NCBI GenBank assembly: GCA_964620475.1 | Contig: CAZUJN010000001.1 | Span: forward strand, 4,651 to 68,650 | Direction: 5' to 3' | Length of the DNA: 64,000 nucleotides | From: an uncultured Candidatus Saccharibacteria bacterium | GTDB taxonomy: Bacteria; Patescibacteriota; Minisyncoccia; Phycocordibacterales; CAIZLB01 | Part shown: in pieces, positions 1 to 64,000 of the stretch | How positions within the stretch are numbered: the stretch's first letter is position 1 | How the letters are laid out: each line of letters begins with the position of its first letter | Translations under genes and position numbers: made by a program | Notes under the pieces: model-generated | Databases searched by the model: none | What the model saw: only the letters and a program-made list of their open reading frames with translations | Told to the model about the DNA's origin: nothing

Positions 1-89
1 GGCTTTGTGATCTTCTTTTTCACAACTTTCTTTACAGGTTTTTTAATAGTCTTTTTGATAGTCTTTTTTACGGGTTTTTTCTTGGCCAT
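1..89 (-). CDS. Partial CDS (N-terminal 29 codons only), very lysine-rich basic protein (MAKKKPVKKTIKKTIKKPVKK...); continues beyond window start
   Basis: ATG at 87-89 on minus strand followed by open Lys-rich frame running off the window; not in ORF track because truncated. Function not assignable (histone-like/basic protein guess only). Confidence 0.3.
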   Translation of the reverse strand, partial: MAKKKPVKKTIKKTIKKPVKKVVKKKITK

Positions 90-121
90 AGTATAAATAT
101 AACATTTTTAAACAGAAAAAT

Positions 122-152
122 AAAAAACCCTATAATTAATAGGGTTTTTTAT
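122..152. terminator. Bidirectional rho-independent terminator hairpin (aaccctat-aatta-atagggtt flanked by A/T runs)
   Basis: Perfect 8-bp stem with T-run on both strands, immediately 3' of rplL (minus) stop. Confidence 0.6.
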
Positions 153-166
153 TGATGTTTGGAGTA

Positions 167-589
167 TTATTTTAATTCTACTGTACCACCTGCTTCTTCG
201 ATTTGTTTTTTCAAAGCCTCAGCATCTTCTTTTTTCATACCTGCTTTAACTGGTGCTGGTGCGCCATCAACCATATCTTTAGCTTCTTTTAGTCCAAGAC
301 CAAGAACCTCTTTGATAACTTTGATAACTGCTATTTTGTTAGCACCACCGTCTTTTAGAACAACATCAAATGATGTTTTTTCTTCGGCTCCGGCACCACC
401 TGCTGCTGGTGCAGCAACTGCTACTGCAGATGCTGATACACCAAATTTCTTTTCTAAGAATTTTACTAATTCATGTAGTTCTAGAACTGACATTTTCTCT
501 ATAGCATCAACAACTGTTTTGAATTGAGCTGGAGTTTCTATAACTTCCTCAACTGTTGTATCTACTGTGTTTGTTGTTTCTTCGTTCAT
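167..589 (-). CDS. rplL: 50S ribosomal protein L7/L12
   Basis: 140 aa; Ala/Gly-rich hinge ([16 protein letters not shown]) and C-terminal domain [16 protein letters not shown]...GGTVELK typical of L7/L12. Confidence 0.95.
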
Positions 590-632
590 AATTTTATTTT
601 TAAATTATTATTAATTAATGAGTTGAATGTAT

Positions 633-1121
633 TTAATTCTTCTTATCTGCAATTGCATTAAGAGCCAATACAAAGCGTTGTATAGGTGAATTGATAAGTT
701 GAACAAATTGAGCTTGTAATGTCTTGAAATCTGGGATAGAAGCGATTGACATCATTTCTTCTTTTGATTTGTATTCATTATCAAATATACCACCGATGAT
801 TGAAAGTTTATTTTTGAATTTCTTTGTAAAATCCAAAACTTCACGTGCTGGTGCTAATAAATCTGTTCCATATACAACAGCTACCTCACCATCAAGTGAT
901 GGTAATTCGCCATTTATACCTAGATCAGACAATGCTCTTTTGATCAATGTTTTCTTAGCAACTCTATAGCCTACGCCAAGTTTTCTAAGTGTGTTTCTAA
1001 CCTCACTTGTTTCAGTAACATTTAATCCATGAAAATTCACGAATACCAATGTTTTTGAATCCTTAGCTATATTTGCTATATCGCCTACAACTTCAACTTT
1101 TTTATTTTTTGAAATTGCCAT
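633..1121 (-). CDS. rplJ: 50S ribosomal protein L10
   Basis: 162 aa, directly upstream of rplL in conserved rplJ-rplL order; L10-like N-terminal region. Confidence 0.85.
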   Translation of the reverse strand: MAISKNKKVEVVGDIANIAKDSKTLVFVNFHGLNVTETSEVRNTLRKLGVGYRVAKKTLIKRALSDLGINGELPSLDGEVAVVYGTDLLAPAREVLDFTKKFKNKLSIIGGIFDNEYKSKEEMMSIASIPDFKTLQAQFVQLINSPIQRFVLALNAIADKKN

Positions 1122-1241
1122 ATATTGATTTATGTTAAGTTTCTTTTAATTAGGCCAAGCATCTGCATAGGGTTTATGGCTTCAACTCTCGTTTAGCGCC
1201 ACCTATGGTATCCGAGACCGTGACATTACATTAACATTAAT
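1122..1241 (-). promoter_or_regulatory. Candidate rplJ (L10) leader / 5'-UTR region, relatively GC-rich 120-nt intergenic segment
   Basis: Intergenic segment upstream of rplJ is noticeably more GC-rich (ggccaagcatctgcatagggtttatggcttcaactctcgtttagcgccacctatggtatccgagaccgtg) than surrounding AT-rich DNA, consistent with a structured autoregulatory leader; not verified by folding. Confidence 0.3.
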
Positions 1242-3536
1242 CTAAGATTTTAGCAATAAGGTATAAAGATATAAATACTCCCCTCTTATGTATGTATATT
1301 TTCTTTTTATCAACTCATTTTCTATAACGCTCTTTAAATAAGATTTGATTTTATTTAAATTTTCATTATTTTCTATTTTTCTAATATATCTATCTTTTAT
1401 AGGCCTACTTATACTTGATAATTTAATCTCAGTAATGATGTCTTTTTTGGTTGTTGTAGAATTTATATCATAGAATTTTACAGTCTTACCGGATTCTAAA
1501 AAAGTTAAATCTAGAGTCTTATCATTATTTAATGTAATAGACTCTGAAATATTTTTATATACCGGTATATTTTCATATTTATGAGACATACTTGGATTTG
1601 AATTATTTTCTATAAACTCAACATCTATCAATTCATCTTTATTTGAATCTAATTTAAGACTATTAATATTTTTAGAAAATAAATATATCTGATTATCTAA
1701 GACTTCAAACCTAGAATTATTATCTGTCGATGTTTTTATGAAATCACTATTATCAATTGATAAAAAATCATTATCAGTCTTAATGGAAATATTTAAATTT
1801 ATAGAATCATATATTATCTTTATAAGATTGCTATGTACAGCATTAATAATACTATTGTAATTAAGTCCATTAAATATTCTAATGTCTCTTTGTTTTAATA
1901 TGTTATTAATATTTGATATTACATCTGGACTATTCATCATATTGGCGTGCAGATAATCTGTATTATTTAAATCTATATATGTAGTTGTTCCAAACCTAAA
2001 ACCTTTCATGTCCTGAACCGTTCCATCACCTTCTTTATTATACAGAGGTATATATTTATCATCTTGTTTTTTAATATCATATACAGTATCAACCCCATAG
2101 CCAACTATTTGATAAATAGATAAGTTTTCTGGATATATAAGATTGTCTATCTTTTCATGAAAATCTCTAGCCTTATTAAGTAAATAAGTATTTAACTCCG
2201 GATAAAACCAAGAATTTATTTTTTTATAGGATAAATATTTATCTGATGGTAATAATATATACGCTGTATACATATTAACACCCAACTTTTTTGCTATTTC
2301 AGATTTTAAAATAAGACCAGAAAGAATAGATTGACTATGTCCATACATCAATGATGTTATAGCTTGCGGTGTTCCATACTCAGGCATTGCAACAAAAATG
2401 ATGTTATCTATCATATATGATAGATTTTGTCTTTTTAACTCTGTAATAATATGTTTTGCTATTAAACCTCCGTTACTATGTGTGATTATAGTCACCTTTC
2501 CCGTTTTAGATGTTTTCGATAAAGATATTATCTGATCCACGAGATTTAACTCATCGGTTAATCTCCAATCATAAGGTATAATTTTATAGTCATTTATATA
2601 ATGATTAGTCTTTAATCTGTTTAAATAATCAATAAATTCTTTATGAAGACTTTTATCTATATATGGTATAGATAAAAAAATATTGGTTATATCTATAATA
2701 TCTTTGGTGTAAATATTATATAAACTATTTCCAAAATTATCTAAAAATAATTTTTTAACATCGGCATTTCTATTTGGTTCCCAAAGTTGATTATTATCTA
2801 AATAAAGCCTACTAGACATAATACCTGGTATAAACATGATATTCGAACAACAACTTTTATCTAATATGTTTGAGCTTGAAGAAAATGAATTTATTTTAAA
2901 ATTACCAGAGATTTTATTTATACCTTGGAAATAATTATTCTCAGCATTTGTCTTCATTGAATTTGAATTTATTGCAACTTCATTATATTCAAAATCATTG
3001 TAATTTATCTCTGCAAGTTTGGATGAATTAATATTTACAGCAGTATCATTATTTTTAAAAAAATTATTCTTTAAATAAATGTTTCGGGTACCAAAAAAAT
3101 ATAAAGCATCTTTGTAACCCTCTATTTGAGATGAGGACATAAAAAAATTTGTACCAGAATTTACAAAGAAAAACATATTCGAATTGTTATCTACACTTTT
3201 CAGATTTTCTATATCGACATCACTCATAGATGTAGATATATAATGATCAAGATCAAATTCTGCATGACGAATAGTCAAGGTTGATCTTTCTATATTTATC
3301 ATCTTATTCTGAACTCTATTATATGTACCATGTAACACCGAATTGTTTATTTTTAAACTTCCATTATAAATATTTAAACAACCATTATCAAAAACCACCT
3401 CAGTATTATTTATGGTTAAATTATCACCGTTTAGATTTATACATTCTTTAATTATTTGTTTTTGATCCCAAATAATATTTTTTGAATATACTGGTATGTG
3501 AAATATTATAAAAAATAATAATAAAAACTTTTTCAT
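1242..3536 (-). CDS. Secreted protein: signal peptide + N-terminal parallel beta-helix (Asn-rich PbH1-like repeats) + C-terminal alpha/beta-hydrolase lipase-like domain (ITHSNGG nucleophile-elbow motif, LCAT/PGAP1-like)
   Basis: 764 aa; MKKFLLLFFIIFHIPVYS signal; repeated N-x-N/F strands; GxSxG-type motif THSNGG with downstream Asp/His candidates. Confidence 0.55.
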   Translation of the reverse strand: MKKFLLLFFIIFHIPVYSKNIIWDQKQIIKECINLNGDNLTINNTEVVFDNGCLNIYNGSLKINNSVLHGTYNRVQNKMINIERSTLTIRHAEFDLDHYISTSMSDVDIENLKSVDNNSNMFFFVNSGTNFFMSSSQIEGYKDALYFFGTRNIYLKNNFFKNNDTAVNINSSKLAEINYNDFEYNEVAINSNSMKTNAENNYFQGINKISGNFKINSFSSSSNILDKSCCSNIMFIPGIMSSRLYLDNNQLWEPNRNADVKKLFLDNFGNSLYNIYTKDIIDITNIFLSIPYIDKSLHKEFIDYLNRLKTNHYINDYKIIPYDWRLTDELNLVDQIISLSKTSKTGKVTIITHSNGGLIAKHIITELKRQNLSYMIDNIIFVAMPEYGTPQAITSLMYGHSQSILSGLILKSEIAKKLGVNMYTAYILLPSDKYLSYKKINSWFYPELNTYLLNKARDFHEKIDNLIYPENLSIYQIVGYGVDTVYDIKKQDDKYIPLYNKEGDGTVQDMKGFRFGTTTYIDLNNTDYLHANMMNSPDVISNINNILKQRDIRIFNGLNYNSIINAVHSNLIKIIYDSINLNISIKTDNDFLSIDNSDFIKTSTDNNSRFEVLDNQIYLFSKNINSLKLDSNKDELIDVEFIENNSNPSMSHKYENIPVYKNISESITLNNDKTLDLTFLESGKTVKFYDINSTTTKKDIITEIKLSSISRPIKDRYIRKIENNENLNKIKSYLKSVIENELIKRKYTYIRGEYLYLYTLLLKS

Positions 3537-3595
3537 GAATAAATATTTTACTCATGATATGTAAAATAAATCAGAAGAAATTATAAAAAACAAAA

Positions 3596-3640
3596 ACCCA
3601 TCATTAAGTTATAATGATTAGGGTTTTTGAGGATTGTGAA
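3596..3640 (-). terminator. Probable terminator hairpin downstream of pilin gene
   Basis: Imperfect hairpin ccc-atcatt...aatgat-ggg flanked by T-runs on the minus-strand transcript. Confidence 0.4.
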
Positions 3641-3651
3641 GTTAATTTATA

Positions 3652-4092
3652 CTAAAATCCACAAGTTGATCCACTTATAGCAGAAGATGTTGCCGCAGCA
3701 GCACCTGTTGAATCAACACAGAAGTTAGATTTACCGCCAATAGCATTCTTCAAAACAGCTGAAACAGCCCATGATGATGAAGCGGTAGCATAACAAGTAA
3801 CTGTAGTTTTTGATTGAGCTGATGTAATTAGAGGCTTAAGACCACCTGTACCAGAGTTATTGAATATACCCGCTGAACACGCTGTGGCTGTAGCACCATA
3901 ATCATTGTTCAATGAATAATATAACTCAGCCTGTGCTCTCATATTTGATAGGGTTGACTGTATAGCCGCATCTTCACCCTTACTTCTTGCTGAAGATAGT
4001 GAGGCTAACACTATACTTGAAAGTATACCGATGATAGCGATCACCACCAATAGCTCGATAAGTGTAAATCCTTTTTTGTAATTTTTCTTCAT
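3652..4092 (-). CDS. Type IV pilin / pseudopilin (prepilin-type N-terminal cleavage-methylation domain)
   Basis: N-terminus MKKNYKKG|FTLIELLVVIAIIGIL is the canonical class III signal (G-1, F+1, E+5) followed by hydrophobic helix; 146 aa, C-terminal Cys pair. Confidence 0.9.
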   Translation of the reverse strand: MKKNYKKGFTLIELLVVIAIIGILSSIVLASLSSARSKGEDAAIQSTLSNMRAQAELYYSLNNDYGATATACSAGIFNNSGTGGLKPLITSAQSKTTVTCYATASSSWAVSAVLKNAIGGKSNFCVDSTGAAAATSSAISGSTCGF

Positions 4093-4232
4093 ATTGTTGA
4101 AATTTAAATTTAAATTTTTAATTAGTTAAACAAATTAGCTAATATTGTCTTTTATTAATTTGTTAAAATAAAAGATACATATATTATACCCTATATAATT
4201 TTTTTGTGCAACTTTTTGTGTGTATAAATACT

Positions 4233-4973
4233 TTAGAACTCTTTACTTCTGACAATACTCATGGCAAAGCCACCTAATTCTCTTGCTAACACTCTCATAT
4301 ATGTACCGCTTTTACATTTAACCTTCAGATTCAAAATCAAAAAATTATCTTCATGAAGATTAAAAAAATTACTCCACGAATTTTTTATCTCATCTAATCT
4401 AAAATCACCATCCATCTCACAAGAATTTAATTTATCAAAAATTTTCTCTTTTATATTTTTATTTTCAATACTCAATAGCTCTATATCATATATATAACCG
4501 TTCTGTTTTTTATTCTCAAAATTATCACCCTCTAAAACTTTTTTAATATTAGGAGATGAATATTTTGGATAATCATATTCAAAAGGACCGACAAATTTAT
4601 CTAGAACACTTTTATCAAAAGTATCGACTTTTTTATAATCCTCTATTAAACCTAAAACATCATCTGTGTCTGTATTTACACCTAATACAAACTCTACCTG
4701 ATATTCTTTATCTAGATTCATTAAAACCTCTTTCTCTTTCATATCACCACTCCATAATAGATGTATATACCCTTCTGCCATAGGATCAAGCCTACCTGCA
4801 AATGTTATCTTGCTGGCAGATTCATTATCTAAGTATTGTTTAATTTCTTTCAAAACCTGAAGTGGGGTGAATCCAAGTCTCTTATATATCAAAATACAGG
4901 TTTCTGTAATAAACCTGTATTCTGTGTAAGTATGACCCGTCTCGGGTATATGATTATTTTGAAGCTTCTTCAA
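4233..4973 (-). CDS. truB: tRNA pseudouridine(55) synthase TruB-like
   Basis: GRLDPMAEG catalytic-Asp motif (cf. GTLDPLA), KRLGFTPLQVLKEIKQ N-terminal motif; start codon uncertain (possible later start). Confidence 0.7.
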   Translation of the reverse strand: MKKLQNNHIPETGHTYTEYRFITETCILIYKRLGFTPLQVLKEIKQYLDNESASKITFAGRLDPMAEGYIHLLWSGDMKEKEVLMNLDKEYQVEFVLGVNTDTDDVLGLIEDYKKVDTFDKSVLDKFVGPFEYDYPKYSSPNIKKVLEGDNFENKKQNGYIYDIELLSIENKNIKEKIFDKLNSCEMDGDFRLDEIKNSWSNFFNLHEDNFLILNLKVKCKSGTYMRVLARELGGFAMSIVRSKEF

Positions 4974-5400
4974 TCTCTTTTACAGCCTCCATATCTATAT
5001 CTTCTGGAGTATTATCTAATAAATCATTATCTGGAGCAGCTTTGTCAGGTCTAACCATTTGCATTTTTAGACGTTTGTTAATCTCTTTAACAGCTTTGTC
5101 TCTTATATAATATAGTTTTGCTCTTCTAACTTTTGATCTCTTTACAAGCTCTATCTTGTCTACAAGTGGTGAGTATAGTGGAAATATTCTTTCTACACCG
5201 TAACCATTTGCTGATTTTCTAACTGTTAAAGTAGCACCTGCCTCTGTTCCGTGTTTACGTGCAAGTATCATACCTTCAAAAACCTGTAATCTTGTCTTTC
5301 CTTTTTCTTGAATCTTTTGATGAACTCTTACAGTATCACCTGTTCTTAGATCAAGGTTTTTTCTTGAATTTTTGTCTACTGTCGATAATGTTATAGCCAT
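4954..5400 (-). CDS. rplS: 50S ribosomal protein L19 (with C-terminal acidic extension)
   Basis: VDKNSRKNLDLRTGDTVRVHQKIQEKGKTRLQVFEGMILARKHGTEAGATLTVRK is the L19 signature region. Confidence 0.9.
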   Translation of the reverse strand: MAITLSTVDKNSRKNLDLRTGDTVRVHQKIQEKGKTRLQVFEGMILARKHGTEAGATLTVRKSANGYGVERIFPLYSPLVDKIELVKRSKVRRAKLYYIRDKAVKEINKRLKMQMVRPDKAAPDNDLLDNTPEDIDMEAVKEIEEASK

Positions 5401-5413
5401 AATAGACTAATTA

Positions 5414-6136
5414 TTAACATATTTGTATTATTAAATCAAGTATATCTTGCCTTATATTAGACTCAAATTCTCTAGTTTTGCCATGTATATCGGTGAATAC
5501 TATCTTAAAAGCATGTAAAGCTTGATATTTAAGGTTAAAATCAGGATTATTGGGCATATAAAGCTTATCAGCCACTATACCATGATGTATATGCTTCATA
5601 TGAACCCTGATCTGATGTGTACGGCCTGTTTTTGGAAATACACTTATATATGACAACTTCTCTTTCTGAACAGATCCTTGATTTAATACTTCATAATATG
5701 TCTCAGCCGAGCGCAATTCACCCCTTGCATGCCTACCACAAACATATTTTCTAAAATCACTTTTACTCCTGCCTATAGGGTCTTTTATATAACCTTTATC
5801 AATTTTAAAATGACCATAAACTATAGCCCTATATTCTTTTTGAACTTCATGATTTTGAAATTGTGTTTTTAAAATATCATAAAATTTTTGAGTACGCGCA
5901 ACAATCATCACTCCCGATGTATCAGCATCAAGCCTATGTATTATCCCAGACCTCTCATATCTATCATCTTGCTCCCCTATTCCTTTTATATCAGGATAAA
6001 TATTCATAATCTGTGCAGCCACAGAATCTTTGTTATTATCTTTACCATCATTATGTGTAATCAAACCAGCTGGTTTATTTATGATAATAAAATCTTTGTC
6101 TTCATGTATTATATCTATCTTTGGAGTTTTTTCCAT
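5414..6136 (-). CDS. RluA-family 23S rRNA/tRNA pseudouridine synthase
   Basis: HRLDADTSGVMIVA catalytic motif, 240 aa. Confidence 0.85.
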   Translation of the reverse strand: MEKTPKIDIIHEDKDFIIINKPAGLITHNDGKDNNKDSVAAQIMNIYPDIKGIGEQDDRYERSGIIHRLDADTSGVMIVARTQKFYDILKTQFQNHEVQKEYRAIVYGHFKIDKGYIKDPIGRSKSDFRKYVCGRHARGELRSAETYYEVLNQGSVQKEKLSYISVFPKTGRTHQIRVHMKHIHHGIVADKLYMPNNPDFNLKYQALHAFKIVFTDIHGKTREFESNIRQDILDLIIQIC

Positions 6137-6157
6137 AAATTGATATTAACATATAAA

Positions 6158-6186
6158 ACAAAAACAGGCAGTTGCCTGTTTTTATA
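6158..6186 (-). terminator. Rho-independent terminator downstream of RNR gene (aaaaacaggcagttgcctgttttta)
   Basis: GC stem caggca/tgcctg with T-run on minus-strand transcript. Confidence 0.55.
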
Positions 6187-6195
6187 TTTTCTAAA

Positions 6196-8469
6196 CTATA
6201 TCTCACACATACCACCCGCACATGCCAACTCTTTCTTAACTTCTGTTTCATCTGATTTTTCATAAGTCATAATCTTTGAGAAATCTAGGTCACCCATTTG
6301 TTTTTTCATTTCATCATATCTTTGTTTATCAATCTCTTCATATGGAGCAAGTTTGTAAACGTGATTTGATCTTGGCAAAAATGATAGACCACCAACCAAA
6401 TCCCAGTTTTCAAATACCCAGTTAGCAACACCAATCCATTCATCCTCACCTACTGATATTGTTACTGATGGATTATGCTCTGTAAAATGTTTCTTAACTT
6501 TCTTCCAATGTTCTAATTGATCTATAGCTGTTAAATCTTTATTACAGATAGCACCGTTTGGTGATTTTACAGGGAATTCTAGAACTACTGTTGTTGCATT
6601 TTCATATGTTTGACCAACTTCTGGATAATAAGGAACCCCTTGATCTTTCAACATACGGAATAATGAGTCATTGGCTGAGATTCTAATTCTTCTTATATAA
6701 TAAGGAGCATAACGAGTATGCATGCCTGATGCACAATCCACTGTTTGCGATACTGTACCTGATGGTTTTACACAAGTAACACATGTAGATGCATTTACTC
6801 CAAACTTTTTAGCATATTTTTTATTAACCTCTATAGCATAATCTCTTAGTCTCTCTAGAACTTTTTCATCACGAGCAACTTTTGAATCCCATTGACCTGT
6901 TATTGATACACCCAAGAGTCTCTCTTGTTCACAGTTTTTCTTCCACTCTTTTGAAAGATATGGGAAATATGTAAGTGTTGATTGATATGTACCAAGTATT
7001 GCTGCAACTTTTATTTTCTTCATCAATGTCTCTTCTGTATCTTCTGCACGAGCTACAACTTCTGATAGGTTACAGAATTGTTTTGATTGTAGGATAATCT
7101 CTCCACAAGGATTTGTTCCCCATTGAGGATATATGCCGCCCTTGAATTGATCTAATCTTCTCTTTGGCAATGTTTTAGCTAAACCACCTCTATTGAATAT
7201 TCCTCTTTCACCTGACCCACTTTTTACAAGAGCAACCCATTCATCCATAAATTCTGTGACAGATGGTTTTTCATGATACACAGCTGAGTTATTGGCGAGC
7301 ATTCTTTGTGCCTCATTTATATAGAATGCACCTTTCTTAGAATCACGTATAGCTTCGTCATTTAGATCCGACAAAGATATCATGGCTGAACGTCTAACAC
7401 CTCCCGCAACAACACATTCACCTATCTTACATATAATGTCATGGGCATCTAGGTTTGTAAGATGTTTACCTTGTTTTGAAAGAATCTTTTCTCTTGTAAA
7501 TGTAAGAAGTGATATAAGTGGTTCTGGACCTGAAGCTTTACCACCCATAGTTTTTAGACGGGATCCTGCTGGACGTATAAGTGAATAATCAAAATCTATA
7601 TCACCTCCCTCAAACCAAGTCTTCATACCAAGTGACAATGCATCTGCCCAACCTTCTTTACTATCAGGCACAACATGTTTTGTTGGTTTTTTACCTGTTT
7701 GCTTTTGTATTTGAGGTAAAGCTTGTATATTTTCACTTTCTACAGCCCAACCCACACCGGTACCACACATAGATATGTACATGATCTCAGCAAAATCTTG
7801 GAAATTTTTAGGGGCTATAAATGAACAGTTATAGGCACATACATTTGTTTTCCTAGCTGCAGGACCCGCAAATTGTAGAAGTCTCATAGAAGGCATAGCT
7901 TCTTGTTTTAATATAGACTCTTTTATCTCATTATATTCAGCGTTTGTTAATTTTCCATTAACATTGTCTTTCATAAAATCAATATATCTTTCCACTGTCT
8001 CTATCCATGTCTCGCGACGACCTTCTTCTGGTATCCATTTTGCATAAGTACGATAATACACGAACTCAGCTAAAGAGTTTCTAAAGTATTGCTTTGACTC
8101 TTTAACCAACTCTTTCAACTCACGTGACACAGAACCAACAACTTGTCTAACCTTGGCTCTCTCATTTCTATACAATATGTATGATTTAGCTGTTTTAATA
8201 AAACCAGCTTTTATAAGCTCACTCTCGACAACATCTTGTATCATCTCCACTGTAGGTATAAAAACCTTTGATTTTCCAAGGTCTTTTATAGAAATAAGGG
8301 CGTCTACTACACCATGCATAACCTGCTCAGCTTCCTTATCAGCACCCTCACCTGTTTGTTGTAAAGCTCTAAAAACAGCTCTGATAATTCTTTTTTCATC
8401 AAAAGGTACAAGTGTACCGTCTCTTTTTTTGATTTGCTGCAATGATGCATATTTCTTATTTTTTGACAT
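6196..8469 (-). CDS. nrdJ: Ribonucleoside-diphosphate/triphosphate reductase, class II (adenosylcobalamin-dependent) with N-terminal ATP-cone
   Basis: 757 aa; ATP-cone at N-terminus (VPFDEKRIIRAVFRA), active-site NPCGEI motif characteristic of class II RNR (class I has SNLCxEI). Confidence 0.85.
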   Translation of the reverse strand: MSKNKKYASLQQIKKRDGTLVPFDEKRIIRAVFRALQQTGEGADKEAEQVMHGVVDALISIKDLGKSKVFIPTVEMIQDVVESELIKAGFIKTAKSYILYRNERAKVRQVVGSVSRELKELVKESKQYFRNSLAEFVYYRTYAKWIPEEGRRETWIETVERYIDFMKDNVNGKLTNAEYNEIKESILKQEAMPSMRLLQFAGPAARKTNVCAYNCSFIAPKNFQDFAEIMYISMCGTGVGWAVESENIQALPQIQKQTGKKPTKHVVPDSKEGWADALSLGMKTWFEGGDIDFDYSLIRPAGSRLKTMGGKASGPEPLISLLTFTREKILSKQGKHLTNLDAHDIICKIGECVVAGGVRRSAMISLSDLNDEAIRDSKKGAFYINEAQRMLANNSAVYHEKPSVTEFMDEWVALVKSGSGERGIFNRGGLAKTLPKRRLDQFKGGIYPQWGTNPCGEIILQSKQFCNLSEVVARAEDTEETLMKKIKVAAILGTYQSTLTYFPYLSKEWKKNCEQERLLGVSITGQWDSKVARDEKVLERLRDYAIEVNKKYAKKFGVNASTCVTCVKPSGTVSQTVDCASGMHTRYAPYYIRRIRISANDSLFRMLKDQGVPYYPEVGQTYENATTVVLEFPVKSPNGAICNKDLTAIDQLEHWKKVKKHFTEHNPSVTISVGEDEWIGVANWVFENWDLVGGLSFLPRSNHVYKLAPYEEIDKQRYDEMKKQMGDLDFSKIMTYEKSDETEVKKELACAGGMCEI

Positions 8470-8513
8470 GTTGTTTCTGTTTTGTTTATTTGTGTATTAA
8501 TTTATAATTTCTT

Positions 8514-8539
8514 GATAAAAATTTTATAAAATTTTTATC
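8514..8539. promoter_or_regulatory. Perfect 26-bp palindrome GATAAAAATTTTA|TAAAATTTTTATC about 45 bp upstream of nrdJ start; candidate operator
   Basis: Read directly: the two 13-nt halves are exact reverse complements. Confidence 0.3.
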
Positions 8540-8740
8540 TATTGAGGTTTAATAAGTATACAAATTAAAAATAAGATGAGGCAATTTTTGCGATAGGCAG
8601 ACCATAATTTTAGAACTTGTAAATTTTAATTCTAAATTAGCTTTTTATTTTAATAAATTTTAAAAGTAAAGATGTAAAAAAATTTACAAAACGAAAAATC
8701 ATTTTCACAAAGCATGTATGATGAAAAAATTTTTATCTCA

Positions 8741-11700
8741 TTATGTCAACTCTAAAGCAAGCCTTGACATCTTTTCATAACCTTCAGGTGCCATATTATA
8801 AACAAAATTTTCAACCTTTATACCTCCTCTTATATTTTGTCCAGCTGAAAATATTTTATATTTTCTCTTAAAATCTTCAAAAGATATTAGTTGTCCATTA
8901 TCATAAGCCACTTCTGCAAAATCTCTAAATGCCTTTATGGCATCACCGCCATTTTGTAGTATCCAATATTCTACACCTATACCACCAAGTCCACCTTGTT
9001 GACCATTTTCTCCTAAGCCTTTTTTATAGCACCCAGCTTCTTTAAGTTTTTTCTTAGCAAATCTTATATTTGTAAGCACATCTAACAGTTTTTCTCTGCC
9101 ATAAATCCTCTCTATCGAGTTATACTTTTCATGAAGACCACTATGAGCATCGAAGGTTGCAGAGTCAGATTTTTTGACGAAACCTATATCTACCGTCATC
9201 TTATGACCATCCATCTCTAATTCTTTAGATCTAAACATTCTCATGCCCTTATTTTCATAAGAATCATTCTTTTCAAATATTGATTCGATGCCAATTATAA
9301 GATTATTCACCTTACTCCAATCCTTATCATCTAATTTAACAGCAAAATCAAAGTCAAACTTTTCATCCAAAGCCGAACCTCTTCCTGTTGATCCTGTATC
9401 GGTTATAATAGCCCCAAGTAAACTATCATCATATTCTCCTTTATGGAATAAAATATTATTTTCCTCTAGTAATGATTTTATCTTATCTATTAACTTATCT
9501 TTGACTCTGGTAATAGACTCTATATTTCCTTCAGTTTGTTTAGATTCTAATATTTTTTCATGTTTTTTCCATTCATCAGATAAAGATATAACTTCTTTTG
9601 ACTTACGTGTTCCGGCAAAAGTTTTCTTATATCTATTAAAATCATCCAAGGTGAATGTAACTTTACCTTCTGCATTACATATTGGTATATAAAAACCTTT
9701 TTGAGCTATGAAATATTTTACATTTTCAAACCCCTCACCATCTATACATATAGCATCTATATTAGTGGAGCCGAAACCTGTTCTTATTCCATAATGTTTA
9801 TTATTAATAACTCCGGTTTTAAATATATCTAATTCATCTTTTTTAAATTGTTCTTTCTGCTTTAATATCAAATACATATCACCATAACCCGTAAAACCCT
9901 CTTTCAATGCTTCACTTTCAAATATAGATAAATCAGTATCAAAAGGGGTTGAATCACTAGATTTTGCAGTTGATTTTGCATTATCGGTTTCAGCACCAAT
10001 GAACTCAGGAGAATAAACACCTTTATCCAGATAAGTATCTATAAAATTAGAAGAGATACCTTTAATCATATCACCCTGTTTTATTTTTATAACACCTTGA
10101 CTTGAATTTAATATATTTCTTTGATGAGCATTTTGCTTATATTCATCCATCTTTTGCAAAGCTTGTTCAACTGAACCTATATCAACCCTTCTTAAAAAAG
10201 CCTGTTCAAACCTAGAAATAATATCTGAGCCTTCTTTTACACCAAAGGCTTGAGATATGGATTCCAATTCTGACTTTAGAGTGTTATCGGACAAATTATC
10301 TTCTATCTCTAAACTATATCTACCTATATGGCCAGATAATACATTAATTTTCTTTATGAAAAATTTAATCTTTTGTCTTTCTTCATCCGAAACAGATTCA
10401 CCTGATTGAAAGCGTGATATAACAGACCTATTTTCAGATAAAAATTGTAAATATGAATACAGGTTTTCATCGCAACTGGCTATATGTGATCTTAATAAAT
10501 CTTTAAATATAATCAATCTTCTCTTTGAATTATCTTTAACGTTTTTCAAAGATTCAACCTTTGATCTATTCACACCAAAGTCTAATTCTTTATCACCATA
10601 CATCAATTCAAAAACTTTATACTGTTTACCCACAAGAGGTATATTGTTAGACAGAAATATTTGTTCTATACCACCCAAAACCTTCTTTGCTTCTTCGATA
10701 TTTTTATATTTAGCTAGCATTGGTATTATCTGATCAGATAAATTTTTCAATTCAGCCGACTGTGATTCAGTCATAATCTTAAATAAATCAATATATCTTT
10801 GCTGTTCAGGAGTGAATGAAAAATCTTTCGAGTTTAAAAGATCTAGAGGACAAGACTGTATTGCTGAATTAAATAGATTATTCAAATCTTCTTCATCAAA
10901 AACATCAGAATATTTATTTCTTATAAAATATATATTAATCACACACCGTAAAGGTTCTTTTACGATTATAATATTTAAGGCCGATCTCTTTTGTTGTTTA
11001 TCTAAAGTAAATTCATATTCTTCTGTGAGGATATTTGGGTAACAATTTAAAACATTATTAAACATAATATTTTCTTCATCTTTAGAAAGTACTATACCTT
11101 TTTCAGATAAAACCTTAGAAACATAATTAAAATTTATGAATGAATTATTTATTATATTATAATTATTATTCATAATACCTTTTTTGATATCACCAATATC
11201 AAAAGTTTCTAAACCCCTAGATGTATTATTTCCAAAAGCTTTATTGGACAAGGTAATCAAGTCAATATCTTTATCTGAATTAACCCAATCAGAATAATCC
11301 TTGATTTTTTGTAAATAATCTTCAGAAGAACCCATTACTCTAATATTTTCATGTATATCTAATCTATTAATAATATCAATAAACCACTTATAATCATTCC
11401 CAAAACTTTTATATACAGTTTTAGATATTGACCTTATCTCATTGAAATTTATATAGATTTTATCTTTAAAACCTTTGAATATATCTATAAATATATTGAA
11501 CTCTGTTTCGCTCAAAGTGTTCAATTCATCAAGATAATATTCGAGATTTTTGTAGCCTAAACCCTCTAAAGAGTCTATCTTATAGATTAAATCATGATTA
11601 AATTTATCGATTTTCTTCAATTCATACGAATTAGTCATTCTAATATAACCCTTTTTGACTAGATAAATTAATAAATCTATTTTATTACCATCTAATGTAT

Positions 11701-12751
11701 TAAATGTTTCAAATACCTTATCATAAGAAAGATTATTGAGTGAATAATTTTTATTTACGAACTCTTCTTTTATTAAATCCTGCAAACGTATATCATAATT
11801 TGATATTTTATTCACAAATAAAATAAAATCATTAATTTTTACTTCTCTAATATTCTTAAAAAAGACTTGCGCTTTGATCAGATTCTCTTCATTTATAATT
11901 TTTACCAAATCTTTTAAATAGTAAAAATCATTGTTCTCGAACTTAAATTTTATATATTTATTATTTATTAATATTTTCAATTGTTCTGATGATATATCGT
12001 CTAGATTGTATAGACTAAATTCATTCATTTCTCTATATACACCAGATTTATCAATAATCCTTATTTTTTCAATAGTATTTTCATCCACTCTATCAAAATT
12101 AAAAGTATGACGTATATCAATTTTCATCAGACATTCTAGAGAGATATTATTTTTTTTATTAAAAGAGTAAATTTGATTAGTTTTTTTTATTAAATCTTCT
12201 ACACTATAAAAATATTTTAATTCCCTTTGTTTGGAAGAAACCATCTTTAACAATTTCGCACCCTCATCATTTAACGGAAACTCAGCAAAATGTACCCCCC
12301 ACAAGTTATGAGATACCTTTTTCTTCTCAAACTCAGCTCTTAAATCTTCTTTGTTTTCTATATCCAAATTATCCAATATAAACTCAATTGTCTTAACCTT
12401 TTTTCTGTTTTCACCAAATCTATCACTATATGATTCAATAGTACTATTTATTCCTTTAGCTACACCCTCTAAAACCCTCTCTCCAAGTTTTTTTAACCTA
12501 TCTTTAAAATTCAGAGTATCTTTTTTTATAAGATCAAATTCACGCTCATACCCTCTTTTCTCTTCTTCGGATAGGTTTTCATCATTCAACAATGACTCGA
12601 TCTTCTGATTTGTTCCCTCTATATCATCAATAGTATTTTCCAAACCTATCACTGACTCATGTAGACGATTATTTATCACATCAGAAGCTACCTCTTTTTC
12701 GGTATCATTTATTCCTGTCTCATTTTTAATTATATCTCTTTCATCCTTCAT
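8741..12751 (-). CDS. Giant (1336 aa) mostly low-complexity K/E/N/I-rich protein with C-terminal polymerase-beta-superfamily nucleotidyltransferase domain
   Basis: C-terminal region has hG[GS]...D.D motif (IITDTGSTGRGSALDEKFDFDFAV) and downstream third-Asp strand (KMTVDIGFV), followed by a helical domain (GGLGGIGVEYWILQNGGD). Confidence 0.6.
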   Translation of the reverse strand: MKDERDIIKNETGINDTEKEVASDVINNRLHESVIGLENTIDDIEGTNQKIESLLNDENLSEEEKRGYEREFDLIKKDTLNFKDRLKKLGERVLEGVAKGINSTIESYSDRFGENRKKVKTIEFILDNLDIENKEDLRAEFEKKKVSHNLWGVHFAEFPLNDEGAKLLKMVSSKQRELKYFYSVEDLIKKTNQIYSFNKKNNISLECLMKIDIRHTFNFDRVDENTIEKIRIIDKSGVYREMNEFSLYNLDDISSEQLKILINNKYIKFKFENNDFYYLKDLVKIINEENLIKAQVFFKNIREVKINDFILFVNKISNYDIRLQDLIKEEFVNKNYSLNNLSYDKVFETFNTLDGNKIDLLIYLVKKGYIRMTNSYELKKIDKFNHDLIYKIDSLEGLGYKNLEYYLDELNTLSETEFNIFIDIFKGFKDKIYINFNEIRSISKTVYKSFGNDYKWFIDIINRLDIHENIRVMGSSEDYLQKIKDYSDWVNSDKDIDLITLSNKAFGNNTSRGLETFDIGDIKKGIMNNNYNIINNSFINFNYVSKVLSEKGIVLSKDEENIMFNNVLNCYPNILTEEYEFTLDKQQKRSALNIIIVKEPLRCVINIYFIRNKYSDVFDEEDLNNLFNSAIQSCPLDLLNSKDFSFTPEQQRYIDLFKIMTESQSAELKNLSDQIIPMLAKYKNIEEAKKVLGGIEQIFLSNNIPLVGKQYKVFELMYGDKELDFGVNRSKVESLKNVKDNSKRRLIIFKDLLRSHIASCDENLYSYLQFLSENRSVISRFQSGESVSDEERQKIKFFIKKINVLSGHIGRYSLEIEDNLSDNTLKSELESISQAFGVKEGSDIISRFEQAFLRRVDIGSVEQALQKMDEYKQNAHQRNILNSSQGVIKIKQGDMIKGISSNFIDTYLDKGVYSPEFIGAETDNAKSTAKSSDSTPFDTDLSIFESEALKEGFTGYGDMYLILKQKEQFKKDELDIFKTGVINNKHYGIRTGFGSTNIDAICIDGEGFENVKYFIAQKGFYIPICNAEGKVTFTLDDFNRYKKTFAGTRKSKEVISLSDEWKKHEKILESKQTEGNIESITRVKDKLIDKIKSLLEENNILFHKGEYDDSLLGAIITDTGSTGRGSALDEKFDFDFAVKLDDKDWSKVNNLIIGIESIFEKNDSYENKGMRMFRSKELEMDGHKMTVDIGFVKKSDSATFDAHSGLHEKYNSIERIYGREKLLDVLTNIRFAKKKLKEAGCYKKGLGENGQQGGLGGIGVEYWILQNGGDAIKAFRDFAEVAYDNGQLISFEDFKRKYKIFSAGQNIRGGIKVENFVYNMAPEGYEKMSRLALELT

Positions 12752-12955
12752 TTATTTGTTTAAATTAGATCTTATCTTTTTAAGCTTATTTAATTCTATA
12801 CTTTTTCTTATCCTATTTAGTAAACTGACTTGACGAGACCTTAAAACCCCGATATCAACCCTGAGATCTTTCAATAATATTGATATTTTATCAAACTCTA
12901 AATTCATATATTTATATATACATATTATCATATTTGTTAATAAAAATTGATTCAC
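12752..12955 (-). CDS. Small hypothetical protein (67 aa) immediately upstream of, and abutting, the giant NTase gene
   Basis: ORF ends 1 nt before the giant gene start; no recognisable motif; may be a spurious AT-rich ORF. Confidence 0.2.
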   Translation of the reverse strand: MNQFLLTNMIICIYKYMNLEFDKISILLKDLRVDIGVLRSRQVSLLNRIRKSIELNKLKKIRSNLNK

Positions 12956-13012
12956 TCACGTATATAAGTTCAAAGGTATAACCTTTTATTAAAAATAAAC
13001 AAAACAAACATA

Positions 13013-13288
13013 ATGACAATAAAAGAATTTGCATATAAACATAGCCTGACCTTCTTTTGGTCTACTATAGTTTTGGCGATAATAATATTATTAATGCTAG
13101 TTGCCGGTCTTGACAGAAACAGATTTGAAAACAAAAGAGACTTTGGAAACAGAGACCTTGATAGACGTGGTGGACAGATGATGGACCGATACAATACACG
13201 CGGTCAATATATGAGAAATCAACCACCACAAAAAGAACAAGTATTGCCATTGGATAACACATCCTCATCCTCTTCACAAACACAATAA
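13013..13288 (+). CDS. Small membrane protein (one TM helix, Arg/Gln-rich tail)
   Basis: 91 aa, hydrophobic segment FWSTIVLAIIILLMLVAGL; followed by terminator. Confidence 0.35.
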   Translation: MTIKEFAYKHSLTFFWSTIVLAIIILLMLVAGLDRNRFENKRDFGNRDLDRRGGQMMDRYNTRGQYMRNQPPQKEQVLPLDNTSSSSSQTQ

Positions 13289-13314
13289 TTTATTGATATA
13301 ATATAAGCAACATA

Positions 13315-13347
13315 AAAACCGCTATTAAAATCTTTGCAGCGGTTTTT
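13315..13347. terminator. Bidirectional terminator (aaccgct-loop-agcggtt with flanking T/A runs)
   Basis: Hairpin between convergent genes 13013..13288(+) and 13352..13681(-). Confidence 0.55.
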
Positions 13348-13351
13348 ATTT

Positions 13352-13681
13352 TTATAAATATTTTTCTCCGTATTTCAATAGAGCATTAACTATTGTTTTT
13401 AAACCCCTACCCCTTTCTGTTAGAGAATATTCAACATGGGGCGGTTTAGCTTTATATTCAGTCCTGAGAACTAATTTTTGATCTTCAAGTTGCTTTAGCT
13501 TTTGAGTAATAGTCCTAGTACTTACACCCTCAAGGTGATCACATAGAACACCGAATCTCTTTGATCCATTTAAAAGTTCTTTTATTATTATGAGTATCAC
13601 AGTATCACCTACAAGATTGGCTGCTTTGGCTATGGGACAGCCTGTGCAGATCTTTTTTTGTTGTGATTTAGTCCTAAGCAT
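13352..13681 (-). CDS. HxlR-family (MarR-like wHTH) transcriptional regulator
   Basis: CPIAKAANLVGDTVILIIIKELLNGSKRFGVLCDHLEGVSTRTITQKLKQLEDQKLV matches HxlR/DUF24 core. Confidence 0.85.
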   Translation of the reverse strand: MLRTKSQQKKICTGCPIAKAANLVGDTVILIIIKELLNGSKRFGVLCDHLEGVSTRTITQKLKQLEDQKLVLRTEYKAKPPHVEYSLTERGRGLKTIVNALLKYGEKYL

Positions 13682-13745
13682 ATATATAAAATAACATTTT
13701 TTCTAATACTTTACAAATGAAAGTATAAAGACTATAATTATCTCT

Positions 13746-14378
13746 ATGACAAATATAATAGAATCATTAAATTGGAGATATGCCACAAAAGCATATGATT
13801 CAAGTAAAAAATTAACACAAGAACAAATTAACAATTTATTGGAAGTGATAAGACTATCCCCTTCCTCATATGGATTACAGCCATATAAAGTAATACACGT
13901 TAAAACTCCAGAGATTAGAGAAAAGCTAAAAGCTGCATCTTGGGGACAAACACAGATAACAGATGCTTCTGATTTGTTTGTATTTGCAGTACCCACAAAT
14001 CTAAATGATAAAGATGTTGATGATTTTATAAATCTTGTTGCTACAGTTCGTGGAGCACAAGCTGAACAATTAAAAGGTTATGCAGATATGATAAAAGGTT
14101 CTATAAACGGAAGAGATGACGCTGGTAGAGTTTCTTGGGCAGCAAAACAAGCATATATAGCACTAGGTTTATTATTGGAAGCTGCTGCTTTAGAAAAAAT
14201 AGATGCTACCCCTATGGAAGGCTTTGATAATGCACAATACAATGAGATATTAGGTTTAAATGAACAAAACCTAACATCTGTAGTAGTCGCAGCGGTTGGT
14301 TATAGATCAGAGACAGATGAATATATAAATCTAAAAAAAGTCAGAAAAGATATAAAAGACTTGGTTATAGAGAAATAG
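13746..14378 (+). CDS. Nitroreductase-family NAD(P)H flavin oxidoreductase
   Basis: N-terminus ESLNWRYATKAYD...SSYGLQPYKVIHV typical of the nitroreductase fold; divergent from the HxlR regulator (classic pairing). Confidence 0.85.
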   Translation: MTNIIESLNWRYATKAYDSSKKLTQEQINNLLEVIRLSPSSYGLQPYKVIHVKTPEIREKLKAASWGQTQITDASDLFVFAVPTNLNDKDVDDFINLVATVRGAQAEQLKGYADMIKGSINGRDDAGRVSWAAKQAYIALGLLLEAAALEKIDATPMEGFDNAQYNEILGLNEQNLTSVVVAAVGYRSETDEYINLKKVRKDIKDLVIEK

Positions 14379-14389
14379 CAAAAAACCAC

Positions 14390-14905
14390 CTATTGGTGGT
14401 TTTTTAAATAACATTCCCACAAATATTTTATTCCGCTTCTAGTCAAAGTTTCCATAACATCTCTTTTATCTACCCAAACAAAATCAGCGATAGCCTTCTC
14501 ATCTTCTGAAACATCGTCTTTTTCTAAATCCTTAAGTTGAGTAATAACTAAATGATAGTGAGCCAAACGATTAACATTTTTAACAGGATGAAAAAATAAT
14601 CCATGTGATACAAAATCTGTTTTTTGTATTTCTCCTACATTTTTATATCCTGTTTCTTCATGTATTTCTTTTCTAACCGTATCTTCTAATGTATCTCCTT
14701 CTTCTATACCGCCTGTGACAAAACCATTCCAGACAGATTGTTTCCATTTTGCTATAAGATAAGAATCTTCTGTTGGGTGTTTTATGATTATAGCTATAGG
14801 ATCACGTTCTATAATAGGTTTGCCTTCCTGAAATTGATCAGATCCACCTTCTAAGTTTATATCTATACCCGGATATTTTTGTCTAAATTCTTCTATGGTT
14901 GTCAT
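14390..14905 (-). CDS. NUDIX hydrolase
   Basis: Nudix box GGIEEGDTLEDTVRKEIHEETG. Confidence 0.85.
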   Translation of the reverse strand: MTTIEEFRQKYPGIDINLEGGSDQFQEGKPIIERDPIAIIIKHPTEDSYLIAKWKQSVWNGFVTGGIEEGDTLEDTVRKEIHEETGYKNVGEIQKTDFVSHGLFFHPVKNVNRLAHYHLVITQLKDLEKDDVSEDEKAIADFVWVDKRDVMETLTRSGIKYLWECYLKNHQ

Positions 14906-14932
14906 GATATGATTATAATATATAATGAAAAT

Positions 14933-15553
14933 ATGGAAAAACCTGAAACAGAAAACCTAGAATTACAAAGAGAAAAGGTTAAAAAATTATACGACAAAGC
15001 CGCACCTGTTTATGATGAGCGCTACGAAGGCGAAGCTGATTATCAAGTTCCTGGGATATTACAAGATTTTTACAAAGAAAATGGAATAGGATCTGGCTTA
15101 GTTTTAGATATAGGTTGTGGTACAGGAAGTATCATGAATTATCTTGGTGATAATTTTACATATAAAGTAATAGATATGTCCCCTGCTATGGCAATAGAAG
15201 CAAAGAAAAAAGGATTAGATGTTGAAGTTGGTCCCGTTGAGGATGTTATTAAAAGATTTCCGGATAAATCCGTCGATCACATAACCGCGATGAGTATGCT
15301 TTATTTTGTAAAAGATTTTGCAGGGTTGATGAAAGAGTTTGAGAGGGTGGCAAGAAAAAGTATTTTTGTTTCTTTAGATAATTTTGATGATGAGACTGTA
15401 GAGATGATGAGAGGTTTAGGTATAAATCTATATAATCATGATTCATCTCTGATAGATGATCCAAAAGAGGTTAAGAAAAATGTTTACCTGTGGTGCAAGC
15501 CAGAGAATAAAGAAAAGATTTACGGTGATGTTGTGTTTAAGAGGTTGGGGTAA
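14933..15553 (+). CDS. Class I SAM-dependent methyltransferase
   Basis: Motif I VLDIGCGTGSIM; start chosen at ATG 14933 (MEKPETEN...) rather than the ORF-track 14879, which overlaps the convergent NUDIX start. Confidence 0.7.
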   Translation: MEKPETENLELQREKVKKLYDKAAPVYDERYEGEADYQVPGILQDFYKENGIGSGLVLDIGCGTGSIMNYLGDNFTYKVIDMSPAMAIEAKKKGLDVEVGPVEDVIKRFPDKSVDHITAMSMLYFVKDFAGLMKEFERVARKSIFVSLDNFDDETVEMMRGLGINLYNHDSSLIDDPKEVKKNVYLWCKPENKEKIYGDVVFKRLG

Positions 15554-15653
15554 AACTGCGGAGAGTCTCGGGTTAGAACCGTTTGATGTTAAGACCGGTA
15601 AGGTTGGTTTAAAACAATAGACCGTTGTTTAATTAATAGGTCTCGAGTGTGAC

Positions 15654-16070
15654 CTATATCTTTCTTTTTCTTAAAAACATTTTTAATCCCATAACAACAG
15701 TCCATATAAAAACACCCAAAGACAATAGAGGGTAAACAAATGAGGCGGAGATAATAGCATCTTCAGGGTTATCTAAATCATAATAAACGATAACAGTTTC
15801 GCCAACAACATATTGGTTGGTTTTTATACTGTCGTGCTGTGTAAAAGTATGTGCAATATTATTGCTATCAACATATGAAACATCAACAGCATAATCACTT
15901 CCTGCCTTCCTGTATCCACCCGAGTTTTCTCGCCAATCAGTCACAGTACCTTGAGCCTGATTACCACATAAAATCAATAAAATATCATTCACGGAAAAAT
16001 AAAACGCGCTGAGAGATAGTAATCCGATAAAAATTAAAACAAATGGATGGTATTTTTTATTTTTTTTCAT
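15654..16070 (-). CDS. Membrane protein, DUF3592-like (N- and C-terminal TM helices flanking a beta-rich domain)
   Basis: 138 aa, two hydrophobic segments; no catalytic motif. Confidence 0.4.
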   Translation of the reverse strand: MKKNKKYHPFVLIFIGLLSLSAFYFSVNDILLILCGNQAQGTVTDWRENSGGYRKAGSDYAVDVSYVDSNNIAHTFTQHDSIKTNQYVVGETVIVYYDLDNPEDAIISASFVYPLLSLGVFIWTVVMGLKMFLRKRKI

Positions 16071-16125
16071 ATGTAAATTATAACTTGCAAATCCTCAAAT
16101 TCCTACATCTCGAGCATGCTCGACT

Positions 16126-16217
16126 TGGCGGAGACGGAGGGATTCGAACCCTCGGGACCCTTTTAAAAGCCCACCTCTTTAGCAAAGAGGCACATTCGAC
16201 CACTCTGACACGTCTCC
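16126..16217 (-). tRNA. tRNA-Ser (anticodon GCU), CCA encoded
   Basis: Reverse complement reads GGAGACGTGTCAGAGTGGTCGAA...CCTCT-TTGCTAA-AGAGG...long variable arm...GGGTTCGAATCCCTCCGTCTCCGCCA; 92 nt. Confidence 0.85.
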
Positions 16218-16320
16218 ATATACCTATATATAACACAAAACCCTGAGATTCAATAATTGATTTTCCAAAAATATATTGATATGATTAAATTATTAGCAGC
16301 TAACTATTTAAATCAAATTT

Positions 16321-16512
16321 ATGGAATTATTTGGACTAGGAGTACCTGAAATCACTTTAATATTAGTAGTCTTTCTGGTTTTTTTTGGAAAAGACAAACT
16401 TCCTGAACTTGCAAGGAGTATAGGAACATCTTTCAAAGAACTTAAGAAAGGTTTTAGTACAGAAGCTGACTCAAAAGAAAAGACTGATGACAATACAAAA
16501 AAATCAAAATAG
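16321..16512 (+). CDS. tatA: Sec-independent (twin-arginine) translocase protein TatA/E
   Basis: MELFGLGVPEITLILVVFLVFFGKDKLPELARSIGTSFKELKKG is the TatA signature. Confidence 0.9.
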   Translation: MELFGLGVPEITLILVVFLVFFGKDKLPELARSIGTSFKELKKGFSTEADSKEKTDDNTKKSK

Positions 16513-17221
16513 TGATTTGAGTATATTGGAGCATATTATAGAACTTAGGAATAGAATAATTCTATGCGTGCTAGTTATTATTATTGGTTCAGCTATCGCT
16601 CATTTTTTTCATGAACAAATTATTAGTTTTATTTTAAAACCTATCGATGGGCAAAAACTTGTATTCCTTTCCCCTCTTGATCCTTTATTTTTTATTTTGA
16701 AAATTGATTTAGTAGTTGGAATTTTAATATCATTACCTATTATAGTTTGGTCTGTATTTTCATATATAAAACCGATTATAACAAATAAGCTCAACTATTT
16801 GATACATGTTATATATTTATCATCAACCTTATTAGTTTTGACGGCTCTTGGTTATGCATATTTTATAATAGTACCGCTTATATTAAAGTTTTTATCATCA
16901 ATCACAATCCCTGGAATAGAAAGTGCTATTACAGCTCAAAACTATCTTAGTTTTTTTATTACACAAATACTCATAATCACACTTGTATTTCAAATTCCTT
17001 TATTTATTATTCTTGGAATTTATATAGGAGTTTTTAATACAAGATTATTGGGCTCAAAACGAGGTTATATATATGTTGGTATGACTATAGTACTTTCAAT
17101 ACTAACACCGACACCAGACATATTTAGTCTTGGTATTATTCTAATTCCCGCTTTATTTATATTTGAAATAAGTTTAATTATAGGTAGAATTGTAGAGAAA
17201 TTTAAGAAGAAGAAAATTTAG
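16487..17221 (+). CDS. tatC: Twin-arginine translocase subunit TatC
   Basis: 244 aa, six TM helices, LEHIIELRNR start typical of TatC; overlaps tatA end. Confidence 0.85.
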   Translation: MTIQKNQNSDLSILEHIIELRNRIILCVLVIIIGSAIAHFFHEQIISFILKPIDGQKLVFLSPLDPLFFILKIDLVVGILISLPIIVWSVFSYIKPIITNKLNYLIHVIYLSSTLLVLTALGYAYFIIVPLILKFLSSITIPGIESAITAQNYLSFFITQILIITLVFQIPLFIILGIYIGVFNTRLLGSKRGYIYVGMTIVLSILTPTPDIFSLGIILIPALFIFEISLIIGRIVEKFKKKKI

Positions 17222-17299
17222 ACCCAAACCACGCGAACAAAAAAAACAGCACTTACTCGAAGTGTTGTTTTTTTATTATTGATGAGACCTTGTTTATAA

Positions 17300-19234
17300 T
17301 TATCTACCAATAGCTGCCAAGAATGTATCAACCCGAGCTTTAAATGCAACAATTTCATCTGTTGTAAGCGTTGAACCCGCTGCTGCTATTTTCAAGTTTG
17401 CATTACTATAGTTCAATGTAGTTCCGTTTCCGTTCAATGCCAACAAAAACAGATTGTGTGTTGACCTCCCTGTTGGAACAGAAGCATAACTGTTTGTCCA
17501 AGCATTATGACCTGCCAGTGTGGTTGTTCCGTTAGTTATGTTTACATATGAATGTCCCGCAAAGTTTGATACCGGTTGTGTAAACGTTGAACCTGTATTA
17601 TTCTCGTTAGCTCTAAATCGTATGTATTCAGTTCCACCTGGCTTATAACTATCAATAATCGAACGAGCAACACCGTTAGTCACCGCCCCTATAAATACAC
17701 CATTATCGGTTGGATCAACTGTACCATTTTTTAGATAAATAAACTGATCGTTTGTCCCACCAAAATCTGATGGCTTAAGTCCTGTATTACCGTAGGCATC
17801 TGTACCGTTACCTGTCACACCATTCGCGTCGTGTGTTGGGTTACCGGACCAAGTTATGTTATAAACACCTTTCAAATCCTTGCTTTGTGTTGTTCCCGTT
17901 GTTCCTTCAAATGTCCATATAGCAGCCAGCTTTGACCAGAGCCCGTCAGTTTTAAGTCCTGTAACAAAGTTATTGTATGCTGTCTGTCTTGCTGGATCCG
18001 TAACACTTGCAGCAGAAATAAATGCTGCAGCATCAGAATCAACTGCACCAGTGTAATTTAGATTGGCTTTCCAATAAATATAACTACCGTCATAATACCA
18101 TTCTAGAATATCTACAGCATCCGGAGCAGAAGATAAAGTTATAATACCGTTTCCGCCGTTAGGTGTTTTACTTCCACCTGGTAGAGTTAATGTCCTTGAA
18201 CCGTTTGAGTCTTGTGTCACGATCAATTTTCCACTCATCCCCTCTATCAATCCACTGAATGTCAAAGTTCTATTTCCTCCAAGTGTCACTTTGGCATTTT
18301 GACTATTATGAAATTTAGTTACTACCCAAGTTATAACAATGTCATCTGTTAGTGTTTGAAATGATGGATTAGTACCATTTGACCAGACACCTCTCTTACT
18401 GAAAGTAACCATATCAGCACCAGTAATCACACCGTTAGTAGTATTGTAACCACCATTTGCACCAGTAACTGTTCCTTTATGAAAGAATCTTAACTCTGTG
18501 TCATCACCTGATTGGTCAACAGGTACTGCTTGCCACTGAATACTGTTATCAACTTCGATCAACCGTGTTGCTGTTCCTGTTCCGCTTCCTGCACCTGTTG
18601 CAACGAATCTAACCCCGACAGTGTTTGATGATGCACCGATCGCGGTGAAATCAGTTGTACCTATAGTTTTGATTATGTAAGTGTATGGTGTTGGTGGTGC
18701 AAAAACAAAACTACCAGCATTAACCGGAGAACCGGTCTCCACAAGCGACTTCGTCTGCATCGATATAGCTTTTGAAGTCTTTTTAGGGTCGGTCACACTA
18801 GTCGCACCAGACACCATATGCAAATAGTTAGCATCACGAACGGAAGCGTTGTTACCAAACTGAACAGGTCCAGGAGCGATGATAGCCATACGCCAAGCCA
18901 AGTTAAAGATTAACTCACCGCCGACACCATCGTGACCTTCCCACATATAGATGTTGGTACCGGGTGCTCCTGTTCTTGTCAACCAAGTTATACCTTGCAT
19001 ATCAGGTATGTATATATTACCCACACCACCGAAAGCAGCTGAGTTTTCTGGGTTAGTCCAATCACCTGTTATCAAATTCCCATCTGCATTAAATTGTGGT
19101 ACCTTTAATGAACCTCCGTTTTGAGAAATATCAAATTTAAGGGTACCGTCTGTGTTATGTGATACCGATAAATATTCATTTAGTATTCCTCCCCATGTTC
19201 CTGAATCATCTCCTACATTAGGTAGTCTTGGCAT
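17300..19234 (-). CDS. Gly/Thr/Asn-rich beta-rich protein, phage tail-fibre / receptor-binding-like; compositionally atypical (markedly higher GC than surroundings); no signal peptide
   Basis: 644 aa; GC visibly ~40+% vs ~28% background; repetitive TGT/NGT beta-strand motifs; C-terminal ...TTDEIVAFKARVDTFLAAIGR. Confidence 0.4.
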   Translation of the reverse strand: MPRLPNVGDDSGTWGGILNEYLSVSHNTDGTLKFDISQNGGSLKVPQFNADGNLITGDWTNPENSAAFGGVGNIYIPDMQGITWLTRTGAPGTNIYMWEGHDGVGGELIFNLAWRMAIIAPGPVQFGNNASVRDANYLHMVSGATSVTDPKKTSKAISMQTKSLVETGSPVNAGSFVFAPPTPYTYIIKTIGTTDFTAIGASSNTVGVRFVATGAGSGTGTATRLIEVDNSIQWQAVPVDQSGDDTELRFFHKGTVTGANGGYNTTNGVITGADMVTFSKRGVWSNGTNPSFQTLTDDIVITWVVTKFHNSQNAKVTLGGNRTLTFSGLIEGMSGKLIVTQDSNGSRTLTLPGGSKTPNGGNGIITLSSAPDAVDILEWYYDGSYIYWKANLNYTGAVDSDAAAFISAASVTDPARQTAYNNFVTGLKTDGLWSKLAAIWTFEGTTGTTQSKDLKGVYNITWSGNPTHDANGVTGNGTDAYGNTGLKPSDFGGTNDQFIYLKNGTVDPTDNGVFIGAVTNGVARSIIDSYKPGGTEYIRFRANENNTGSTFTQPVSNFAGHSYVNITNGTTTLAGHNAWTNSYASVPTGRSTHNLFLLALNGNGTTLNYSNANLKIAAAGSTLTTDEIVAFKARVDTFLAAIGR

Positions 19235-19486
19235 TTTTTGTGTTTTTTAAATTTAAATTAATATTTACTAATTATCTTAATAATACTTTATATTAAACCC
19301 TAAGGCAAACTTGTTTGCTCTGAAAATATATACCGTGATATACTTTTTATATGTTAGACAAAAAAATCACTCGAAAACAATTTATTTTATCCGGACTTTC
19401 ACTTTTTGGAATACTTTTGATGAATAAAATACCTAAAAACATTGTTACTAACAATAAAACAAATAACTCTTATGGGGTAAGTACAT

Positions 19487-20584
19487 ATGGTGGTAAATAA
19501 TTTTTTAAAAGTCTTTTTTATATCTCTTTGTTTTACAATATCTTTACCTGTATTTGCCGACACTTACGGGGAGGGTTTATATGGATCAGGTAGATATTCT
19601 GGAGACAATTCGACAACAACAGTACCGAATGCACCAACATCTGTTATTGCTACCGCTGGGAATTCTCAAGCAAGTATATCTTTTACACCACCAGCAAATA
19701 ATGGAGGGGCAGCTATAACATCTTACATCGTTACATCTTCACCTGGTAACACAACTGCAACAGGTCTAACCTCACCCATTATTGTCACAGGACTTACAAA
19801 TGGCACATCTTATACTTTTACAATAGTAGCAATAAACTCTGTAGGAACATCGTCACCTTCAGCTGCATCAAACAGCATCATACCCATTGTTCCATCCAAC
19901 ACACAGTCAAATAATTCAAGTTACGGTGGTGGCGGTAGTACATCTGGATCATCTTACAATGTTGCAACAAACGCTCCAACAACACCAGTAGTAGTTGATC
20001 AAACCGTTAATCAGGTGACACAAAACACACAAAACAATTTATCTATTTTTAATTCAAACCTAACATTTGGTGCAATAAGTACCGAGATTCAAAACCTACA
20101 AAAGTTTTTGAATAAAAACGGATTCACAATATCATCATCAGGACCTGGATCTATTGGAAATGAAACAAATAAATTTGGACCTGCAACAAAAGCAGCATTA
20201 ATAAAGTTCCAAATAGCTAATAAGATATCACCTGCAATTGGATATTTTGGACCTATTACACGAGCATTAGTAAATTCTATATTGGAATTGGATTTAAACC
20301 TTAAAAAACCAACAGATACACAGAGTACAACAGCACCTTTATATACAAGAGATTTGGATTTAAACACATTAGGTGATGATGTTAAAGCATTACAACAGTT
20401 TCTAAATAAAGAAGGTTTTCTTGTATCAATATCAGGACCTGGATCTATTGGAAATGAAACAAATAAATTTGGACCTGCAACAAAAGCAGCATTAATAAAG
20501 TTCCAAATAGCTAATAAGATATCACCTGCAATTGGATATTTTGGACCTATCACTAGATCTGTTGTAATAAATAAATCAAAATAA
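19487..20584 (+). CDS. Secreted protein: signal peptide + fibronectin type III domain + two tandem peptidoglycan-binding (PGBD-like) repeats
   Basis: FN3-like PNAPTSVIATAGNSQASISFTPP...GGAAITSYIV; two near-identical units ...LQKFLNKNGF...GPATKAALIKFQIANKISPAIGYFGPITR. Confidence 0.65.
   Translation: MVVNNFLKVFFISLCFTISLPVFADTYGEGLYGSGRYSGDNSTTTVPNAPTSVIATAGNSQASISFTPPANNGGAAITSYIVTSSPGNTTATGLTSPIIVTGLTNGTSYTFTIVAINSVGTSSPSAASNSIIPIVPSNTQSNNSSYGGGGSTSGSSYNVATNAPTTPVVVDQTVNQVTQNTQNNLSIFNSNLTFGAISTEIQNLQKFLNKNGFTISSSGPGSIGNETNKFGPATKAALIKFQIANKISPAIGYFGPITRALVNSILELDLNLKKPTDTQSTTAPLYTRDLDLNTLGDDVKALQQFLNKEGFLVSISGPGSIGNETNKFGPATKAALIKFQIANKISPAIGYFGPITRSVVINKSK
20140..20555. repeat. Internal tandem repeat: ~119-bp identical core (20140-20258 and 20437-20555), period ~297 bp, encoding duplicated PG-binding domain
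   Basis: Identical protein segments SGPGSIGNETNKFGPATKAALIKFQIANKISPAIGYFGPI in two copies; minus-strand shadow ORF also duplicated. Confidence 0.8.
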
Positions 20585-20602
20585 TCGTATATAATACTAC
20601 AT

Positions 20603-20998
20603 ATGTATAAAAAAATAATCATCACGATATTATCAATCGCAGTAATAATAGGATTAATATTATTTATAAATAAAAACAATCAAAACAAACAACCAGATAT
20701 AACAGAGGTTCCAAGTAGAAACGATACGGCTCTCATACCAGAATCAGAAGCTTCAACAACAAAAAGTTATACATTGGCTGAAGTTGGTGCGCATAATACA
20801 TCAACTGATTGTTGGATGGTTATAGAGGGTAAAGTTATAGACGCAACGGGTTTTATAGCATCAGGACAACACCCAAACAACAAGATAGTAAACGGTTGTG
20901 GTAAAGACGCAACAGAGATGTTCAACAATGTTAAAAAACACAGCGGACCACAAGCTAAAGAAATAATGATGAGATCACAAATAGGTGTGCTAGAATAA
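20603..20998 (+). CDS. Membrane-anchored cytochrome b5-like heme-binding protein
   Basis: N-terminal TM helix; b5 core YTLAEVGAHNTSTDCWMVIEGKVIDATGFI..QHP...GKDATEMFNNVKKHS with both His ligands. Confidence 0.7.
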   Translation: MYKKIIITILSIAVIIGLILFINKNNQNKQPDITEVPSRNDTALIPESEASTTKSYTLAEVGAHNTSTDCWMVIEGKVIDATGFIASGQHPNNKIVNGCGKDATEMFNNVKKHSGPQAKEIMMRSQIGVLE

Positions 20999-21002
20999 TC
21001 TC

Positions 21003-22175
21003 ATGGAAAATTTATTTTATGAAATAGGACAAACCTGCGGAATGATAGGTTTTGTTCTTCTGACATTATTAATATTCTCAGGTGATACAGCTCGTTTTTG
21101 GAATAGATATATAGGATTAGATAAGATTATAAAATTTCAAAGAAAATTCTCTTATTTTGTAATGTTCTTTGTCTTTTTTCATCCAATATTCTTTATGTTG
21201 TCAACCGGAACATACAAAGGTTTTATAGTTCCTGACTTTGCATATCTGCCACTTGCTATAGGTATTATTGCTTTCTATATATTAGTAGGTGTAATGATAG
21301 CATCTGCATTATATAAACGTATCTCATATAGAGTTTGGCAATATATACATGTCGTAACTTATATATTATTCTTCTTTGCATTATTCCATGCGGTACTTTG
21401 GGGATCAGAAACTGCCGAAAATATGCCTATATACATATTGGCCACATTACTTGTGACAGTAGGTATTGTATATAGAACAAGATATAAAATTATAGCAGCT
21501 AGAACAACAAGGTTTTTTGTGAAAGATGTAAAAATGGAAACAGCCGACACTTTCACTGTTACCATTAAAGGTAATAAGGAATTTCAGGCCGGACAATTTT
21601 GTTTTCTAAGACTTAATAAAAACAAACTTTATGCAAGACATCCTTTTACCATATCCTCTGCTCCAGGTGATGATTTTGCATTTACTATCAAGCTCGCTGG
21701 AAGATTTACACAAACAGCTAAAGAATTAAAAGAAGGTGATGAAATATTTATAGACGGACCTTTTGGAAAATTCATACCACAGCCTAACAAAAATCTAGTA
21801 TTTATAGCTGGTGGGGTTGGTATAACACCTTTTATGAGTATACTTCGTGATCATATAAAAAGAGGTGTGTCACAAAACATAACTTTGATATATGGATCGA
21901 GATCACAAGCGGATATCATTTTCAAAGATGAAATAGAATCGATCAATCAGCCTTGGTTTAAAAAAGTTTACATGTTAAATGATATAAGTAATATGACAAT
22001 ACAATGTGAACAAGGTTATATATCACAAGATATAATCAAAAAATATGTAACTAATCCAAATGATTCACTATACTATATATGTGGCCCAGAAAGAATGAAA
22101 GATACAGCTAAAAAAGTTTTAAAAGACATGGGTGTTAAGTGGAGAAATGTTTTCGTCGAGGATTTCTTCTGGTAG
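21003..22175 (+). CDS. NOX/ferric-reductase-family flavocytochrome (6-TM bis-heme ferric reductase domain + FAD-binding HPFT motif + NAD(P)H-binding domain)
   Basis: 390 aa; paired His 13 residues apart in TM helices (HVVTYILFFFALFH); HPFTISS FAD motif; GGVGITPF NAD(P)-binding motif. Confidence 0.75.
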   Translation: MENLFYEIGQTCGMIGFVLLTLLIFSGDTARFWNRYIGLDKIIKFQRKFSYFVMFFVFFHPIFFMLSTGTYKGFIVPDFAYLPLAIGIIAFYILVGVMIASALYKRISYRVWQYIHVVTYILFFFALFHAVLWGSETAENMPIYILATLLVTVGIVYRTRYKIIAARTTRFFVKDVKMETADTFTVTIKGNKEFQAGQFCFLRLNKNKLYARHPFTISSAPGDDFAFTIKLAGRFTQTAKELKEGDEIFIDGPFGKFIPQPNKNLVFIAGGVGITPFMSILRDHIKRGVSQNITLIYGSRSQADIIFKDEIESINQPWFKKVYMLNDISNMTIQCEQGYISQDIIKKYVTNPNDSLYYICGPERMKDTAKKVLKDMGVKWRNVFVEDFFW

Positions 22176-22183
22176 AATGAATG

Positions 22184-22274
22184 GCGGAAAAGTGCTAGAG
22201 AGGTTGAATAGGTCGCTCTCGAAAAGCGATATGGAGGAAACTCCATCGAGGGTTCGAATCCCTCCTTTTCCGCT
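22184..22274 (+). tRNA. tRNA-Ser (anticodon CGA) with long variable arm
   Basis: GCGGAAA acceptor / D-arm GTGCTAGAGAGG / anticodon stem-loop TCGCT-CTCGAAA-AGCGA / variable arm TATGGAGGAAACTCCATC / T-arm GAGGGTTCGAATCCCTC / TTTCCGC. Confidence 0.8.
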
Positions 22275-22393
22275 ATTTTTACAAAAATCTAGAATCAAAA
22301 AATCCGTAGGATTTTTGGGATTCGAAAAGGTTTTATGTATTTTCGAGAATTTGAAAAATTTAAGAAAATATAAAACCTATACTGACCTCGTAG

Positions 22394-22416
22394 AGGTCGA
22401 ATCCCTCCTTTTCCGC
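22394..22416 (+). repeat. Direct repeat: truncated copy of the 3' end of tRNA-Ser(CGA) (gaggtcgaatccctccttttccgc), 120 bp downstream of the intact tRNA; att-site-like scar
   Basis: 19-nt exact match cgaatccctccttttccgc plus flanking near-match to tRNA T-arm/acceptor. Confidence 0.7.
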
Positions 22417-22475
22417 AGTATAAATAAAATGTTAAAATATACATATAATTATAAAAACTAAATTTAAATAAAATT

Positions 22476-22910
22476 ATGTTAACAACAATAATATTATTAT
22501 CATTATTAGGCTCAGTTATAGCATCAGCAATAGGTACGTTTTGGTATTCACCTATTACACCTATGGGCAAATGGCATATGTCTTATATAGGTTTTGACAA
22601 ACTTTCAAAAGAAGAGCAAGAGAAAAAAATAAAAGAAGTTAAACCACATATGTGGAAAAGTTATCTTGGTCAATTTATACTTTCTTTCTTTACATCCATG
22701 TTTATAATTTTCGTTACATTACAAACATACAAAGCTGCATATGTATTTGTAACAATGATATGGATTGCATTTATAATTCCAAATATAGGTTCAGCATTGA
22801 TTTGGGGAAAATGTGACAAAAAATTGGTTTGGAAAAAATTCTTTTCTGACTCATTAAATAACTTAGTGACATATTTATTGATTGTGTTCATGACCACATT
22901 GTTTATGTAA
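22476..22910 (+). CDS. Hypothetical integral membrane protein (4 TM helices)
   Basis: 144 aa, hydrophobic segments; no motif recognised. Confidence 0.4.
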   Translation: MLTTIILLSLLGSVIASAIGTFWYSPITPMGKWHMSYIGFDKLSKEEQEKKIKEVKPHMWKSYLGQFILSFFTSMFIIFVTLQTYKAAYVFVTMIWIAFIIPNIGSALIWGKCDKKLVWKKFFSDSLNNLVTYLLIVFMTTLFM

Positions 22911-22917
22911 AATAAAA

Positions 22918-22953
22918 AGGACCGCCTCCCCTATGATGGGGTGGCGGTTTTTT
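22918..22953. terminator. GC-rich bidirectional terminator (accgcctcccc-tatga-tggggtggcggt + T7)
   Basis: Strong hairpin with T-run; overlaps the stop of the convergent minus-strand gene. Confidence 0.65.
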
Positions 22954-23503
22954 TCTTGCCGTATCGAGGAACAAGATTGCCGACTTGTGTTGAGATAAAA
23001 TTTTCAGTAACTTCATCATGTTTGGCTAATTGAAATTCCATCTTAACTCCAAGAGTAAGAACTTTAGGAAAGAAATACACGCGAGCTCTTCCACGCAAAA
23101 TCGCAGATTGATTGTCGAACTCAGGTATCTCCCTAAGTCGACTCATGATTTCTTTTACAGAAGATTTGTTTATACCCTGTATCTTATGCATGGCGGTCTC
23201 CGACAATATAGCCAACTGCCACAGACTATGAAAACCTGCAGACTGAAGAGTTTTGTTAACCCGTGAAGGGAAATTAAACCACAACAAAGAATCGAACAAA
23301 TGATCATCCAGAGTGGACAGACTCATTGCCTTGTCCAAGGTTGTACGCTTACCTTTTTTGGTTACACTGAATTCAACCTTGGCATCGCCGGTAGCGTCAG
23401 TCTTTATCCTTTTGATAGCAAGCTCATATCCAGGATTTAGATCTCCGGCAAGATAAACCGCGATCAGATTATTAAACACATGGTTTGGAATTGTTCTTTT
23501 CAT
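22931..23503 (-). CDS. Hypothetical protein, compositionally atypical (higher GC); possible helix-hairpin-helix DNA-binding segment; start uncertain (ORF-track start 23572, likelier Met at ~23503)
   Basis: LSETAMHKIQGINKSSVKEIMSRL resembles an HhH motif; no confident family assignment. Confidence 0.35.
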   Translation of the reverse strand: MKRTIPNHVFNNLIAVYLAGDLNPGYELAIKRIKTDATGDAKVEFSVTKKGKRTTLDKAMSLSTLDDHLFDSLLWFNFPSRVNKTLQSAGFHSLWQLAILSETAMHKIQGINKSSVKEIMSRLREIPEFDNQSAILRGRARVYFFPKVLTLGVKMEFQLAKHDEVTENFISTQVGNLVPRYGKKKTATPS

Positions 23504-23558
23504 ATAAGGGTGTGAATGTGCTACACATAAAAATACCACACCCTCACACAAAATCAAC

Positions 23559-24725
23559 CTACACCTTAACACTCATAGCCACTTTCTTCATCACCCTTTT
23601 ATCAAAAGGTTTTGGTATAACGTAGTCTGCTTTTAATTCTTTTTTATTTATCAAACTTGCCAATGCATAAGCTGCCTTTATTTTCATATCATCAGTTATA
23701 CTTTTTACACCAGCATCAAGTGCGCCACGAAATATTCCAGGAAATACAAGCACGTTATTAATCTGATTTGGATAATCAGATCTACCTGTGGCAAATATTT
23801 TTATGTCTGCTTTTTTTGCATTTTCAAAACTTATTTCTGGATTTGGATTAGCCATAGCAAATACTATTCTATTTTCATTCATGGTTTTAACCCATTCTAC
23901 TTTCAAGACATCAGCCTTTGACACACCTATAAACACATCAGCGTTCTTCAAAGCATTTTCTAATCCTCCTTTTATATTTTCTTTATTTGTTATTTCAGCT
24001 AATTCTAATTTATATTTATTTAAATCAGTTCTATCTTTATTCAAAGTATCCACAGAATCTAAGACAATCATCTTATTTGGATTCACTCCAGCTTTTATTA
24101 AAAGTTTTGCTATAGCTAATGCTGCCGCCCCTGCCCCGTTTATAACTATTTTTATATTTTTCAAATCTTTCTTAACCAACTTGAGCGAGTTTATAAGCCC
24201 AGCTAAAACTACTATAGCTGTTCCATGCTGATCATCATGAAATACTGGTATATCGAGTTCTTTCTTTAATCTCTCTTCTATCTCAAAACATCTTGGAGCA
24301 GATATATCTTCTAGATTTATACCACCGAAGACCGGAGCTATGTTTTTTATAGTTTTAATTATTTCTTCTGTATCTTGTGTATTTAAACATATTGGAAATG
24401 CATCTATGTTTGCAAAATTTTTAAACAAAACAGCTTTACCTTCCATAACCGGTATAGCAGCTTCTGGACCAATATTTCCAAGTCCGAGCACCGCTGAACC
24501 GTCCGAGATCACCGCAACAGTGTTAGCTTTTATGGTATGAGTATATACAGACTTTTTATCTTGATGTATAAGACGACATACTTCTGCAACACCTGGAGTA
24601 TATGCTACCGATAAATCTTCTTTGTTTTTAGTCTTTACTTTTGAGACAACCTCAAGTTTACCTTTATGTTTTTTGTGTAGACCTAGGGATAATTTTTTGT
24701 AGTTTTTTGAAGATTTTGTGGGCAT
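23559..24725 (-). CDS. NAD(P)-dependent malic enzyme (short form)
   Basis: LSVAYTPGVAEVC, dinucleotide-binding VINGAGAAALAIAKLL, 388 aa. Confidence 0.85.
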   Translation of the reverse strand: MPTKSSKNYKKLSLGLHKKHKGKLEVVSKVKTKNKEDLSVAYTPGVAEVCRLIHQDKKSVYTHTIKANTVAVISDGSAVLGLGNIGPEAAIPVMEGKAVLFKNFANIDAFPICLNTQDTEEIIKTIKNIAPVFGGINLEDISAPRCFEIEERLKKELDIPVFHDDQHGTAIVVLAGLINSLKLVKKDLKNIKIVINGAGAAALAIAKLLIKAGVNPNKMIVLDSVDTLNKDRTDLNKYKLELAEITNKENIKGGLENALKNADVFIGVSKADVLKVEWVKTMNENRIVFAMANPNPEISFENAKKADIKIFATGRSDYPNQINNVLVFPGIFRGALDAGVKSITDDMKIKAAYALASLINKKELKADYVIPKPFDKRVMKKVAMSVKV

Positions 24726-24733
24726 GGGTTTGA

Positions 24734-25456
24734 TTATAGCATATTCATACCTGTTGATTTCCTCAACCTCTCCATCGCATAACTATATGTTACTCTATGC
24801 ATCTTTTCTTTATTTTCTCTTATAAAACTTATGAGATCTAGCTCACTACATCTTTTACCAGATTCTCTAAGCATCCATCCTATCGCCTTATGTATAAGAT
24901 GATGTTCATCTTTAAAAAGTTTTTTGGAAATGTAAAATATCTCTTCGTTAGAATGATTTTTAATCTGATAAAATGAACTCACAACAATAACCCTTCTCAT
25001 CCACATATCTTTGTGATCAATACAACTATCTGTAAAATCTTTTAATTCTTTTTTATTCATATGATTATAAATATAATCCCCTGCTATATGATAAGCAGAA
25101 GTATCGACAAGATCCCAATTATTTATTCCCTTACCAAAACCAACATTGTCAATATATATATCAAATATTTTCTTTTTATCTTTTGAATTTTTATATAAAT
25201 GATGTAAGAAAAATAAAGCAATTAACCTTTCTTCATGATATTTACTTTTTAAAAGTTGTTGTACCTCTTTTAGGGTTATACCGTTTTTATATTTGGCAAA
25301 TATTTTCCTGGTGTCTGGTACTGTTACACCCATAAATATATCACCTTCCCCATAACCACCTTTATGTGTTTGGAAAAATGACTGACAGACGTCTCGTCGA
25401 GGTTTGGTTGAGAGTTTTTTTAAGTCTTTGGAGATGAGTTGAACTGTATTTTTCAT
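24734..25456 (-). CDS. DNA alkylation repair protein (AlkD/AlkC-like HEAT-repeat glycosylase family)
   Basis: INNWDLVD and IGWMLRE motifs typical of the DNA_alkylation family. Confidence 0.6.
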   Translation of the reverse strand: MKNTVQLISKDLKKLSTKPRRDVCQSFFQTHKGGYGEGDIFMGVTVPDTRKIFAKYKNGITLKEVQQLLKSKYHEERLIALFFLHHLYKNSKDKKKIFDIYIDNVGFGKGINNWDLVDTSAYHIAGDYIYNHMNKKELKDFTDSCIDHKDMWMRRVIVVSSFYQIKNHSNEEIFYISKKLFKDEHHLIHKAIGWMLRESGKRCSELDLISFIRENKEKMHRVTYSYAMERLRKSTGMNML

Positions 25457-25507
25457 GATCTATTTATAACATAAAAACCTCAAACCCATCATGCTATAAT
25501 ATACCCA

Positions 25508-27775
25508 ATGCTTCAAAAACCCCTTACAGACATTATCAAAAACATAAGTACAGCTCATAAAATAGCCTTGTCTAGACTGGGCATAAAAACTGTATCTGAT
25601 ATTCTATACCACTTCCCAACTCGCTATGGCGATGCTTTTAAAGCCACATACATCAAAGATATTATTCCGGACACAAACGTGGTTCTATATGGTGAGATCT
25701 ACAACATAGATTCTCAAAAGAGTTTTAAGACAAAAGTTTTAATGGTAAATGCAACACTTCGCGATGATACTGGTTCCATAAAACTAACTTGGTTCAATCA
25801 GATATATATAAGTAAAATGTTTAAGGACGGAGATATTGTAAAAATATCAGGCATAGCCAAAGAACAAGGTAAACAAAAAGTTATAGTAAACCCTCTCATA
25901 GAAAAAACCAAAGCAGACCCCATAGCACAAGGTACAAATCTTTTTGGTCAAAAAGAAGAAATATTATTTCAACCAATATATAAAGAAACAAAAAGTATTA
26001 CTTCAAAATATATTCATTCATTAATACAAAAAATATTTACACATCCTGATTTTAAAGACATAAAAGATAATATTCCAGAATCAGTCTTGAAAAAATATTC
26101 TCTACCAAACCTACATGATGCTTTGATCTATATACATACACCAAAAAAAGATCAACATGTTGAAGCAGCTAAAAAAAGATTTGCCTTTGAAGAAGTATTT
26201 TATATACAACTTCAAAATGCAAAAAGAAAAAAAGAAGCTTCCGAAGCCTTATCATATTCTTTTGTTGGTTTAGAAAATGCTTTAAAAGATTTTAAATCAC
26301 ATATACCCTTCACTCTTACTGATTCACAAGAAAATGCCATAAATTCTATATTGAATGATTTTAAAAGAACTCATCCTATGAGTAGACTTGTTGAGGGTGA
26401 TGTAGGTTCTGGTAAAACCGCAATAGCTGCTGCTGCGGCCTATGCTATAGTTGCCTCACGTGTAAACAGTATGAGATCACAGGATCAAAAGAACTCTCGT
26501 TTACAAGTTGCATATATGGCACCTACCGAGATACTCGCCAAACAACATTATGAATCATTTACACAGATGTTTGCCAAATTACCTATAAATATAGGACTAT
26601 TAACAGGATCAGGTTGTAAAAAATTCCCCTCAAAATCTTCTCTATTAACACAAAAACAAGGCACCGATATATCTAAGACTCAACTTTTAAAATGGATAGC
26701 ATCGGGCGATATATCTATAGTCATAGGTACTCATGCACTTATACAAAAGTCTGTAGTATTTCGTGATCTCGCTTTTGTTATCATCGATGAGCAACATCGC
26801 TTCGGTACAAAACAAAGACAAAAACTTGCAAACAAACATATAGCTGACGAAGAGATAAAAAGTAAACTTAAGAAAAAAGACACTTTGAGAATAAATAAAA
26901 AAGCATATATAGATAATAAACTCGATGAACCTAAAGAGAAAATAATACAAACACCACATCTTTTATCGATGACCGCCACTCCTATTCCCCGCACCCTGGC
27001 TTTAACACTTTATGGTGACCTTGATCTATCTGTTGTTGATCAAATGCCATCAGGCCGTAAACCAATAATCACAGAAATAATTTCCGAAGATAAAAGAAAT
27101 GAAATGTATGAAAAAGTTCATAAAGAACTTGAAGCAGGTAGACAAGCTTATGTTATCTGTGCTCGTATAGAAGACCCTGATCCAGATCTTATGAGTAAGT
27201 TAAATATCAAATCAGTCAAAGAAGAGGCCGATAGATTATCTCGTGAACATTTTAAAAAATATAAAATTGCTACACTTCATGGAAAAATGAAAACTGCAGA
27301 GAAAGATAAAGTGATGAAAGATTTTCTTGATAAGAAAATAGATATACTTGTAGCCACTTCTGTTATAGAGGTTGGTGTGAATGTTCCAAATTCAACAACT
27401 ATCATTATAGAAGGAGCAGATAGATTTGGACTCTCACAAATACATCAGTTACGTGGTCGTGTTATCAGAGGTACACATCAAGCTTATTGTTATTTATGTA
27501 CCAACAACGCCAGTGAAAAAACCATGGACAGATTAAAGGCTTTGAAAAATGCTAAAAACGGATTTGAGTTGGCGGAACTTGATCTGAAACTACGTGGTGC
27601 TGGAGAGTTATATGGTGATAAACAATGGGGTTTAAGTGATATAGGTATGGAAGCCATAAAGAATATAAAGATGGTTGAAGCAGCCAGAGAAACCGCAAAG
27701 GAGTTAGTTGATGAAGGATTGACACCTGAGTTGACAAAACTACTGGAGGAAAATGAAAAGGTTCATATGGAGTAA
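25508..27775 (+). CDS. recG: ATP-dependent DNA helicase RecG
   Basis: N-terminal wedge domain (LGIKTVSDILYHFPTRYGD), Walker A GDVGSGKT, DEQHRFG, helicase motifs through QLRGRVIRG. Confidence 0.9.
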   Translation: MLQKPLTDIIKNISTAHKIALSRLGIKTVSDILYHFPTRYGDAFKATYIKDIIPDTNVVLYGEIYNIDSQKSFKTKVLMVNATLRDDTGSIKLTWFNQIYISKMFKDGDIVKISGIAKEQGKQKVIVNPLIEKTKADPIAQGTNLFGQKEEILFQPIYKETKSITSKYIHSLIQKIFTHPDFKDIKDNIPESVLKKYSLPNLHDALIYIHTPKKDQHVEAAKKRFAFEEVFYIQLQNAKRKKEASEALSYSFVGLENALKDFKSHIPFTLTDSQENAINSILNDFKRTHPMSRLVEGDVGSGKTAIAAAAAYAIVASRVNSMRSQDQKNSRLQVAYMAPTEILAKQHYESFTQMFAKLPINIGLLTGSGCKKFPSKSSLLTQKQGTDISKTQLLKWIASGDISIVIGTHALIQKSVVFRDLAFVIIDEQHRFGTKQRQKLANKHIADEEIKSKLKKKDTLRINKKAYIDNKLDEPKEKIIQTPHLLSMTATPIPRTLALTLYGDLDLSVVDQMPSGRKPIITEIISEDKRNEMYEKVHKELEAGRQAYVICARIEDPDPDLMSKLNIKSVKEEADRLSREHFKKYKIATLHGKMKTAEKDKVMKDFLDKKIDILVATSVIEVGVNVPNSTTIIIEGADRFGLSQIHQLRGRVIRGTHQAYCYLCTNNASEKTMDRLKALKNAKNGFELAELDLKLRGAGELYGDKQWGLSDIGMEAIKNIKMVEAARETAKELVDEGLTPELTKLLEENEKVHME

Positions 27776-27779
27776 TAAA

Positions 27780-27802
27780 AAACACCCTCATCGGGTGTTT
27801 TT
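27780..27802 (+). terminator. Terminator after recG (acaccc-tcat-cgggtgt + T-run)
   Basis: Hairpin plus tttttcttt. Confidence 0.5.
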
Positions 27803-27805
27803 CTT

Positions 27806-27881
27806 TGGTGCAAGCACTAGGATTCGAACCTAGGACCGGTCGTGTATAAGACGACTGCTCTACCAACTGAGCTATGCTTGC
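27806..27881 (-). tRNA. tRNA with anticodon UAU as read (tRNA-Ile2-type), CCA encoded
   Basis: Reverse complement GCAAGCATAGCTCAGTTGGTAGAGCA-GTCGT-CTTATAC-ACGAC-CGGTC-CTAGGTTCGAATCCTAG-TGCTTGCACCA; 76 nt. Confidence 0.65.
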
Positions 27882-27921
27882 GATGCTATATAATATAGCA
27901 CTTTTTAGATTTTCTGCAATA

Positions 27922-28317
27922 TTACTCTTCCTCCCTGTTTATATATAACAATATAGGCAATTTCTTGGAAGGTGAATAAAAACCTATTTCACCTCTTCGG
28001 CAGGCTTTATCAAACCAAACATTAAACTCACCCTTACCTTCGGCACCTTTCAATTTAAAATATTCCTTAAAAGTTTTTTCAAATATCGGTAATGGCACAA
28101 CAACCTTTTCTAATGCTTCAGACATAACACCTGTTCTTTTTATGGCTAGTTTGAAAAATTCATCATAACTTGGTTTTTCTTTATCTTTAAAAGACAAACC
28201 CATAACTTCTAACATATCGGCAGGTTTCTCTATTTTCATCTTTTTAGGTGTTTCTGTTTCTGATTCAGATTCGTAATTTCCACCAGGCAATTGACTAAGA
28301 TCTTTGTATTCTTCCAT
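27922..28317 (-). CDS. Hypothetical protein (131 aa)
   Basis: ORF only; no motif recognised. Confidence 0.35.
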   Translation of the reverse strand: MEEYKDLSQLPGGNYESESETETPKKMKIEKPADMLEVMGLSFKDKEKPSYDEFFKLAIKRTGVMSEALEKVVVPLPIFEKTFKEYFKLKGAEGKGEFNVWFDKACRRGEIGFYSPSKKLPILLYINREEE

Positions 28318-28331
28318 ATATTTATATGATA

Positions 28332-30194
28332 TTATTTTTCTATATTTATCCCAAACCCTTTAACAATCTCCTCATACTCCGCCTGCTCTAAAGTCTCCTT
28401 CTCCATCAATGCGGCAGATATAGCATCTAGACAAGGACGATTTGTATTTATTATATCTTGAACTCTTTGATAAGCTTCATTCATTATTTTTGAAACCTCA
28501 TTGTCTATAAACTCATTTGTTTTTTCACTATAATTTTTAGATTCTACATTATTTCCAAACATTGCTCGGCCGCCGGCAGGCTCTAATGCTATAGGGCCAA
28601 CAGCATCACTCATGCCATATTTTGTTACCATGTCCCTGGCCAAAGCAGAGGCAACCTGAAGATCATTTGATGAACCTGTTGTAAGATCACCATATATAGT
28701 TTTCTCAACAACATAACCACCAAGTGACACAGCTATATCATCCAAGAATTCTAATTTTGATTGCATCTTCTTATCTTCGTTTGGAAGTTTTAGGGTGTAA
28801 CCTGCAGCACGACCACGAGATATAACAGATACTTTGTGTACAGGATCAGCATATGGAAGTATAGATGCAACTATAGCGTGCCCTGCTTCATGATAAGCGG
28901 TAAGTTCTTTTTCTTTTTTACTCATAACATGGGTTTGACGAACTGGACCCAACATAACTTTTTCTATAGACACAATAAGATCATTTTGCAATATCTCTTT
29001 TCTGTTATGACGTGCTGCCATGATAGCAGCCTCATTCATAATAGAGTGAAGATCGGCACCAGAAAAACCAGGTGTTCTCTCAGCCACAGTTTCAAGCCTA
29101 ACCTCTTTTGAAAGAGGCTTATTCTTTGCGTGAACTTTAAGTATCTCAAGTCTATCTTTTCTGTCTGGTAATTCAACATTTACCCTTCTATCAAAACGTC
29201 CAGGACGTAGAAGCGCAGGATCCAGAACATCTGGTCTGTTTGTAGCAGCCATGATTATTACGGAATCACTTGGCTCAAAACCATCCATCTCTACAAGTAT
29301 CTGATTAAGTGTTTGTTCTCTCTCATCATTACCACCACCCATACCAACACCACGTACACGTCCAACAGCATCGATCTCATCTATGAAAATGATCGCAGGT
29401 TGAGCTGCACGAGCAACTTTAAACATATCTCTAACACGTGAAGCACCAACACCAACGAACAGCTCCACAAACTCAGAACCAGATATAGAAAAGAAAGAAA
29501 CGTTTGCCTCCCCTGCCACAGCTCTCGCTAACAAAGTTTTACCTGTACCTGGAGCACCCATCAAAAGTATTCCACGAGGTATACGAGCACCTATTGATAA
29601 AAACTTTTTAGGATTTTTTAAAAAATCAACAACCTCTTCAAGTTCATGTTTTGCCTCTTTAACACCAGCAACGTCTTTAAAAGTAATCTTTTGTTTTTGG
29701 CCATCAGGATGCATAAGTCTAGCTTTTGAAGAACCAAAAGAGAAAGCTTGTCCACCAGCACCTTTCATACCACGAGATAAAAACCATATTATAAACACAA
29801 ATAATAATATAGGAAACAAAAACGGCAACAGACTAGCTGCTATATAACCTGCACTTCTATCGTCTTTTATTTCTATATTTGTTAAAGCAAGTTTGGTTTT
29901 ATCAACACCAAGATTTGAAAGTGTTTCGGTTAAAGATGATTGTGCTTCTTTTTTAGAAAATTTTACAGTTTCATCTTTATAGGTAACCTCTATTTTATCA
30001 TTAATGTTTTTGATATTAGAAACTTTCTCTAAATTTATATCATTTACCAATTCTGTTAAAGTTATATTTTTGTTTTCTGTGCTACCTTTATTTAAGTAAT
30101 CACTTATAGCAAATATTAATAAGAAAAATATTATTATTCCAAATATATTCTTTAATAAAATTGTTTTGAATCCACTCTTTTTTACTTTTACCAT
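28332..30194 (-). CDS. ftsH: ATP-dependent zinc metalloprotease FtsH
   Basis: AAA+ Walker [12 protein letters not shown] region, HEAGHAIV zinc-binding motif, N-terminal TM helices. Confidence 0.95.
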
Positions 30195-30238
30195 AAACTG
30201 ATATTAACATTATTTTATGGTATTATCTATATAAATAT

Positions 30239-31357
30239 ATGGCTATAATACAGAACAAAAAGGCTTATCATAACTATGAAATACTTGAAAAGATAGAGAC
30301 AGGTATGATTCTTTTAGGTTTTGAAGTTAAGGCTATAAGATCAGGTCAAATGACATTAGATGGTTCATACATAAAGATAGGTAAACATGACAGAGTTTTT
30401 TTGATAGGTGCCAATATAAAACCATTACAACAAGAAAATATTCCTGATTCATATTCGGAAACAAGAGATAGAGAATTACTGTTGACAAAAAAAGAAATAA
30501 AGCACCTAAAACAAAAGACTGAGACAATTGGTAATACTTTGATACCAATTTCCGTATATAATAAAGAGGGTTTGATAAAACTCGAGATAGCTCTCGCTCG
30601 TGGTAAGAAAAAACATGATAAAAGAGAAAGTATTAAAAAAAGAGAGGCCAACATAGAAATAAACAGAATGTTACATCACAAATCAAAATTCATATTTTTA
30701 CTATTAATATCAAGCCTGTTTGGTCTTTCAAACACAGTTGATGCAAAAGTATTATTAAAAGTTCCTTATTATCAACAACAATACACAAACAGTTGTGAAG
30801 CCGCTGCTACAAAAATGGTATTAGAATATCATGGTATTTATCTAGATGAAGATGAGATATTAAAATCTTTCAACTATAATCCCAGACAAAAAGATACAAC
30901 AAATAATGTATGGGATGATCCAAATGAAATGTTTGTTGGTTTTGTTGATAAAAAAGGACCAGAAAATGGATATGGTGTTTATGGCCCGGCGGTGGTTAAA
31001 GGTATAAAAAAGTTTGAGGTAGATGCAACACATCATGCAAGCTCAAGTATAAACCTGAAACTTATTGCACAAAGTATAAAAGATGATAAACCAGTTATAT
31101 TCTGGGGTTATACTTCCCTAACACAAAAACCATACACATGGAAAACAGAATCCGGTAAAACCATTAAGGCTTTTAGAGGTGAGCATGCACGTGTGGTGGT
31201 TGGTTTTGAAGGTACAGTAAATAACCCAACAGGATTTTATGTACATGACCCCATAAACGGTAAGAAAAACGAGTATTGGTCTAAAAATAAACTATTAACA
31301 AACCTGACTGCGGTACCAGATGTTACTGATCAATTGGTTATAATAGATTCAGATTAA
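30239..31357 (+). CDS. smpB: SsrA-binding protein SmpB (aa 1-~145) continuing in-frame, with no stop, into a signal-peptide/TM segment plus C39-like cysteine peptidase (Peptidase_C39_2/YvpB-like) domain; either a fusion or two genes (second start at ATG ~30665)
   Basis: N-terminus IIQNKKAYHNYEILEKIETGMILLGFEVKAIRSG is canonical SmpB; downstream MLHHKSKFIFLLLISSLFGLSNTVDA looks like a signal peptide; YYQQQYTNSCEAAATKMVLEYHG is a C39-like catalytic Cys motif. Confidence 0.75.
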   Translation: MAIIQNKKAYHNYEILEKIETGMILLGFEVKAIRSGQMTLDGSYIKIGKHDRVFLIGANIKPLQQENIPDSYSETRDRELLLTKKEIKHLKQKTETIGNTLIPISVYNKEGLIKLEIALARGKKKHDKRESIKKREANIEINRMLHHKSKFIFLLLISSLFGLSNTVDAKVLLKVPYYQQQYTNSCEAAATKMVLEYHGIYLDEDEILKSFNYNPRQKDTTNNVWDDPNEMFVGFVDKKGPENGYGVYGPAVVKGIKKFEVDATHHASSSINLKLIAQSIKDDKPVIFWGYTSLTQKPYTWKTESGKTIKAFRGEHARVVVGFEGTVNNPTGFYVHDPINGKKNEYWSKNKLLTNLTAVPDVTDQLVIIDSD

Positions 31358-31404
31358 AACTTGTTTATGTAATATATATAAAGTATACTCGTTTATATCA
31401 ATAC

Positions 31405-31791
31405 GGGGATGACCGGATTCGATATATAGAACTTTGACATGTATGCGTAATAGAGTATTCTCAAATCTCTTAAAACTTTGAGGAACCTTAAGTGCACAAG
31501 CACAAAAAGCTGTTGTATCGCCTTTCGCGTTCAACATGTCTTTCGCAACTGCTAGAGCATAACCTCTAGTCGCGCATCTTACTTTTATCTACTTTGTGTA
31601 AAAGATAGGGTGTAATATAGCAAAGTTGGATTAAGGTAGTAATCTTGATCCTTAATCGAGATAAAAGATTATATTATATGATGTTTCGATATATATTTTG
31701 AGTCATATAATGAATTTTAAAAATATATCTATATTACGTAGAGTTACATGTTTAAACTATATAGACGTGGGTTCGACTCCCACCATCTCCA
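31405..31791 (+). ncRNA. ssrA: tmRNA (ssrA), ~387 nt, immediately downstream of smpB
   Basis: 5' end GGGGATGACCGGATTCGA (cf. GGGGcTGAttctGGATTCGAC) and 3' tRNA-like end GTGGGTTCGACTCCCACCATCTCCACA pairing with the 5' GGGGATG to form the acceptor stem; candidate tag frame ...AFNMSFATARA-stop ending at 31562. Confidence 0.75.
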
Positions 31792-31796
31792 CATCA

Positions 31797-31830
31797 ACAA
31801 AAACCACCCTCGCAGGTGGTTTTTTGTTTA
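31797..31830 (+). terminator. Terminator after tmRNA (aaaaccaccctcgcaggtggtttttt)
   Basis: ccacc/ggtgg stem + T-run. Confidence 0.6.
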
Positions 31831-31832
31831 GA

Positions 31833-34800
31833 TTATTTTTCTTTTACATCTGGATTAACACGACAGATTATCGAGGTTGTTATCGGAGAAGGAACCAAAT
31901 TTGTTCCAGAACATTTTAATGTATACTTCTGATTTGTTGTTAAACCTGAAACAGTTTTACTTCCACCGCTGGCACCATCAGTAAGTGTTATTGGATAAAC
32001 AGTTGAATCACCTCCGCCAATATTTATATTCCAACCACTAAGATTACATGATGATCCTGAAGGGATGTTTGATATATCCCATGATATTGTACAGTTACCA
32101 TTTTTATTTAATGAAACTTTAGGGTCTTTAGATAGATTAATAACAGGAGGATTAACAACTGTATTATTACACTGAGGTGAAGTGTCCCCTGGCTGACAAC
32201 CTGTTACTGTTGTTGGAGTATATGAACATGTTTTAGAAACAATTTTTCCATCATATAAATCCTTAAGTTCAACAGTCATTGAATCACTTGTTGTTGGTAA
32301 TGCTTTTGTATATACATATGAACCATCTTTGTTTGTGGTTGCAACAAGTGTACCATCTTTCCTGTATTCAACATTACCCAACGTTGTTTTTCTGTCTGGT
32401 GTAAATGTATATGTTAGATTTGTATCACTTGAAGACATAACACAATATGCATTAAAAGCACAAGCAGGATCATTTGTAACTTTATTTACCTGAACACCAT
32501 TTTCTTTATAGACCATATCTCTACCTACACAAGAATTAGTTTTAGTCACCGTTGGGGGTGTACAGGTTGTTCCATCAAAATATCCCATCCAATCACCTGT
32601 TGGGTCTGAACATGTACCAATTGGTTTACATGTTTTACCTGCATCCATAAGATTCTTAAAGAAAGGTGCTATATTTCTGTATTTACCACCATCACTACCA
32701 CTAGGTATATTATATCGAGCTGCTGTAGGTGTGTAAGTACTATCATATCCATCTGAATCAATTTTTGACTGAAACTCAATCTGATAAGGTGAAATACCTT
32801 CCCCATCTAATTTGTACACACTCCAATCACTATTATTAGAAACAGTTGTGGGTTTAACAAGCTCAGGATCATAACAGGTTGCCTCATCAGTCAAACCAGC
32901 TTCTATTATCTTATAAGTTGATGTCCAGCTTTTAGTATCATCACCTCTATTATCTAATCTAAATGTTATAGTACAATTACCATCATATTTCATACCAGGA
33001 ACGTTTTCTTTTTTACCGCCATATCTATAAAGGTTTTTAGAAGCATATTCAGGTGTTAAACCACTTATATCACCATATATTCTATTATCCGGCTGACCAA
33101 ACATAAATCTAAATATTGGATATCTAATCATCTTCCATGAACCAAGTTGTTCAGCTACAACATAAAATCTTTTATTTTCTGTTATAGATGGTCTAGTATC
33201 AGATGTATAGCCAAGATATTTACATATATTTATACTTTTATCATGCCAAGCAGCCCTGTCTGTACCATCTATATTATAAAGAGGAGAAAAAACCTTAGAA
33301 CCAGCTATAAAAGTATTCCTAAGCTCTCCATCAGTACAAAAACTTCTGTCTAAGATAGAATCAACATTACTCTCAAAAACATCTCTTGTTGTAGCAACAG
33401 AACGACACACATCAGAAGACATCTTTCCAGCTTCTACTATTTTTAGATAAACTCTATCATAATCAGTGTCATCTCCTTGATATTTTGTATAAACAGTAAC
33501 ATTACATCCCCCATTATATGTCGCATAATTAACATTTCTCTTTCTTCCACCCGGGTCAAAAGTTATTGTTTTAGATTCATTTTTAACAAATCTATATATA
33601 TGAAATCTCTTATATGTCCAACCAGATCTACCAGAATCAGATATAACATAAAACGGTGATCCGTTGTCTATGGTACCAGCTATTGTTGAACATATATTTA
33701 TACTTGCACTTATAGGCCCACCTGTACTACCTGTACCAGGAGCAGTTATATCAACGACTTCACCAGAAGAAAAATATTTTTTTGCTCTAACATCTTCAAC
33801 AGTACAAGCGTCTCTCAAGAATCTATTACATGCCCATTTCTTAACAAACCACTCATTTGTAGCCGAATCTTCTATACACTCATTGGTTGGTTTAGTGCCA
33901 CACACCTCAACATCAGTAAGAGCTTTAACAGAATGAGCTCCAACAAAAGCAACCGAGGACATCAATAATATCATTAACATCATCAATGATTTTTGTTTTT
34001 TCTTTTTAAAAACCATAAACACTATTATTAGTAATAATATCAATACGGACAGGATCATATAATATATTTTATTTGAATTTACATGTGTAATGTTAACAGT
34101 TTTTGTTTTTGTTAAAATAATACTTCCGTCTTTATCAAGTATATCAACCTTTACCAAGACTTCACCGACCATATTTTTCAACACCTCAACTCTTTCATTC
34201 ACATTTATTGTACCTTCTTTATAAAAAGTTTTATCTATTTCCTTTTTAAAAATCTCTTTTTCATATTGAGAAACAGAAATAACAACTTTATTATTTTCTT
34301 CTTTTTCTAATTTTGATTCATATCCAATATTTGCATAAACATCTAAATCCTCAACCAATATTTGTGTATCAGTAAAATTATAAGCTGAATTAGATAATAT
34401 AAATTTATAATCAACAGATATCTTTGGATAATTAGTTGATGTTATTTTTAATCTATATTCTCCACCATTTATATTCAAAGGCACCTTAATATTCAACACG
34501 TTTTTGGTGAAAGAAACCGCTTTAAAAAAGTTTTTATTTTTTTCTAGATATTTATCAAACTCATCTGGTTGTTTTTGAGGATTTGGGGCCTTTGTCTTAG
34601 GACTAGATGCTGACCAAACGGTGTTATTTTGGACATCAAACACTTCTATATTCAACTCTGGCTCAACCACTTCATAATCAACCCCATCCTGAGCTATTAA
34701 TTTTACAAAAAGATTTGACCCTTTTATTAAATTTAATTTTTCATTAAAAGTAGTAAAGGAATCAGAACTTATTTCCATGTTATCAGTAGAGTACACAACA

Positions 34801-34877
34801 GACTCTTCTGCTTTAATGATTTTATTACCAATAAAAAAACTTAACAATAAAATCAAAAATAAAATATTTTTTTTCAT
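31833..34877 (-). CDS. Large (1014 aa) secreted/surface protein: signal peptide, ~240-aa domain, TM/second signal-like segment (~aa 275-320), then long Cys-rich Thr/Asn/Gly-rich extracellular region
   Basis: MKKNILFLILLLSFFIGNKIIKA signal; hydrophobic YYMILSVLILLLIIVFMVF-KKKKQKS-LMMLMILLMSSVAFVGAHS; many Cys in C-terminal 700 aa. Confidence 0.5.
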   Translation of the reverse strand: MKKNILFLILLLSFFIGNKIIKAEESVVYSTDNMEISSDSFTTFNEKLNLIKGSNLFVKLIAQDGVDYEVVEPELNIEVFDVQNNTVWSASSPKTKAPNPQKQPDEFDKYLEKNKNFFKAVSFTKNVLNIKVPLNINGGEYRLKITSTNYPKISVDYKFILSNSAYNFTDTQILVEDLDVYANIGYESKLEKEENNKVVISVSQYEKEIFKKEIDKTFYKEGTINVNERVEVLKNMVGEVLVKVDILDKDGSIILTKTKTVNITHVNSNKIYYMILSVLILLLIIVFMVFKKKKQKSLMMLMILLMSSVAFVGAHSVKALTDVEVCGTKPTNECIEDSATNEWFVKKWACNRFLRDACTVEDVRAKKYFSSGEVVDITAPGTGSTGGPISASINICSTIAGTIDNGSPFYVISDSGRSGWTYKRFHIYRFVKNESKTITFDPGGRKRNVNYATYNGGCNVTVYTKYQGDDTDYDRVYLKIVEAGKMSSDVCRSVATTRDVFESNVDSILDRSFCTDGELRNTFIAGSKVFSPLYNIDGTDRAAWHDKSINICKYLGYTSDTRPSITENKRFYVVAEQLGSWKMIRYPIFRFMFGQPDNRIYGDISGLTPEYASKNLYRYGGKKENVPGMKYDGNCTITFRLDNRGDDTKSWTSTYKIIEAGLTDEATCYDPELVKPTTVSNNSDWSVYKLDGEGISPYQIEFQSKIDSDGYDSTYTPTAARYNIPSGSDGGKYRNIAPFFKNLMDAGKTCKPIGTCSDPTGDWMGYFDGTTCTPPTVTKTNSCVGRDMVYKENGVQVNKVTNDPACAFNAYCVMSSSDTNLTYTFTPDRKTTLGNVEYRKDGTLVATTNKDGSYVYTKALPTTSDSMTVELKDLYDGKIVSKTCSYTPTTVTGCQPGDTSPQCNNTVVNPPVINLSKDPKVSLNKNGNCTISWDISNIPSGSSCNLSGWNINIGGGDSTVYPITLTDGASGGSKTVSGLTTNQKYTLKCSGTNLVPSPITTSIICRVNPDVKEK

Positions 34878-34918
34878 ATATATATTTTATATTAAAAAAA
34901 ATTCAAACACCAGAGATT

Positions 34919-35323
34919 TTACCTTATTTCAATCTTTCTGTTGTCTTTATCTATGTGTTCGAAATATATATTTATATCAGCTTCAAAATTATTATCATTT
35001 ATTAATTCAGGCCATTCTATAAAAATAAGATTATTTTGATCATTTAAATATTCTTCAAATTTTAATTTTTGTAAATCTTTATAACTATTTAACCTATAAG
35101 CATCTATGTGTATAAGGTTTTTAAATCCAAGATTATCAAAACCATATCTCTTTAAAATAACAAAAGTTGGACTTTGTATATCTATATTCATTTTTAAAAA
35201 TTCACAAAAGTTCTTTGTAAAAGTGGTCTTCCCTGCACCTAAATCACCAAATAAAAAAACAACAGTTGCTCTATTTGTATTTTTCTTGTCTTTAATCAAA
35301 TTAATAAAGTCATCAAAAATCAT
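34919..35323 (-). CDS. tsaE: tRNA threonylcarbamoyladenosine biosynthesis ATPase TsaE (YjeE)
   Basis: Walker A GDLGAGKTTFTK, SPTF motif, ~134 aa. Confidence 0.85.
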   Translation of the reverse strand: MIFDDFINLIKDKKNTNRATVVFLFGDLGAGKTTFTKNFCEFLKMNIDIQSPTFVILKRYGFDNLGFKNLIHIDAYRLNSYKDLQKLKFEEYLNDQNNLIFIEWPELINDNNFEADINIYFEHIDKDNRKIEIR

Positions 35324-35382
35324 ATATTAACAATAAACAAAAACACCCTATTTTACAAGGGTGCATTTGTTTTATTGAGTTT

Positions 35383-36600
35383 TTATGCAGTCATTAATCT
35401 TTTCTTTGATTGATAAACAAATGTTCCAACCGCAGTTAATATCAATACCATCGTAGCAACCATATAATGTATCCAAGATAGAGATAGACCTGTTGCAGGA
35501 AGATCTCCTAGATATACACCTGACACAGGAGTACCTGATGATATTTTTTGTGTAAATATACCTGATACTGGTGACCCTGATGATATAGAAGATGTATATC
35601 CTGAATAGTTATTTATGTAAGTTGAACAATTTGCTGTTGTTGATCTACCGTTTGAATATACTGTTACCTGTGCATTTTTAGCACCAGCATATGAATAGGT
35701 TTTGTTTATAGCCTGATCATTACCATATAAACTGTCTGTACCTGACCAATAATATGAATAGTTACCATTTCCACCATTCACATTAACCCTCCAAGTAACT
35801 GTTTGATTTATACCAGCATTTGATGGATTAGCATAACATGTTGCTGATAAATTATCATTATAATAATTATCGTTCTCAAATGTAACATCACATGTTTTTG
35901 TAACAGTCTCTTGACCTGATCTTATTGTAACAACAGCTGTTTTAGTACCAGTAGTATATGAGGTAAATGATGTAGCAGAATATGAAGAATAATTCACATC
36001 ACCACTCCAAGAATATGTATAGTTACCAACACCACCTGATGCATAAGCTGTAGCTGTAACAGTTTGACCAACTTTAGGGTTTGAAGGAACTATATTACAA
36101 TAACCAGTTAGATTTACGTGTGTTGGGTTATAAACAACGGCATTACCTCCTGGGTTTGTATAAACATAAACGTTGTTATTGTTAATGTTGTTGTTTATGT
36201 TTGTGCTTGAAGCAACAGCAGTAGCTGTGTTTTTATTATTATTTTTGTTGTTATTCTTATTATTGTTTTTTACAGAAGTGTTTGAATATGAAGGTGTTGC
36301 TGATGTATAAGGGTTATAACCTGAGTAACCAGCGTAATAAGAATATGGCATAGAATATGAACTATATGATGGGTATGAGTATGAGGAATATGAAGGATAT
36401 GAGTATGTAGGTGTGTATGAGTATGATGTATAAGGAACATAATCAGTATAACCACCAGAAGTAGTCCAACCAGAACCAGAATTCCAACTATCTGTACCAT
36501 ATGAACCTGTTGGTCCAGCAAAAGTAACAGTAGGAAACATAAATACAGCAAAAACCGCAGTAAATATTAGTTTTTTAGTTTGTGTGTTTGTTTTTAACAT
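35383..36600 (-). CDS. Cell-surface protein with N-terminal signal peptide, Tyr/Ser-rich (SYSYPSYSSYSYP) and (NNNK)n repeats, Ig-like repeats, and C-terminal LPATG sorting signal + hydrophobic helix + KKR tail (sortase substrate)
   Basis: C-terminus ...DLPATGLSLSWIHYMVATMVLILTAVGTFVYQSKKRLMTA. Confidence 0.7.
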   Translation of the reverse strand: MLKTNTQTKKLIFTAVFAVFMFPTVTFAGPTGSYGTDSWNSGSGWTTSGGYTDYVPYTSYSYTPTYSYPSYSSYSYPSYSSYSMPYSYYAGYSGYNPYTSATPSYSNTSVKNNNKNNNKNNNKNTATAVASSTNINNNINNNNVYVYTNPGGNAVVYNPTHVNLTGYCNIVPSNPKVGQTVTATAYASGGVGNYTYSWSGDVNYSSYSATSFTSYTTGTKTAVVTIRSGQETVTKTCDVTFENDNYYNDNLSATCYANPSNAGINQTVTWRVNVNGGNGNYSYYWSGTDSLYGNDQAINKTYSYAGAKNAQVTVYSNGRSTTANCSTYINNYSGYTSSISSGSPVSGIFTQKISSGTPVSGVYLGDLPATGLSLSWIHYMVATMVLILTAVGTFVYQSKKRLMTA

Positions 36601-36703
36601 GATGTATATATATTAGCATACTTGATACTATTTGTCAAGCACTTATATAACCCCAAAAGATAATACAAGTGACAAAAAGCCTTTATTTATATAAATAAAA
36701 TTA

Positions 36704-36723
36704 CCTCGGTGTTTCCACCGAGG
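36704..36723 (-). terminator. Strong terminator hairpin (cctcggtg-gaaa-caccgagg) followed by T-rich tract on minus-strand transcript
   Basis: 8-bp GC-rich stem 3' of the L,D-transpeptidase gene. Confidence 0.6.
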
Positions 36724-36759
36724 CTGTGCCAGATTTATACGTACCGGCTCAAAAAAACG

Positions 36760-37428
36760 TTAATTTTGAACAACTGTCACTTTTATGCCCACAGACACAA
36801 GACGAAACAATTGAACACCAGCGGGTTCAGACACCCTGATACAACCACGGGATGCAAAGGACAGGTCACCACAATGGATGTATATACCGCGATCTTTAGA
36901 TACAAGTAACGCTTTGGGCATTCTTGCACCTTTGATTTCACGAGATACATGTAGGGACTCCTTGTCGGAAATGGTATAATCTCCTGCACTGATCTGCCTG
37001 TGTTCACCCTCTCTCTCTGAGGTTTGGCAGCGAACCCTACCCATGATTTCACCTTTACCAAAACAGATGATTTCACCTTTTCCGTTGGTATCAAAGGAGA
37101 TTTTAAGGGTGTCAATCGCTGCACCGACAACAAAAAAGCTTGATTTTGTCGACATTGCCTTTGTCACAAGGTTTTTATCAACCTTCCACAGAAACTCTGC
37201 GAAGGTCTCTTTGTCGACCATTTCCTGGAGATCCAGTTTATCAACCTTACCCCAGTTCTTTTGGAGGATAGAGACAACAGCCTCTTTGGAATATTTTCCC
37301 TTGTCCTTTCCGGACCACCCCCACTCAGCTTCATCGCCACCAAAAGTGGAAACTTGTGCAAAACAAGAAGAGGCAAAGGCGGCAAAAAACATGAGAAAAG
37401 CGAACAGAAGTTTTTGAGATGTGTTCAT
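36760..37428 (-). CDS. Secreted L,D-transpeptidase (YkuD-fold) domain protein; GC-rich relative to genome
   Basis: Signal peptide; catalytic motif IYIHCGDLSFASRGCIRVSEPAG (His...Cys of L,D-TPase). Confidence 0.65.
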   Translation of the reverse strand: MNTSQKLLFAFLMFFAAFASSCFAQVSTFGGDEAEWGWSGKDKGKYSKEAVVSILQKNWGKVDKLDLQEMVDKETFAEFLWKVDKNLVTKAMSTKSSFFVVGAAIDTLKISFDTNGKGEIICFGKGEIMGRVRCQTSEREGEHRQISAGDYTISDKESLHVSREIKGARMPKALLVSKDRGIYIHCGDLSFASRGCIRVSEPAGVQLFRLVSVGIKVTVVQN

Positions 37429-37547
37429 GATTGTTGGTTGTTATTGATTGAAGTTTGACTTTTATATACTATCATATTTAACTTAAAAAGTCAATAGTGT
37501 TTATTTAAAATACCTATATTTAATATATATAAAATAAAAAACCCGCC

Positions 37548-37580
37548 AAAAAAGGCGGTAATTTTTTAGGATGTTTTTTT
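37548..37580. terminator. Bidirectional terminator (cccgcc-aaaaaa-ggcgg with flanking A/T runs)
   Basis: Hairpin 3' of 37593..38054(-). Confidence 0.55.
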
Positions 37581-37592
37581 CATCCCGAAGAC

Positions 37593-38054
37593 TCAATTGA
37601 GTCCAGGTTGGTACCTGGTTATTGCAAAACCACCAGGTTGACCGAAGCTAGAAGGCCTTAGGCTGCACCCTTGCTGAGAGTACAAACCCTGTGCGGCACT
37701 AGTCAGCTGACCCTGAGAAGGCCACCTTCCTGTGCGACGAAACACCCCCTCGGCATAATCTTCAAGCCCTGCCCTTACGTTGTTGGTGGCACCTTGTGGA
37801 GCATCGCCCGAAACCTCAATATAGGCACGGCGGTTCACGGTGTGGGCTTGGCGGGTATAACCGCTAACTTGAGGTTCACCCCCGCCATACGGGTTATACC
37901 CGCGGTAGGGGTTGTAACCCATATATTGTTGAGGGCCCTGGAAACCAGGATATGGAGGTTGTGCACCCACCGGACCATATTGGATCGGCGGCACACATGA
38001 AGTGGTGATGAAGGCAAACAGAGAGACGGCGATAGAGGAGACGATGGTTTTCAT
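37593..38054 (-). CDS. Secreted/lipoprotein-like Pro/Gly/Tyr/Gln-rich protein; GC-rich relative to genome
   Basis: Signal peptide with possible lipobox (ITTSC); no catalytic motif. Confidence 0.4.
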   Translation of the reverse strand: MKTIVSSIAVSLFAFITTSCVPPIQYGPVGAQPPYPGFQGPQQYMGYNPYRGYNPYGGGEPQVSGYTRQAHTVNRRAYIEVSGDAPQGATNNVRAGLEDYAEGVFRRTGRWPSQGQLTSAAQGLYSQQGCSLRPSSFGQPGGFAITRYQPGLN

Positions 38055-38225
38055 GATTCGATTGGATTGATTGTTGGTTGGTGCGTGGAACTCATACTTA
38101 TGAGTCCCTTACATGCTTATATATTAACATATTTGTAACCAAAAGTCAACCCTTATACTGCCCCACACAAACAACAAAAACACACACCCCTAGCACAAAA
38201 ACACATAAACATTTACAATTAGTAC

Positions 38226-39908
38226 ATGAATGTAATCTTTGATGAAGAAAAAAAGAATCAACAACTAAAACAAATGAGACAGGACGAAGATGAAAGACTT
38301 GTTCAGATGTTATCGGACAGATATTCTATACCCTATATAAATCTCTCTACTTTTTCTATAAACACAGACGCATTAAGATTATTAGATCAAGAAATAGCCA
38401 AAAAATCAGAATGTGTAATATTTGATATAGTTGGTAAAAAAATACACCTAGCAATATATAACCCCTCAAACGAGTCACTCGAGGATACAGTTGATGGACT
38501 AAAAAGAAAAGGATATGAAATAATTTTTCACATAGCTTCTAAGTTTAGCTTGGATAAAGCTTATGCTTTATACAAAGATTTATCTTTTGCTGTTGAAACA
38601 GAGGCTGGGTCTCTTGATATATCAGACGATGAAATAGAAGAACTTGTTGAAAAAACAGAAAACCTAGAAGATATAAAGAAGTTTTTAACAGAGGCATTAC
38701 AAGAAAAAAAGAGTCATAAACTTTCTAAGTTGTTAGCTGTTATAATGGCTGGAGGTCTTGCCACAAAAGCTTCTGATATACACATAGAAGCTGAAGATGG
38801 TTTCTCTAAGTTAAGATATAGAATAGATGGTGTTTTAATAGAAGCAACACAATTTGATTTAGATACATATCATTCATTGCTTTCTAGATTAAAACTTTTG
38901 TCAGGCTTAAAACTAAATGTAAAAGATAATGCACAAGACGGAAGATTTACTATTAAAATATACACAAATGATATAGAGATTCGTGTATCTACAATACCCG
39001 GATCATATGGTGAATCAATAGTTATGCGTATATTGAATCCAAAATCTATATCTTCAGGTTTAGAAGAACTTGGTTTTAATAAAAGACTTTACGATATAGT
39101 TATAAAAGAAATAAACAGACCAAACGGTATGATACTTTTAACAGGTCCAACCGGTTCTGGTAAGACAACAACACTATATGCTTTCTTAAAAAAGACAATG
39201 TCTCCTGAATATAAAATCATAACCATAGAAGATCCTGTTGAATATCATTTACCAGGTATAGTTCAAACACAAGTTGATGAGAAAAAAGGTTATACCTTTG
39301 GCGAAGGATTAAGATCTATAGTTAGACAAGACCCTGATATTATATTAGTTGGTGAGATTCGTGATGGAGAAACTGCTCAAACAGCAATACAGGCCTCACT
39401 CACAGGTCACCTTGTTTTTTCAACACTACACACTAACAACGCTGCCGGAACTTTTATAAGACTTATAGACTTAGGTGCTGATCCAAAAACACTCACCTCA
39501 TCCCTTCATTTAGCTATAGCACAAAGATTAGTAAGAACTCTTTGTCCAAAATGTAAACAATTAAAAGACATAGACGAAAAACAAAATAAAATAATACAAG
39601 AAACCATAGATTCACTTGAAGGATATGAGGAAAGAAGTGAGGTAACAGAGATACCAAAACAACTTTATGCCGCAGTTGGTTGTGCCGAATGTAACAACAC
39701 AGGATATAAAGGGCGTGTTGGTGTTCATGAAGGAATATTATCTACAGAAAAGATAGAACAAGTTGTATCATCAAACCCTAGTGAGAGAGAAATAAAAGAA
39801 GCTGCTTTAGAACAAAAAATATTAACAATGAAACAAGACGGTGTTTTGAAAATATTAAAAGGAATTACCACATTAGACGAGCTAGAAAGGATTGTTGATA
39901 TATATTAA
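38226..39908 (+). CDS. pilB: Type II/IV secretion-system ATPase (PilB/GspE family; type IV pilus assembly ATPase)
   Basis: Walker A LLTGPTGSGKTTT, Asp box, His box, CPxC...CxxC tetracysteine (CPKC...CAEC) typical of GspE/PilB. Confidence 0.85.
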   Translation: MNVIFDEEKKNQQLKQMRQDEDERLVQMLSDRYSIPYINLSTFSINTDALRLLDQEIAKKSECVIFDIVGKKIHLAIYNPSNESLEDTVDGLKRKGYEIIFHIASKFSLDKAYALYKDLSFAVETEAGSLDISDDEIEELVEKTENLEDIKKFLTEALQEKKSHKLSKLLAVIMAGGLATKASDIHIEAEDGFSKLRYRIDGVLIEATQFDLDTYHSLLSRLKLLSGLKLNVKDNAQDGRFTIKIYTNDIEIRVSTIPGSYGESIVMRILNPKSISSGLEELGFNKRLYDIVIKEINRPNGMILLTGPTGSGKTTTLYAFLKKTMSPEYKIITIEDPVEYHLPGIVQTQVDEKKGYTFGEGLRSIVRQDPDIILVGEIRDGETAQTAIQASLTGHLVFSTLHTNNAAGTFIRLIDLGADPKTLTSSLHLAIAQRLVRTLCPKCKQLKDIDEKQNKIIQETIDSLEGYEERSEVTEIPKQLYAAVGCAECNNTGYKGRVGVHEGILSTEKIEQVVSSNPSEREIKEAALEQKILTMKQDGVLKILKGITTLDELERIVDIY

Positions 39909-40171
39909 AAAAAAATTTTAGTCAATTGACTAATAAAAAAATAAAACATATCATAAAAAAAGAATGACCCTTTAAATCTCCAAGCAAAACTTTTTTAGTT
40001 AATAAAAAAGCTCAATATGTTTTCAAGGATAGCCTCAGGAATATAGTAAACTATACACCAAAGCGTCCTCTAACTCATACCAAAAACCCGGAGGGTTCAT
40101 TGCTTGGAGACTTAAAAAGTCATTACATCTTTATCAAATAACTAAGACTAGTATAGCACAATGCTACCCCT

Positions 40172-41179
40172 ATGTCAAGCGACCTAAATAACATCAAAAA
40201 TAAGGCTCCAGAAGACAAGGTTTTGGACCAAACACTCCGACCTTCTTCTTTTGATGAATATATAGGACAAGAAAATATAAAGAATAACTTAAAAATACTT
40301 CTTCAGGCTGCAAAAGGTAGAAACCATGCACCAGAACATATACTTTTTTATGGTTCACCAGGTTTAGGCAAGACAACTTTAGCTTATCTTATAGCAAAAG
40401 AATTAGGTGTTCAAATGAAAGTTACATCCGGACCGGCAATAGAAAGAGTTGGTGATCTTGCGTCGATATTAACAAACCTTTCACCGGGAGATATTTTGTT
40501 TATAGATGAGATACATAGATTAAACAAAGCTGTTGAAGAGATACTCTACCCCGCCATGGAATCAGGACAAATGGATATAATAGTTGGAAAAGGACCAGCA
40601 GCAAGAACAATACAATTAGAATTACCACCTTTTACATTAATAGCAGCGACAACAAGAGTTGCGATGATATCATCACCTCTTAGGTCTCGTTTTTCTGGTG
40701 GGGTTTTTAAATTAGAATTTTATAATAACAAAGAAATACAATCTATAGTAGAAAGATCTGCTAATATTTTAAATATAAAACTTGAAAAAAATGCAGCAAA
40801 ATACATAGCAGATAGAAGCAGAAAAACCCCAAGAACAGCAAACTATTTATTAAAAAGATGTCGTGATTTAGCTCAAGTTTATGAAAAAGATTTAGATGAA
40901 GATATAGTTATAGAAGCTTTAAACATGATAGGAACAGACAGTGTTGGTTTAAATAAATCAGATATAGATCTTTTAGAAATTATAATACACAAGTACAACG
41001 GTGGTCCTGTTGGTCTTTCAACTATAGCAGCCTCTTTATCAGAAGATGAAGCAACCATAGAAGATTTCAATGAACCATATTTAATACAGTTGGGTTTTTT
41101 AGACAGAACACCTCGCGGTCGTGTTGTAACAAAATCAGCTTATGATCATTTAAATATTACTTATACAAAAAATGATTAA
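40172..41179 (+). CDS. ruvB: Holliday junction branch migration ATPase RuvB
   Basis: LRPSSFDEYIGQE, Walker A GSPGLGKTTLA, DEIHRL. Confidence 0.95.
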   Translation: MSSDLNNIKNKAPEDKVLDQTLRPSSFDEYIGQENIKNNLKILLQAAKGRNHAPEHILFYGSPGLGKTTLAYLIAKELGVQMKVTSGPAIERVGDLASILTNLSPGDILFIDEIHRLNKAVEEILYPAMESGQMDIIVGKGPAARTIQLELPPFTLIAATTRVAMISSPLRSRFSGGVFKLEFYNNKEIQSIVERSANILNIKLEKNAAKYIADRSRKTPRTANYLLKRCRDLAQVYEKDLDEDIVIEALNMIGTDSVGLNKSDIDLLEIIIHKYNGGPVGLSTIAASLSEDEATIEDFNEPYLIQLGFLDRTPRGRVVTKSAYDHLNITYTKND

Positions 41180-41684
41180 AAATAACAAAAAAATAATTTT
41201 ATCTATTGATCCTGGTTTTGAAAGGTTAGGTATATGTATTTTGGAAAAAGATTATAGTTTATCAAACAAAAATATAAAAATTATTTATTCGGAATGTTTC
41301 AAAACATCAAAAGAATTGGTTTTTGAGGAGAGGTTGTTAAATATAGGTAAACACATAGAATCAATAATAAAAAAACATAAACCAACAGGTTTGGCTATAG
41401 AAAACCTTTTTATGACAACAAATCAAAAAACTGCCTTTAGGGTTTCTGAAGTTAGAGGTGTTTTATTATATATATCAAAAATCAATCAAATGAATGTTTT
41501 TGAATATACCCCTCTTCAAATAAAATCCGCCATAACAGGTTCTGGCAAAAGCGACAAAACGGCGGTTCAGAAAATGTTATTGATTTTATTACCTGAATTA
41601 AAGAATTCAAGCAAAAAAATAGATGATGAGTATGATGCCATAGCTTGTGGATTAACACACTTTGCATTAGAGAAAAGATTATGA
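41172..41684 (+). CDS. ruvC: Holliday junction resolvase RuvC
   Basis: IILSIDPGFERLGICILE N-terminal catalytic Asp region; 170 aa; overlaps ruvB stop. Confidence 0.85.
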   Translation: MIKNNKKIILSIDPGFERLGICILEKDYSLSNKNIKIIYSECFKTSKELVFEERLLNIGKHIESIIKKHKPTGLAIENLFMTTNQKTAFRVSEVRGVLLYISKINQMNVFEYTPLQIKSAITGSGKSDKTAVQKMLLILLPELKNSSKKIDDEYDAIACGLTHFALEKRL

Positions 41685-41699
41685 TTAAATATTAAAATC

Positions 41700-41981
41700 A
41701 TGCCAAAGAAAAAAGATCTAAATATACAACAACCAGTAGTAAACAATAACGAGGATGAGTTGCAAGATGTTTTGTCTTTAGGTGATTTAGGTATAGATTT
41801 AGGTGACGATGATTTACTCATAACAACAGAAGAAACAATAACTGTTATAACAGAGGAAGATGAAGAATTATTAGAAGATGAAGAATTTTTACTCGGCTAT
41901 AATAAGAAAAAAAATAAAAAAAACAGTTCTGAAGAAGACGATATAGAGGATTTTGATAGTTATTTTTATCAAGAAGAATAA
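41700..41981 (+). CDS. Small highly acidic hypothetical protein
   Basis: 93 aa, D/E-rich; no motif. Confidence 0.35.
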   Translation: MPKKKDLNIQQPVVNNNEDELQDVLSLGDLGIDLGDDDLLITTEETITVITEEDEELLEDEEFLLGYNKKKNKKNSSEEDDIEDFDSYFYQEE

Positions 41982-41997
41982 ATGTTACTATATATAC

Positions 41998-44445
41998 ATG
42001 TTAAAGAAAGTAAAAAAACTGGTTTATAAACTTGAGGATTTTTTGATTAATACTATAACTTATATAATTAGGTTTTTAAGGAAAAGAAAAAAAGGTTATA
42101 CAAAAACAGAAGATTTTATTTATAAAAGTTTTATTGTTTTATTATCTGTTTTTATGTTATCTGCTGGTGTATTCATGATATGGTTTTCGACTTTAAAAAC
42201 ACCGGATATAAACATGTTTGATGATAAACTTCTAGGTCAATCCGCAAAAATATATGATAGGACAGGTAACATCTTGTTATATGATTTAAGTCAAAAAGTA
42301 AGAAGATCTGTTGTGCCTTTGGATCAAATTTCTCCTTATATAGTAAATGCTACAATAGCTATAGAGGATAATGATTTTTATAATCATGATGGTATAAAAA
42401 TAAAATCTCTTTTAAGAGCTGTTTTAGCAAATGTTTTAGATAGAGGTTATAGTCAAGGTGGTTCAACAATAACACAACAAGTTGTTAAAAACTCACTATT
42501 AACAACCGATAAAAAAATAACAAGAAAAATAAAAGAGATTTTCCTTGCTCTTAAATTGGAAAGAAATTTAACAAAGAATGAAATTCTTACATTATATTTA
42601 AATAACTCACCTTATGGTGGAAACATATATGGTGTTGAGGAAGCAACACAATTATTTTTTGATAAAAAAGCTTCTGATGTTACCTTAGCCGAAGCTGCTG
42701 TTATAGCATCTTTACCACAAGCACCATCTAGATATAATCCGTATAGTGGAAAAAAAGAGGCTTTGTTAGAAAGAAAAAATCTTGTGTTAGCAAATATGCT
42801 TAGATTAAAAATGATTAATGAGGATCAATATAATCAAGCTAAAAACGAAAACATAGTTTTTCAACCAAGAAATCTAGGTTCAATAAAAGCGCCTCATTTT
42901 GTGATGTATATAAAAGATCAACTTGAAAAAAAATATGGGTTGGAAAAATTATCAGAAGGTGGTTTTAAGGTTATAAGTACAATAGATTATGATATACAAA
43001 AAAAGGGTGAGGAAATAGCCTCAAATTACATAAAATCAAATCAAAAACGCTTTAATGCAGAGAATGGTGCAATGGTTGCTATAGACCCTAAAACAGGGCA
43101 AATATTAGCAATGATAGGCTCTAGAGACTACTTTGATACAGACATAGATGGTAACTTTAATGTTGCTACCGCTTATAGACAACCAGGTTCTTCTTTTAAA
43201 CCTTTTGTTTATGCCGAAGCTTTTAATAAAGGCTTTTTACCTCAAACAATACTTTTCGATACACCCACAGAATTTTCTTCAGAATGTACACCATCAGGAA
43301 CACCAAAACACCCAGAAGCCGTGTGTTATAAACCTCAAAACTATGAAGGGGGTTATAAAGGTCCTATAACAATAAGATATGCACTTGGTGCCTCAAGAAA
43401 CATACCTGCTGTAAAAGCTATATATTTGGTAGGAATACAACCTGTTATAAATCTAGCAAAAATAATGGGTGTATCAAATCTAGAAGACGCATCAAAATAT
43501 GGTTTATCTCTAGCCTTAGGTTCAGCTGATGTTTCCCTTCTTGATATGACAAGTGCTTATGGTGTCTTTGCCAATGATGGTATAAGAAACAATGTTACAG
43601 GTATATTAAAAATAGAGGATGAGAATGGAAAAATTTTAGAAGAATATGAACCATCACCTAAAAAAGTATTAAACGAACAGGTGGCACGTATGATGAATGA
43701 TATTTTATCTGATCCCGCAGCAAGAAATTCTATTTTTGTTAAAAATTATTTCAAAGATGATATTGTTGCATTAAAGACAGGAACAACAAACAATTCTCGT
43801 GATGCTTGGACTATAGGTTACACACCAACAGTGGTTATGGGTGCTTGGATGGGTAATAACAATAATAAACCCATGTCACAAATAGCTTCTGCGTTGATAG
43901 TCTCACCTATGTGGAAACAATATATGGATTTTATATTAACAAAAGTTAATAAAGAAGATTTTATAAAACCAGACGAAATAACAGAAGATGTTAAACCATT
44001 TTTTAAAGGATCTTATAAAACAGCAGATGGTGTTGCACACAGTGAGTTGTATTGGATAGACAGAGATGATATATCAGGTGCACAACCATCCAACCCTGCA
44101 AAAGATCCGTTGTTTTATAATTTTGAAAATTCTATATACAACGATAGTCAAACTTTTAGTAGTGGTAATAATAATTCAGGATTATCTATAAGTTTATCAA
44201 ATAAAACATTAAATAAAAAAGATAATTTATCTATAACAGTTTCTGGTTATGATGAAAAAACAAGTAAAATTGATTATATTATTAATAATAATAAAATAGT
44301 TAGCTTAGGTAATCCTCCTTATAATTACACTGTTAATATTGGTTTATTATCAAACATAGAACCAGAAAACGAATTAAAGGTTGTTGAATATAGAAACGAT
44401 GGAACAACAAGAATATCCACATCATACTTTACAGTTCAAGAATAA
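41998..44445 (+). CDS. Class A penicillin-binding protein (PBP1A: glycosyltransferase + transpeptidase) with C-terminal extra domain; start probably ATG 41998 (MLKKVKK...) rather than ORF-track 41953
   Basis: GT51 motifs IAIEDNDFYNHDGI, RKIKE; transpeptidase SSFKP (SxxK), SRN, KTGT motifs. Confidence 0.9.
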   Translation: MLKKVKKLVYKLEDFLINTITYIIRFLRKRKKGYTKTEDFIYKSFIVLLSVFMLSAGVFMIWFSTLKTPDINMFDDKLLGQSAKIYDRTGNILLYDLSQKVRRSVVPLDQISPYIVNATIAIEDNDFYNHDGIKIKSLLRAVLANVLDRGYSQGGSTITQQVVKNSLLTTDKKITRKIKEIFLALKLERNLTKNEILTLYLNNSPYGGNIYGVEEATQLFFDKKASDVTLAEAAVIASLPQAPSRYNPYSGKKEALLERKNLVLANMLRLKMINEDQYNQAKNENIVFQPRNLGSIKAPHFVMYIKDQLEKKYGLEKLSEGGFKVISTIDYDIQKKGEEIASNYIKSNQKRFNAENGAMVAIDPKTGQILAMIGSRDYFDTDIDGNFNVATAYRQPGSSFKPFVYAEAFNKGFLPQTILFDTPTEFSSECTPSGTPKHPEAVCYKPQNYEGGYKGPITIRYALGASRNIPAVKAIYLVGIQPVINLAKIMGVSNLEDASKYGLSLALGSADVSLLDMTSAYGVFANDGIRNNVTGILKIEDENGKILEEYEPSPKKVLNEQVARMMNDILSDPAARNSIFVKNYFKDDIVALKTGTTNNSRDAWTIGYTPTVVMGAWMGNNNNKPMSQIASALIVSPMWKQYMDFILTKVNKEDFIKPDEITEDVKPFFKGSYKTADGVAHSELYWIDRDDISGAQPSNPAKDPLFYNFENSIYNDSQTFSSGNNNSGLSISLSNKTLNKKDNLSITVSGYDEKTSKIDYIINNNKIVSLGNPPYNYTVNIGLLSNIEPENELKVVEYRNDGTTRISTSYFTVQE

Positions 44446-44686
44446 TATCTTTGTTTAAAGATTTTAAAGATTGATTTAGTTTATTAAGATTTAGAAATAA
44501 AACAAACTTTTTATTAGAGTTTGTTTTTATTTTTATTTTATTTTTATTTAAAAATATCTCATTGCTATAAATATCTATACTAGTATTATTTTTAATAATA
44601 TTTAATATATCATTAATTAGTTTATCAAAATCTTTTTTTTGATTTTTAATGTCTAATATGTTTGATAAATCTTTTATATTCTTCAT
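44429..44686 (-). CDS. Small hypothetical protein downstream of dnaN
   Basis: 85-aa AT-rich ORF; weak. Confidence 0.2.
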   Translation of the reverse strand: MKNIKDLSNILDIKNQKKDFDKLINDILNIIKNNTSIDIYSNEIFLNKNKIKIKTNSNKKFVLFLNLNKLNQSLKSLNKDIILEL

Positions 44687-44694
44687 ATAAATAA

Positions 44695-45819
44695 CTATTT
44701 ATTCATAGGCATAACCATGTAAACATAACTATTATCATTCTTAGGTTTAATAACAGTAGGTGTTGTTTTTCCACTAATACCTATATTAACCTTATCTGAT
44801 TTTATTTTATTTAGGAAATCTGATAAATATCTATGATTATAGTTTTGTGTTATATTTTCACCTTTTTTAATTATATTTTTTGTTGAAAAAGTCTCACCTA
44901 TTTTATTGTTTTTAGAATAAAATTCTATATCATTATCTTTTATATCAACTTTAACATAGTTAAAATCATCAGAAAAAATATTAGATGCTTTTAAAGCATT
45001 AACAACATCATTTGTTTCAACTTCTATTTCAGTAATAAATTGGGTTGGTATTATTGCTTTATAATTAGGATATAAACCTGAAACAGTTCTAACACATAAC
45101 AAACTGTCGGATGTTTTTACACAAAATAAACCTTTTTCAAGAAAAATCGATATTGATATGTTTGAATATATAACTTTCAATAAATCATTTAATATTTTAG
45201 CTGATATAAGTATTTGTTTAAAATCTTCAATATTTTTGATATCATCTTTATTTATTTTTTTCTTTTTTTCAGCTAATCTAAAACCATCTGTTGCAACAAA
45301 ATATATAGTTTCATTGTCATAAGACATAAGAACACAAGATAGTTCTGGTTTTATACTAGATAGAGCAGCTGCAAAAGAAACTGATTGTATACCATCTATT
45401 AAAATATCCGAGTTAATAACCAAATTATTATCGTTATTTACATTAAAACTGGTCAAATTTGGATAGTTTGAAGCTGAAACGGTTTGTATATTAGATTCTT
45501 GGTTTTTAACCTTTATTTTAAGAGAATTTTCATTAAATTCTAAAATAACATTTTCATTTTTATCAAATAAGTTTAAATAACTTAAAATAATATTAGGATT
45601 TATACATATTTTTTTTGTTTTTCCTTCTGATAAGGTTTTAATGAAAACCTCTTGAGTATAAAATATATCTAGATTATAACTTGTTATCTTAAGATTGGAT
45701 GAATCAACAACTTCTAAAAGAATATTTTCTAAAATAGGTTGATTAGGATTCTTAATTGTTACCTTAGAAGCCTTACCTATTACATCTATTAATAATTCGT
45801 TTATTGTTTCTATCTGCAT
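44695..45819 (-). CDS. dnaN: DNA polymerase III beta sliding clamp
   Basis: 374 aa, position immediately downstream of dnaA; N-terminal pattern ...LENILLEVVDSSNLKITSYNLDI typical of beta clamp. Confidence 0.8.
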   Translation of the reverse strand: MQIETINELLIDVIGKASKVTIKNPNQPILENILLEVVDSSNLKITSYNLDIFYTQEVFIKTLSEGKTKKICINPNIILSYLNLFDKNENVILEFNENSLKIKVKNQESNIQTVSASNYPNLTSFNVNNDNNLVINSDILIDGIQSVSFAAALSSIKPELSCVLMSYDNETIYFVATDGFRLAEKKKKINKDDIKNIEDFKQILISAKILNDLLKVIYSNISISIFLEKGLFCVKTSDSLLCVRTVSGLYPNYKAIIPTQFITEIEVETNDVVNALKASNIFSDDFNYVKVDIKDNDIEFYSKNNKIGETFSTKNIIKKGENITQNYNHRYLSDFLNKIKSDKVNIGISGKTTPTVIKPKNDNSYVYMVMPMNK

Positions 45820-45925
45820 TTTTCTTTTTTTATTTAATTATACACAATACAGACTATTATGTCTGTGGATATCTTGATAACTGTATTATATGCATATAAC
45901 ACAAGGTTTTATTGTTTATAGATCA

Positions 45926-46082
45926 TGTGGATAATATTGTGGATATATGTGGATAAATAAGGTGTATAACTTTATATATGTGGATATATCTATATTAATT
46001 AACATTTTATACAGTATTTATACAAAGATATACAATATATATCAACATATTTATACATATATTATACACTTGATATCCACTT
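45926..46082. promoter_or_regulatory. oriC-like region: cluster of DnaA boxes (TGTGGATAA at 45926-45934 and 45948-45956; TGTGGATAt at 45938-45946 and ~45979-45987; aTATCCAC at ~46072-46080) with very AT-rich unwinding-element-like tract 45990-46070
   Basis: Exact matches to TTATCCACA consensus read on both strands, between dnaN and dnaA. Confidence 0.7.
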
Positions 46083-46097
46083 ATTTATACACAATTA

Positions 46098-47465
46098 TTA
46101 CATTCTTAACATTGATTTTATTTGACTTATTTCATCAAATAATGTCTGGTTTGAGGAAAGTTCATCCTTTATCTTTTCACAGGCATGCATGACTGTTGTA
46201 TGATCCCTACCCCCTAGTTTTTGACCTATATTTGATAATGAATAATTGAAATATTCTCTTAAAATATACATCAAAACCTGTCTAGGTTTAACAATCTCTT
46301 GTTTTCTGTTTTTTTCTATTAATAGTTTTTCATCTGTTTTATAAAAAGATGAAACTGCTTTAATTATATCTTTAAAAGAGGTATTTTCAGCTGTTTTTAC
46401 TATGTTTTTAGTCAGATTTTTAACTTCATCTAAAGAAAGTGTTCTACCTCTTATTTGAGATTGTATTGATATATTGTTTATTATACCTTCTATTTCTCTT
46501 ATACTACCATCTAACCCTTCAGCTAAATATTGTATAGTCTCTTGATCTAGTTTTGTATCACTTTGCTCTAGTTTTGACCTTATTATAGCTATTTTTGATT
46601 CAACATCTATTCTAGGTATATCTATGATCATACCTTGAGAAAACCTTGATTTTAAACGACTTTCTAGGTTTTGTAGATAATTTGGGTGTTGATCTGATGA
46701 AAAAATAATTTGTCTTTGATTATCATAAAGATGATTAAATAAATGAAATAATTCCTCCTGAGTTCTCTCTTTGTTTGATAAAAATTGTATATCATCCATT
46801 ATTAAAAGATCATATTTTTTATATTTTTCCTTAAAAACATTGGTTTTATTGTTTTGTAATGATGAAATATAGTCTGTTGTAAACCTCTCACTTGTTACAT
46901 AAAAAACCTTCTTATTAAGAGTGTTTTTATAATAATTACCAACAGCCTGCATAAGATGGGTTTTTCCTACCCCTGTACTACCATAGAAGAATAAAGGGTT
47001 GTAAAAACCAGGTTTTTTTATAATAGCTTGTGCCGAGGCATAAGCTAACTCATTAAAAGAACCAACAACAAAGGTATCAAATATGTATTTAGGGTTTAAA
47101 TTATCGTTTAAATCTATATAATTATCTTTTATAGGTAATTCATTCTTTTTATTATCATCTTTCTTGTTATCCCCTTCTTTTTCTTCGTTTTTTAATACTT
47201 TTTCTATTTTTGGAACAGATGGCAGTATAACAAATTCAACGTTTTTTATGTGTTCATTGTTTTTTCTTAAACTATTTAATATTTTTGTATAACATTTACT
47301 CTTAATCCAGTCTACAGCAAATGAGTTTTGAACCAAAACCTTAAAAACACCGTCTTCAAATGAGTCAACTTTGGTGTTTTTTAGCCAAGTATTATAACCA
47401 GATGGTGTAACAAAGGTTTTTATTTCCTCTAATGTTTTTTTCCAAATATTGTTATAAGCTTCCAT
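46098..47465 (-). CDS. dnaA: Chromosomal replication initiator DnaA
   Basis: AAA+ Walker A GSTGVGKTHL, LLIMDDIQFL, C-terminal DnaA-box binding domain (LGGRDHTTVMHACEKI). Confidence 0.95.
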   Translation of the reverse strand: MEAYNNIWKKTLEEIKTFVTPSGYNTWLKNTKVDSFEDGVFKVLVQNSFAVDWIKSKCYTKILNSLRKNNEHIKNVEFVILPSVPKIEKVLKNEEKEGDNKKDDNKKNELPIKDNYIDLNDNLNPKYIFDTFVVGSFNELAYASAQAIIKKPGFYNPLFFYGSTGVGKTHLMQAVGNYYKNTLNKKVFYVTSERFTTDYISSLQNNKTNVFKEKYKKYDLLIMDDIQFLSNKERTQEELFHLFNHLYDNQRQIIFSSDQHPNYLQNLESRLKSRFSQGMIIDIPRIDVESKIAIIRSKLEQSDTKLDQETIQYLAEGLDGSIREIEGIINNISIQSQIRGRTLSLDEVKNLTKNIVKTAENTSFKDIIKAVSSFYKTDEKLLIEKNRKQEIVKPRQVLMYILREYFNYSLSNIGQKLGGRDHTTVMHACEKIKDELSSNQTLFDEISQIKSMLRM

Positions 47466-47492
47466 GTGGATAAATTATATACCTGTGGATAA
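47465..47492. promoter_or_regulatory. Two DnaA boxes (TGTGGATAA at 47465-47473 and 47484-47492) in dnaA promoter/upstream region
   Basis: Exact 9-mers read from sequence. Confidence 0.65.
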
Positions 47493-47540
47493 CTTTTTTT
47501 ACCTTGTTTTTTTTATAAAATAATGTATATTGTTTATATT

Positions 47541-47693
47541 ATGTCAGTAACATATCAACCTAAAAAAAGAAAAAGAGCAAAAAAGCATGGTTTTCTATCT
47601 AGAACAAAAACACATGGCGGAAAGAGGGTTTTGCAAGCTAGAAGAAGAAAAGGTAGAAAAGATCTATCAAAAGTTGTAAAAAAAGTTAAATAA
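47541..47693 (+). CDS. rpmH: 50S ribosomal protein L34
   Basis: 50-aa [53 protein letters not shown], too short for the ORF track; canonical rpmH-rnpA order. Confidence 0.85.
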
Positions 47694-47728
47694 TTCAATA
47701 AAACCTTATAAAATAAGGATTTTAAGTT

Positions 47729-48007
47729 ATGTTATACTCAATAAAAACAATAAATCAGAAAGAAAAGTCTGGTTTTTTTGTTTATTTTGTGGCCAAAAAG
47801 AAGGTTTTTAAAACAGCTGTTTTAAGAAATAGAGCTAAAAGAATAGCAAGACATGGTTTTTATAAAGCAAAAAAAGACTTAATTTCAGACATTTTTCCTA
47901 ATAAACAGGTTATTTTCTTTCTAGAAAATGGTATTATTCAAGAGTCATTTGAAAATGTTGTAGAATCTTTTAAAAATGATTTATTAAAGATAATAAATAA
48001 AAAATAA
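47729..48007 (+). CDS. rnpA: Ribonuclease P protein component
   Basis: RNR motif AVLRNRAKRIARH; 92 aa; follows rpmH. Confidence 0.85.
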   Translation: MLYSIKTINQKEKSGFFVYFVAKKKVFKTAVLRNRAKRIARHGFYKAKKDLISDIFPNKQVIFFLENGIIQESFENVVESFKNDLLKIINKK

Positions 48008-48021
48008 ACTATAATTTATAT

Positions 48022-48756
48022 ATGTTCCACACATTATTTTATAAACCAATGTATAATGCATTGATTTTTATATTAGATATTTTACCTAACCACGATGTAG
48101 CTATTGCGGTAATAATTTTAACTGTTTTTATTAAAATTGTATTATTACCCCTTTCTCATAAAATGTTTAAAACACAAATATTACAAAGAAAGGTTCAACC
48201 TATAATATCTAAAATTCAAGAGGAATATAAAGATAATAGACAGATGCTTGGTATAAAATTATTAGAGGTTTATAAAGAACATAAACTAAACCCCTTCTCT
48301 TCTATATTGTTAATGTTAATACAAATACCTATAGTATTTGCTTTATATTTTGTTTTTTATAAAGGTGGTTTACCAAACATAAACACCATAGATCTATATA
48401 GTTTTACACCTTTTGTTAATAATGTTAACCATATATTATTTAATGTTGATTTTACAAAAGCAAATAGCTTTGTTGGATTGGTTGCTGCTTTGTTTCAATA
48501 TGCTCAAATACGTTTATCTCTTCAAAACATACAAACAACAGATAAACCTATTAATGAATTAAAACCTGAAGAAATAATGCAAAAACAAATGAGTTTTATG
48601 ATGAAGTGGTTTATACCGGTTTTGATCTTTATAGCCTCTTTAAAGGTTTCCGCAGCTGTAGCGTTGTATTGGATAGTCTCTTCTGTTTTTATGATAATAC
48701 AAGAATTATATTTTAGAAATAAATATAAAGAAGAGTTATTAAGCTTGAAGAAATAA
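48022..48756 (+). CDS. yidC: Membrane protein insertase YidC/Oxa1 (short form)
   Basis: 244 aa multi-TM protein immediately after rnpA; conserved synteny; hydrophilic-face TM pattern. Confidence 0.65.
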   Translation: MFHTLFYKPMYNALIFILDILPNHDVAIAVIILTVFIKIVLLPLSHKMFKTQILQRKVQPIISKIQEEYKDNRQMLGIKLLEVYKEHKLNPFSSILLMLIQIPIVFALYFVFYKGGLPNINTIDLYSFTPFVNNVNHILFNVDFTKANSFVGLVAALFQYAQIRLSLQNIQTTDKPINELKPEEIMQKQMSFMMKWFIPVLIFIASLKVSAAVALYWIVSSVFMIIQELYFRNKYKEELLSLKK

Positions 48757-48775
48757 TGAATTGTATCTAATAATA

Positions 48776-48812
48776 AAAATAAATCCATACTTTTTCGTAT
48801 GGATTTATTTTT
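48776..48812. terminator. Bidirectional terminator (aaatccatac-ttttc-gtatggattt)
   Basis: 10-bp perfect stem with T-runs, between convergent yidC and 48817..50130(-). Confidence 0.65.
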
Positions 48813-48816
48813 GGAA

Positions 48817-50130
48817 TTAGATTTCGTATTTCCACAAACTTAAAGAGTTTTTATCTTGAAACAATAAGTATTTGTTTGTATTTGATATTTTAATTTTATA
48901 TATATCTATGGAATTACTTACCATGTCTTGTAATGGAATTATTAATTTAAACTCACCGTTTACTGGATTTATTGACCAGATATTATCTGTAAATTCTATA
49001 TTATTTTTATACCAAGCCTCTGGGTAAGGTGCTTGATATAGTTTTTGTGGTATACCACAGAAAATAAGTTTAGAGTCGTTTGACCAAACACATTTATCTA
49101 CTATTGTTGCCTGTGATAAATATGTGTTTGTTTTTGATTTTATATCATAAATAAACGTTTCCAATGTGTTATTTATTATTTCATTATATATAACCTTTTT
49201 ACCATCAGGAGATACTAATGTATTAAATCCATACTTCTCACCTATTATATAAGTGTTTTTACCTTTACCATCAGGGTTTAAAAAGAATAAATACCCAGGA
49301 AAATAAGCACTTGGTTTTGTTGTTAAAGCTATTGTTGTTTTGTTTACATATTGAGATAACCACTCTGATAATACAGTATTTAATACATTTGTTCTTACTC
49401 CACCATCAAAACTAGATAATACACCTGTACCGGTATTATTTATAAAATAAAACAACCTTTTTGTTTCTTTTGATAAAGATAAGTTTGATGAACTTATATT
49501 AATATTACCCACATTTGCATTATATAAAGTTGAGGTTGCTGTATCTTTTATTAGTTTTAAATATGTTGTTGATATTGTCTCGTTGTCATCAGAAACCTTT
49601 CTGATTATTGCTGATATATTGTCTATAAACAAAACTTCTTCTGCCCCTATGAGTGTGAAGTAGGATAGCTTGTTTAAATCTGTTGTAGAGGCCAAATTTT
49701 CGTAAATATTACCTGTTTTCCTATCCCATAAGTATATGAATTCTTGATTCTTATAAATTTTTTTGTTTTTTATAGCCTGAATTACACTTGTTGTGGAATT
49801 ATTTGTGGAGGTAGCGACTTCTTCTATATCTTTATAAACAAAATCAAAACCACTAACAGGTTCTTTCCATATTTGTACTAATTTAGTTTTTGTTGTGTTA
49901 GTTGTTGGATTTTCTACAGATTTTTCATCACCTTCTTGTACATCATTTGACTGTGTTGATGTTGAGACTCTGGTTTGAAAAGGTGTTCTTGTTGGGTTTG
50001 TGTTTGTAACAGTGTTGTAATCAGATAAGTCACCTTGTGACACTTTATAGAATTTATATCCAAAATAAACTCCAAGACCAAATATGATTATAATTAATAT
50101 TATTATTGTTTTTTTGATTATATTTTGCAT
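48817..50130 (-). CDS. Membrane-anchored (N-terminal TM) beta-propeller-like protein (TolB-like PDGK repeats); last gene of the T4SS-like locus
   Basis: 437 aa; N-terminal TM IIILIIIIFGLGVYFGY; repeated ...PDGKxxxY... motifs. Confidence 0.4.
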   Translation of the reverse strand: MQNIIKKTIIILIIIIFGLGVYFGYKFYKVSQGDLSDYNTVTNTNPTRTPFQTRVSTSTQSNDVQEGDEKSVENPTTNTTKTKLVQIWKEPVSGFDFVYKDIEEVATSTNNSTTSVIQAIKNKKIYKNQEFIYLWDRKTGNIYENLASTTDLNKLSYFTLIGAEEVLFIDNISAIIRKVSDDNETISTTYLKLIKDTATSTLYNANVGNINISSSNLSLSKETKRLFYFINNTGTGVLSSFDGGVRTNVLNTVLSEWLSQYVNKTTIALTTKPSAYFPGYLFFLNPDGKGKNTYIIGEKYGFNTLVSPDGKKVIYNEIINNTLETFIYDIKSKTNTYLSQATIVDKCVWSNDSKLIFCGIPQKLYQAPYPEAWYKNNIEFTDNIWSINPVNGEFKLIIPLQDMVSNSIDIYKIKISNTNKYLLFQDKNSLSLWKYEI

Positions 50131-50147
50131 TTTATGTTTTTATTATA

Positions 50148-51341
50148 TTATGGATTTGAAATCTGCGCCCTTGCGGTTCCAAATGTTATATTCCATTGAC
50201 CGGCCGGTATGTTCTTTAAGACACTATTACTACCTATTGTTCCGTTTTCATCGTATATGTCTATTGTATTTGCAAACATTATTCCGTTATAAGAAGAGGC
50301 TGTTGCGTCTTCATAAAAACCAACACATGTTCCGTTTATAAAAACAGCTTGACCTGTTGATGGTCTGTATTTTGATATTAAATCAGGTGAAAGAGCTACT
50401 GAACCTTCTCTTAATAAATTATTTGCATTACCTCTTCTTTGTGCTGTGTTTGAATCCGTAATCGAATCTTTTGTTGCACTATACACAGTAACAACAAGTC
50501 TACCATCTGTTGATCTTACTCCGTTTGGTAAGCTTCTTATAAAATTTTCAGCACCAGATTCGGTCCAGCCAAAAACTGAGTTAAACATTGGGTTGTCTGT
50601 AGGGTTTCCTGTGTAAGGTATATTAGGTATTCCGTTGTTTGGAAAACTCCACCCAGGATTTTGATTTAAAACAGCATCTATACCACTAATGTTCCCTACC
50701 CAACTTGATGTTGCTACTGTTAAAACCTGATTTATACCTTTTTGTATTGATTTATCTACATCTATCTCAGATGGATTAAAATCAAACTCAACAAGCTTTT
50801 TATTAACTGTATACAATATTGTGTATGACAACAGACCTAAACCTAAAGCAATGAAACTGTTTGTTAATCTCTTCTTGGCCGCACCTTTTTTACCTACAGC
50901 TTCCTCTGTCATGTATTGTATACCTGATACAGCTATACTTATTACTGTTAACATTATTATTACAGTTATACCAACAGTAAAAAGCATTTTAACTATATCT
51001 TCTGTAGCGTTTGATACATTAACACAGGTTACATTTGGATTCTGTTTACTTTTTGTTAAAGATGAACCTATACCAGGAAAAGAGGTGTCTATACCTGAAA
51101 AAGGTTGATATTGCTTATCTTTTACATAATTACAATCTTTAGATGTAAACAACATTTGAACCAAAGTTTTTTGTTGTTCTGGTGCTGTTGGTGTTATGGA
51201 TGATCCTGGTGTTGTGGCAGGTTGAAGATTTGCAACACCACCTGGAATATTGGTGTTTGTTGGAAGATTAACAGCCGCTGAAACAGATATTGTTGTTAAA
51301 AATATTAGTATATATACTAGAGTGAATAATTTTTTATTCAT
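50148..51341 (-). CDS. Cell-wall hydrolase paralogue A: shared N-terminal module (signal peptide + two TM helices) + C-terminal 3D/MltA-like (Asp-rich double-psi beta-barrel) domain
   Basis: N-terminal 233 aa identical to next gene; C-terminal VALSPDLISKYRPSTGQAVFINGTCVGFYEDATASSYNGIMFANTIDIYDENG resembles 3D-domain motif. Confidence 0.55.
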   Translation of the reverse strand: MNKKLFTLVYILIFLTTISVSAAVNLPTNTNIPGGVANLQPATTPGSSITPTAPEQQKTLVQMLFTSKDCNYVKDKQYQPFSGIDTSFPGIGSSLTKSKQNPNVTCVNVSNATEDIVKMLFTVGITVIIMLTVISIAVSGIQYMTEEAVGKKGAAKKRLTNSFIALGLGLLSYTILYTVNKKLVEFDFNPSEIDVDKSIQKGINQVLTVATSSWVGNISGIDAVLNQNPGWSFPNNGIPNIPYTGNPTDNPMFNSVFGWTESGAENFIRSLPNGVRSTDGRLVVTVYSATKDSITDSNTAQRRGNANNLLREGSVALSPDLISKYRPSTGQAVFINGTCVGFYEDATASSYNGIMFANTIDIYDENGTIGSNSVLKNIPAGQWNITFGTARAQISNP

Positions 51342-51342
51342 A
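50641..51342. repeat. Copy 1 of ~702-bp direct repeat (identical 5' gene module)
   Basis: Identical translations in two frames (main ORF and shadow ORFs 50821..51108 / 52109..52396) imply nucleotide identity. Confidence 0.85.
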
Positions 51343-51378
51343 TCTAGATTATATCAAATTATTATGAGAGTTTGTATT

Positions 51379-52629
51379 TTATACTTTCTGACAAGATCTA
51401 TAAACATAAGTTTGTAGTCTCTTTTGTAGGTTATAATAACTAAACCACGATTGTGGTGTGAAGTGATCATCAACCATAGCCTGAGATGAACTGTTTGAAA
51501 CTATTTTACCTGTGCTTGTGTATATACCAACATGACCATGATTTGTTCCAACTGTTGGTGAGATTATTATATCTCCTGGTGTTGCTGCTGAAGGGTCTTG
51601 GCTCACCATACAAAAATAAATACTTGATGATAATGCATTGTTCATATCTATGGTGCTTTTTCCGTATGTATCCTCATCTCTTGTTATTGGCATACCCAAA
51701 GCTTTGTTTATAATATCATTCACAACAAAAGCACAAGCTAAAGCGCCACCAGATGTACCAGTATAATTACATGTCTTTGTACCAAGCATGTCTAAGGCCT
51801 CTTGATTTATTCTTTGGGCTGCCAATGTGTTTATTGATCCAGAACCAAAACCTGCTGTTGGTATTCCTCCTGAAAATGGATTGTTCGGGTTGGTTATTGA
51901 ACCTGGTGTTGTCGGTAAACCTCCTGAAGGAAAACTCCACCCAGGATTTTGATTTAAAACAGCATCTATACCACTAATGTTCCCTACCCAACTTGATGTT
52001 GCTACTGTTAAAACCTGATTTATACCTTTTTGTATTGATTTATCTACATCTATCTCAGATGGATTAAAATCAAACTCAACAAGCTTTTTATTAACTGTAT
52101 ACAATATTGTGTATGACAACAGACCTAAACCTAAAGCAATGAAACTGTTTGTTAATCTCTTCTTGGCCGCACCTTTTTTACCTACAGCTTCCTCTGTCAT
52201 GTATTGTATACCTGATACAGCTATACTTATTACTGTTAACATTATTATTACAGTTATACCAACAGTAAAAAGCATTTTAACTATATCTTCTGTAGCGTTT
52301 GATACATTAACACAGGTTACATTTGGATTCTGTTTACTTTTTGTTAAAGATGAACCTATACCAGGAAAAGAGGTGTCTATACCTGAAAAAGGTTGATATT
52401 GCTTATCTTTTACATAATTACAATCTTTAGATGTAAACAACATTTGAACCAAAGTTTTTTGTTGTTCTGGTGCTGTTGGTGTTATGGATGATCCTGGTGT
52501 TGTGGCAGGTTGAAGATTTGCAACACCACCTGGAATATTGGTGTTTGTTGGAAGATTAACAGCCGCTGAAACAGATATTGTTGTTAAAAATATTAGTATA
52601 TATACTAGAGTGAATAATTTTTTATTCAT
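51379..52629 (-). CDS. Cell-wall hydrolase paralogue B: shared N-terminal module + C-terminal CHAP (Cys/His-dependent amidohydrolase/peptidase) domain; VirB1/PrgK-like function inferred
   Basis: C-terminal TGTSGGALACAFVV...GDIIIS...GHVGIYTSTG is a CHAP-domain pattern (catalytic Cys then His). Confidence 0.6.
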   Translation of the reverse strand: MNKKLFTLVYILIFLTTISVSAAVNLPTNTNIPGGVANLQPATTPGSSITPTAPEQQKTLVQMLFTSKDCNYVKDKQYQPFSGIDTSFPGIGSSLTKSKQNPNVTCVNVSNATEDIVKMLFTVGITVIIMLTVISIAVSGIQYMTEEAVGKKGAAKKRLTNSFIALGLGLLSYTILYTVNKKLVEFDFNPSEIDVDKSIQKGINQVLTVATSSWVGNISGIDAVLNQNPGWSFPSGGLPTTPGSITNPNNPFSGGIPTAGFGSGSINTLAAQRINQEALDMLGTKTCNYTGTSGGALACAFVVNDIINKALGMPITRDEDTYGKSTIDMNNALSSSIYFCMVSQDPSAATPGDIIISPTVGTNHGHVGIYTSTGKIVSNSSSQAMVDDHFTPQSWFSYYNLQKRLQTYVYRSCQKV

Positions 52630-52630
52630 A
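51929..52630. repeat. Copy 2 of ~702-bp direct repeat
   Basis: See copy 1; 586-bp unique spacer between copies. Confidence 0.85.
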
Positions 52631-52633
52631 TTC

Positions 52634-53635
52634 TTATTTGTTTGTGTCTATGATATACAATATGTCTTTTGATTGTAGTATTGAGTTTTGGTTTTTTATT
52701 TTTATAGAAAGTTTAGATAATTCATCATCCTTCTTTTTTCTAAAAGATAACTCATTTGATGAATTTTTTATTTGTACATCATTTATATACCAACTATATA
52801 TTGTTGCTAAAGTTGAGTTTATTCCATAATAGAATGGATATGATACTATGGTTGCTTCGTTTTTACTTAATCTAAATTGAGGCTTGATTGTTTTGTTGAA
52901 TAATATTCCTAATAAAGGACTTTTTTCATAACTAATAATTTCTGTATCTAATGTTGGTATTCTTAATATAGCCTCATTGTTGTATGTTTTTGTTACAGTA
53001 TCTTTGTATGAATTTAATGCTGAAACAACCACACTAAATAAAGGCTCTTTTTTTAAGATATCACCTTTGTATGAAAAAGATGAATAACCAGCACCCGAAA
53101 CACTTCCTTTAACAACACCATCAACGCTCCACTTATAATTATTATATGTGTTTGTTAAAGGATTTTCTTGATCAAGGTTTATGGCATTTAGAATAATAGA
53201 TGATTCTGGTGTATACATTGATTTTCCTTTATAAAAAGGTGGTGTATAAGTTCTTGATTCCCATATTAATATAATTTTTTTAGGATCAAATACGAATTGT
53301 TTTTGTATTTTTGAACCATAATTTGTTGTAATCTCTAAATCAACCGTACTTTTTTTATCCAACACAAAATTTATTTTATTTAAACCCACACCAGATTTAA
53401 ATGATTTGTTGTTGATTTTCCAATCAAAAGCGGAATCAGAAATATTTGTACCATACATTTCTGCTGATATTGTGATTGTGTCACCTATGTTTGGTCTTTC
53501 TGGGTAAATATTAAAATATGTTTTCTCTTCTAATTCTGAAAAGTTTTCGGGCCCTGTTGCAGCATATGTATTTGAGGTTAAAAAATAGAAAAAAACTATT
53601 ATAAATATAAGTATAGATTTATAATTTAAATTCAT
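52634..53635 (-). CDS. Secreted hypothetical protein of the T4SS-like locus
   Basis: 333 aa; signal peptide SILIFIIVFFYFLTSNTYA; beta-rich. Confidence 0.4.
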   Translation of the reverse strand: MNLNYKSILIFIIVFFYFLTSNTYAATGPENFSELEEKTYFNIYPERPNIGDTITISAEMYGTNISDSAFDWKINNKSFKSGVGLNKINFVLDKKSTVDLEITTNYGSKIQKQFVFDPKKIILIWESRTYTPPFYKGKSMYTPESSIILNAINLDQENPLTNTYNNYKWSVDGVVKGSVSGAGYSSFSYKGDILKKEPLFSVVVSALNSYKDTVTKTYNNEAILRIPTLDTEIISYEKSPLLGILFNKTIKPQFRLSKNEATIVSYPFYYGINSTLATIYSWYINDVQIKNSSNELSFRKKKDDELSKLSIKIKNQNSILQSKDILYIIDTNK

Positions 53636-53654
53636 AAATTAATTATAACAGACT

Positions 53655-54029
53655 TTAATCTGAATAATAAGTAAAAAACACATTTGCTGTTATACAAGGT
53701 AGATTTCCTATAACTGGTATACCCTCCCCTAATGCAGTAAACGCCATTGATGTTATTTTTGTTAAATCACTAACTTTTAAAATACCAGAAAAAGCAAACC
53801 AAGGTATAAAAATTACTAAACTTAATATAGAGAATGCTATACCAACACCCGGAATCTCACTTAAAAAGAAACTAAACAAATCTAAAACAACAGCAACTAA
53901 AACCATACATATAAAATTTAATGTCACCCCTTTTTTTAAAAGGTTTTGACCTGCATTTACTGCTTGGGTTGCTTTGTTTGCTGGGTTTAATCTCTCTACC
54001 CTGCTTGGTGTTGCTAATTGTGTAGCCAT
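53655..54029 (-). CDS. Small membrane protein with two hydrophobic helices (VirB2/VirB3-like candidate)
   Basis: 124 aa; overlaps VirB4 stop by 16 nt; no motif. Confidence 0.35.
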   Translation of the reverse strand: MATQLATPSRVERLNPANKATQAVNAGQNLLKKGVTLNFICMVLVAVVLDLFSFFLSEIPGVGIAFSILSLVIFIPWFAFSGILKVSDLTKITSMAFTALGEGIPVIGNLPCITANVFFTYYSD

Positions 54030-55837
54030 TCTTTATTTTTGTCTTTATTAGCATTAGCTAATAATTCTTCTGGGTTAGATGTAATAATGTCATGTTCTGT
54101 TCCTGATGATACAACTTTTAATGCGACGTGTTTTTGACCGGCGAAGAATATACCCTCTCCAACCCCGGACTCCAATAATAAATATTTTTCCTCATCTGTA
54201 AGATTGAATGTCTTTTGAACCATATCTATGGATGAAGGTGATTGTTTTAAAAGAAATTGCATAGATGAGTTTGTTATGATTGGTAGACCATAAGGAGATC
54301 TCAAGAAATCTTCAACATCTTGGGTTATTGTTGAAATACCTAAATAGTATTTACGACCTCTTTTTGCCAATCCAAACAAGAACGAGGCTGTATCTTCAGA
54401 TTTCATCATATACCATGCCTCATCAACAACCAAAAGCCTCTTTTTCAACTCTTTTCTAACAAGATTCCATATGTGATGCATAACTATATACATAGCCACA
54501 GGTTTTAATTCTTCTTCCATATCTCTAAGTGAAAAAACCACAAGCTTTTTGTTTATGTCTAGGTTAGATGGTTTATTTATAAAGCCAGACCAAGTACCTT
54601 TTGTATATTTTGTAAGCCTTTGTACAAGCGACTCTCCTCCCTCCATACCAGCTAATACAAGTTCAAAATCAGACATAAGCGGTGGTTCTATTGCAGCAAA
54701 ATTTGATTCTGGGGTTATGTCTTTAAGTGCATATGTTTCTGTTATTGCTCTATCTATAACAGAATCCTCTTCTGGTGTAAGTCCTCCAAGCATAAGCCTA
54801 AACAACCCTACTAGATTTACTATATGTGATCTTAAAACATCTGCTGGAGACTCATCTTCTCTTGGTACAGGAAGATCGAACGGGTTGATGTGGTTTTCTG
54901 AAGTAAGTGATATGTTAAAATATCTACCACCAAGTGTTTCGGTCATTCTCTCATATTCTCTTTCGGGGTCTAGAACTATAACATCAACATCAAACATTAA
55001 AGATCTCAATATTTCTAATTTTGTTGCGTATGATTTACCTGAACCAGACTTTGCAAAAGTTACTGAGTTGTAGTTTTCAAGCGAAAATCGATCAAATAAC
55101 ACTAAACCGTTGTTGTGTCTGTTTAAACCATATAAAATACCTTTATCTGATGTTAAATCAAAAGATATAAAAGGAAATATACTTGATAATGGTGCAGAAT
55201 TTAGTTTTGAATGCACAGCCATCTCATCAGTTGCTACAGGTATAGTTGTTTTGAAACCTTGTTCTTGTTGAAATAGTGATGGTTTTATAAATACAAGTGA
55301 AGCCTCAAGTGTTGATTTTATTTCTGATTCAACTTTGTTTAATTCTTCTTCGCTATCACCGTATACTGATATATATATTCCCACATCAAATATTTTCTCT
55401 TGTGCTTGTTGTAAATTATCACGCAGCTGCTCTAAGTTTTGATAAGATGCATCAAGTTGAGGGTCACGAACCAAACCTTTTTCCTCTCTATCGTTTATTT
55501 GACTTTGAACTTCTGCAACTTTCTTTTTGAATTCGTTTAATATAACTGATGTATCTATAGGGTGTACAAATATAGAAACATCAAAAGCTTTATCTAGATT
55601 TATTATAGGAGAAAACCAAGAGTCTGAAAGGTATTTTGGGTATGACATGACGAAGAAGCTTCTAACTAGCTTCTCCCCTAAATTAAGGGTCTTGGGACTT
55701 ATTTTTAGTGCAGAGGGTGCGATAATGTCTTTTAATTCTAATACCGCAGATCTATAAATATCTTTCGGTAATATAGAAGTTATTTGTTGAGTTTTGTTTG
55801 TGTTGTTTTTTGGTTTTAAAAAATCTAGAAATCCCAT
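54014..55837 (-). CDS. VirB4/TrbE/PrgJ-family type IV secretion ATPase
   Basis: Walker A FAKSGSGKSYAT, Walker B LLVVDEAW, length 607 aa typical of Gram-positive VirB4. Confidence 0.85.
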   Translation of the reverse strand: MGFLDFLKPKNNTNKTQQITSILPKDIYRSAVLELKDIIAPSALKISPKTLNLGEKLVRSFFVMSYPKYLSDSWFSPIINLDKAFDVSIFVHPIDTSVILNEFKKKVAEVQSQINDREEKGLVRDPQLDASYQNLEQLRDNLQQAQEKIFDVGIYISVYGDSEEELNKVESEIKSTLEASLVFIKPSLFQQEQGFKTTIPVATDEMAVHSKLNSAPLSSIFPFISFDLTSDKGILYGLNRHNNGLVLFDRFSLENYNSVTFAKSGSGKSYATKLEILRSLMFDVDVIVLDPEREYERMTETLGGRYFNISLTSENHINPFDLPVPREDESPADVLRSHIVNLVGLFRLMLGGLTPEEDSVIDRAITETYALKDITPESNFAAIEPPLMSDFELVLAGMEGGESLVQRLTKYTKGTWSGFINKPSNLDINKKLVVFSLRDMEEELKPVAMYIVMHHIWNLVRKELKKRLLVVDEAWYMMKSEDTASFLFGLAKRGRKYYLGISTITQDVEDFLRSPYGLPIITNSSMQFLLKQSPSSIDMVQKTFNLTDEEKYLLLESGVGEGIFFAGQKHVALKVVSSGTEHDIITSNPEELLANANKDKNKEWLHN

Positions 55838-55847
55838 AATGTATATA

Positions 55848-56465
55848 TTACATCTTTATTGGTTTTTCTGCATCTCCTGGATTAAATATTCTATAAAACA
55901 ATTCAACCAATTCCTCACTTCCTAGTCTTGCAACTTTAACACCACATCTTGCTAAACCTTGTTCAACCACAGATATTCTTTGTTCTAGCTGACTCTTTAT
56001 TTCTTCAAACTCATCATTTTTGTTTTTTGTTTCGTCTTTGTCTTTTTTTAGTATATTTGCAATTCCTTTTGTTGGACTTGATACAGGGTCATAAGGAATA
56101 ACCAAAAAGAAACTCTTTGTCATAATATTTGAACCTTCTGTTAAACCTTTAATGAACATTATGTATTCACTAATTTGTATTTTCATCAAATCACTGGTTT
56201 GAGCCTTTAGTCTCTCCTCCAATAATGCTATATAAGGTCTAATATCTAATTTTCTTGATTGTACATATATTTGTACTGAAAAATCCAGAGAGTTCAAGAA
56301 GTTTTGAAATTGATATATAACAGATTCTTGTTCCTCTGTTGATTTTAATGCAAAGTTTATTGACGTAGCCAATACAACCGCTCTCATAGAGCCATCTTTT
56401 AAGATCATAATACCTTCACGTATTTCATTTATAGGTACAAATTCTTGTGATGGGTTTATTGCCAT
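55848..56465 (-). CDS. Hypothetical protein (205 aa), possibly VirB4 N-terminal-domain-like, 10 bp upstream of VirB4
   Basis: EIREGIMILKDGSMRAVVLATSINFAL resembles the VirB4 N-terminal consensus (..tkdGsl.a..ev.gi.f..); weak. Confidence 0.3.
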   Translation of the reverse strand: MAINPSQEFVPINEIREGIMILKDGSMRAVVLATSINFALKSTEEQESVIYQFQNFLNSLDFSVQIYVQSRKLDIRPYIALLEERLKAQTSDLMKIQISEYIMFIKGLTEGSNIMTKSFFLVIPYDPVSSPTKGIANILKKDKDETKNKNDEFEEIKSQLEQRISVVEQGLARCGVKVARLGSEELVELFYRIFNPGDAEKPIKM

Positions 56466-56537
56466 GGGCGACTAGAGAGAATCGAACTCTCGATACAGGA
56501 TCCACAAACCTGAGTTTTGCCACTAAACTATAGTCGC
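56466..56537 (-). tRNA. tRNA-His (anticodon GUG) with genomically encoded G-1 opposite C73; CCA not encoded
   Basis: Reverse complement G-GCGACTA-TA-GTTT-AGTGGCA-AAAC-T-CAGGT-TTGTGGA-TCCTG-TATC-GAGAG-TTCGATT-CTCTC-TAGTCGC-C; one U-U mismatch at 31:39. Confidence 0.8.
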
Positions 56538-56578
56538 CATGCTTGTATTTATATCATATATACAAGCTTTTTTCAATT

Positions 56579-57001
56579 TTACTCTTTATTGGTTGGGTAG
56601 ACATTTTTGTTAACATCCAAACTCCAAGCCAAATCTTTTAACTTACTTTGTGATAGTGAAGGTGCAATTATTGAATCAATACTCTTTGTTTCAATTTCTT
56701 TCTTCTCTGCTGTGACTGGTTTATCTATTTTTTTCCATATATATAATTTTGATTTTGTTACATAAGCAAACCCTGCTGCCAAAATATCAACAAAATCTTT
56801 ATTATTTATTTTTACAAAAGCCAATGAACCTGCTAAGATCCACAAAACTATCATTAATATTATTCCAGGAAAGAAGCCTAATATTTTGTATATTATATAA
56901 GTACCACCTAATCCACCTAATATATAGATAAATTGCTTAAAACTAAATGGTCCTATTATTTTACTATCGAATTCTATAAATTGTGGTACTTGATATCTCA
57001 T
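56579..57001 (-). CDS. PrgI/VirB3-like small membrane protein of Gram-positive-type T4SS
   Basis: MRYQVPQFIEFDSKIIGPFSFKQFIYIL N-terminus resembles the PrgI family; two TM helices; 140 aa. Confidence 0.45.
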   Translation of the reverse strand: MRYQVPQFIEFDSKIIGPFSFKQFIYILGGLGGTYIIYKILGFFPGIILMIVLWILAGSLAFVKINNKDFVDILAAGFAYVTKSKLYIWKKIDKPVTAEKKEIETKSIDSIIAPSLSQSKLKDLAWSLDVNKNVYPTNKE

Positions 57002-57002
57002 A

Positions 57003-57755
57003 TTATTCTATTGGTTCTCTATATATATCGTTTAGGTTTATATTAATTGGTTTTTTAATTTCTGACTGTGTTTTGGTTTCGGATTCCTTAACAATTTTTT
57101 CTTCATGAAATGGTGTCTCTAGCTCTTTGTTTTGTAGTTGATGGTCTGGTTCTATTGGTTTTATTTCTGGTTGTGGGGCTGTAAATTTAATCTCGGTCTC
57201 CACTCTAGGTTTTACTGGTTCTGGTGATTCTATGGCTTTTAATATATCATCTTTTTCTTGATCTATATTTTCAGGTATTTCTTTTATCTCTTCTTTTACA
57301 GGTTCTTTTGCTAATTCCTCTTCTACTTCTTGGTTTATTTTTTCAGCTTCTTTGTAGAATTGTGCATAGGTCTCTGCTTCCTCTTTTTGTTCTATTTCTT
57401 CTTCAGACATAAGCGCTTTTTCAAACTCTTCCTCCTCTTCTTCACTTTTTTCCATCGATTCTAGTCGTTCTCTTATTTTTTTTAATATTTGCATATCAAC
57501 ATCTAGCAATATATCAGCGGCTGTTTCAGAGTTTACGTGTCCGTTGTTGAACATGTTTGAGATAAAATCAGGGGCATCTATATCACCAAACATAAGTTTA
57601 ATAACTGAATCCTCTAAGACTTGTGTCTGGTCTATGTGCAATTTATATTTGTTTTGTATATTAATTAATGATTCCTCCCAATCGGACATCATTACTGCAT
57701 ATTGTAAGTTTTCGGGTAGAGTTTTTAATTTTTCTTCGTAATATGTTTGATTCAT
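57003..57755 (-). CDS. Acidic Glu-rich hypothetical protein
   Basis: 250 aa, E/K-rich coiled-coil-like. Confidence 0.35.
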   Translation of the reverse strand: MNQTYYEEKLKTLPENLQYAVMMSDWEESLINIQNKYKLHIDQTQVLEDSVIKLMFGDIDAPDFISNMFNNGHVNSETAADILLDVDMQILKKIRERLESMEKSEEEEEEFEKALMSEEEIEQKEEAETYAQFYKEAEKINQEVEEELAKEPVKEEIKEIPENIDQEKDDILKAIESPEPVKPRVETEIKFTAPQPEIKPIEPDHQLQNKELETPFHEEKIVKESETKTQSEIKKPININLNDIYREPIE

Positions 57756-57775
57756 TTTTTTTGTTTTTTTACTTT

Positions 57776-60748
57776 CTACTTATTTTCTTTTTTTGCATCT
57801 TCTATTTTTTGTAGATGTTCGCTTAATTTCATCTTTTTTTCTATTAACTCTTCTTCATGTTTGTTTAATTTCTCTATGTACTTATTTTTTGATTCTTCAA
57901 GATTATCTTCTAGTTTTTTGATTGCTTCAGGACTGATATTACCTCTTTTTTTGGCTGATTTTAGGTATATTATGTTTTTATTTATTTCTTTTATTTCATC
58001 TGTATTGTCACCGTCTCCAACATATTTACTGTCTTGTGATATACATTCTTTTATTTTGTCTTCTGTAGGCAGTTTACTTAATTTAGATTCTATTGTCTTT
58101 ATATCTTTTTCATATTTTTTCGTCCTATCCTCGTTTCTTTGTGTTGAAGCTGTGGTGCTCTTACTGTTTTTTATTTTAGATGATATTGCTGTGATTCTTG
58201 CTTTTGCTTTTTCATTCTTTCTTCTAAATGTTTCTAATGCCCTCTTTTGATCATTGGTTATATCAGCACCATTTTGTGCCCCTTCGCCATCTGTGTGATA
58301 TTTAACAACGTTTTCTAATTCGGTGTGCATTGCATGCTCGTTTAATCTTACTGTTATTTTCTTGTTACCTTGATCGTCTGTTGTTTCTGATTTTATAACA
58401 GCTGCTCTTCTTATATTATCTAGATGTGATAATGCATTACCTTTATCATCTTTTTTGCCTGAGTTTATTTGTACGACACCTTTGCCAAGTAATGCTGATG
58501 ATCTATCTTCTATTAATTTATTTAGATAGTTTTCATAATCATCTGTGGTTTTGTTTTTATTTTTCTTCATCCATTCATCTTGTGACATAGCTTTGTATTT
58601 TGCGTCTATTGCATCATATACAGCATCACGTGTTTCTTTAACACCTTTATCTCTTCTTTCGTCTGCTTGTTTTCTTGTCTCGCCAGCAGAGTTTTTAGGA
58701 TCTTTGAGTTGTGTTGCCATTTTTGCAGCTCTCTCCCCTAATATATTATTTGGATTGTTTGCTGCTATAGATCGGGCAAGATCTCTCATACCTTCTTTAA
58801 CAGTTATGCTTGGATTATAAAAACCTTCACTAAATGTTTTACCTCTCAGTTTACTTAATCCACCTGTTGCTGTTCCTGCTGTCAACTTGGCCGCACCTAT
58901 ACCAACACCGGCCGCTGCTGATGATGATTTCTCCCAAGTTTTTTTGGCTAAGCCTTTTGTGGCTGCATCTTGCCAGCTGCCAAATTTATTTGCAACACTT
59001 TGGCTCCATTTGCCCCCAATGGTCTCACCTGTTCCTGCTGCGTGTTTAACACCATAACTTATAGCTCTCATCATAAATATAATGACTATGACAAATACAG
59101 CAAATACTGATATGGTCTCAGTAGACATACCGCTCGTACCAGCTGCCGGCGGCTGACATATTATCTGTAAGAAGCTTGTTCCGTTTGCTCCTGATCCTAA
59201 TTTTTCAAATATTATAATAGCTACCAACATCCAAAAAAGATATGCTATTGGAAATGTTAATACATGCTTCATTTCTGCCCACCAACTGTCTTTGAACTTA
59301 GAAACATGCGGGTTGTTTGGTAACACATAACCCCAAACCCATAAAGGTGATTTTATAAACAATACTATTATGTTTACTAATCTGACCAAAAACAATACCG
59401 CTGCCAAACCTAAAGCCAAACACAATATAACTAAGAATATTGAACCCAGAACAGATATTGTTATCAATGCCCCAGGATTATTTGCACAAGCGTTTGTACC
59501 AGCCAGACCGCTGTCGGCAAATATTTGGTTTATGTTATATAAAGCAGATAGACCAACAGTGTTCATTACTCTAGCTGATATAGAAGCTGTTGCATCCTGT
59601 GTGCTGCTTGCTTTCATTGTCTCGTATATTTTCAGGGATACTATGTTTGAACCATCAACCATAATCTTGGCCGCAAATAAACTGAAGTTTATTAATATGG
59701 CAACAACCACAACATTCATCAATACTTTTTTTGCATTGTATTGAGCTTCATTACCTATCAATATCTGTATAGCTGCCCACAACAATATAAATATAAAAGT
59801 TATATTTAATATATCCCTTAGAAATGTCCATGTAACCTCTATCACACCAAGTTTTTTGAAAAATTCTGCTGAGTTTATAGAGAGCTCTAATGAGTAGTCA
59901 AACAATACTCCGACTATATATGTGATAAAAGACATCAACTTGAATATGATGTTTGTGCCTTGTGCAACTAACCACATCATACAGTGTGGGGTGAACATAC
60001 TTAAGACAGTGCTGCATTGTGTTTGTGAAGCCTGCCAACCTTGTGTTTGATTGATCTGATTTTCTATTCCAGCCAGCTGACCTCCAGCCTGAACAACCGC
60101 CCTACCGGCCTCATCCGCTGCTTGTCTTGCTGTTCTTGCTGCTGTTATGGCCTGGTCTATTTGGGCCTGTGTTGCATTAGGATCGTTTTGTAATGTTGCA
60201 GCTTCCTGCTCTTTCTGTTTTGCTATTTCTGCTAATCTGTCGTACTCATTTTGTTTTTCTTGTTTTGCTAATTCTGCATTATATCTTTCGTTTTTTAGTT
60301 TAACTGTGGTGCCAGGCTCTAGTCCCTGAGCTTTATCAACTCGATCAAAAAACCCCTCAGCCTCTTTAGATTCTTTGTACATATTAGGATCTTCTGGAAC
60401 AAACATATAGTCTTTTGTTCCATCTTTTTCTTGCACCATTGTTCCTAATACAACAGCATCTCTATTTTTTGTGTTTTCAGGGGTCGGGTCATATATAAAG
60501 ATGTTGTTTTGACCTGTATTAATTCTATAAACATTGTTTGTGTTCCACTTAGCTTCTCTTACATTAAATTTTGAATTAGAAGCCTCCAGTCTTTCTTGTA
60601 ACATTGATAGTTGATAAGGTGCTAGTTCAGAAACTGTCCTATCACCAGAGTATAAGTTCTCTGCCTTTATGGATGTTACTGGTACCAAAAAAACACACAA
60701 GAAGATTATTCCTAAAAAAATATTTTTTATAGATTTATACATATGCAT
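57776..60748 (-). CDS. VirB6/TrbL-like polytopic membrane protein (990 aa): signal peptide, ~250-aa extracytoplasmic domain, 6+ TM helices, long charged/coiled-coil C-terminal tail
   Basis: Architecture matches TrbL/VirB6 and Gram-positive PrgH/TcpH; multiple long hydrophobic helices aa ~250-620. Confidence 0.5.
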   Translation of the reverse strand: MHMYKSIKNIFLGIIFLCVFLVPVTSIKAENLYSGDRTVSELAPYQLSMLQERLEASNSKFNVREAKWNTNNVYRINTGQNNIFIYDPTPENTKNRDAVVLGTMVQEKDGTKDYMFVPEDPNMYKESKEAEGFFDRVDKAQGLEPGTTVKLKNERYNAELAKQEKQNEYDRLAEIAKQKEQEAATLQNDPNATQAQIDQAITAARTARQAADEAGRAVVQAGGQLAGIENQINQTQGWQASQTQCSTVLSMFTPHCMMWLVAQGTNIIFKLMSFITYIVGVLFDYSLELSINSAEFFKKLGVIEVTWTFLRDILNITFIFILLWAAIQILIGNEAQYNAKKVLMNVVVVAILINFSLFAAKIMVDGSNIVSLKIYETMKASSTQDATASISARVMNTVGLSALYNINQIFADSGLAGTNACANNPGALITISVLGSIFLVILCLALGLAAVLFLVRLVNIIVLFIKSPLWVWGYVLPNNPHVSKFKDSWWAEMKHVLTFPIAYLFWMLVAIIIFEKLGSGANGTSFLQIICQPPAAGTSGMSTETISVFAVFVIVIIFMMRAISYGVKHAAGTGETIGGKWSQSVANKFGSWQDAATKGLAKKTWEKSSSAAAGVGIGAAKLTAGTATGGLSKLRGKTFSEGFYNPSITVKEGMRDLARSIAANNPNNILGERAAKMATQLKDPKNSAGETRKQADERRDKGVKETRDAVYDAIDAKYKAMSQDEWMKKNKNKTTDDYENYLNKLIEDRSSALLGKGVVQINSGKKDDKGNALSHLDNIRRAAVIKSETTDDQGNKKITVRLNEHAMHTELENVVKYHTDGEGAQNGADITNDQKRALETFRRKNEKAKARITAISSKIKNSKSTTASTQRNEDRTKKYEKDIKTIESKLSKLPTEDKIKECISQDSKYVGDGDNTDEIKEINKNIIYLKSAKKRGNISPEAIKKLEDNLEESKNKYIEKLNKHEEELIEKKMKLSEHLQKIEDAKKENK

Positions 60749-60787
60749 ACTTACATATAGTATACTATATTAATTTAATAAATTAAA

Positions 60788-62053
60788 TTAATACCCTGTT
60801 TGATTTTGTTGCAACACTCTTCCTAATGCTTGATTTATAAATTGATTAACCAAAGCTGTTACAACTTGATCGAATTTGTCTGCGAAAGCTAATCTTTGTT
60901 TTGGTAAATTAAGTGTTGATTCAAGTTGTCCTTGTATAACTCTTCCTGGTGTTATTGTCTGACAATCTTTTTTATTTGTCTTTGGATTATTTGTACAGGT
61001 TGTGTAATTTAAGAATCCACTGTTCCAATTTAAATCTCTCATTTGACTATTTTGACTAGCGACTATAGCCCCTGTTAATCCACTTGTAGTTCTAAACAAT
61101 GTGTCATACGGATTACCTTGTTGTGTTTGTGTGATATTATACCAAGAATTCCAGCCACCACCTTGTATAAAGTTTCCTTGCATAAAACTATTTAGTTGTC
61201 CTGGGTTTTGATCAAAAGTACAACCAAGGAATCCGTTGCTTAAACCCCTGTTTACGTATCCACCTGTTTGATATCCATATCCATAAGGCTGATTTGCTCC
61301 GTATTGAGCCAATGTTGCCCTAACCATAGCTTCCCTGTATACATCACATACATTTGTCCCACCTGATAAACCATAAGCCAGATTCTGTATAAAAGATGCC
61401 GCTTCTTCATCAGCCAACTGTTTGAAGAACATGTCAGGATTATTTAGAAAGGCCGGGTTTCCGTCAAAACCTGTGTTAATCCATAATATTGTTGAATCAG
61501 CTATGTAACCAATCATTGAATTTACTATACAATATGCTACAGAATCCCAACTGGGTAATGATAAGACACCGCCAAGACCTACTGTACCAACAGATGCACT
61601 TGTCTGGGCTTTTATATTTTCTCCAACAACACCTTGTTCGGATGTTGGAACTAGCGTTAATGATCCGGCAATATTTTGTGTTGCTTTACCTAAAGCTTTA
61701 GATACACTACCTGTTATAAGGTTTGATAAGACTTGTCCGGCACCGCAACCACCCACTTGTGCAGCTATTGATCCTGCTGCGCCAGTACCTGTTGAGGTTG
61801 CTGTTGATGTTGCGTTCGCAACTATCCCACTTATTTGATTTTGTACATATGCTGAGTTTAGAAAAGGGTTACCAGATGTTTGATAAGGATTATATGTGTT
61901 ATAAGCATTTTGGTTATATACTCCTGTATTGAATCCATTAACTGTGTTTAGGAGTTGTTGATTTTGTATTGTTGTGGTTGGATAATCAATAGCAAAAACC
62001 GACAAAGGTCCAAAAATAATAGTTAGAATTAAGAATATGTTTATTGTTTTCAT
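60788..62053 (-). CDS. Secreted Gly/Asn/Gln/Thr-rich hypothetical protein (T4SS-like locus)
   Basis: 421 aa; signal peptide INIFLILTIIFGPLSVFA. Confidence 0.4.
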   Translation of the reverse strand: MKTINIFLILTIIFGPLSVFAIDYPTTTIQNQQLLNTVNGFNTGVYNQNAYNTYNPYQTSGNPFLNSAYVQNQISGIVANATSTATSTGTGAAGSIAAQVGGCGAGQVLSNLITGSVSKALGKATQNIAGSLTLVPTSEQGVVGENIKAQTSASVGTVGLGGVLSLPSWDSVAYCIVNSMIGYIADSTILWINTGFDGNPAFLNNPDMFFKQLADEEAASFIQNLAYGLSGGTNVCDVYREAMVRATLAQYGANQPYGYGYQTGGYVNRGLSNGFLGCTFDQNPGQLNSFMQGNFIQGGGWNSWYNITQTQQGNPYDTLFRTTSGLTGAIVASQNSQMRDLNWNSGFLNYTTCTNNPKTNKKDCQTITPGRVIQGQLESTLNLPKQRLAFADKFDQVVTALVNQFINQALGRVLQQNQTGY

Positions 62054-62057
62054 TTTT

Positions 62058-62891
62058 TTATTCTATTTTTATGGTTTCATTATTTATGTTATTGTTAGTC
62101 CAAATCATCCCAGGATCATCTGCTGTGTAACTTACTTTATTAAGTATAATTGTTTTTCGGATTTTTTCAAAACCGTTTGTTAATTCAGTGGTAGCTGTTT
62201 GTAAACTGTTTATTCCTAAGAGAGCTCTTGCTGGGTCAGAGTTTTGATACTCTAATAGAGACATGCCTTCTGAATATTTTATATATCCGTTCACAATCAA
62301 TAAATGATTTTCAGCCAATATGTCTGGCACGACAACAGTTTTTAAGACATCTGCCGCGCCCCTATATGCCGCAGCCACATAAGGTGTTTTATCTTTTTTT
62401 GTGTTGATATTTGATATGACCTTAGTTAAGGCATCTTGAACTATAGCCAGGTTTGTACCATATATTTTTAAATTTTCTACACTAGATGATGTTGTTTTTA
62501 TCTGATTTATTGTTATTGTGTTGGCCGATTGAATCTTATTTTTCAATAAATCATTAGTCATTTTCGCTATCTCGTCGGTTTTTATCTCGCCAGAGGTATT
62601 GTATTTTATGTATTGTGTAAAAACATCCTTAGATAGACTATCAGTCAGATTATCGCTACTGTTTTTTTGAAAAGATTTTGAAAATTTTTGAAAGTTTTTG
62701 ATGTTTTCTTCTGTCACTGTTGCTAATATGTTTTCTTGATATCTATCTGCTTTAGTTACAATCTTTCCGTTTTCATCAACAACTATGTTGTCGGAGAATT
62801 TGTCTATTAATTTATCTTTTTGGGTAATCGAAAAAACTATTATAAGAAGAAAAACGCAAACCGCTGCTATGTTTAAAGTATGCTTATTCAT
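62058..62891 (-). CDS. Membrane-anchored/secreted hypothetical protein (first gene of T4SS-like locus)
   Basis: 277 aa; N-terminal hydrophobic LNIAAVCVFLLIIVFSI. Confidence 0.4.
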   Translation of the reverse strand: MNKHTLNIAAVCVFLLIIVFSITQKDKLIDKFSDNIVVDENGKIVTKADRYQENILATVTEENIKNFQKFSKSFQKNSSDNLTDSLSKDVFTQYIKYNTSGEIKTDEIAKMTNDLLKNKIQSANTITINQIKTTSSSVENLKIYGTNLAIVQDALTKVISNINTKKDKTPYVAAAYRGAADVLKTVVVPDILAENHLLIVNGYIKYSEGMSLLEYQNSDPARALLGINSLQTATTELTNGFEKIRKTIILNKVSYTADDPGMIWTNNNINNETIKIE

Positions 62892-63669
62892 TAATGTTAT
62901 TATATAACAATTCTGTTATATAAATCCAATCAACAGGTTTTAACTCTTCTGGTCTTCTGTTTTTATATTTTTCATCTTTTATTTTTAGTGTAGATCCGAG
63001 CTGCTTTCTTTTACTATTGAACGCTTTTTTTGCTATGTCCCAATATTTTTTCTCAAAATCTGTGTTTTTGTTTAAGAATAGATTTCTATTTATATTTTTT
63101 ATTATCATAACCACCGAATCTACATTTGGTACAGGGGTAAAGTTGCCACGAGATACTTTTAAAAAATTATATGATTCGCCATATGTGTTTATCCCGAGAG
63201 AAAACAGGCTCTTTTTGCTATCTTTTGCTCTGTCACCTATTTCTTTCTGTACCATCAGTATCATGGATTTTGGTTGATTTTTTGATTCCAGGAACTGTCT
63301 TATGATATATCCTGTAAGATAATAAGGTATGTTTGCAATTATTATATAATCTTTTATGTCTTTTTCTGTGTCTATATTAAACCCTCTTATATCTCTATGT
63401 ATTATTTTTAGGTTTTTGTGGTCTTTTTTAGGAAATCTGTCTTCTAGTATTGGTATTGCCCTGTCATCGGCCTCTATGCATATAACCTTATTTTCTTTAC
63501 ACTTCTCTAGTATCTCTGCGGTTAATTCACCTGTTCCTGGTCCTATTTCTAATATTTGTGTATTTTTATCTATATATTGCAAAGATTCTTTAACTATTTT
63601 TTGTATAATCGTTTTGTTACTCAGAAAATTTTGGCCCAGTGATTTTTTTGCTTGCAATATATGTTTCAT
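62884..63669 (-). CDS. rsmA: 16S rRNA (adenine1518/1519-N6)-dimethyltransferase RsmA/KsgA
   Basis: LGQNFL motif, SAM-binding EIGPGTGELT, NIPY motif. Confidence 0.9.
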   Translation of the reverse strand: MKHILQAKKSLGQNFLSNKTIIQKIVKESLQYIDKNTQILEIGPGTGELTAEILEKCKENKVICIEADDRAIPILEDRFPKKDHKNLKIIHRDIRGFNIDTEKDIKDYIIIANIPYYLTGYIIRQFLESKNQPKSMILMVQKEIGDRAKDSKKSLFSLGINTYGESYNFLKVSRGNFTPVPNVDSVVMIIKNINRNLFLNKNTDFEKKYWDIAKKAFNSKRKQLGSTLKIKDEKYKNRRPEELKPVDWIYITELLYNNINE

Positions 63670-63679
63670 TGATATTGTT

Positions 63680-64000
63680 TTACCAATCTATCTCTGATAA
63701 ATCAAGTAAATCCCTTTTTCCATTATTATTATGCTGAGGTTTATTTGAATAAAAGCTTGTATTGTCTGTATAGTCCAATAACTCGTCACCGATATCTTTT
63801 ATAAAACCTGATATAGTCCTGATCTGTCGGGCCCCAAATATTGTTCTCATCACCGCGTTTGATAAATGTAATTTTCTTTTTGCTCTTGTTATGGCAACAT
63901 AAAACAGTCTCCTCTCCTCCTCTTCGTCGGTGTCTGTGTTATTTTCTCCGGCTCTTTCGTATGGAAATAGACTCTCCTCCATTCCCACTATGAATATATA
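63680..64000 (-). CDS. Partial CDS: C-terminal end of a UvrD/PcrA/Rep-family helicase (continues beyond window end)
   Basis: Motif VI region RRLFYVAITRAKRKLHLS. Confidence 0.6.
   Translation of the reverse strand, partial: YIFIVGMEESLFPYERAGENNTDTDEEEERRLFYVAITRAKRKLHLSNAVMRTIFGARQIRTISGFIKDIGDELLDYTDNTSFYSNKPQHNNNGKRDLLDLSEIDW

Follow-up and report, generated by a model that had tools for sequence, protein, structure and literature searches.

The closest described counterparts of the protein examined here are the animal enzymes LPLA2 (lysosomal phospholipase A2, PLA2G15) and LCAT of the PF02450 family, which have structural disulfides. The protein, which we call the lipase, resembles them in its Ser-Asp-His triad, which aligns in the same order, in a PYDWR motif, and in a signal peptide with secreted or luminal placement. 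It differs from them in that it shares only 11-17% identity, falls below the Pfam threshold and has no Cys for the animal disulfides. The animal enzymes, for their part, lack the N-terminal beta-helix and the C-terminal sandwich and helices that are fused to the lipase domain here. The family is also bacterial and nearly confined to Patescibacteria, and it adds a bacterial branch to a fold whose best-known members are human enzymes of lipoproteins and lysosomes.

Other described systems share parts of the lipase. Pseudomonas aeruginosa uses a T6SS to deliver the phospholipase effector Tle4 (PDB 4r1d), whose immunity partner is Tli4, whereas the lipase has a Sec signal and neither an immunity gene nor T6SS genes nearby, its neighbours encoding TruB, a pilin, L10 and L12. 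The lipase gene is moreover core and syntenic rather than accessory. The nearest known counterparts of the beta-helix are pectate-lyase-fold surface proteins of the CASH/NosD type (phage tailspikes, depolymerases, and the adhesins PfbA and SRRP); compared to these, the helix of the lipase is short and joined to a lipase-type domain, and no lyase or hydrolase catalytic residues were identified in it. DUF7379, DUF676 and PGAP1 resemble the lipase in the surroundings of its nucleophile elbow (aa 332-392). Literature searches on LCAT in CPR bacteria and on beta-helix lipases in Parcubacteria turned up no account of this family.

Protein and domain layout

The lipase is encoded in the window, by which we mean the whole 64-kb stretch of DNA that was analysed. 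A homologue search returned 690 homologues, the best non-identical one at E 5.6e-174, and we therefore conclude that the ORF is a genuine gene; it encodes a secreted enzyme. The window holds no paralogue. In an alignment, the N-termini of the homologues consist of MKK followed by a hydrophobic core and an A-x-A-like end. A lipoprotein or a C-terminal membrane anchor was ruled out, as the signal region has no lipobox Cys and a scan of the whole protein found no second hydrophobic or transmembrane segment beyond aa 1-19.

Table 1. Features of the lipase gene and its surroundings, in window coordinates.
Feature	Position	Strand	Remark
rplJ; rplL	633..1121; 167..589 (span 167..1121)	-	downstream of lipase gene
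Lipase-rplJ spacer with conserved structured leader (putative)	1122..1241	-	covariation
Lipase gene, ORF	1242..3536	-	764 aa
C-terminal helical bundle, aa 693-764	1245..1460	-	AF2 helices 697-763
Beta-sandwich domain, aa 565-692	1461..1844	-	AF2 strands 570-688
LCAT/LPLA2-like alpha/beta-hydrolase domain, aa 228-550	1887..2855	-	
His530 codon, predicted triad base	1947..1949	-	pairs with LCAT His377 in QHLNM
Asp504 codon (GDG), predicted triad acid	2025..2027	-	pairs with LCAT Asp345 in GDDTV
Ser354 codon, predicted nucleophile in THSNGG (aa 352-357)	2475..2477	-	pairs with LCAT Ser181 in GHSLG
PYDWR motif, aa 321-325	2562..2576	-	pairs with human LCAT PYDWR (P143-R147)
Right-handed parallel beta-helix, aa 20-215	2892..3479	-	AF2 strands aa 20 to 211
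Sec-type signal peptide, aa 1-19 (MKKFLLLFFIIFHIPVYSK)	3480..3536	-	single strongly hydrophobic 19-mer of the protein
Intrinsic-terminator-like hairpin and T-run after pilin	3585..3628	-	read from sequence
Type IV prepilin gene, 146 aa	3652..4092	-	PF07963, TIGR02532
Promoter-like site TGCACA-16-TATAAT upstream of pilin	4183..4210	-	10/12 matches, consensus scan only

The AF2 model of the lipase has a mean pLDDT of 87.6. Its N-terminal part is built of stacked three-strand coils, as expected of a PF13229 (NosD/CASH) beta-helix, and is richer in Asn than the full protein (18.9% vs 12.7%). The catalytic domain is the best conserved, with a mean identity to homologues of 53%, as against 20-28% for the flanking domains and 20% for the beta-sandwich. 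Within the helical bundle, R746, Y747, Y754 and L757 are near-invariant in the homologue alignment.

When modelled separately, the C-terminal module (sandwich and helices) reached a pLDDT of 86.5, and a Foldseek search of the PDB gave nothing significant for it (E 0.01 at best, with a probability of 0.21). Fold matches to the DnaK substrate-binding domain and to CBM9 were dismissed as noise. When the C-terminal 205 aa were compared as a single sequence with 1.8 billion representatives, six weak matches came back; four of these are fragmented into 4-10 short pieces and seem to reflect composition, and hence there is no sign that the module is shared with other enzymes.

Catalytic core and its kinship to LCAT and LPLA2

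A profile of the lipase family finds LCAT among PDB sequences at E 5e-6; a direct phmmer search with the lipase gave chance matches only, the link being seen with the profile. In the resulting alignment, from which we counted the LCAT numbering (R147, S181, D345 and H377), Ser, Asp and His follow one another in the LCAT order at positions homologous to S181, D345 and H377, and PYDWR lies ahead of the nucleophile. None of the 92 aligned homologues departs from S354, D504 or H530. The same 92 sequences have Y322, D323, W324 and R325 without exception and P321 in at least 90%; P321 is invariant in a 35-sequence alignment. The best 12 Foldseek matches are all LPLA2 or LCAT, and the predicted structure has the overall fold of these enzymes, including the cap and membrane-binding parts. 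Taken over structure and profile searches, the best matches of the catalytic domain are LPLA2, LCAT, Tle4, PlaB and lipases, with no carbohydrate esterase among them. By alignment and predicted structure, the catalytic core falls in the structural class of LCAT and lysosomal phospholipase A2.

The Pfam searches add a nuance to this assignment. The window lipase itself has no PF02450 match at E <= 1, and does not reach the gathering threshold, whereas 24 of 35 homologues match at E <= 1e-3 (best E 1.6e-21); membership in PF02450 therefore comes via the family and not from the window sequence alone. DUF7379 (PF24096) is found at E <= 1e-3 in each of the 35 homologues tested and scores 26.9 bits on the window lipase against a cut-off of 33, and PGAP1 (PF07819) scores 17.5 bits against 24.3, over aa 332-390 only. 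Like that of DUF676, these matches to the window lipase are below cut-off and cover about a third of each model, and judged on them the similarity is a general alpha/beta-hydrolase likeness, not membership. The Cys residues of the lipase lie only at 32, 53, 229 and 230, none of them inside the hydrolase core, making the LCAT/LPLA2 disulfides impossible.

Most of the original prediction for the protein held up. It had described a 764-aa protein with a signal peptide, an Asn-rich beta-helix and a lipase-like domain of the LCAT kind, all of which we recovered, and had been made to depend on a hydrolase triad, of which a complete Ser/Asp/His set aligns with that of LCAT. The THSNGG-bearing hydrolase domain is present, but it is central (aa ~228-550) rather than C-terminal, being followed by the sandwich and the helices. 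As for the label "LCAT/PGAP1-like", the first half is borne out by profile and fold, and the second is not: a PGAP1 or GPI-deacylase reading was rejected because the sub-threshold match is restricted to the nucleophile elbow.

Pilin and ribosomal protein genes beside the lipase gene

Relatives of the lipase occur in at least 470 species genomes; with one strict peptide pattern as the probe, the gene was seen in only a minority of patescibacterial species. Genomic context was read from 88 fetched homologue loci, representing 80 species loci; the names of these 80 are almost all those of Patescibacteria-group MAGs, with a few listed as "bacterium" and two as "Bdellovibrionales".

The gene upstream encodes a canonical prepilin, as had been proposed. 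It lies 115 bp from the lipase gene on the same strand, and matches PF07963 N_methyl (E 2.4e-10, 40 bits vs a cut-off of 21.2) and TIGR02532 (E 3.4e-10). Its leader, MKKNYKKG/FTLIELLVVIAIIGIL with KKGFTLIEL, has G(-1), F(+1), E(+5) and the hydrophobic helix. It is the sole pilin-motif ORF of the window, and the PilB-type ATPase that had been placed at 38226..39908 is there (PF00437, E 7e-119). What did not survive is the expectation that pilin and lipase co-occur in relatives: they adjoin in 12 of the 88 fetched loci (L001-L005, L009-L012 and L015-L017), corresponding to 7 of the 80 species loci, all of the closest clade. In relatives at 25-32% identity, the place upstream of the lipase is taken by L19, a PG_binding protein or TruB, and the pilin is absent beside it in all 73 more distant species loci.

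The pilin also has features of a gene expressed on its own. Its promoter-like site recurs unchanged in L009, a conspecific locus, and an A-run, a GC stem and a T-run follow the pilin in L001, L002, L004, L009, L010, L011, L015 and L017, with differing stem sequences. Because L001 and L017 are one contig, these eight loci yield seven distinct pilin-lipase gaps, and a terminator-like hairpin folded in all seven, which make up the folded set; the gap of a ninth locus with the pilin, L012, is 889 nt long and lies outside it. Between conspecific strains the variable domain of the pilin is swapped, whereas the lipase is 99% identical. Judging from these sequence features, the pilin is a separate transcription unit inserted in this clade, and neither co-transcription nor co-occurrence marks the two genes as an operon.

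The conserved partner of the lipase gene lies on its other side, and was absent from the original prediction. Of the 80 species loci, 49 have the rplJ-rplL pair, encoding L10 and L12, right beside the lipase gene, and the adjacency is kept even though L10 identity drops to about 50%. The lipase is thus genomically tied to ribosomal protein genes and not to the adjacent pilin, and the pilin association is not the interesting part of the locus.

Proposed role and the lipase-rplJ junction

Computation gives the fold, the triad, the export signal, the distribution and the gene order; substrate, reaction and role are what we infer from them. On balance, the lipase is probably a Sec-exported enzyme working outside the cell, a phospholipase A or a CoA-independent acyltransferase, with membrane lipids of a host or neighbour as its substrate. 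Cleavage of the signal peptide would leave the enzyme outside the single membrane of the patescibacterial cell. With His530 and Asp504 activating it, Ser354 would then attack an acyl ester of a glycerolipid at the membrane surface. A phospholipase A route would free a fatty acid and a lysolipid; alternatively, as in LCAT, an acceptor lipid could receive the acyl chain with neither CoA nor ATP being needed. The fast-evolving beta-helix and C-terminal sandwich/helix modules may serve to place the enzyme on a glycan or envelope surface, either the host's or the cell's own.

To our knowledge, Patescibacteria lack lipid synthesis. Because of this, and because the family is widespread and holds a core position at rplJ-rplL, harvest or remodelling of lipid from host or neighbour cells seems the most likely role, and the family is a candidate for the lipid-acquisition step of Patescibacteria. 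It is a concrete candidate: secreted, intact in its triad, LCAT/LPLA2-like, found across the species genomes counted above and seated beside rplJ-rplL. CPR cells show an enrichment in lysolipids, for which other bacteria are the presumed source and phospholipase A a possible route, and field lipidomics points to their uptake from such bacteria (PMC7242380).

Several other readings have to be weighed against lipid acquisition. The lipase could be a lytic weapon, a Tle-like antibacterial phospholipase that breaches or kills the host for its contents rather than its lipid. We consider this unlikely, since toxin genes are usually accessory and mobile and this one is fixed beside rplJ-rplL across deep divergence, and since no immunity-like gene or secretion-system marker was found adjoining it in the window or the homologue loci; it also overlaps with lipid acquisition, as an attack on a membrane would yield lipid too. 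A related doubt concerns the substrate. A beta-helix is a commoner partner of carbohydrate-active enzymes, and therefore the attacked ester could be on a glycan, with the helix binding polysaccharide and the hydrolase stripping O-acyl groups from capsule, teichoic acid or peptidoglycan. That the best catalytic-domain matches are all lipid-ester enzymes makes such an esterase a doubtful alternative.

The lipase might instead remodel its own cell's envelope independently of any host, turning outer-leaflet lipids into lysolipids or acylating surface molecules. LCAT-type chemistry, which needs neither CoA nor ATP, would suit this, as would the core position linked to ribosomal genes, and lysolipid enrichment in CPR cells may ease curvature stress (PMC7242380). 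The rapid divergence of the accessory domains is, however, more what one would expect of parts in contact with a variable partner, and we find self-directed remodelling quite improbable. Least probable of all is that lipase and pilin cooperate in host targeting, for example through a phospholipase delivered by or associated with the pilus. The short same-strand spacing and the recurrence of the pair in the closest relatives would favour it, and type IV pili are important for host contact in some Patescibacteria. Against it stand the absence of the pilin beside more distant relatives, its own promoter-like site, the structurally conserved hairpin and T-run in the gap, the swapping of its variable domain beside a near-constant lipase, and the fact that the lipase signal is of the Sec and not the prepilin type. 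The proposal that the lipase is a host-membrane factor accordingly keeps its target, membrane lipid still being the most plausible, and loses the pilin as an argument for it.

Returning to lipid acquisition, a more detailed version can be put forward as a tentative idea that may well prove wrong. On this view the family would provide lipid-auxotrophic Patescibacteria with their lipid-harvesting enzyme: a CoA-independent phospholipase A or transacylase of the LCAT type would work outside the cell, stripping acyl chains from host membranes or transferring them, and would give rise to the lysolipids in which CPR cells are enriched. Its expression would be coupled to that of rplJ-rplL, with membrane supply keeping pace with ribosome synthesis.

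The junction between the two genes bears on this last point. A scan of the 1122..1241 spacer found no terminator-like site between lipase and rplJ, and a promoter-like site at 1275-1247 falls in the 3' end of the lipase gene; the rplJ promoter may thus overlap the lipase 3' end, and the adjacency of the two genes may be historical. Covariation is what points to a structured leader in the spacer. A conserved stem reads CAUAGG/CCUAUG in the window and AGAAGG/CCUUCC in other loci, and compensatory double substitutions occur at four of the six predicted consensus pairs, each in 1 to 9 of the 22 loci. The single-sequence fold z-score of the leader is only -0.84, and Rfam has no match to it, even at E <= 10 with the spacer alone. 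Further along, the scan placed a terminator-like site at 119-153, 3' of rplL.

LCAT-type catalytic core in a predicted exported protein

We found the pilin, the 764-aa ORF with its THSNGG motif (aa 352-357) and the PilB-type ATPase all present, as the original prediction described them, and we asked what kind of enzyme the ORF encodes. Taken alone, the window protein gave only sub-threshold Pfam matches around the nucleophile elbow (DUF7379, DUF676, PGAP1), and querying the PDB directly with its sequence returned nothing. Its family was more informative. The protein matched 690 others (best non-identical E 5.6e-174), and among 35 homologues tested, all matched DUF7379, 24 matched PF02450 LCAT (best E 1.6e-21) and 11 matched PF13229 Beta_helix. 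A 92-member family profile found human LCAT at E 5e-6, pairing PYDWR with PYDWR, itHSNGGL with IGHSLGCL, dGDgtV with DGDDTV and kHanI with QHLNM. Counted along the LCAT segments as printed, in a numbering that places R147 of PYDWR, C313 and C356 correctly, the aligned LCAT residues are S181, D345 and H377, its known catalytic residues. Their counterparts S354, D504 and H530 are invariant in 92 of 92 sequences, as are F235, P237, G238 and YDWR 322-325; P321 is nearly invariant there and invariant in the 35-sequence alignment. The Ser/Asp/His triad on which the original prediction hinged is thus intact. Structure comparison agrees with the profile match: the top 12 Foldseek hits in the PDB are all LPLA2 or LCAT (E down to 2.4e-7, TMt 0.65), with PlaB, BlEst2 and other lipases scoring lower. 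We conclude that this is a predicted exported protein with an LCAT/LPLA2/Tle4-type fold. Unlike animal LCAT and LPLA2, to which it is 11-17% identical, it has no Cys in the core (its only Cys are at 32, 53, 229 and 230) and carries two extra modules.

An AlphaFold2 model from 92 homologues (mean pLDDT 87.6) contains an N-terminal hydrophobic helix (aa 3-11), a beta-helix (aa 20-211, 18.9% Asn), the alpha/beta domain (aa 232-548), a beta-sandwich (aa 570-688) and a helical bundle (aa 697-763). This order makes the hydrolase domain central rather than, as had been proposed, C-terminal. The sole strongly hydrophobic stretch is aa 1-19, and we found no second hydrophobic segment, lipobox or sortase-type motif in the sequence. 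Mean identity to the window protein over 34 homologues is 53% in the hydrolase, 26% in the beta-helix, 20% in the sandwich and 28% in the helical bundle, and longer relatives (1000-1270 aa) have additional Pfam domains. An extracellular enzyme whose targeting has diversified would be expected to look like this, with variable, surface-type modules on either side of a conserved catalytic core. Two further matches of the family profile were NosD (E 6.4e-6) and, more weakly, a phage receptor-binding protein (E 1.5e-3). When the C-terminal 205 aa were modelled separately (pLDDT 86.5), a PDB search gave no significant match, and a search of 1.8 billion representatives gave only 6 weak ones; close to the C-terminus, R746, Y747, Y754 and L757 hardly vary across the homologue alignment. 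A vicinal Cys-Cys (aa 229-230; window 2847-2852, minus strand) lies directly before the hydrolase domain (CCSNI/VLF-PG); most homologues retain the pair, and a few, e.g. P0027, P0030 and P0035, have it replaced.

Distribution and genomic position in Patescibacteria

The gene is widely distributed in Patescibacteria and occupies a core genomic position. When one genome per species was scanned, at least 470 had a relative, a lower bound because a single strict peptide pattern was used. The 80 loci listed come almost entirely from MAGs named as Patescibacteria (Parcubacteria or Paceibacterota, Moran-, Taylor- and Liptonbacteria, and numerous TPA assemblies labelled 'uncultured Candidatus Saccharibacteria'), with a few named only 'bacterium' and two 'Bdellovibrionales'. 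The closest relatives and gene order of the TPA MAGs labelled 'Saccharibacteria' or 'Bdellovibrionales', including the conspecific one (L009, 99% identity), are Parcubacteria- or Paceibacteria-like, and these labels look unreliable.

Features of the lipase neighbourhood and the pilus ATPase in the window
Feature	Coordinates	Strand	Basis
Pilin	3652..4092	-	ORF + PF07963
764-aa lipase	1242..3536	-	ORF
L10	633..1121	-	ORF
L7/L12	167..589	-	ORF
PilB-type ATPase	38226..39908		PF00437, E 7e-119

In the window the minus-strand order is class II RNR, RluA, L19, TruB, pilin, lipase, L10, L7/L12. Relatives at 30-44% identity (loci L001-L005, L009-L012 and L015-L017) likewise show TruB-pilin-lipase-L10-L12. 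In those at 25-32% identity the lipase is preceded by L19 (L006, L014) or by a gene for a PG_binding_1 protein (L007) and still followed by L10-L12; L008, about 34% identical in the hydrolase region, has TruB upstream and no L10 after the lipase. Across the 80 species loci, L10-L12 lie downstream on the same strand in 41 (35 of these with a lipase-L10 spacer of 70-280 bp) and are convergent in 8 more; among the 31 lacking L10, several are truncated or have a long 1100-1200-aa form. L10 identity to the window drops to about 50% among the L10-L12-adjacent loci; the linkage therefore extends across deep divergence. The pilin did not prove to be a conserved partner in relatives, a pilin-motif ORF adjoining the lipase in only 7 of the 80. 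The ancestral order was likely L19-TruB-lipase-rplJ-rplL; insertion of the pilin would have followed in the window's clade. One MAG (CAYXZA01) encodes relatives at two different loci (L030 and L046), neither adjoining rplJ, so paralogues away from the conserved position occur in some genomes.

Proposed role

We lean towards a membrane-lipid phospholipase or acyltransferase serving lipid acquisition or remodelling. The substrate would be an acyl ester of a membrane glycerolipid, which would be hydrolysed to fatty acid and lysolipid or used in CoA-independent acyl transfer. This fits the biology: lysolipids are abundant in CPR-enriched cell fractions and are believed to come from other bacteria, perhaps via phospholipase A (PMC7242380). 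The same fold family includes Tle4, and a lytic, Tle-like weapon is conceivable, if unlikely. The beta-helix could instead direct a glycan or cell-wall esterase, a reading we consider similarly doubtful; remodelling of the cell's own envelope seems improbable, and functional coupling with the pilin very improbable. The fold and chemistry of the lipase are already known; its architecture, lineage restriction and rplJ linkage are new. No source names the protein, and our literature search found no paper connecting CPR bacteria with LCAT-like enzymes.

Predicted transcription units and other features of the window

The pilin is canonical (MKKNYKKG/FTLIELLVVIAIIGIL; PF07963 E 2.4e-10), and no other ORF in the window has a pilin motif. 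A consensus scan placed a promoter-like TGCACA-16-TATAAT upstream of it (4210-4183), and an A-run, hairpin and T-run can be read after it (3628-3585). This architecture is present, with differing stem sequences, in all eight pilin-lipase gaps folded (L001 and L017 being the same contig; a ninth locus, L012, with an 889-nt gap, was left out). Given the promoter-like site and the conserved hairpin and T-run, the lipase is probably transcribed separately from the pilin. In the spacer from the lipase stop to rplJ (1241-1122) the scan gave no terminator-like site, the only one lying after rplL (153-119), and judging from sequence, transcription of the lipase may continue into rplJ-rplL. At 1275-1247, overlapping the 3' part of the lipase gene, lies a promoter-like site that could by itself explain why lipase and rplJ stay together.

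The rplJ 5' leader (window 1122-1241, minus strand) and the lipase-rplJ spacers of L001-L072 share a structured motif, GGUC..GA.AC-CAUAGG-hairpin-AUAA..CCUAUG..GGCC. Covariation between clades is evident in the central stem (CAUAGG/CCUAUG vs AGAAGG/CCUUCC), with compensatory changes in 4 of 6 predicted pairs (1 to 9 of 22 sequences per pair). An Rfam search gave no match, L10_leader included; the motif is possibly an autoregulatory L10 leader of a Patescibacteria type.

Between the window and L009, the lipase, L10, L12, L19 and RluA are 99-100% identical and TruB 94%. Identity is complete over the promoter, leader and first ~45 codons of the pilin and almost complete over the downstream flank, while the rest of the pilin (window 3652-3960, minus strand, vs L009 3423-3893) is replaced (58% amino-acid identity, indels). 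The pattern suggests that recombination has exchanged the pilin's variable domain between strains.

Four long window ORFs, all on the minus strand, have no Pfam match at E <= 1e-3: 8741-12751 (1336 aa), 31833-34877 (1014 aa), 57776-60748 (990 aa) and 35383-36600 (405 aa). Window G+C is about 30%, and dnaN (44695-45819) and dnaA (46098-47465) lie within its lowest-G+C part (22-27%; 44000-50000), probably the replication origin region, with RuvB, RuvC and a class A PBP just upstream (40172-44445).

Follow-up and report, generated by a model that had tools for sequence, protein, structure and literature searches.

The window, by which we mean the whole 64-kb stretch of DNA analyzed here, is core chromosome, carrying dnaA/dnaN, RNR, PBP1, RecG, FtsH, and tmRNA genes. 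A single open reading frame (ORF) of 644 aa occupies 17300-19234 on its minus strand (stop codon 17300-17302), as originally predicted, and it does lie between tatC and a gene for a secreted FN3/PG-binding protein. The locus contains the following features.

16126-16217: tRNA-Ser gene
16321-16512, plus strand: tatA (Pfam TatA_B_E), convergent with the fiber-like gene
16487-17221, plus strand: tatC (Pfam TatC), convergent with the fiber-like gene
17240-17274: hairpin (stem of 15 pairs, then a T-run), a possible bidirectional terminator between tatC and the fiber-like gene; pattern match from a consensus scan only
17300-19234, minus strand: phage tail-fiber-like, lectin-tipped gene, complete (ORF, orthologs, dN/dS, and structure model)
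19351-19500, plus strand: small ORF of 49 aa, divergent from the fiber-like gene (translation)
19487-20584: gene with a signal-peptide-like N terminus and FN3 and PG_binding_1 domains (domain matches)
22186-22273: tRNA-Ser gene
22392-22416: partial copy of a tRNA 3' end

The fiber-like protein is rich in Gly, Thr, and Asn (12.6, 12.6, and 8.5%, respectively), has no Cys, and by direct reading has no hydrophobic N-terminal stretch, in agreement with the prediction of a Gly/Thr/Asn-rich protein with no signal peptide. The gene had also been described as GC-rich, with many G/C-ending codons, in a context of ~28% GC. Its GC content is indeed 41.2% (0.46, 0.50, and 0.28 by codon position), in a context that is nearer 32% than 28% (31.6% for the window and a mean of 32% for its genes). 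With codons re-sampled according to the usage of the window, the gene would be expected to have 38.6% GC, and about 70% of the GC excess thus derives from the Gly/Thr/Ala-rich amino acid composition and not from G/C-ending codons. GC at third positions (GC3) is nonetheless in modest but real excess, at 0.281 compared with an expected 0.208 (z = 4.8, fourth of 50 ORFs), and this excess lies mainly in residues 37-225 and in the lectin domain. Three other ORFs of the window deviate more strongly in composition.

Domain architecture and phage origin of the parts

An AlphaFold2 model, which is a monomer built on 21 sequences and from which trimerization and sugar binding are deduced, is beta-rich (pLDDT 81), as had been predicted. 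The protein can be divided as follows, with all segments on the minus strand.

19127-19234: N-terminal module (N-module), a head/adaptor domain (residues 1-36, MPRLPNVGDDSGTWGGILNEYLSVSHNTDGTLK; sequence comparison and GC3)
18755-19126: beta-rich core, part 1 (residues 37-160), with a conserved STxGGAxKVPQ motif (family alignment)
18560-18754: inserted mini-domain of ~55 aa (residues ~161-225, ...YIIKTIGTTDFTAIGASSNTVGVRFVATG...; sequence matches)
18365-18559: beta-rich core, part 2 (residues 226-290; family alignment, model strands 221-284)
18050-18364: Ig-like beta-sandwich (residues 291-395, GGNRTL...GMSG...VTQDxxGSRTLTLP; IMG/VR matches)
17939-18049: two-helix linker (residues 396-432, DSDAAAFISAASVTD...LKTDGLW; model helices 400-409 and 414-429)
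17303-17938: C-terminal concanavalin-A-like (LamG/CBM-type) lectin domain and terminal helix (residues 433-644)

The N-module has native GC3 (0.17), core part 1 is conserved across roughly 20 full-length relatives in the alignment and has the highest GC3 of the gene (0.37), and the linker always precedes the lectin domain among relatives. The C-terminal jelly-roll beta-sandwich superposes on known ConA-like/LamG members and is presumed from the model to be the ligand-binding tip; no Laminin_G_3 or similar Pfam profile matches this domain at E ≤ 1, and ConA-like/LamG modules such as AbnA domain 4, sialidase CBM40, the clostridial neurotoxin lectin-like subdomain, and the PilC minor pilin lectin module are 7 to 14% identical. 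The whole protein has no profile matches in Pfam, PHROGs (E ≤ 1), or NCBIfam, and a PDB search with the family profile gave no match to solved structures. It does not rise above threshold for PF26209 Phage_phiTE_241_C or PHROG 17104; precomputed PF26209 matches are present on homologs (labeled faint for P0005), and phage relatives match phrog_17104 at 1e-5 to 1e-11. The suggestion of a pectate lyase is not borne out, with neither a Pectate_lyase_3 or Beta_helix profile match nor a beta-helix in the model.

Phage tail and lysis modules contain full-length homologs (33 to 37% identity), and in three of these loci (L003, L006, and L007) the order is tape-measure/tail genes, homolog, and endolysin, with an integrase also present in L006. 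There are 306 viral structure matches, with E values down to 1e-22, and a tblastn search against 50,697 records of cultured phages produced just two matches, both weak and partial. On IMG/VR viral contigs, 282 matches to the Ig-like module were confirmed (40 to 59% identity), and this module also forms the C-terminal domain of shorter N-module proteins in L112 and L115. The mini-domain is common to ~80 phage-tail-type proteins (55 to 84% identity), often occurring two to four times in a protein (one representative has 11 matched stretches), and its carriers include Peptidase_S74, pectate-lyase, K1-lyase_C, and Phage-tail_3 proteins and a cyanophage S-TIM54 virion protein. We considered whether the N terminus was the region common to these ~80 high-identity matches and ruled this out, as they map to the internal insert (~165-225); the SU10-adaptor context (L123) and L124 therefore bear only on the mini-domain. 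A Baseplate_wedge match on P0107 is likewise unrelated to the N terminus of the fiber-like protein.

The N-module itself starts tailspike and fiber proteins on 19 IMG/VR contigs (49 to 64% identity), two of which (L130 and L135) encode major head, major tail, and tape-measure proteins, with the N-module gene directly following the tape-measure gene. Its fusion partners in phages are pectate-lyase, GH5, and deacetylase domains, and overall they include the lectin domain in the window, beta-helices (L127 and L130), GH5 (L133), and deacetylase (L134). The family thus has the conserved N-terminal attachment module and exchangeable distal binding or depolymerase domains of tail fibers, as well as homologs in phage tail-morphogenesis modules (L003, L006, and L007); the window gene, like the ortholog loci in L002 and L004, is outside any phage or prophage structural module. 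The description of the gene as tail-fiber or receptor-binding-like is supported by the phage tail homologs and the viral structure matches, and the protein is a mosaic of phage tail-fiber and tailspike modules. The phage homologs, the viral structure matches, and the recurrence of all modules in phage tail proteins together make a horizontal, phage-derived origin of its parts very likely, and this much of the proposal that the gene was acquired horizontally, for example as a prophage remnant, stands; its second part does not.

A fixed chromosomal gene under purifying selection

A search for other phage genes nearby, as had been suggested, found none among the annotated ORFs of the 64-kb window (structural, lysis, or integrase), and there are no att repeats, integrase, or residual phage genes next to the fiber-like gene. 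The gene is syntenic in three genomes (the window, L002, and L004), with orthologs that are 75 to 86% identical and an intact ORF in all. Its dN/dS values are 0.09 and 0.13 (0.04 to 0.17 per domain, lowest in core part 2 at 0.04), with dS of 0.9 to 1.3. The dN/dS values are the same as for tatC and the ferric reductase gene, reflecting housekeeping-like purifying selection with no sign of decay or relaxation. In this Saccharibacteria lineage the gene is thus fixed in the chromosome and maintained by purifying selection; it is not a prophage remnant. Conserved cellular homologs in CPR bacteria had been named as evidence against a phage-like foreign gene, and this is half borne out: the orthologs and the N-module family are conserved chromosomal Patescibacteria genes.

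The locus had further been placed near a tRNA-Ser att-like scar. Two tRNA-Ser genes and a partial tRNA copy are nearby, but the connection is not supported, as the 3' ends of both tRNA-Ser genes point away from the block containing the fiber-like gene; in sister genomes the recombinase islands are located past tRNA-Ser(gct), across tatA from the gene. There are no paralogs of the gene in the window. The idea that it is the target of a diversity-generating retroelement (DGR) was rejected, as the window has neither a template repeat elsewhere nor a reverse transcriptase-like ORF. A bAvd gene is present only in the L004 island. A metagenome scan with TatC for empty sites returned a single locus.

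Tat-adjacent relatives and the proposed function

The N-module (~35 to 36 aa) is 50 to 81% identical in seven Patescibacteria lineages, and N-module genes adjoin tatA-tatC and the small ORF in the window clade, L122, L125 (L125/L126), L127, and L147. This adjacency is seen at five of eight such loci and in five of seven N-module lineages, in four different gene arrangements, and TatC is only 21 to 33% identical between the two groups of tat loci. Conversely, no fiber gene is found within 8 kb at three of the eight tatAC loci, and tat genes are absent from the 10 kb around two N-module loci (L112 and L115). All of the tat-adjacent N-module genes in these five divergent lineages lack signal peptides, and the N terminus of the window protein (MPRLPNVGDDSGTWGG...), with one Arg and no hydrophobic stretch, is not that of a Tat substrate. 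L127 has three copies, with N-module DNA that is 90 to 99% identical and divergent distal parts; one L127 copy is truncated, and the L125 copy has a +1 frameshift. The short N-module matches may in part reflect how the search selected candidates, as the full-length copies of L127 were not returned. An alternative genetic code for N-module ORFs of 39 to 70 aa is not supported, the one case examined (L125) being the +1 frameshift, and a shufflon or inverted cassette at L127 was discarded, as the downstream minus-strand ORFs code for unrelated secreted or sortase-type proteins.

The 49-aa ORF of the window combines a Tat-signal-like motif (T-R-K-Q-F-I) with a hydrophobic stretch and the C-terminal tail SYGVSTYGGK, and is a predicted divergent member of a Tat-associated small-protein family of ~100 proteins of 49 to 77 aa. 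Members of this family score 48 to 108 bits against NCBIfam NF038009 ('twin-arginine translocation system-associated protein'), while the window's ORF reaches 16.6 bits (E = 0.007; cut-off 100); relative to these homologs it is shortened, divergent, and on the far side of the fiber gene. The small-protein gene is in the tatA-tatC cluster in all eight lineages examined and directly downstream of tatC in six. Our literature searches found no description of the fiber-like gene or its cluster, and nothing in the searchable literature on the function of NF038009 or on fiber-like neighbors.

We favor, with about even confidence, the interpretation that this is a chromosomal, domesticated phage receptor-binding mosaic whose product is probably a glycan-binding surface fiber. 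It would most likely work in the manner of phage receptor-binding proteins, with the conserved head module docking onto a partner, probably as a trimer, and the distal lectin domain binding a cell-surface glycan, which for an epibiont is most plausibly on the envelope of the host bacterium. More speculatively, the folded fiber could reach or be held at the cell surface with the help of the Tat system or the small partner, a route that we propose because of the tatAC/NF038009 adjacency in five lineages and the lack of signal peptides. A link to Tat export is possible from gene order, but surface export is disfavored by the lack of any Sec or Tat signal, and a Tat role by the presence of the head module in phages, where Tat cannot be involved; the head module may be conserved because it docks to a phage-type partner instead. 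The tatA flank is also an integration hotspot in sister genomes, and part of the adjacency could thus come from island traffic. A broader scheme is one that we advance tentatively and think rather unlikely: that Patescibacteria have repurposed phage receptor-binding proteins, with folded export or anchoring via Tat and NF038009 (by hitchhiking or docking), the 35-aa head serving as the docking element, and swappable distal domains setting host-glycan recognition.

The lack of a signal peptide is also what would be expected of a virion protein, and the fiber could be the receptor-binding component of a prophage, a defective phage, or a tail-like particle (tailocin) encoded elsewhere, assembled in the cytoplasm and released by lysis, with the tatAC position incidental. 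The head module is 49 to 64% identical to that starting real phage tailspikes, and its dN/dS of 0.06 to 0.17 would fit continued docking onto a tail or baseplate; the genome was read over 64 kb only. However, no structural, lysis, or integrase gene was found in that window or, in the six other Patescibacteria lineages, within 8 to 10 kb of an N-module gene. It is unusual for a fiber gene to be unlinked from its tail module, these are small genomes, and a virion role would not account for the recurrent tatAC adjacency; we judge this reading improbable. The resemblance to real tailspike heads could alternatively mark an anti-phage decoy, a host fiber that enters infecting virions or blocks the receptor and so lowers infectivity. 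Its faster evolution (86% identity to the L004 ortholog, compared with 94 to 100% for its neighbors) is consistent with such a role, as is the rarity of CRISPR in CPR bacteria (PMC9166423), but the window has no defense genes next to it and dN/dS gives no hint of diversifying selection, and we consider a decoy highly improbable.

Alternatively, the tatAC flanks could be a hotspot of recombination and integration that gathers phage-derived genes, with the fiber being a moron-type passenger, conferring for example superinfection exclusion or receptor masking, with no mechanistic Tat link. In L002 and L004, the tRNA-Ser(gct) gene beside tatA is followed by large serine-recombinase islands, L125 has an rve-family integrase upstream of tatA, and the dS of the fiber-like gene relative to L004 is 0.89, compared with 0 to 0.39 for genes 1 to 5 kb away, a contrast that indicates recombination. 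The frameshifted copy in L125, the truncated copy in L127, and the raised GC3 of the distal domains also fit cargo. Such a passenger is doubtful, however, as the fiber-like gene is across tatAC from the tRNA integration site and without flanking repeats, the adjacency recurs where TatC is only 21 to 33% identical and flanking genes differ, and selection on the gene is as strong as on housekeeping genes.

To our knowledge, host recognition and attachment by ultrasmall epibiotic bacteria are little understood, with type IV pili and a few glycan-binding proteins implicated so far, and the Tat system in these organisms has few predicted substrates. PblA and PblB of Streptococcus mitis phage SM1 are phage tail-fiber proteins acting as bacterial surface adhesins; they have no signal peptide, their genes belong to an intact prophage, and phage-mediated lysis brings the proteins to the surface. 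They are thus a precedent for a signal-less phage fiber as a surface adhesin, although the window shows no prophage and it is Tat machinery that is encoded close to the gene. Known counterparts are the lectin- or CBM-tipped phage fibers and tailspikes (for example, cyanopodophage Pan3 tailspike gp15, PDB 9vyh; CBA120 TSP2; phage J-1 Dit CBM2), in contrast to which the window gene is alone in the core chromosome, without tail, baseplate, or lysis genes, and within a Saccharibacteria clade it keeps its synteny and is subject to purifying selection.

In a cultured Saccharibacterium, Southlakia epibionticum, glycan-binding envelope proteins are essential for epibiotic growth, namely SEML1_0890 and SEML1_0891, which have lectin-like and FN3 domains and are proposed host-glycan binders (PMC10633639). 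The window resembles these by description, with its lectin tip and FN3/PG-binding neighbor, but they are not described as phage-derived and the window gene has no export signal. A phage-derived lectin-tipped fiber, under purifying selection in a reduced genome and with exchangeable distal domains, is a concrete candidate host-range determinant. The repeated adjacency to tatA-tatC and the small-protein gene suggests a job for Tat in these organisms and offers a possible surface route for a folded protein lacking a signal peptide; if the Tat link is coincidental, this is still a clear case of a single domesticated phage structural gene.

Architecture, composition, and phage ancestry

The fibre-like gene is one ORF coding for 644 aa. 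A family alignment together with an AlphaFold2 model (mean pLDDT, 81) divides its product as follows:

17300-19234, minus strand: fibre-like gene
Residues 1-36: N-terminal module (N-module)
Residues 37-290: beta-rich core, split by an inserted mini-domain
Residues ~165-225: inserted mini-domain, ~55 aa
Residues 291-395: Ig-like sandwich
Residues 400-429: two helices
Residues 433-620: ConA-like jelly roll, then a terminal helix

The protein ends in a tip with a lectin fold, and its parts are of phage origin. Full-length relatives (33 to 37% identity) hold the classic fibre position at three loci, with the gene orders tape measure, homologue, endolysin, and integrase (L006); tail lysozyme-like protein, 2071-aa protein, tail-fibre N-terminal protein, minor tail protein, homologue, and endolysin (L003); and homologue, then endolysin (L007). 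For the Ig-like module by itself, IMG/VR contigs gave 282 confirmed matches, and the mini-domain is common to ~80 proteins (55 to 84% identity), often in several copies each, including proteins with Peptidase_S74, pectate-lyase, K1-lyase, and Phage-tail_3 domains. The N-module forms the start of tailspike-type proteins on 19 viral contigs of 45 to 70% GC and is fused on viral contigs to pectate-lyase, GH5, or polysaccharide-deacetylase domains; in L130 and L135, which also code for major head and major tail proteins, the N-module gene is directly 3' of the tape-measure gene. By exhaustive search, the family comprises 6,551 cluster representatives at an E value of ≤1e-3 and 101 at ≤1e-30. Because the whole protein, the Ig-like module, the mini-domain, and the N-module are all phage-linked, with each part recurring in phage proteins and relatives in the phage fibre position, the original prediction of a tail-fibre or receptor-binding-like product was right.

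The gene is also GC-rich (41.2%), but the ~28% context first ascribed to it is too low, since the window has 31.6% GC and the mean of its 51 ORFs is 32%. The predicted preference for G/C-ending codons is borne out in part: GC3 is 0.281 versus 0.208 expected (z = 4.8, fourth among 50 ORFs), with GC at codon positions 1, 2, and 3 of 0.46, 0.50, and 0.28, but ~70% of the GC excess derives from amino acid composition, as codons re-drawn from the window's own usage already predict 38.6%. The protein is high in Gly (12.6%), Thr (12.6%), and Ala (8.2%) and low in Lys, Ile, and Glu. The GC3 excess lies mainly in residues 37 to 225 (0.32 to 0.37) and the lectin domain (0.29); the first 36 codons are native (0.17).

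A maintained chromosomal gene

The surrounding DNA is core chromosome, with dnaA/dnaN, ribonucleotide reductase, PBP1, malic enzyme, RecG and FtsH homologues, a type IV pilus ATPase, type IV secretion-like genes, tmRNA, and four tRNAs. No further phage genes were found among the annotated ORFs of the 64-kb window, which also lacks a paralogue of the fibre-like gene, a DGR-type repeat, and a reverse transcriptase. As predicted, tatA and tatC lie on one side of the gene and a signal peptide-bearing FN3 and PG_binding_1 protein on the other. Two other genomes (loci L002 and L004) have orthologues (75 to 86% identity) in the same slot, flanked by tatC and the FN3/PG gene; the 86%-identical one is from an uncultured Candidatus Saccharibacteria MAG. 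Synonymous divergence is 0.9 to 1.3, and dN/dS (Nei-Gojobori) is 0.09 against L004 and 0.13 against L002, with 0.04 to 0.17 across every domain, similar to tatC (0.12 to 0.14) and a ferric reductase gene (0.13). The fibre-like gene is thus a maintained chromosomal gene.

It had been proposed to be horizontally acquired, for example as a prophage remnant, and noted to lie near an att-like scar at tRNA-Ser. The gene lies in a 6-kb block bounded by two tRNA-Ser genes whose 3' ends face outward, the partial tRNA copy (22392-22416) is outside the block, and in both sister genomes large serine recombinase islands begin just past tRNA-Ser(gct), on the far side of tatA. The tRNA orientation and the position of the copy speak against a link to the scar, and synteny, dN/dS, the outward 3' ends, the islands beyond tatA, and the lack of other phage genes among the annotated ORFs of the window indicate that the gene is not a prophage remnant.

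The scar itself is a ~25-nt copy of the 3' end of tRNA-Ser(cga) (22186-22273), 143 nt on, with almost nothing between the repeats. The variable islands (L002, 12977-19824; L004, 9686-14631) follow the tRNA-Ser(gct) gene next to tatA. That of L002 codes for an OLD-family nuclease, a large serine recombinase, and DNA methyltransferases, and that of L004 for a serine recombinase and a bAvd (DGR accessory) protein; at the corresponding site, the window instead has DUF3592, methyltransferase, NUDIX, and nitroreductase genes, which are unrelated. Across 16321-24725, dS relative to L004 is strongly mosaic (cyt-b5, 0; the next four genes, 0.05 to 0.39; tatC and tatA, 0.53 to 0.61; fibre-like gene, 0.89), indicating recombination or allele exchange around the locus.

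Association with the Tat locus

The N-module (50 to 81% identical) heads chromosomal genes in six more Patescibacteria lineages, several with tat genes and a small ORF close by:

19351-19500: small ORF of the window, divergent from the fibre-like gene
L122: 142-aa N-module gene and 671-aa gene, divergent from tatA
L125/L126: tatA, tatC, 73-aa ORF, frameshifted N-module gene, then GDPD protein
L127: tatA, tatC, 62-aa ORF, then three tandem N-module genes
L147: N-module gene divergent from tatA

N-module genes adjoin tatAC in five of seven lineages, in four different arrangements; those of L112 and L115 lie among ordinary genes, with no tat gene closer than 10 kb. The small ORF, with a Tat-signal-like [T/D]-R-x-x-F-[L/I] motif, a hydrophobic stretch, and a YGxxxYGG tail, is present in all five tat-linked lineages, and a regular-expression search of 2.2 Mb of fetched loci, mostly viral, found this signature nowhere else. 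Its profile matches ~100 proteins of 49 to 77 aa, and four further members looked up are all directly downstream of tatA-tatC. The family matches NCBIfam NF038009, "twin-arginine translocation system-associated protein" (48 to 108 bits; weakly for the window member, E = 0.007), and is therefore already catalogued. An N-module gene is within a few genes at five of eight tatAC and small-ORF loci, and TatC identity between the two groups of loci is only 21 to 33%. The adjacency is far above chance for a ~1,000-gene genome, but the lineages are not fully independent, and in some of them the tatA flank is an island hotspot.

The fibre-like protein probably acts like a receptor-binding protein. It would attach to a partner through its head module, probably as a trimer, and its lectin tip would recognize a glycan on a cell surface, plausibly that of the epibiont's host. 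Epibiotic growth of one cultured Saccharibacterium requires glycan-binding envelope proteins (PMC10633639). Neither a Sec nor a Tat signal is present in the fibre-like protein; speculatively, the folded fibre could be exported or anchored via Tat or the small NF038009 protein. Alternatively, the protein may remain part of a virion or tailocin whose tail genes lie elsewhere, it may serve as an anti-phage decoy, or the gene may be hotspot cargo. Receptor-binding proteins of phage type and ConA-like tips have ample precedent; within the searchable literature, two things appear to be new: that Patescibacteria chromosomes carry a lone fibre-type gene family under selection, and that this family is recurrently associated with the Tat operon.

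Head-module variants and other features

The three tandem genes of L127 (6344-10135) code for products of 599 and 590 aa and for a stump of 44 aa. The first 130 nt of these genes are 90 to 99% identical, but the DNA upstream of them is unrelated and their distal parts differ, a pattern suggesting that the head module undergoes gene conversion or cassette exchange. The database also contains at least 14 distinct ORFs of 39 to 70 aa that are made up of only the N-module and stop shortly past it (P0114-P0127; L125, 10001-11115). That of L125 has a +1 frameshift, past which a normal fibre-repeat ORF follows; these short ORFs may be pseudogenes, assembly errors, or a recombination-prone junction.

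The FN3/PG-binding gene (19487-20584, plus strand), whose start codon is overlapped by the small ORF, contains a direct repeat of 177 nt (20097-20273 and 20391-20567, 89% identical) that probably corresponds to its two PG_binding_1 matches. After the predicted signal peptide it codes for DTYGEGLYGSGRYSG, resembling the SYGVSTYGGK tail of the small ORF. In four Saccharimonadales loci, a sortase gene is just upstream of tatA-tatC-NF038009 (L127, 3999-4586; L148, 5599-6186; L149, 5525-6100; L150, 5538-5915), and a protein with an LVNTG cell-wall sorting-like C terminus is encoded nearby in L127, suggesting a wider envelope-assembly gene neighborhood.

Minus-strand ORFs at 36760-37428 and 37593-38054 (44 to 55% GC; GC3, 0.43 to 0.50; z = 8.8 and 10.5 relative to expectation) are far stronger compositional outliers than the fibre-like gene and may have been acquired recently; one weakly matches YkuD and DUF5675. 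A 213-aa ORF (22931-23572, minus strand; GC3, 0.38; z = 6.6) has an RNA polymerase alpha C-terminal-like domain and is 96% identical in L004. A cluster at 48817-55837 (minus strand), separated by a few kb from the dnaA/dnaN origin, resembles a type IV secretion system: it includes a TraG/VirB4-like ATPase, two proteins that weakly match T4SS pilins, and an NlpC/P60 domain.

Follow-up and report, generated by a model that had tools for sequence, protein, structure and literature searches.

The window, that is, the whole stretch of 64,000 nucleotides that was analyzed, comes from a small-genome bacterium of the Patescibacteria (CPR). We investigated a two-gene unit within it (Table 1), in which a gene for a membrane-anchored cytochrome b5 is followed, after a gap of 4 bp, by a gene for a flavocytochrome that joins a ferric reductase domain (FRD) to an FNR-type dehydrogenase. 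Both open reading frames, and the 4 bp between them, were recovered as an earlier reading made from the sequence alone (hereafter the sequence-only reading) had described them. The neighbors of the pair are genes for an fn3/PG-binding protein, tRNA-Ser, a DUF1761 protein and a malic enzyme. The malic enzyme, which is NAD(P)-linked, lies 1.4 kb from the pair, as it also does in L001, a relative with 96% identity. We considered the fn3/PG-binding protein, the malic enzyme and an RNAP-alpha-CTD-like ORF as further parts of the system and rejected them, as they are kept only in L001 or nowhere.

Table 1. Genes and domains of the cytochrome b5–flavocytochrome unit (coordinates are positions in the window; residues are those of the encoded proteins)
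Feature	Coordinates	Strand	Evidence
Membrane-anchored cytochrome b5 gene (131 aa)	20603..20998	+	ORF; Pfam PF00173, E 4.7e-15; best PDB match 1cxy, 5.5e-10
N-terminal signal-anchor helix of b5 (~residues 5-22, after MYKK)	20615..20668	+	Sole hydrophobic segment (KD19 maximum 2.9); homologue signals
b5 haem-binding domain (residues 57-130; His90, His113, Cys70, Cys99)	20771..20992	+	Pfam envelope 57-130; conservation; 1cxy alignment
FRD-FNR flavocytochrome gene (390 aa), NOX-like 'long-form' bacterial ferric-reductase-domain protein	21003..22175	+	ORF; Pfam; homologues; PDB; model; fold match
Transmembrane ferric-reductase domain (residues 1-168), five helices	21003..21506	+	PF01794; model helices; conservation
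FAD-binding beta-barrel (~residues 170-257), R-H-P-F-T at 212-216	21510..21773	+	PF08022, PF00970; motif match at 213
NAD(P)H-binding Rossmann domain (~residues 263-390), GGVGITP at 270-276	21789..22172	+	PF00175, 5e-18; motif match at 271

Neither a metal transporter or regulator nor a haem transporter was found adjoining the pair. Among the 42 window ORFs scanned (a set that leaves aside ORFs shorter than 110 aa and seven larger ones), there were no respiratory-chain genes, no two-component genes and no desaturase or P450; the last two were likewise absent from the neighbor genes examined at related loci. The GC content over both genes is ~31%, equal to that of the window, without an anomaly in the composition profile, and thus gives no sign of recent transfer. 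A promoter and terminator scan of 19.2–22.6 kb was uninformative, as promoter-like sites were rarer than in shuffled controls and a terminator downstream of the operon was lacking.

The first protein matched the Pfam Cyt-b5 family with 55.8 bits (cut-off 23.7), whereas an NCBIfam search gave no match. Its axial histidines stand in the usual motifs (H90 in 'HP', H113 in 'HS') and align with the classical b5 ligands; together with the single N-terminal hydrophobic segment, this bears out the claim of a membrane-anchored b5 domain with both His ligands. The ligand set is the classical bis-His one, and among solved structures clade-2 b5/b558 proteins match best. This speaks against an identity as a MAPR-like cytb5M or cytb5MY protein, whose ligation is Tyr-based. 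In the b5 homologues (A3), C70 and C99 are invariant and H90 is nearly so, and in the window protein the two cysteines align with the two Cys of 1cxy, which presumably form a disulfide. That structure, cytochrome b558 of Ectothiorhodospira vacuolata (1CXY), is thus similar in its Cys pair and also in its extracytoplasmic location, which is predicted for the window protein (see below), but it is a soluble protein, in contrast to the window b5 with its membrane tether and its gene next to that of a reductase.

From an alignment of 11 sequences, AlphaFold gave a poor model of the b5 protein (pLDDT 56), in which residues 2–27 form a helix at low confidence. Between the anchor and the haem domain lies a flexible linker of ~30 residues. 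Homologues carry other signals at the position of the anchor, namely a lipobox in L028 (LSAC) and P0131 (LSGC), and a cleavable signal peptide, together with an acidic spacer, in L016; the b5 partners of L044 and L048 combine a TM anchor with tandem b5 domains. Owing to these lipoboxes, signal peptides and TM anchors, and to the invariant Cys pair that aligns to a periplasmic b558, the b5 partners look exported. For the window protein itself, the positive-inside rule and the homologues predict that the b5 domain faces outward.

The 390-aa protein belongs to the FRD superfamily: it matched Ferric_reduct (PF01794) above the gathering score at residues 12–126 (6.4e-12, 46.0 bits; cut-off 28), and H60 and H129, the equivalents of the surface-proximal haem pair H115 and H222 of NOX2, are invariant. 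The remainder of the protein matched FAD_binding_8 (PF08022, 4.5e-8) and NAD_binding_1 (PF00175, 5e-18), with PF00970 also matching the FAD-binding barrel and a weaker match to NAD_binding_6 (PF08030, 6.5e-7). This FAD barrel and Rossmann domain, with structural matches to NqrF, BenC and b5 reductase, place it in the FNR-like dehydrogenase superfamily as well. An NCBIfam search returned only sub-threshold matches to the dehydrogenase domain and no match to MsrQ. All four Pfam families suggested by the sequence-only reading (PF01794, PF08022, PF08030 and PF00173) were matched between the two proteins, and no domain search assigned the 390-aa protein to a non-redox transporter family, the assignment which that reading had named as its refutation.

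The motifs claimed for the dehydrogenase part were found, namely the FAD motif HPFT at residues 213–216 and the GxGxxP motif as GVGITP at residues 271–276, and the proposed SpNOX-like architecture was upheld by both sequence and fold: SpNOX was the best solved-structure match (sequence E 3e-25; Foldseek 1e-22, TM 0.67–0.74). The C-terminal residues F388, F389 and W390 are invariant in homologues; in SpNOX, hydride transfer is gated by F397 (PMC11564096). The number of transmembrane helices had to be corrected from six to five. Hydropathy gave five hydrophobic segments, in agreement with the five long helices of the AlphaFold model (pLDDT 90.8; residues 2–28, 39–68, 82–102, 109–133 and 137–168), and the protein therefore lacks the six-helix arrangement of NOX. 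Homologues of ~437 aa have an extra (sixth) N-terminal helix.

The membrane domain contains only three histidines, H60, H116 and H129, all of which are invariant in homologues. Gln46 occupies the fourth canonical ligand position (H69 in SpNOX, H101 in NOX2), and does so throughout a clade found in Patescibacteria and DPANN archaea. The predicted ligands of the outer haem are H60 and H129, and the inner site would comprise Q46/R47/K48, W112, Q113 and H116. Accordingly, the earlier description of a bis-haem domain with His pairs 13 residues apart stands for one pair (H116/H129) and fails for the other, in which the partner of H60 is replaced by Gln46. We compared the protein with the filters for bacterial NOX of Hajjar et al. 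2017 (PMC5676040). The FAD motif H[PSA]F[TS][LIMV] is present as HPFTI at residue 213 and the NADPH motif as GVGITP at residue 271, but the haem filter, which consists of two His-X12-14-His motifs at least 20 residues apart, was failed, with H116-x12-H129 as the only such motif. The same filter was failed by 28 of the 29 clade loci and passed by 35 of 39 distant relatives. The cause lies in Gln46, which stands in for the TM3 histidine of the inner haem in the whole clade, and a bis-haem NOX assignment of the 390-aa protein is not supported. Additionally, the residue four after H60 is Phe64 (at 93% of clade loci in one comparison and invariant in others), whereas NOX enzymes have His-119 at the equivalent position (Zhang 2013, PMC3591440).

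A three-His or reduced-His pattern is also seen in MsrQ (YedZ) and STEAP1-4. The spacing of the key residues is identical in MsrQ (R77-R78/H91/W147-H151/H164) and the window protein (Q46-R47/H60/W112-H116/H129) (PMC12525009); the TM3 His is replaced by Gln46, with Arg47 next to it, and W-x3-H is kept. In the MsrQ/STEAP group, the first canonical TM3 His is replaced by a conserved Arg (Zhang 2013, PMC3591440), and one outer haem is combined with an inner flavin, the outer haem donating to an external partner or metal (PMC12525009, PMC3591440). However, MsrQ has no fused dehydrogenase domain and has Arg at the replaced position, whereas the window protein has a C-terminal FNR domain and Gln; STEAP proteins (STEAP2-4) have an N-terminal F420-type reductase domain instead of a C-terminal FNR-type domain.

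In domain order, the window protein is closer to SpNOX of Streptococcus pneumoniae (8QT6, 8QQ7) and other bacterial 'long-form' FRD-FNR proteins, in which the FRD is followed by the FAD and NAD(P)H domains in one polypeptide. With SpNOX it also shares HPF[ST], GxGxxP, a C-terminal aromatic residue and short outer loops. The two are only 21–24% identical, however, and SpNOX has six TM helices, four haem His (H69/H129 and H83/H142) and no known partner protein, whereas in the window protein there are five helices, and Gln46 takes the place of H69. Some inner cofactor is needed, because in SpNOX the edge distances from the flavin to the inner haem and from the inner to the outer haem are ~10 Å each (PMC11564096). 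The cofactor at the inner site may be a haem with H116 as its single His ligand or, in the manner of MsrQ and STEAP, a flavin. A long-form enzyme without an inner bis-His haem contradicts the generalization that long forms keep four histidines (Zhang 2013).

The homologues come from Patescibacteria and DPANN archaea, the nearest relatives being Patescibacteria. This origin, and the lack of respiratory genes among the 42 scanned ORFs, fit the description of the genome as metabolically minimal, although they do not prove it. The b5 gene lies directly upstream of the FRD gene at 9 of the 29 clade loci (L001-L003, L005-L008, L016 and L028) and directly downstream of it in a distant four-His clade with 27–28% identity (L034, L036, L037, L044, L048 and L058); that the two genes stay together in either order speaks for a link in function. 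In sister lineages, the upstream slot is occupied by a TM-anchored cupredoxin at 10 loci and by a lipoprotein Rieske protein with DsbD_2 at 2 loci, and ~8 of the 29 clade loci have no adjacent carrier gene. Some four-His relatives (P0163, P0205 and P0146) have N-terminal CxxCH cytochrome c domains; among 150 representatives, such cytochrome c fusions were the only ones found, without any b5-FRD or cupredoxin-FRD fusion. Taken together, proteins of this family recur in combination with a small external one-electron carrier. Several relatives also have metal-related neighbors: Nramp two genes after b5 (L036), a P1B ATPase with HMA (L013), CsoR (L029), and MerT/HMA with ArsR (L016).

The colocalization of pFre and b5 genes in CPR has already been published, for 185 of 1427 pFre-containing CPR genomes, and a membrane complex was proposed (Tamarit et al. 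2021, 10.1101/2021.11.17.468889). With its gap of 4 bp, the window pair lies well inside the cluster definition used there (PF00173 within 10 kb of PF01794 in a CPR genome). However, those clusters centre on a Tyr-ligated MAPR-like cytb5MY, two atypical b5-like proteins and a two-component system, whereas the window has a single classical bis-His b5, and none of the genes of the proposed ancestral operon (two-component system, cytb5MY and b5-like A/B) was found in the scanned ORFs of 13.7–31.4 kb. The published work describes the pairing as specific to CPR; the loci compared here extend it to DPANN archaea (L016). In the window pair, the membrane protein is short of one of the four NOX-defining haem His. 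A further likeness is to the 'MsrQ-like' flavinylated systems (Meheust et al. 2021, PMC8238504), which also combine PF01794 with a C-terminal PF00175 and a small extracytosolic redox partner. The partners there are extracytosolic FMN-binding proteins and, on occasion, VIT1; NAD(P)H was proposed as the electron source, and some of these systems have a connection to iron uptake (PMC8238504). Their partner is an ApbE-flavinylated FMN-binding protein, found mostly in Actinobacteria, whereas the window protein has a cytochrome b5 as its partner, for which relatives have a cupredoxin or a Rieske protein, and ApbE was not encountered.

We consider it reasonably probable that the pair forms a relay from NAD(P)H through FAD and membrane haem to an external b5, which carries electrons out to an external acceptor. 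From the domain content and what is known of the families, NAD(P)H would bind the 390-aa protein at its FNR-type domain in the cytoplasm and reduce the FAD there, and electrons would then traverse the ferric reductase domain to the outer b-haem on H60/H129. This exposed haem would in turn reduce the haem of b5, whose domain would be held at the outer face of the membrane by the N-terminal signal-anchor and the flexible linker, and reduced b5 would pass single electrons to an external acceptor. The suggestion of a dedicated transmembrane electron-transfer module is thus retained, as the domain calls and the SpNOX comparison hold and the b5-FRD adjacency is kept in two gene orders. SpNOX reduces cytochrome c directly and its outer haem is solvent-exposed (PMC5676040, PMC11564096).

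As for the terminal acceptor of the relay, our leading guess, put forward at somewhat less than even chances, is a metal ion (Fe3+ or Cu2+) reduced for uptake or homeostasis; a generic sink for reducing equivalents is the next most likely role. Several points count against the relay: the gap that the lost inner-haem ligand leaves in the electron path, the lack of a metal transporter or regulator beside the window pair, the ~8 clade loci without a carrier gene next to them, and the need for a supply of haem cofactors, as CPR bacteria are generally regarded as unable to make haem.

A related reading, to which we give a rather low probability, takes the system as an outlet for redox balancing by extracellular electron transfer, in which excess electrons of NAD(P)H are placed onto any external oxidant (host surface, minerals, quinones or O2) and NAD(P)+ is regenerated for a fermentative symbiont that has no respiratory chain. 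The lack of respiratory-chain genes in the scanned ORFs is consistent with this reading, as is the concentration of the family in Patescibacteria and DPANN, which share a fermentative symbiont lifestyle, and the tandem b5 domains of L044 and L048 and the long-spacer b5 of L016 resemble reach-extending wires. The nearby malic enzyme also fits, but this link is confined to the 96%-identical relative; moreover, the neighborhoods of relatives point to metal homeostasis and not to energy metabolism.

That the 390-aa protein is a true bacterial NADPH oxidase, which transfers electrons to O2 to yield superoxide at the outer haem (for ROS or O2 scavenging) and for which b5 is incidental or regulatory, seems improbable. 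The closest solved relative, SpNOX, does make superoxide in vitro, the FAD and NADPH motifs of the window protein satisfy the NOX filters, and any exposed reduced b-haem can autoxidise. Nevertheless, the two-bis-histidyl filter is failed owing to Gln46 at the inner ligand position across the clade, Phe64 stands where NOX has His-119, and the carrier gene is conserved, being exchanged for a cupredoxin or Rieske gene in relatives. That O2 is the physiological acceptor has been questioned for SpNOX itself, and its authors noted that O2 may not be that of SpNOX homologues (PMC5676040, PMC11564096). The ROS-generating role that the sequence-only reading had offered as an option is therefore less likely, given the dedicated external carrier, swapped for cupredoxin or Rieske, and the Phe64 substitution.

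We regard it as very unlikely that the pair is a haem-acquisition device, in which the external b5 would capture host or environmental haem and the reductase would reduce the haem iron for transfer or release, in an organism unable to make haem. The predicted surface tether of b5 and the general haem auxotrophy of CPR bacteria are compatible with such a device, and the Tyr haem ligation of MAPR-like b5 proteins resembles that of haemophores. Tyr-ligated proteins of this type occur in related CPR clusters (Tamarit et al. 2021, 10.1101/2021.11.17.468889). However, the window b5 is bis-His and closest to electron-carrier b5/b558 proteins, the cupredoxin or Rieske protein in the b5 slot of relatives does not bind haem, and no haem transporter adjoins the pair. 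Finally, although NADH-cytochrome b5 reductases are among the matches of the dehydrogenase domain (2eix, 7e-15; 7rom, 2.6e-14), a b5 reductase/b5 pair on the cytoplasmic side, like that of the eukaryotic ER, whose FNR domain would reduce an N-terminally anchored b5 in the service of a desaturase, hydroxylase or P450, with the membrane domain as a mere anchor, has the least to recommend it, in view of the lipoprotein and signal peptides of homologous b5 proteins and their invariant Cys pair typical of exported proteins, the invariance of all three haem-type histidines in the membrane part of the flavocytochrome, the extracytoplasmic types of the alternative partners (cupredoxin, lipoprotein Rieske and a signal-peptide cytochrome c fusion), and the lack of any desaturase or P450 in the scanned ORFs or the examined neighborhoods of relatives.

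The prevailing view of CPR bacteria and DPANN archaea is that of fermentative symbionts that lack electron-transport chains. The preferred reading, a conserved and self-contained relay from NAD(P)H to the outside, would allow them redox chemistry at their surface, be it for metal acquisition, redox balancing or host interaction. As a tentative and still doubtful extension, the Gln46 clade may be a hybrid, in which the inner bis-His haem of a NOX 'long form' has been replaced, after the fashion of MsrQ and STEAP, by a flavin or a mono-His haem, and which would act as a universal NAD(P)H-driven electron exporter with interchangeable b5, cupredoxin or Rieske partners. Such a module could have been exchanged between CPR and DPANN, and may be the sole membrane redox chain of its hosts, reducing host-derived or environmental metals or disposing of reducing power. 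That b5, cupredoxin, Rieske and cytochrome c partners can replace one another bears on which acceptor SpNOX and other bacterial NOX homologues use physiologically, and the Gln46 clade would offer a natural test of transmembrane electron passage with one haem.

The two adjoining ORFs, a cytochrome b5 gene and a reductase gene combining a ferric reductase domain (FRD) with an FAD and NAD(P)H dehydrogenase part (FNR), lie on one strand with a 4-bp gap. The GC content over both genes was no different in the composition profile (window GC, 31.6%). The b5 product matched Pfam PF00173 (E = 4.7e-15; 55.8 bits, cut-off 23.7). Its N-terminus forms the one hydrophobic segment (MYKK-IIITILSIAVIIGLILF), and low-complexity linker sequence separates this from the b5 domain (residues 57–130), in which His90 (HP) and His113 (HS) are at the axial-ligand positions. 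The reductase matched Ferric_reduct (6.4e-12), FAD_binding_8 (4.5e-8), NAD_binding_1 (5e-18), and, more weakly, NAD_binding_6, and carries the FAD motif HPFT at 213–216 and the GxGxxP NAD(P)H motif as GVGITP at 271–276. Its AlphaFold model was confident (pLDDT 90.8, pTM 0.80), and Streptococcus pneumoniae NOX (SpNOX) was the top solved match by both sequence (E = 3e-25) and fold (Foldseek 1e-22, TM 0.67–0.74), followed in fold by DUOX1, NOX5, and NOX2. Given these Pfam, motif, model, and SpNOX matches, the domain-level observation is real and far beyond chance; the adjacency, the two b5 ligands, the flavoprotein motifs, all four Pfam families named for checking, and the SpNOX-like architecture of the sequence-only reading were borne out. 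The second Rossmann strand is followed by a conserved Ser-Arg (YGSRS), a weak hint, from FNR-family knowledge, that NADPH is the donor.

The same reading had also proposed six membrane helices and a bis-haem domain with paired histidines, and here it needs revision. Both the model and the hydropathy profile gave five helices, an extra N-terminal helix occurring in longer homologues, and the membrane domain contains three histidines (H60, H116, and H129). When the reductase and 68 relatives were aligned with SpNOX, whose haem ligands are H69, H83, H129, and H142 (PMC11564096), H60 and H129 corresponded to the outer-haem ligands H83 and H142, respectively, and H116 to the inner-haem ligand H129, while Gln46 occupied the position of the fourth ligand, H69. 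Gln46 is a clade property and not a sequencing accident, because Gln was found in all full-length loci 43–96% identical to the window protein, save one with Asn (the L028 reductase is truncated at its locus and uninformative at position 46), and His in every more distant relative aligned. With clustering at 50% identity, 126 of the 150 best representatives had the pattern HHHH and about nine QHHH. Gln113, close by, is another change specific to the clade, present in 100% of the Gln46 clade versus 0% of the four-His relatives, which mostly have Arg.

Of the three filters defining bacterial NOX in Hajjar et al. (PMC5676040), the reductase passes those for FAD and NADPH and fails that for two bis-histidyl motifs. 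It belongs to a compact clade that has lost the inner-haem TM3 histidine and so, for all its resemblance to NOX in architecture, falls outside the definition. Long-form bacterial FRD proteins were reported to retain four histidines, three-His patterns being short YedZ/STEAP1 forms (Zhang et al. 2013; PMC3591440); the Gln46 clade is an exception to this long-form rule. The spacing in Escherichia coli MsrQ (R77-R78/H91/W147-x3-H151/H164) is the same as in the window protein (Q46-R47/H60/W112-x3-H116/H129), and the inner site of MsrQ holds FMN, not haem, with H151 stacking on the flavin (PMC12525009). W112 is also kept in the four-His relatives and therefore does not discriminate between haem and MsrQ-like designs; the inner site of the window protein may hold a haem or, as in MsrQ, a flavin.

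In the window b5, the hydrophobic helix follows positive charges, as in a type-II signal anchor; the b5 homologues are more telling about the side of the membrane. Those in L028 and P0131 carry lipoprotein boxes (LSAC and LSGC, respectively), the L016 partner (2159-3976) has a cleavable signal peptide followed by about 500 highly acidic, helical residues and a C-terminal b5 domain, and the L044 (4931-5800) and L048 (5164-6168) partners have a TM anchor followed by a pair of b5 domains, with linkers of low complexity connecting them. The best PDB match was the periplasmic cytochrome b558 of E. vacuolata (5.5e-10), whose two cysteines, presumably disulfide-bonded, align with Cys70 and Cys99, both invariant in b5 homologues. 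Based on the anchor charges, the export signals and anchors of homologues, and this Cys pair, the predicted location of the b5 domain is much more likely outside the cell.

The pairing itself is not new, because Tamarit et al. (bioRxiv 2021) already reported colocalization of ferric-reductase-domain and b5-domain genes in CPR genomes (185/1427) and proposed a CPR-specific membrane complex of unknown nature. To this we add the clade without the TM3 histidine, evidence for an outward b5, its replacement by cupredoxin or Rieske proteins, and occurrence in DPANN archaea. The reductase family occurs widely in both Patescibacteria and DPANN, and the b5/reductase module is present in the latter as well. 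Bacterial and archaeal family members were 51–55% identical to the window protein, and within the Gln46 clade the two domains were about equally similar to it (47–55%); such like identities indicate gene exchange between DPANN and CPR. The MAG labels of L024 and L025 (Methanosarcinales) and L028 (Gammaproteobacteria) may reflect mis-binning.

A b5 gene lies directly upstream of the reductase in 9 of the 29 Gln46-clade loci, a TM-anchored cupredoxin (Cupredoxin_1/Copper-bind; C-x4-H-x4-Q/H) takes this slot in 10, and a lipoprotein Rieske with a DsbD_2 membrane protein in two. The conserved cupredoxin C-terminus ('...EFTADKxGEFIYYCSVPGHRQKGQWGTLKV') probably forms a type-1 copper site with axial Gln or His. 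In a distant four-His clade, b5 is directly downstream in six loci. Some four-His representatives, P0163 (718 aa), P0205 (610 aa), and P0146 (582 aa), have between one and three CxxCH motifs in N-terminal extensions fused to the reductase, which look like exported cytochrome c domains. In the Gln46 clade b5 is interchangeable with cupredoxin or Rieske, and the recurring theme is an FRD-FNR protein with a small extracytoplasmic one-electron carrier, by adjacency or fusion.

Features of the gene pair, its surroundings, and related loci (L numbers denote loci in other genomes)
Feature	Location	Strand	Remarks
Cytochrome b5, 131 aa	20603-20998	+	ORF, Pfam PF00173
FRD-FNR reductase, 390 aa	21003-22175	+	ORF, Pfam domains
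tRNA-Ser(CGA)	22186-22273	+	Starts 11 bp past reductase stop codon
DUF1761 membrane protein, 144 aa	22476-22910	+	1.7e-13; ~300 bp downstream of reductase
Nitroreductase-family protein	13746-14378	+	Within 7 kb of pair
TatC	16487-17221	+	Within 7 kb of pair
NAD(P)-dependent malic enzyme	23559-24725	-	Within 7 kb of pair; adjacent in L001 as well
Gln46-clade loci, archaeal (Woesearchaeota, Pacearchaeota, Nanoarchaeota)	L011, L012, L013, L015-L021, L023, L026
Gln46-clade loci compared, bacterial (Patescibacteria)	L009, L010, L014, L027, L029
Cupredoxin genes, ~135-185 aa	L009:3386-3844; L010, L012-L015, L017, L019, L021, L029		Directly upstream of reductase
Rieske [2Fe-2S] lipoprotein + DsbD_2/CcdA-type protein, Woesearchaeota	L020:2704-3150, 3135-3911; L011:2659-3105, 3104-3874		Directly upstream
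Four-His reductase, b5, 182-aa ORF, and Nramp divalent-metal transporter	L036:3875-7551		Genes in this order; Nramp match, 1.7e-68
P1B ATPase with HMA domain	L013		Reductase neighbour
CsoR	L029		Reductase neighbour
ArsR + MerT/HMA	L016		Reductase neighbours
DsbB + anchored thioredoxin	L009		Reductase neighbours

From domain content and family knowledge, electrons would pass from NAD(P)H to FAD and across the membrane to the outer bis-His haem. From there they would probably go on to the haem of the external b5 and then to an external acceptor. SpNOX offers precedents in its direct reduction of cytochrome c and its exposed outer haem (PMC5676040, PMC11564096). Further precedents are electron transfer from MsrQ to MsrP and the MsrQ-like PF01794+PF00175 proteins, which pair with FMN-binding proteins outside the cell (PMC8238504). 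As terminal acceptor we tentatively place Fe(III)/Cu(II), i.e., metal reduction, first, at somewhat below an even chance; a general outlet for reducing power is favored next, and then reduction of O2, which the SpNOX authors doubt as the physiological acceptor (PMC11564096).

Metal or extracytoplasmic thiol-redox genes are often near the reductase in relatives. L036, where the 182-aa ORF between b5 and Nramp had no Pfam match, was the one locus found to connect a reductase paired with b5 directly to a metal importer, and none of the tabulated transporter, regulator, or thiol-redox types adjoins the window pair. No terminator-like site was found between the reductase stop codon and tRNA-Ser(CGA). 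The DUF1761 protein may be a third component of the module; its homologue occupies the same place in L001, and in L008, where the reductase is 61% identical, it precedes the b5 gene by about 1 kb.

The 42 window ORFs scanned (ORFs of at least 110 aa, except seven) included housekeeping genes, type IV pilus components, class II RNR, TatC, nitroreductase, and malic enzyme, with no respiratory-complex proteins among them, in keeping with a Patescibacteria genome. The top genome match (96% identity) was labelled Saccharibacteria, followed by Parcubacteria, Nomurabacteria, and Paceibacterota. Very large ORFs of 1336 aa (8741-12751, -) and 1014 aa (31833-34877, -) and four ORFs in a row of 333–437 aa each (48817-53635, -), the latter adjoining a TraG/VirB4-like ATPase (54014-55837), had no Pfam match at 1e-5. 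A 213-aa ORF (22931-23572, -) matched significantly only the RNA polymerase alpha C-terminal domain (6.4e-6), the N-terminal alpha domain being absent from it. ARAGORN predicted a tRNA-Ile whose TAT anticodon is encoded in the genome (27806-27881, -), and a 372-aa SmpB with a fused C-terminal Peptidase_C39-like domain (30239-31357, +) is immediately followed by the tmRNA gene (31405-31792, +).

Follow-up and report, generated by a model that had tools for sequence, protein, structure and literature searches.

The stretch of DNA analysed in the present study, 64 kb in length and hereafter called the window, is chromosomal DNA of low GC content (~31%) from a member of the Patescibacteria. Its genes include those for ribosomal proteins, dnaA/dnaN, ruvBC, recG and smpB as well as a tmRNA gene, and its best protein relatives are found in Patescibacteria MAGs labelled variously as Saccharibacteria, Parcubacteria and Nomurabacteria. 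To our knowledge, the mobile elements of these ultra-small bacteria are poorly known. Integration into tRNA genes is in itself a textbook matter, and the elements we know of that integrate there are kilobase-sized and bring their own integrase.

At the locus under study, an intact tRNA-Ser(CGA) gene ends in ...CCGC followed by TA, without an encoded CCA, and its 3' end recurs a short distance downstream. The features concerned are as follows.

22186..22273, plus strand: tRNA-Ser(CGA) gene, intact (ARAGORN; Rfam RF00005 at 22186..22272, 55.2 bits)
22254..22273, plus strand: proximal repeat (attL-type core), exact 20-mer TCGAATCCCTCCTTTTCCGC, 0 expected by chance
22397..22416, plus strand: distal repeat (attR-type core), tRNA 3' end in displaced or duplicated form; host flank from 22417 onwards
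22274..22416, plus strand: candidate miniature element of 143 bp, delimited by comparing the insertion with an empty site (equivalent description 22254..22396)

The proximal repeat comprises the T-loop, the 3' strand of the T-stem, the 3' strand of the acceptor stem, the discriminator and C74. The two copies of TCGAATCCCTCCTTTTCCGC are identical and in direct orientation, and the spacer between them measures 123 bp (22274..22396), which bears out the ~120 bp given by the sequence-only reading of this DNA. That reading had also recognised the intact tRNA gene and the copy of its 3' end, both of which are real; its bounds for the gene (22184..22274), however, give way to those of ARAGORN, the exact repeat is 20 nt instead of 19 nt, and the additional 'gagg' of its 24-nt version is only a gapped, partial match to the T-stem. 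In shuffled sequences the expected number of repeat matches was 0.00, even with up to three mismatches allowed, and the sole other near-match to the 20-mer in the window is the 3' end of tRNA-Ser(GCT) (16128..16147, minus strand). No further tRNA or tmRNA fragments were found in the 64-kb window. It also holds that the downstream repeat lies outside any second tRNA, ARAGORN finding none there and Rfam nothing at E<=1. Likewise, the covariance models of Rfam 15 gave no family match to 22274..22416 at E<=1, and the lone low-end match was a chance-level plastid motif sitting on tRNA-Ser(CGA) itself. The same arrangement of tRNA and repeat is present in three independent assemblies (L001, L002 and L008, where L denotes a related locus), and it is therefore no assembly artefact.

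As a separate observation, the tRNA leader and the first bases after the gene (22180-22192 with 22265-22277) lengthen the acceptor stem to 13 pairs (AATGGCGGAAAAG / CTTTTCCGCTATT). This extension is absent from L003 and may be a coincidence.

The inserted unit and its relatives

Homologues of the ferric-reductase-like gene that lies just 5' of tRNA-Ser(CGA) served to retrieve the loci of relatives. In L007 (96% protein identity) the tRNA at the CGA site is joined directly to TTTGTAAATAAAATGTTAAAATAC, that is, to the flank of the window from 22417 (AGTATAAATAAAATGTTAAAATATAC), and L007 thus lacks exactly one repeat plus the spacer. In L008 (95% protein identity) the same site is filled and 99% identical to the window. 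Identical or near-identical units are carried by L001, L002 and L008, the contig of L002 beginning inside the unit and retaining only its 3' part. Homologous, diverged fillings occupy the CGA site in L003, L047, L046, L005 and L006 (90-75% protein identity), and further empty CGA sites appear in L043/L023 when compared with the filled L005.

The 143-bp unit contains no ORF. Terminal inverted repeats are absent, as its ends read TATTTTTAC... and ...GAGGTCGAATCC and its only inverted pair is the internal P1. It can be divided into the following parts.

22274..22297, plus strand: left arm, type 'a' (TATTTTTACAAAAATCTAGAATC...), a variable module
22298..22316, plus strand: hairpin H1, AAAAATCC GTA GGATTTTT, abutting P1 (minimum-free-energy fold)
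22317..22323, plus strand: P1 5' strand GGGATTC, reverse complement of T-loop/T-stem GAATCCC (RNAalifold)
22324..22329, plus strand: junction GAAAAG (AAAAG invariant in 13/13 copies)
22330..22376, plus strand: P2, long bulged hairpin of 18 pairs (covariation, 13-copy alignment)
22377..22383, plus strand: junction J2/3, TATACTG in the window (invariant alignment columns; the conserved ACYGA reaches the first two bases of P3)
22384..22398, plus strand: P3, GACCTC GTA GAGGTC (covariation)
22399..22405, plus strand: P1 3' strand GAATCCC, within the distal repeat (RNAalifold, covariation)

We collected 13 distinct related copies, all of them from one Patescibacteria clade, and every one lies at the 3' end of a tRNA-Ser(CGA), tRNA-Ser(GCT) or tmRNA gene, always in the orientation of its host gene. 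The second and third targets are unoccupied in the window.

16126..16217, minus strand: tRNA-Ser(GCT) gene, second target, unoccupied in the window, with 3' flank CAAGTCGAG... (ARAGORN)
31405..31792, plus strand: tmRNA gene, third target, unoccupied in the window (occupied in L080)

Copies at the GCT site are those of L007, L010, L013, L077/L078 and L081, and the two at the tmRNA site are both in L080. In L007 the filled GCT site shows a 21-nt repeat and then CAAGTCGAG, whereas in the window, L008 and L080 the site is empty and the tRNA runs directly into CAAGTCGAG; a second pair of this kind is formed by L013 (filled) and L011 (empty). The tight clade of the window, L007 and L008 therefore has the CGA site occupied and the GCT site empty on the one hand, and the reverse in L007 on the other, with a different variant of the element. 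This switch of site and variant is recent turnover. Occupied GCT genes lose their encoded CCA, because the insertion point lies after C74. A covariance model of the junction found one copy in the 64-kb window and no copy away from tRNA-Ser or tmRNA 3' ends in 351 kb + 78 kb of related DNA, and none turned up in other lineages that share this 3' half of the tRNA.

The family comes in short forms (143-185 bp), in which the junction runs straight into a repeat of 20-21 nt, and long forms (~220-310 bp), in which ~75-115 nt with an extra hairpin stand between TCGAATCCC and a 12-nt repeat, CTCCxxxxCCGC. The bases at the right end before TCGAA vary (GAGG, AGCT, AACT, ATGT). Where a copy is intact, the acceptor portion of its distal repeat agrees with the host gene, namely TTTTCC at CGA, GTCTCC at GCT and ATCTCC at tmRNA genes. 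In the long-type copies at the GCT sites of L010 (CTCCGTCTCCAC) and L081 (CTCCATCTCCAC), the distal repeat shows one or two changes from G to A, which may reflect decay or imperfect matching to the host. A transposon-style target duplication is disfavoured, since the repeat is 20-21 nt in short forms and 12 nt in long ones and terminal inverted repeats are missing.

Several loci hold tandem or truncated copies (a full copy plus an arm remnant in L077, two copies in L080, a truncated one in L046), as expected from repeated integration into a regenerated tRNA-type gene. The second tmRNA-site copy (L080:18369-19232) has an arm of ~730 nt with an orphan ORF of 123 aa and a T-arm-like fragment, GTAGGTTCAAGCCC (~18917-18930), so the family can carry extra DNA. 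The 123-aa ORF gave no Pfam match and no homologue among 5.8 billion proteins, and it is hence uninformative.

At least six unrelated types of left arm exist, and the types of arm, P2 and P3 are reassorted in ways that contradict the host tree. The window, for instance, has the P2 of L005 (92.8% identical in 69 nt, where the adjoining gene reaches 73%), and L003, a nearer relative than L005, has the P2 of the GCT-site copy of L007. Such reassortment of modules points to exchange among element lineages and not to simple vertical decay.

A 20-mer, TACGACATATTAAAAA(T/A)ACC, was additionally observed 3' of tRNA-Ser in several contexts (L043:2507-2560, L023:1383-1440, L005:11522-11560, and, on the minus strand, L007:7360-7439 and L010:7390-7468). 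It flanks a CGA site that appears to be empty, follows the element of L005 and opens the element arm at GCT sites; it is either what remains of an arm on its own or a native trailer that the element has captured.

The fold and its covariation

All of the 13 copies share one layout: H1, P1, the GAAAAG junction, P2, the junction containing ACYGA, and P3 abutting the 3' strand of P1. RNAalifold predicts a three-way junction of P1, P2 and P3; the folded core common to the copies is ~115 nt long, and the fold of the window copy has a z-score of -4.8. Across the 13 sequences 94.8% of cells are paired and 17 of the 31 pairs have changed on both sides; none of 500 shuffles reached the observed covariation values, and controls with slid partners were paired in at most 57%. 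Covariation was also computed on a nine-sequence MAFFT alignment. By helix, P2 has both-side changes at 11 of its 18 pairs (95.2% of cells paired) and P3 at four of its six (97.4%), the four inner pairs of P3 being those that covary. The closing GA..TC of P3 hardly varies (G.T replaces G-C in a single copy), and the P3 loop is GTA in 12 copies and ATA in the remaining one. The H1 hairpin is present in 13/13 copies, in at least seven unrelated sequences. The uniformity of this ~115-nt core across lineages and targets implies selection on the small unit itself.

Pairs of the G.U type number 14 on the tRNA-sense strand, against three of the A.C type, and the sense strand is therefore the folding strand. 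This bias speaks for RNA or for the top strand of the DNA.

The 3' strand of P1 is the T-loop/T-stem segment of the target, and in short forms it is at the same time the start of the distal repeat. P1 reads GGGATTC/GAATCCC at tRNA-Ser sites and GGGAGTT/AACTCCC in both tmRNA-site copies, where it matches TTCAACTCCC of that gene. P1 copies 7-9 bp of the duplex at the target and changes along with it. The long forms keep TTCGAATCCC although it stands outside their terminal repeat. This co-variation of P1 with the target could instead reflect a protein reading the same sequence twice.

In some arms, hairpins resembling terminators stand between the end of the host gene and the junction; one was flagged in L047, and others were recognised by eye in L007, L010 and L080. 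They argue against simple read-through.

Two further ideas about the fold were discarded. A hammerhead ribozyme does not fit, as the junction strands, compared by hand, disagree with the hammerhead core (CUGANGA / GAAA) and Rfam gave no match in the element. Pairing of GAAAAG (22324..22329) with the tail CTTTTC in the manner of an acceptor stem was also rejected, because GAAAAG is unchanged where the tail is GTCTCC (GCT) or ATCTCC (tmRNA).

Neighbouring genes and the search for an enzyme

The sequence-only reading took the GC-atypical genes on both sides of the tRNA for possible remnants of tRNA-targeted mobile DNA and described one of them as tail-fibre-like. Their GC content is indeed raised, though weakly (0.412 in ORF 17300..19234 and 0.405 in ORF 22931..23572, against ~0.31 for the window), and two other ORFs of the window deviate more (36760..37428, 0.441; 37593..38054, 0.545). 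By synteny, both are conserved chromosomal genes, and the proposal of remnants falls. ORF 17300..19234 belongs to a block of TatC, a 644-aa protein (this ORF) and an fn3+PG_binding protein (16487..20584) whose synteny is conserved in distant relatives: together with a cyt-b5 gene it recurs in L077 and L078, and L081 has the pair of TatC and the large protein. The block lies on the 5' side of tRNA-Ser(GCT). As the 644-aa protein has no Pfam and no PHROG match, the tail-fibre label is unsupported. ORF 22931..23572 encodes an RNA_pol_A_CTD-like domain and keeps its position in L001, L002 and L005. The gene content 3' of the element differs between relatives (TrmB and small ORFs in L003, L005 and L006). 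Of the two more deviant ORFs, the one with GC 0.441 has weak YkuD/DUF5675 matches, and the one with GC 0.545 encodes 153 aa without a Pfam or PHROG match.

Between the window and L008, identity is 96-100% over 20.6-23.6 kb with the exception of a 400-bp patch (21773-22172) at 77-88%, which is the 3' end of the ferric-reductase-like gene directly 5' of the tRNA. The patch resembles a recombination tract that stops at the tRNA. The idea that the element is better conserved than its flanks was rejected, given the 96-100% identity throughout apart from this patch.

Pfam scans of 48 ORFs of the window, including every ORF of 130-460 aa, revealed no recombinase, integrase or transposase; the earlier statement that no integrase is present is supported, with no PF00589, Y1_Tnp or TnpB match in the window. 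Nor was a recombinase or transposase (Y1_Tnp and TnpB included) found beside any of the 13 copies. An occupied form with an integrase-bearing island, sought in relatives, was encountered in none of 47 related loci. Three pattern scans of viral contigs returned only phage tRNA genes or chance matches, the covariance model found nothing at 29 candidate viral loci, and in phage and plasmid collections BLAST detected nothing similar to the element. Tandem copies occur in L077 and L080, and no autonomous partner was found in the loci or viral contigs searched.

The large serine recombinases near tRNA-Ser(GCT) in L004, L005 and L080 were considered as the enzyme of the element and rejected, as they belong to separate islands and the GCT site there is without an element copy. 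These islands (Resolvase+Recombinase+Zn_ribbon; L004:1-5950, L005:2400-9440, L080:1-9440) abut the 3' end of tRNA-Ser(GCT) and carry defence-type genes, among them those for a DNA methylase, AAA_13, an OLD-like TOPRIM, SduA_C and a 2086-aa HATPase protein. They are a second, unrelated kind of mobile DNA at the same tRNA end. A flank motif, AGTATCGG(A/T)GTYGACCC, was also noted 3' of the tRNA in L005, L011, L013 and L042.

How the unit may move and what it resembles

Taken together, we consider it probable that 22274..22416 represents a complete member of a family of miniature integrative elements, gene-less and non-autonomous, with a putative folded recombination substrate. Such an element would insert site-specifically into the T-loop-to-3'-end segment of tRNA-Ser(CGA), tRNA-Ser(GCT) and tmRNA genes. 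The 20-nt repeat would be an att-type duplication, of which one copy completes the tRNA and the other represents the displaced end before the host flank. Each element is built from a left arm, which varies, the hairpin H1 and the conserved three-way junction. P1 closes this junction by pairing the T-loop/T-stem sequence of the target, with which the distal repeat begins, to a complement upstream. The signature of a tRNA-targeting integrase, as read from the locus earlier, agrees with the direct repeat from T-loop to 3' end and with the exact empty sites, but no integrase itself was seen. Movement would presumably take place in trans through a site-specific recombinase encoded elsewhere, most likely of the tyrosine type, or, as an option, through cis-mobilisation together with an autonomous relative. 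Empty sites could also stem from deletion between the repeats, and enzymatic excision is putative.

A double-stranded circle of 143 bp is a poor recombination substrate. The enzyme may, as a further option, act on the folded single tRNA-sense strand, with P1 recreating the duplex target core in a manner comparable to integron attC and CTX phage attP. The selection for pairing in H1, P2 and P3 goes beyond what double-stranded protein sites alone can explain and points to a single-stranded intermediate. As to the role of the fold, a folded single-stranded DNA substrate is, roughly judged, possible but less likely than not; a transcribed RNA is a rather doubtful reading, and it is unlikely that the fold has no role in recombination at all. 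A bolder proposal, possible though on the speculative side, holds that the three-way junction is the active substrate or guide of an undescribed gene-less class homing to tRNA-type genes, with its target set by complementarity in P1 and insertion as a folded single strand by a host or trans enzyme. According to this complementarity reading, both T-loop/T-stem strands in P1 would have been rewritten together at the switch from tRNA-Ser to tmRNA, and the inserted strand would be DNA taken up or transferred, or else an RNA.

Among the rival explanations, the one that survives best, quite improbable as it is, sees in the unit a structured RNA or trailer module that serves the host (in processing, in termination or as a small RNA) and was spread and lost by ordinary recombination. 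The strong covariation, the G.U bias on the tRNA-sense strand and the conserved junction bases would all suit such a module, and the constant orientation with the host gene makes co-transcription possible. The element is dispensable, however, close relatives being empty at one site and carrying a different variant at the other; it also occurs in tandem and truncated copies, and it is bounded exactly by repeats of the end of the host gene. Furthermore, since P1 is made from target sequence, the fold is tied to the insertion site. The terminator-like hairpins 5' of the junction in some arms and the lack of a match to any Rfam family also stand against a host module.

Very unlikely, in our view, is the scar of a large integrase-bearing island that was lost or internally deleted, leaving attL and attR 123 bp apart with decaying junk as a spacer. 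The geometry of the repeats is admittedly that of islands in tRNA genes (PMC4383910), and some copies are visibly decayed (the distal repeat of L003, the truncated L046, the second copy of L080). Independent deletions, on the other hand, would not each leave the same 115-nt core, and H1, P1, P2, P3, the invariant junction bases and the compensatory changes are kept in 13/13 copies. No copy holds a gene fragment between the repeats, and none of the 47 related loci shows an occupied form. The suggestion of the sequence-only reading that the short spacer marks an excised or decayed element is hence not upheld: the 143 bp are the conserved unit itself, represented by 13 copies with a covarying core of ~115 nt and without gene remnants. 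Finally, a degenerate tRNA-Ser pseudogene in tandem, or a duplication due to chance or to assembly, to which the stacking of P1 and P3 like an acceptor/T-arm minihelix and the tRNA end in the last 20 nt might lend some colour, is already refuted, as neither ARAGORN nor Rfam sees a tRNA there, the T-loop sequence is paired differently (P1), four independent assemblies have the unit and the chance expectation is 0.

Returning to the miniature element as the preferred reading, its closest parallels are the tyrosine-integrase islands at tRNA and tmRNA genes (the Islander principle; Ms6 at tRNA-Ala). An element that integrates site-specifically into a tRNA gene restores the gene and pushes the original end aside; the displaced 3' fragment serves as a marker of the island end, and attP sites are commonly placed in the T-stem region (PMC4383910). 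In phage Ms6, a core of 26 nt requires 100% identity, and editing of attP retargets integration (PMC1762012). The present unit shares with these islands the intact gene followed by a direct T-loop-to-3'-end fragment, the exact empty sites, the tRNA and tmRNA targets, the tandem arrays and a repeat that matches the target. It differs from them in measuring 143 bp without integrase or cargo, in the absence of any autonomous relative among our finds, and in an interior that is a covarying three-way junction including the core sequence.

The CIMEs of Streptococcus and Streptomyces are devoid of recombination genes and keep both att sites (PMC5704250). Like them, our element sits between att-type repeats at the 3' end of a tRNA, has no genes for recombination or transfer and stands in tandem with relatives; unlike it, CIMEs are heterogeneous, kilobase-scale decay products of ICEs or IMEs, of which no such remnants are seen in the element.

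Folded single-stranded recombination substrates are known from integron attC, the CTX phage and IS200/IS605 (PMC3458562). With attC and the CTX attP(+) sites of XerCD, the element has in common inverted segments that fold so that a helix reproduces the recombinase target, a structure kept while the sequence varies, and strand asymmetry. P1, in contrast, covers only 7-9 bp, there are no R/L boxes and no pattern of extrahelical bases, the target is a tRNA-type gene and not attI or dif, and no IntI- or Xer-type enzyme is linked to the element.

IS200/IS605 elements have subterminal hairpins, insert on the 3' side of a set tetra- or pentanucleotide, make no duplication and encode TnpA/TnpB in their autonomous copies. 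The element has instead a target repeat of 12-21 nt and varying bases at the right end, with neither TnpA nor TnpB nearby. With MITEs, and with PATEs as hairpin-bearing non-autonomous derivatives of IS200/IS605, it has in common that it is small, non-coding, non-autonomous and rich in hairpins. MITEs are marked by terminal inverted repeats, a short target-site duplication of constant length and many dispersed copies; the element, in contrast, has no terminal inverted repeats, occurs as a single copy per locus and is confined to tRNA-type genes.

What appears novel, if the miniature element is correctly read, is that the whole mobile unit would be ~140 bp of non-coding DNA, in which a conserved, covarying fold holds the attachment core and would be retargeted by paired changes. 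This may represent a new mechanism for integration at tRNA-type genes. Should the fold prove to be the substrate, the recombination of folded single strands known from integron cassettes, the CTX phage and IS200/IS605 would be extended to tRNA-type targets. More practically, the covariance model of the junction offers a compact handle for finding the recombinase by co-occurrence, and it could flag short tRNA fragments that island finders discard for want of an integrase.

Some further features of the window deserve mention. The SmpB gene (30239-31357), directly 5' of the tmRNA gene, encodes a protein of 372 aa with a fused C-terminal domain resembling Peptidase_C39, and plain SmpB of 146-147 aa is found in L078 and L080. 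The tRNA-Ile with anticodon TAT (27806-27881) is conserved in the clade and is also seen in L012, L013, L077 and L080, L013 having two facing copies. A cluster at 48817-56465 with weak T4SS pilin, NlpC/P60 and TraC-like matches ends at tRNA-His (56466-56537); it may encode an apparatus for DNA transfer or uptake and be a possible source of single-stranded DNA.
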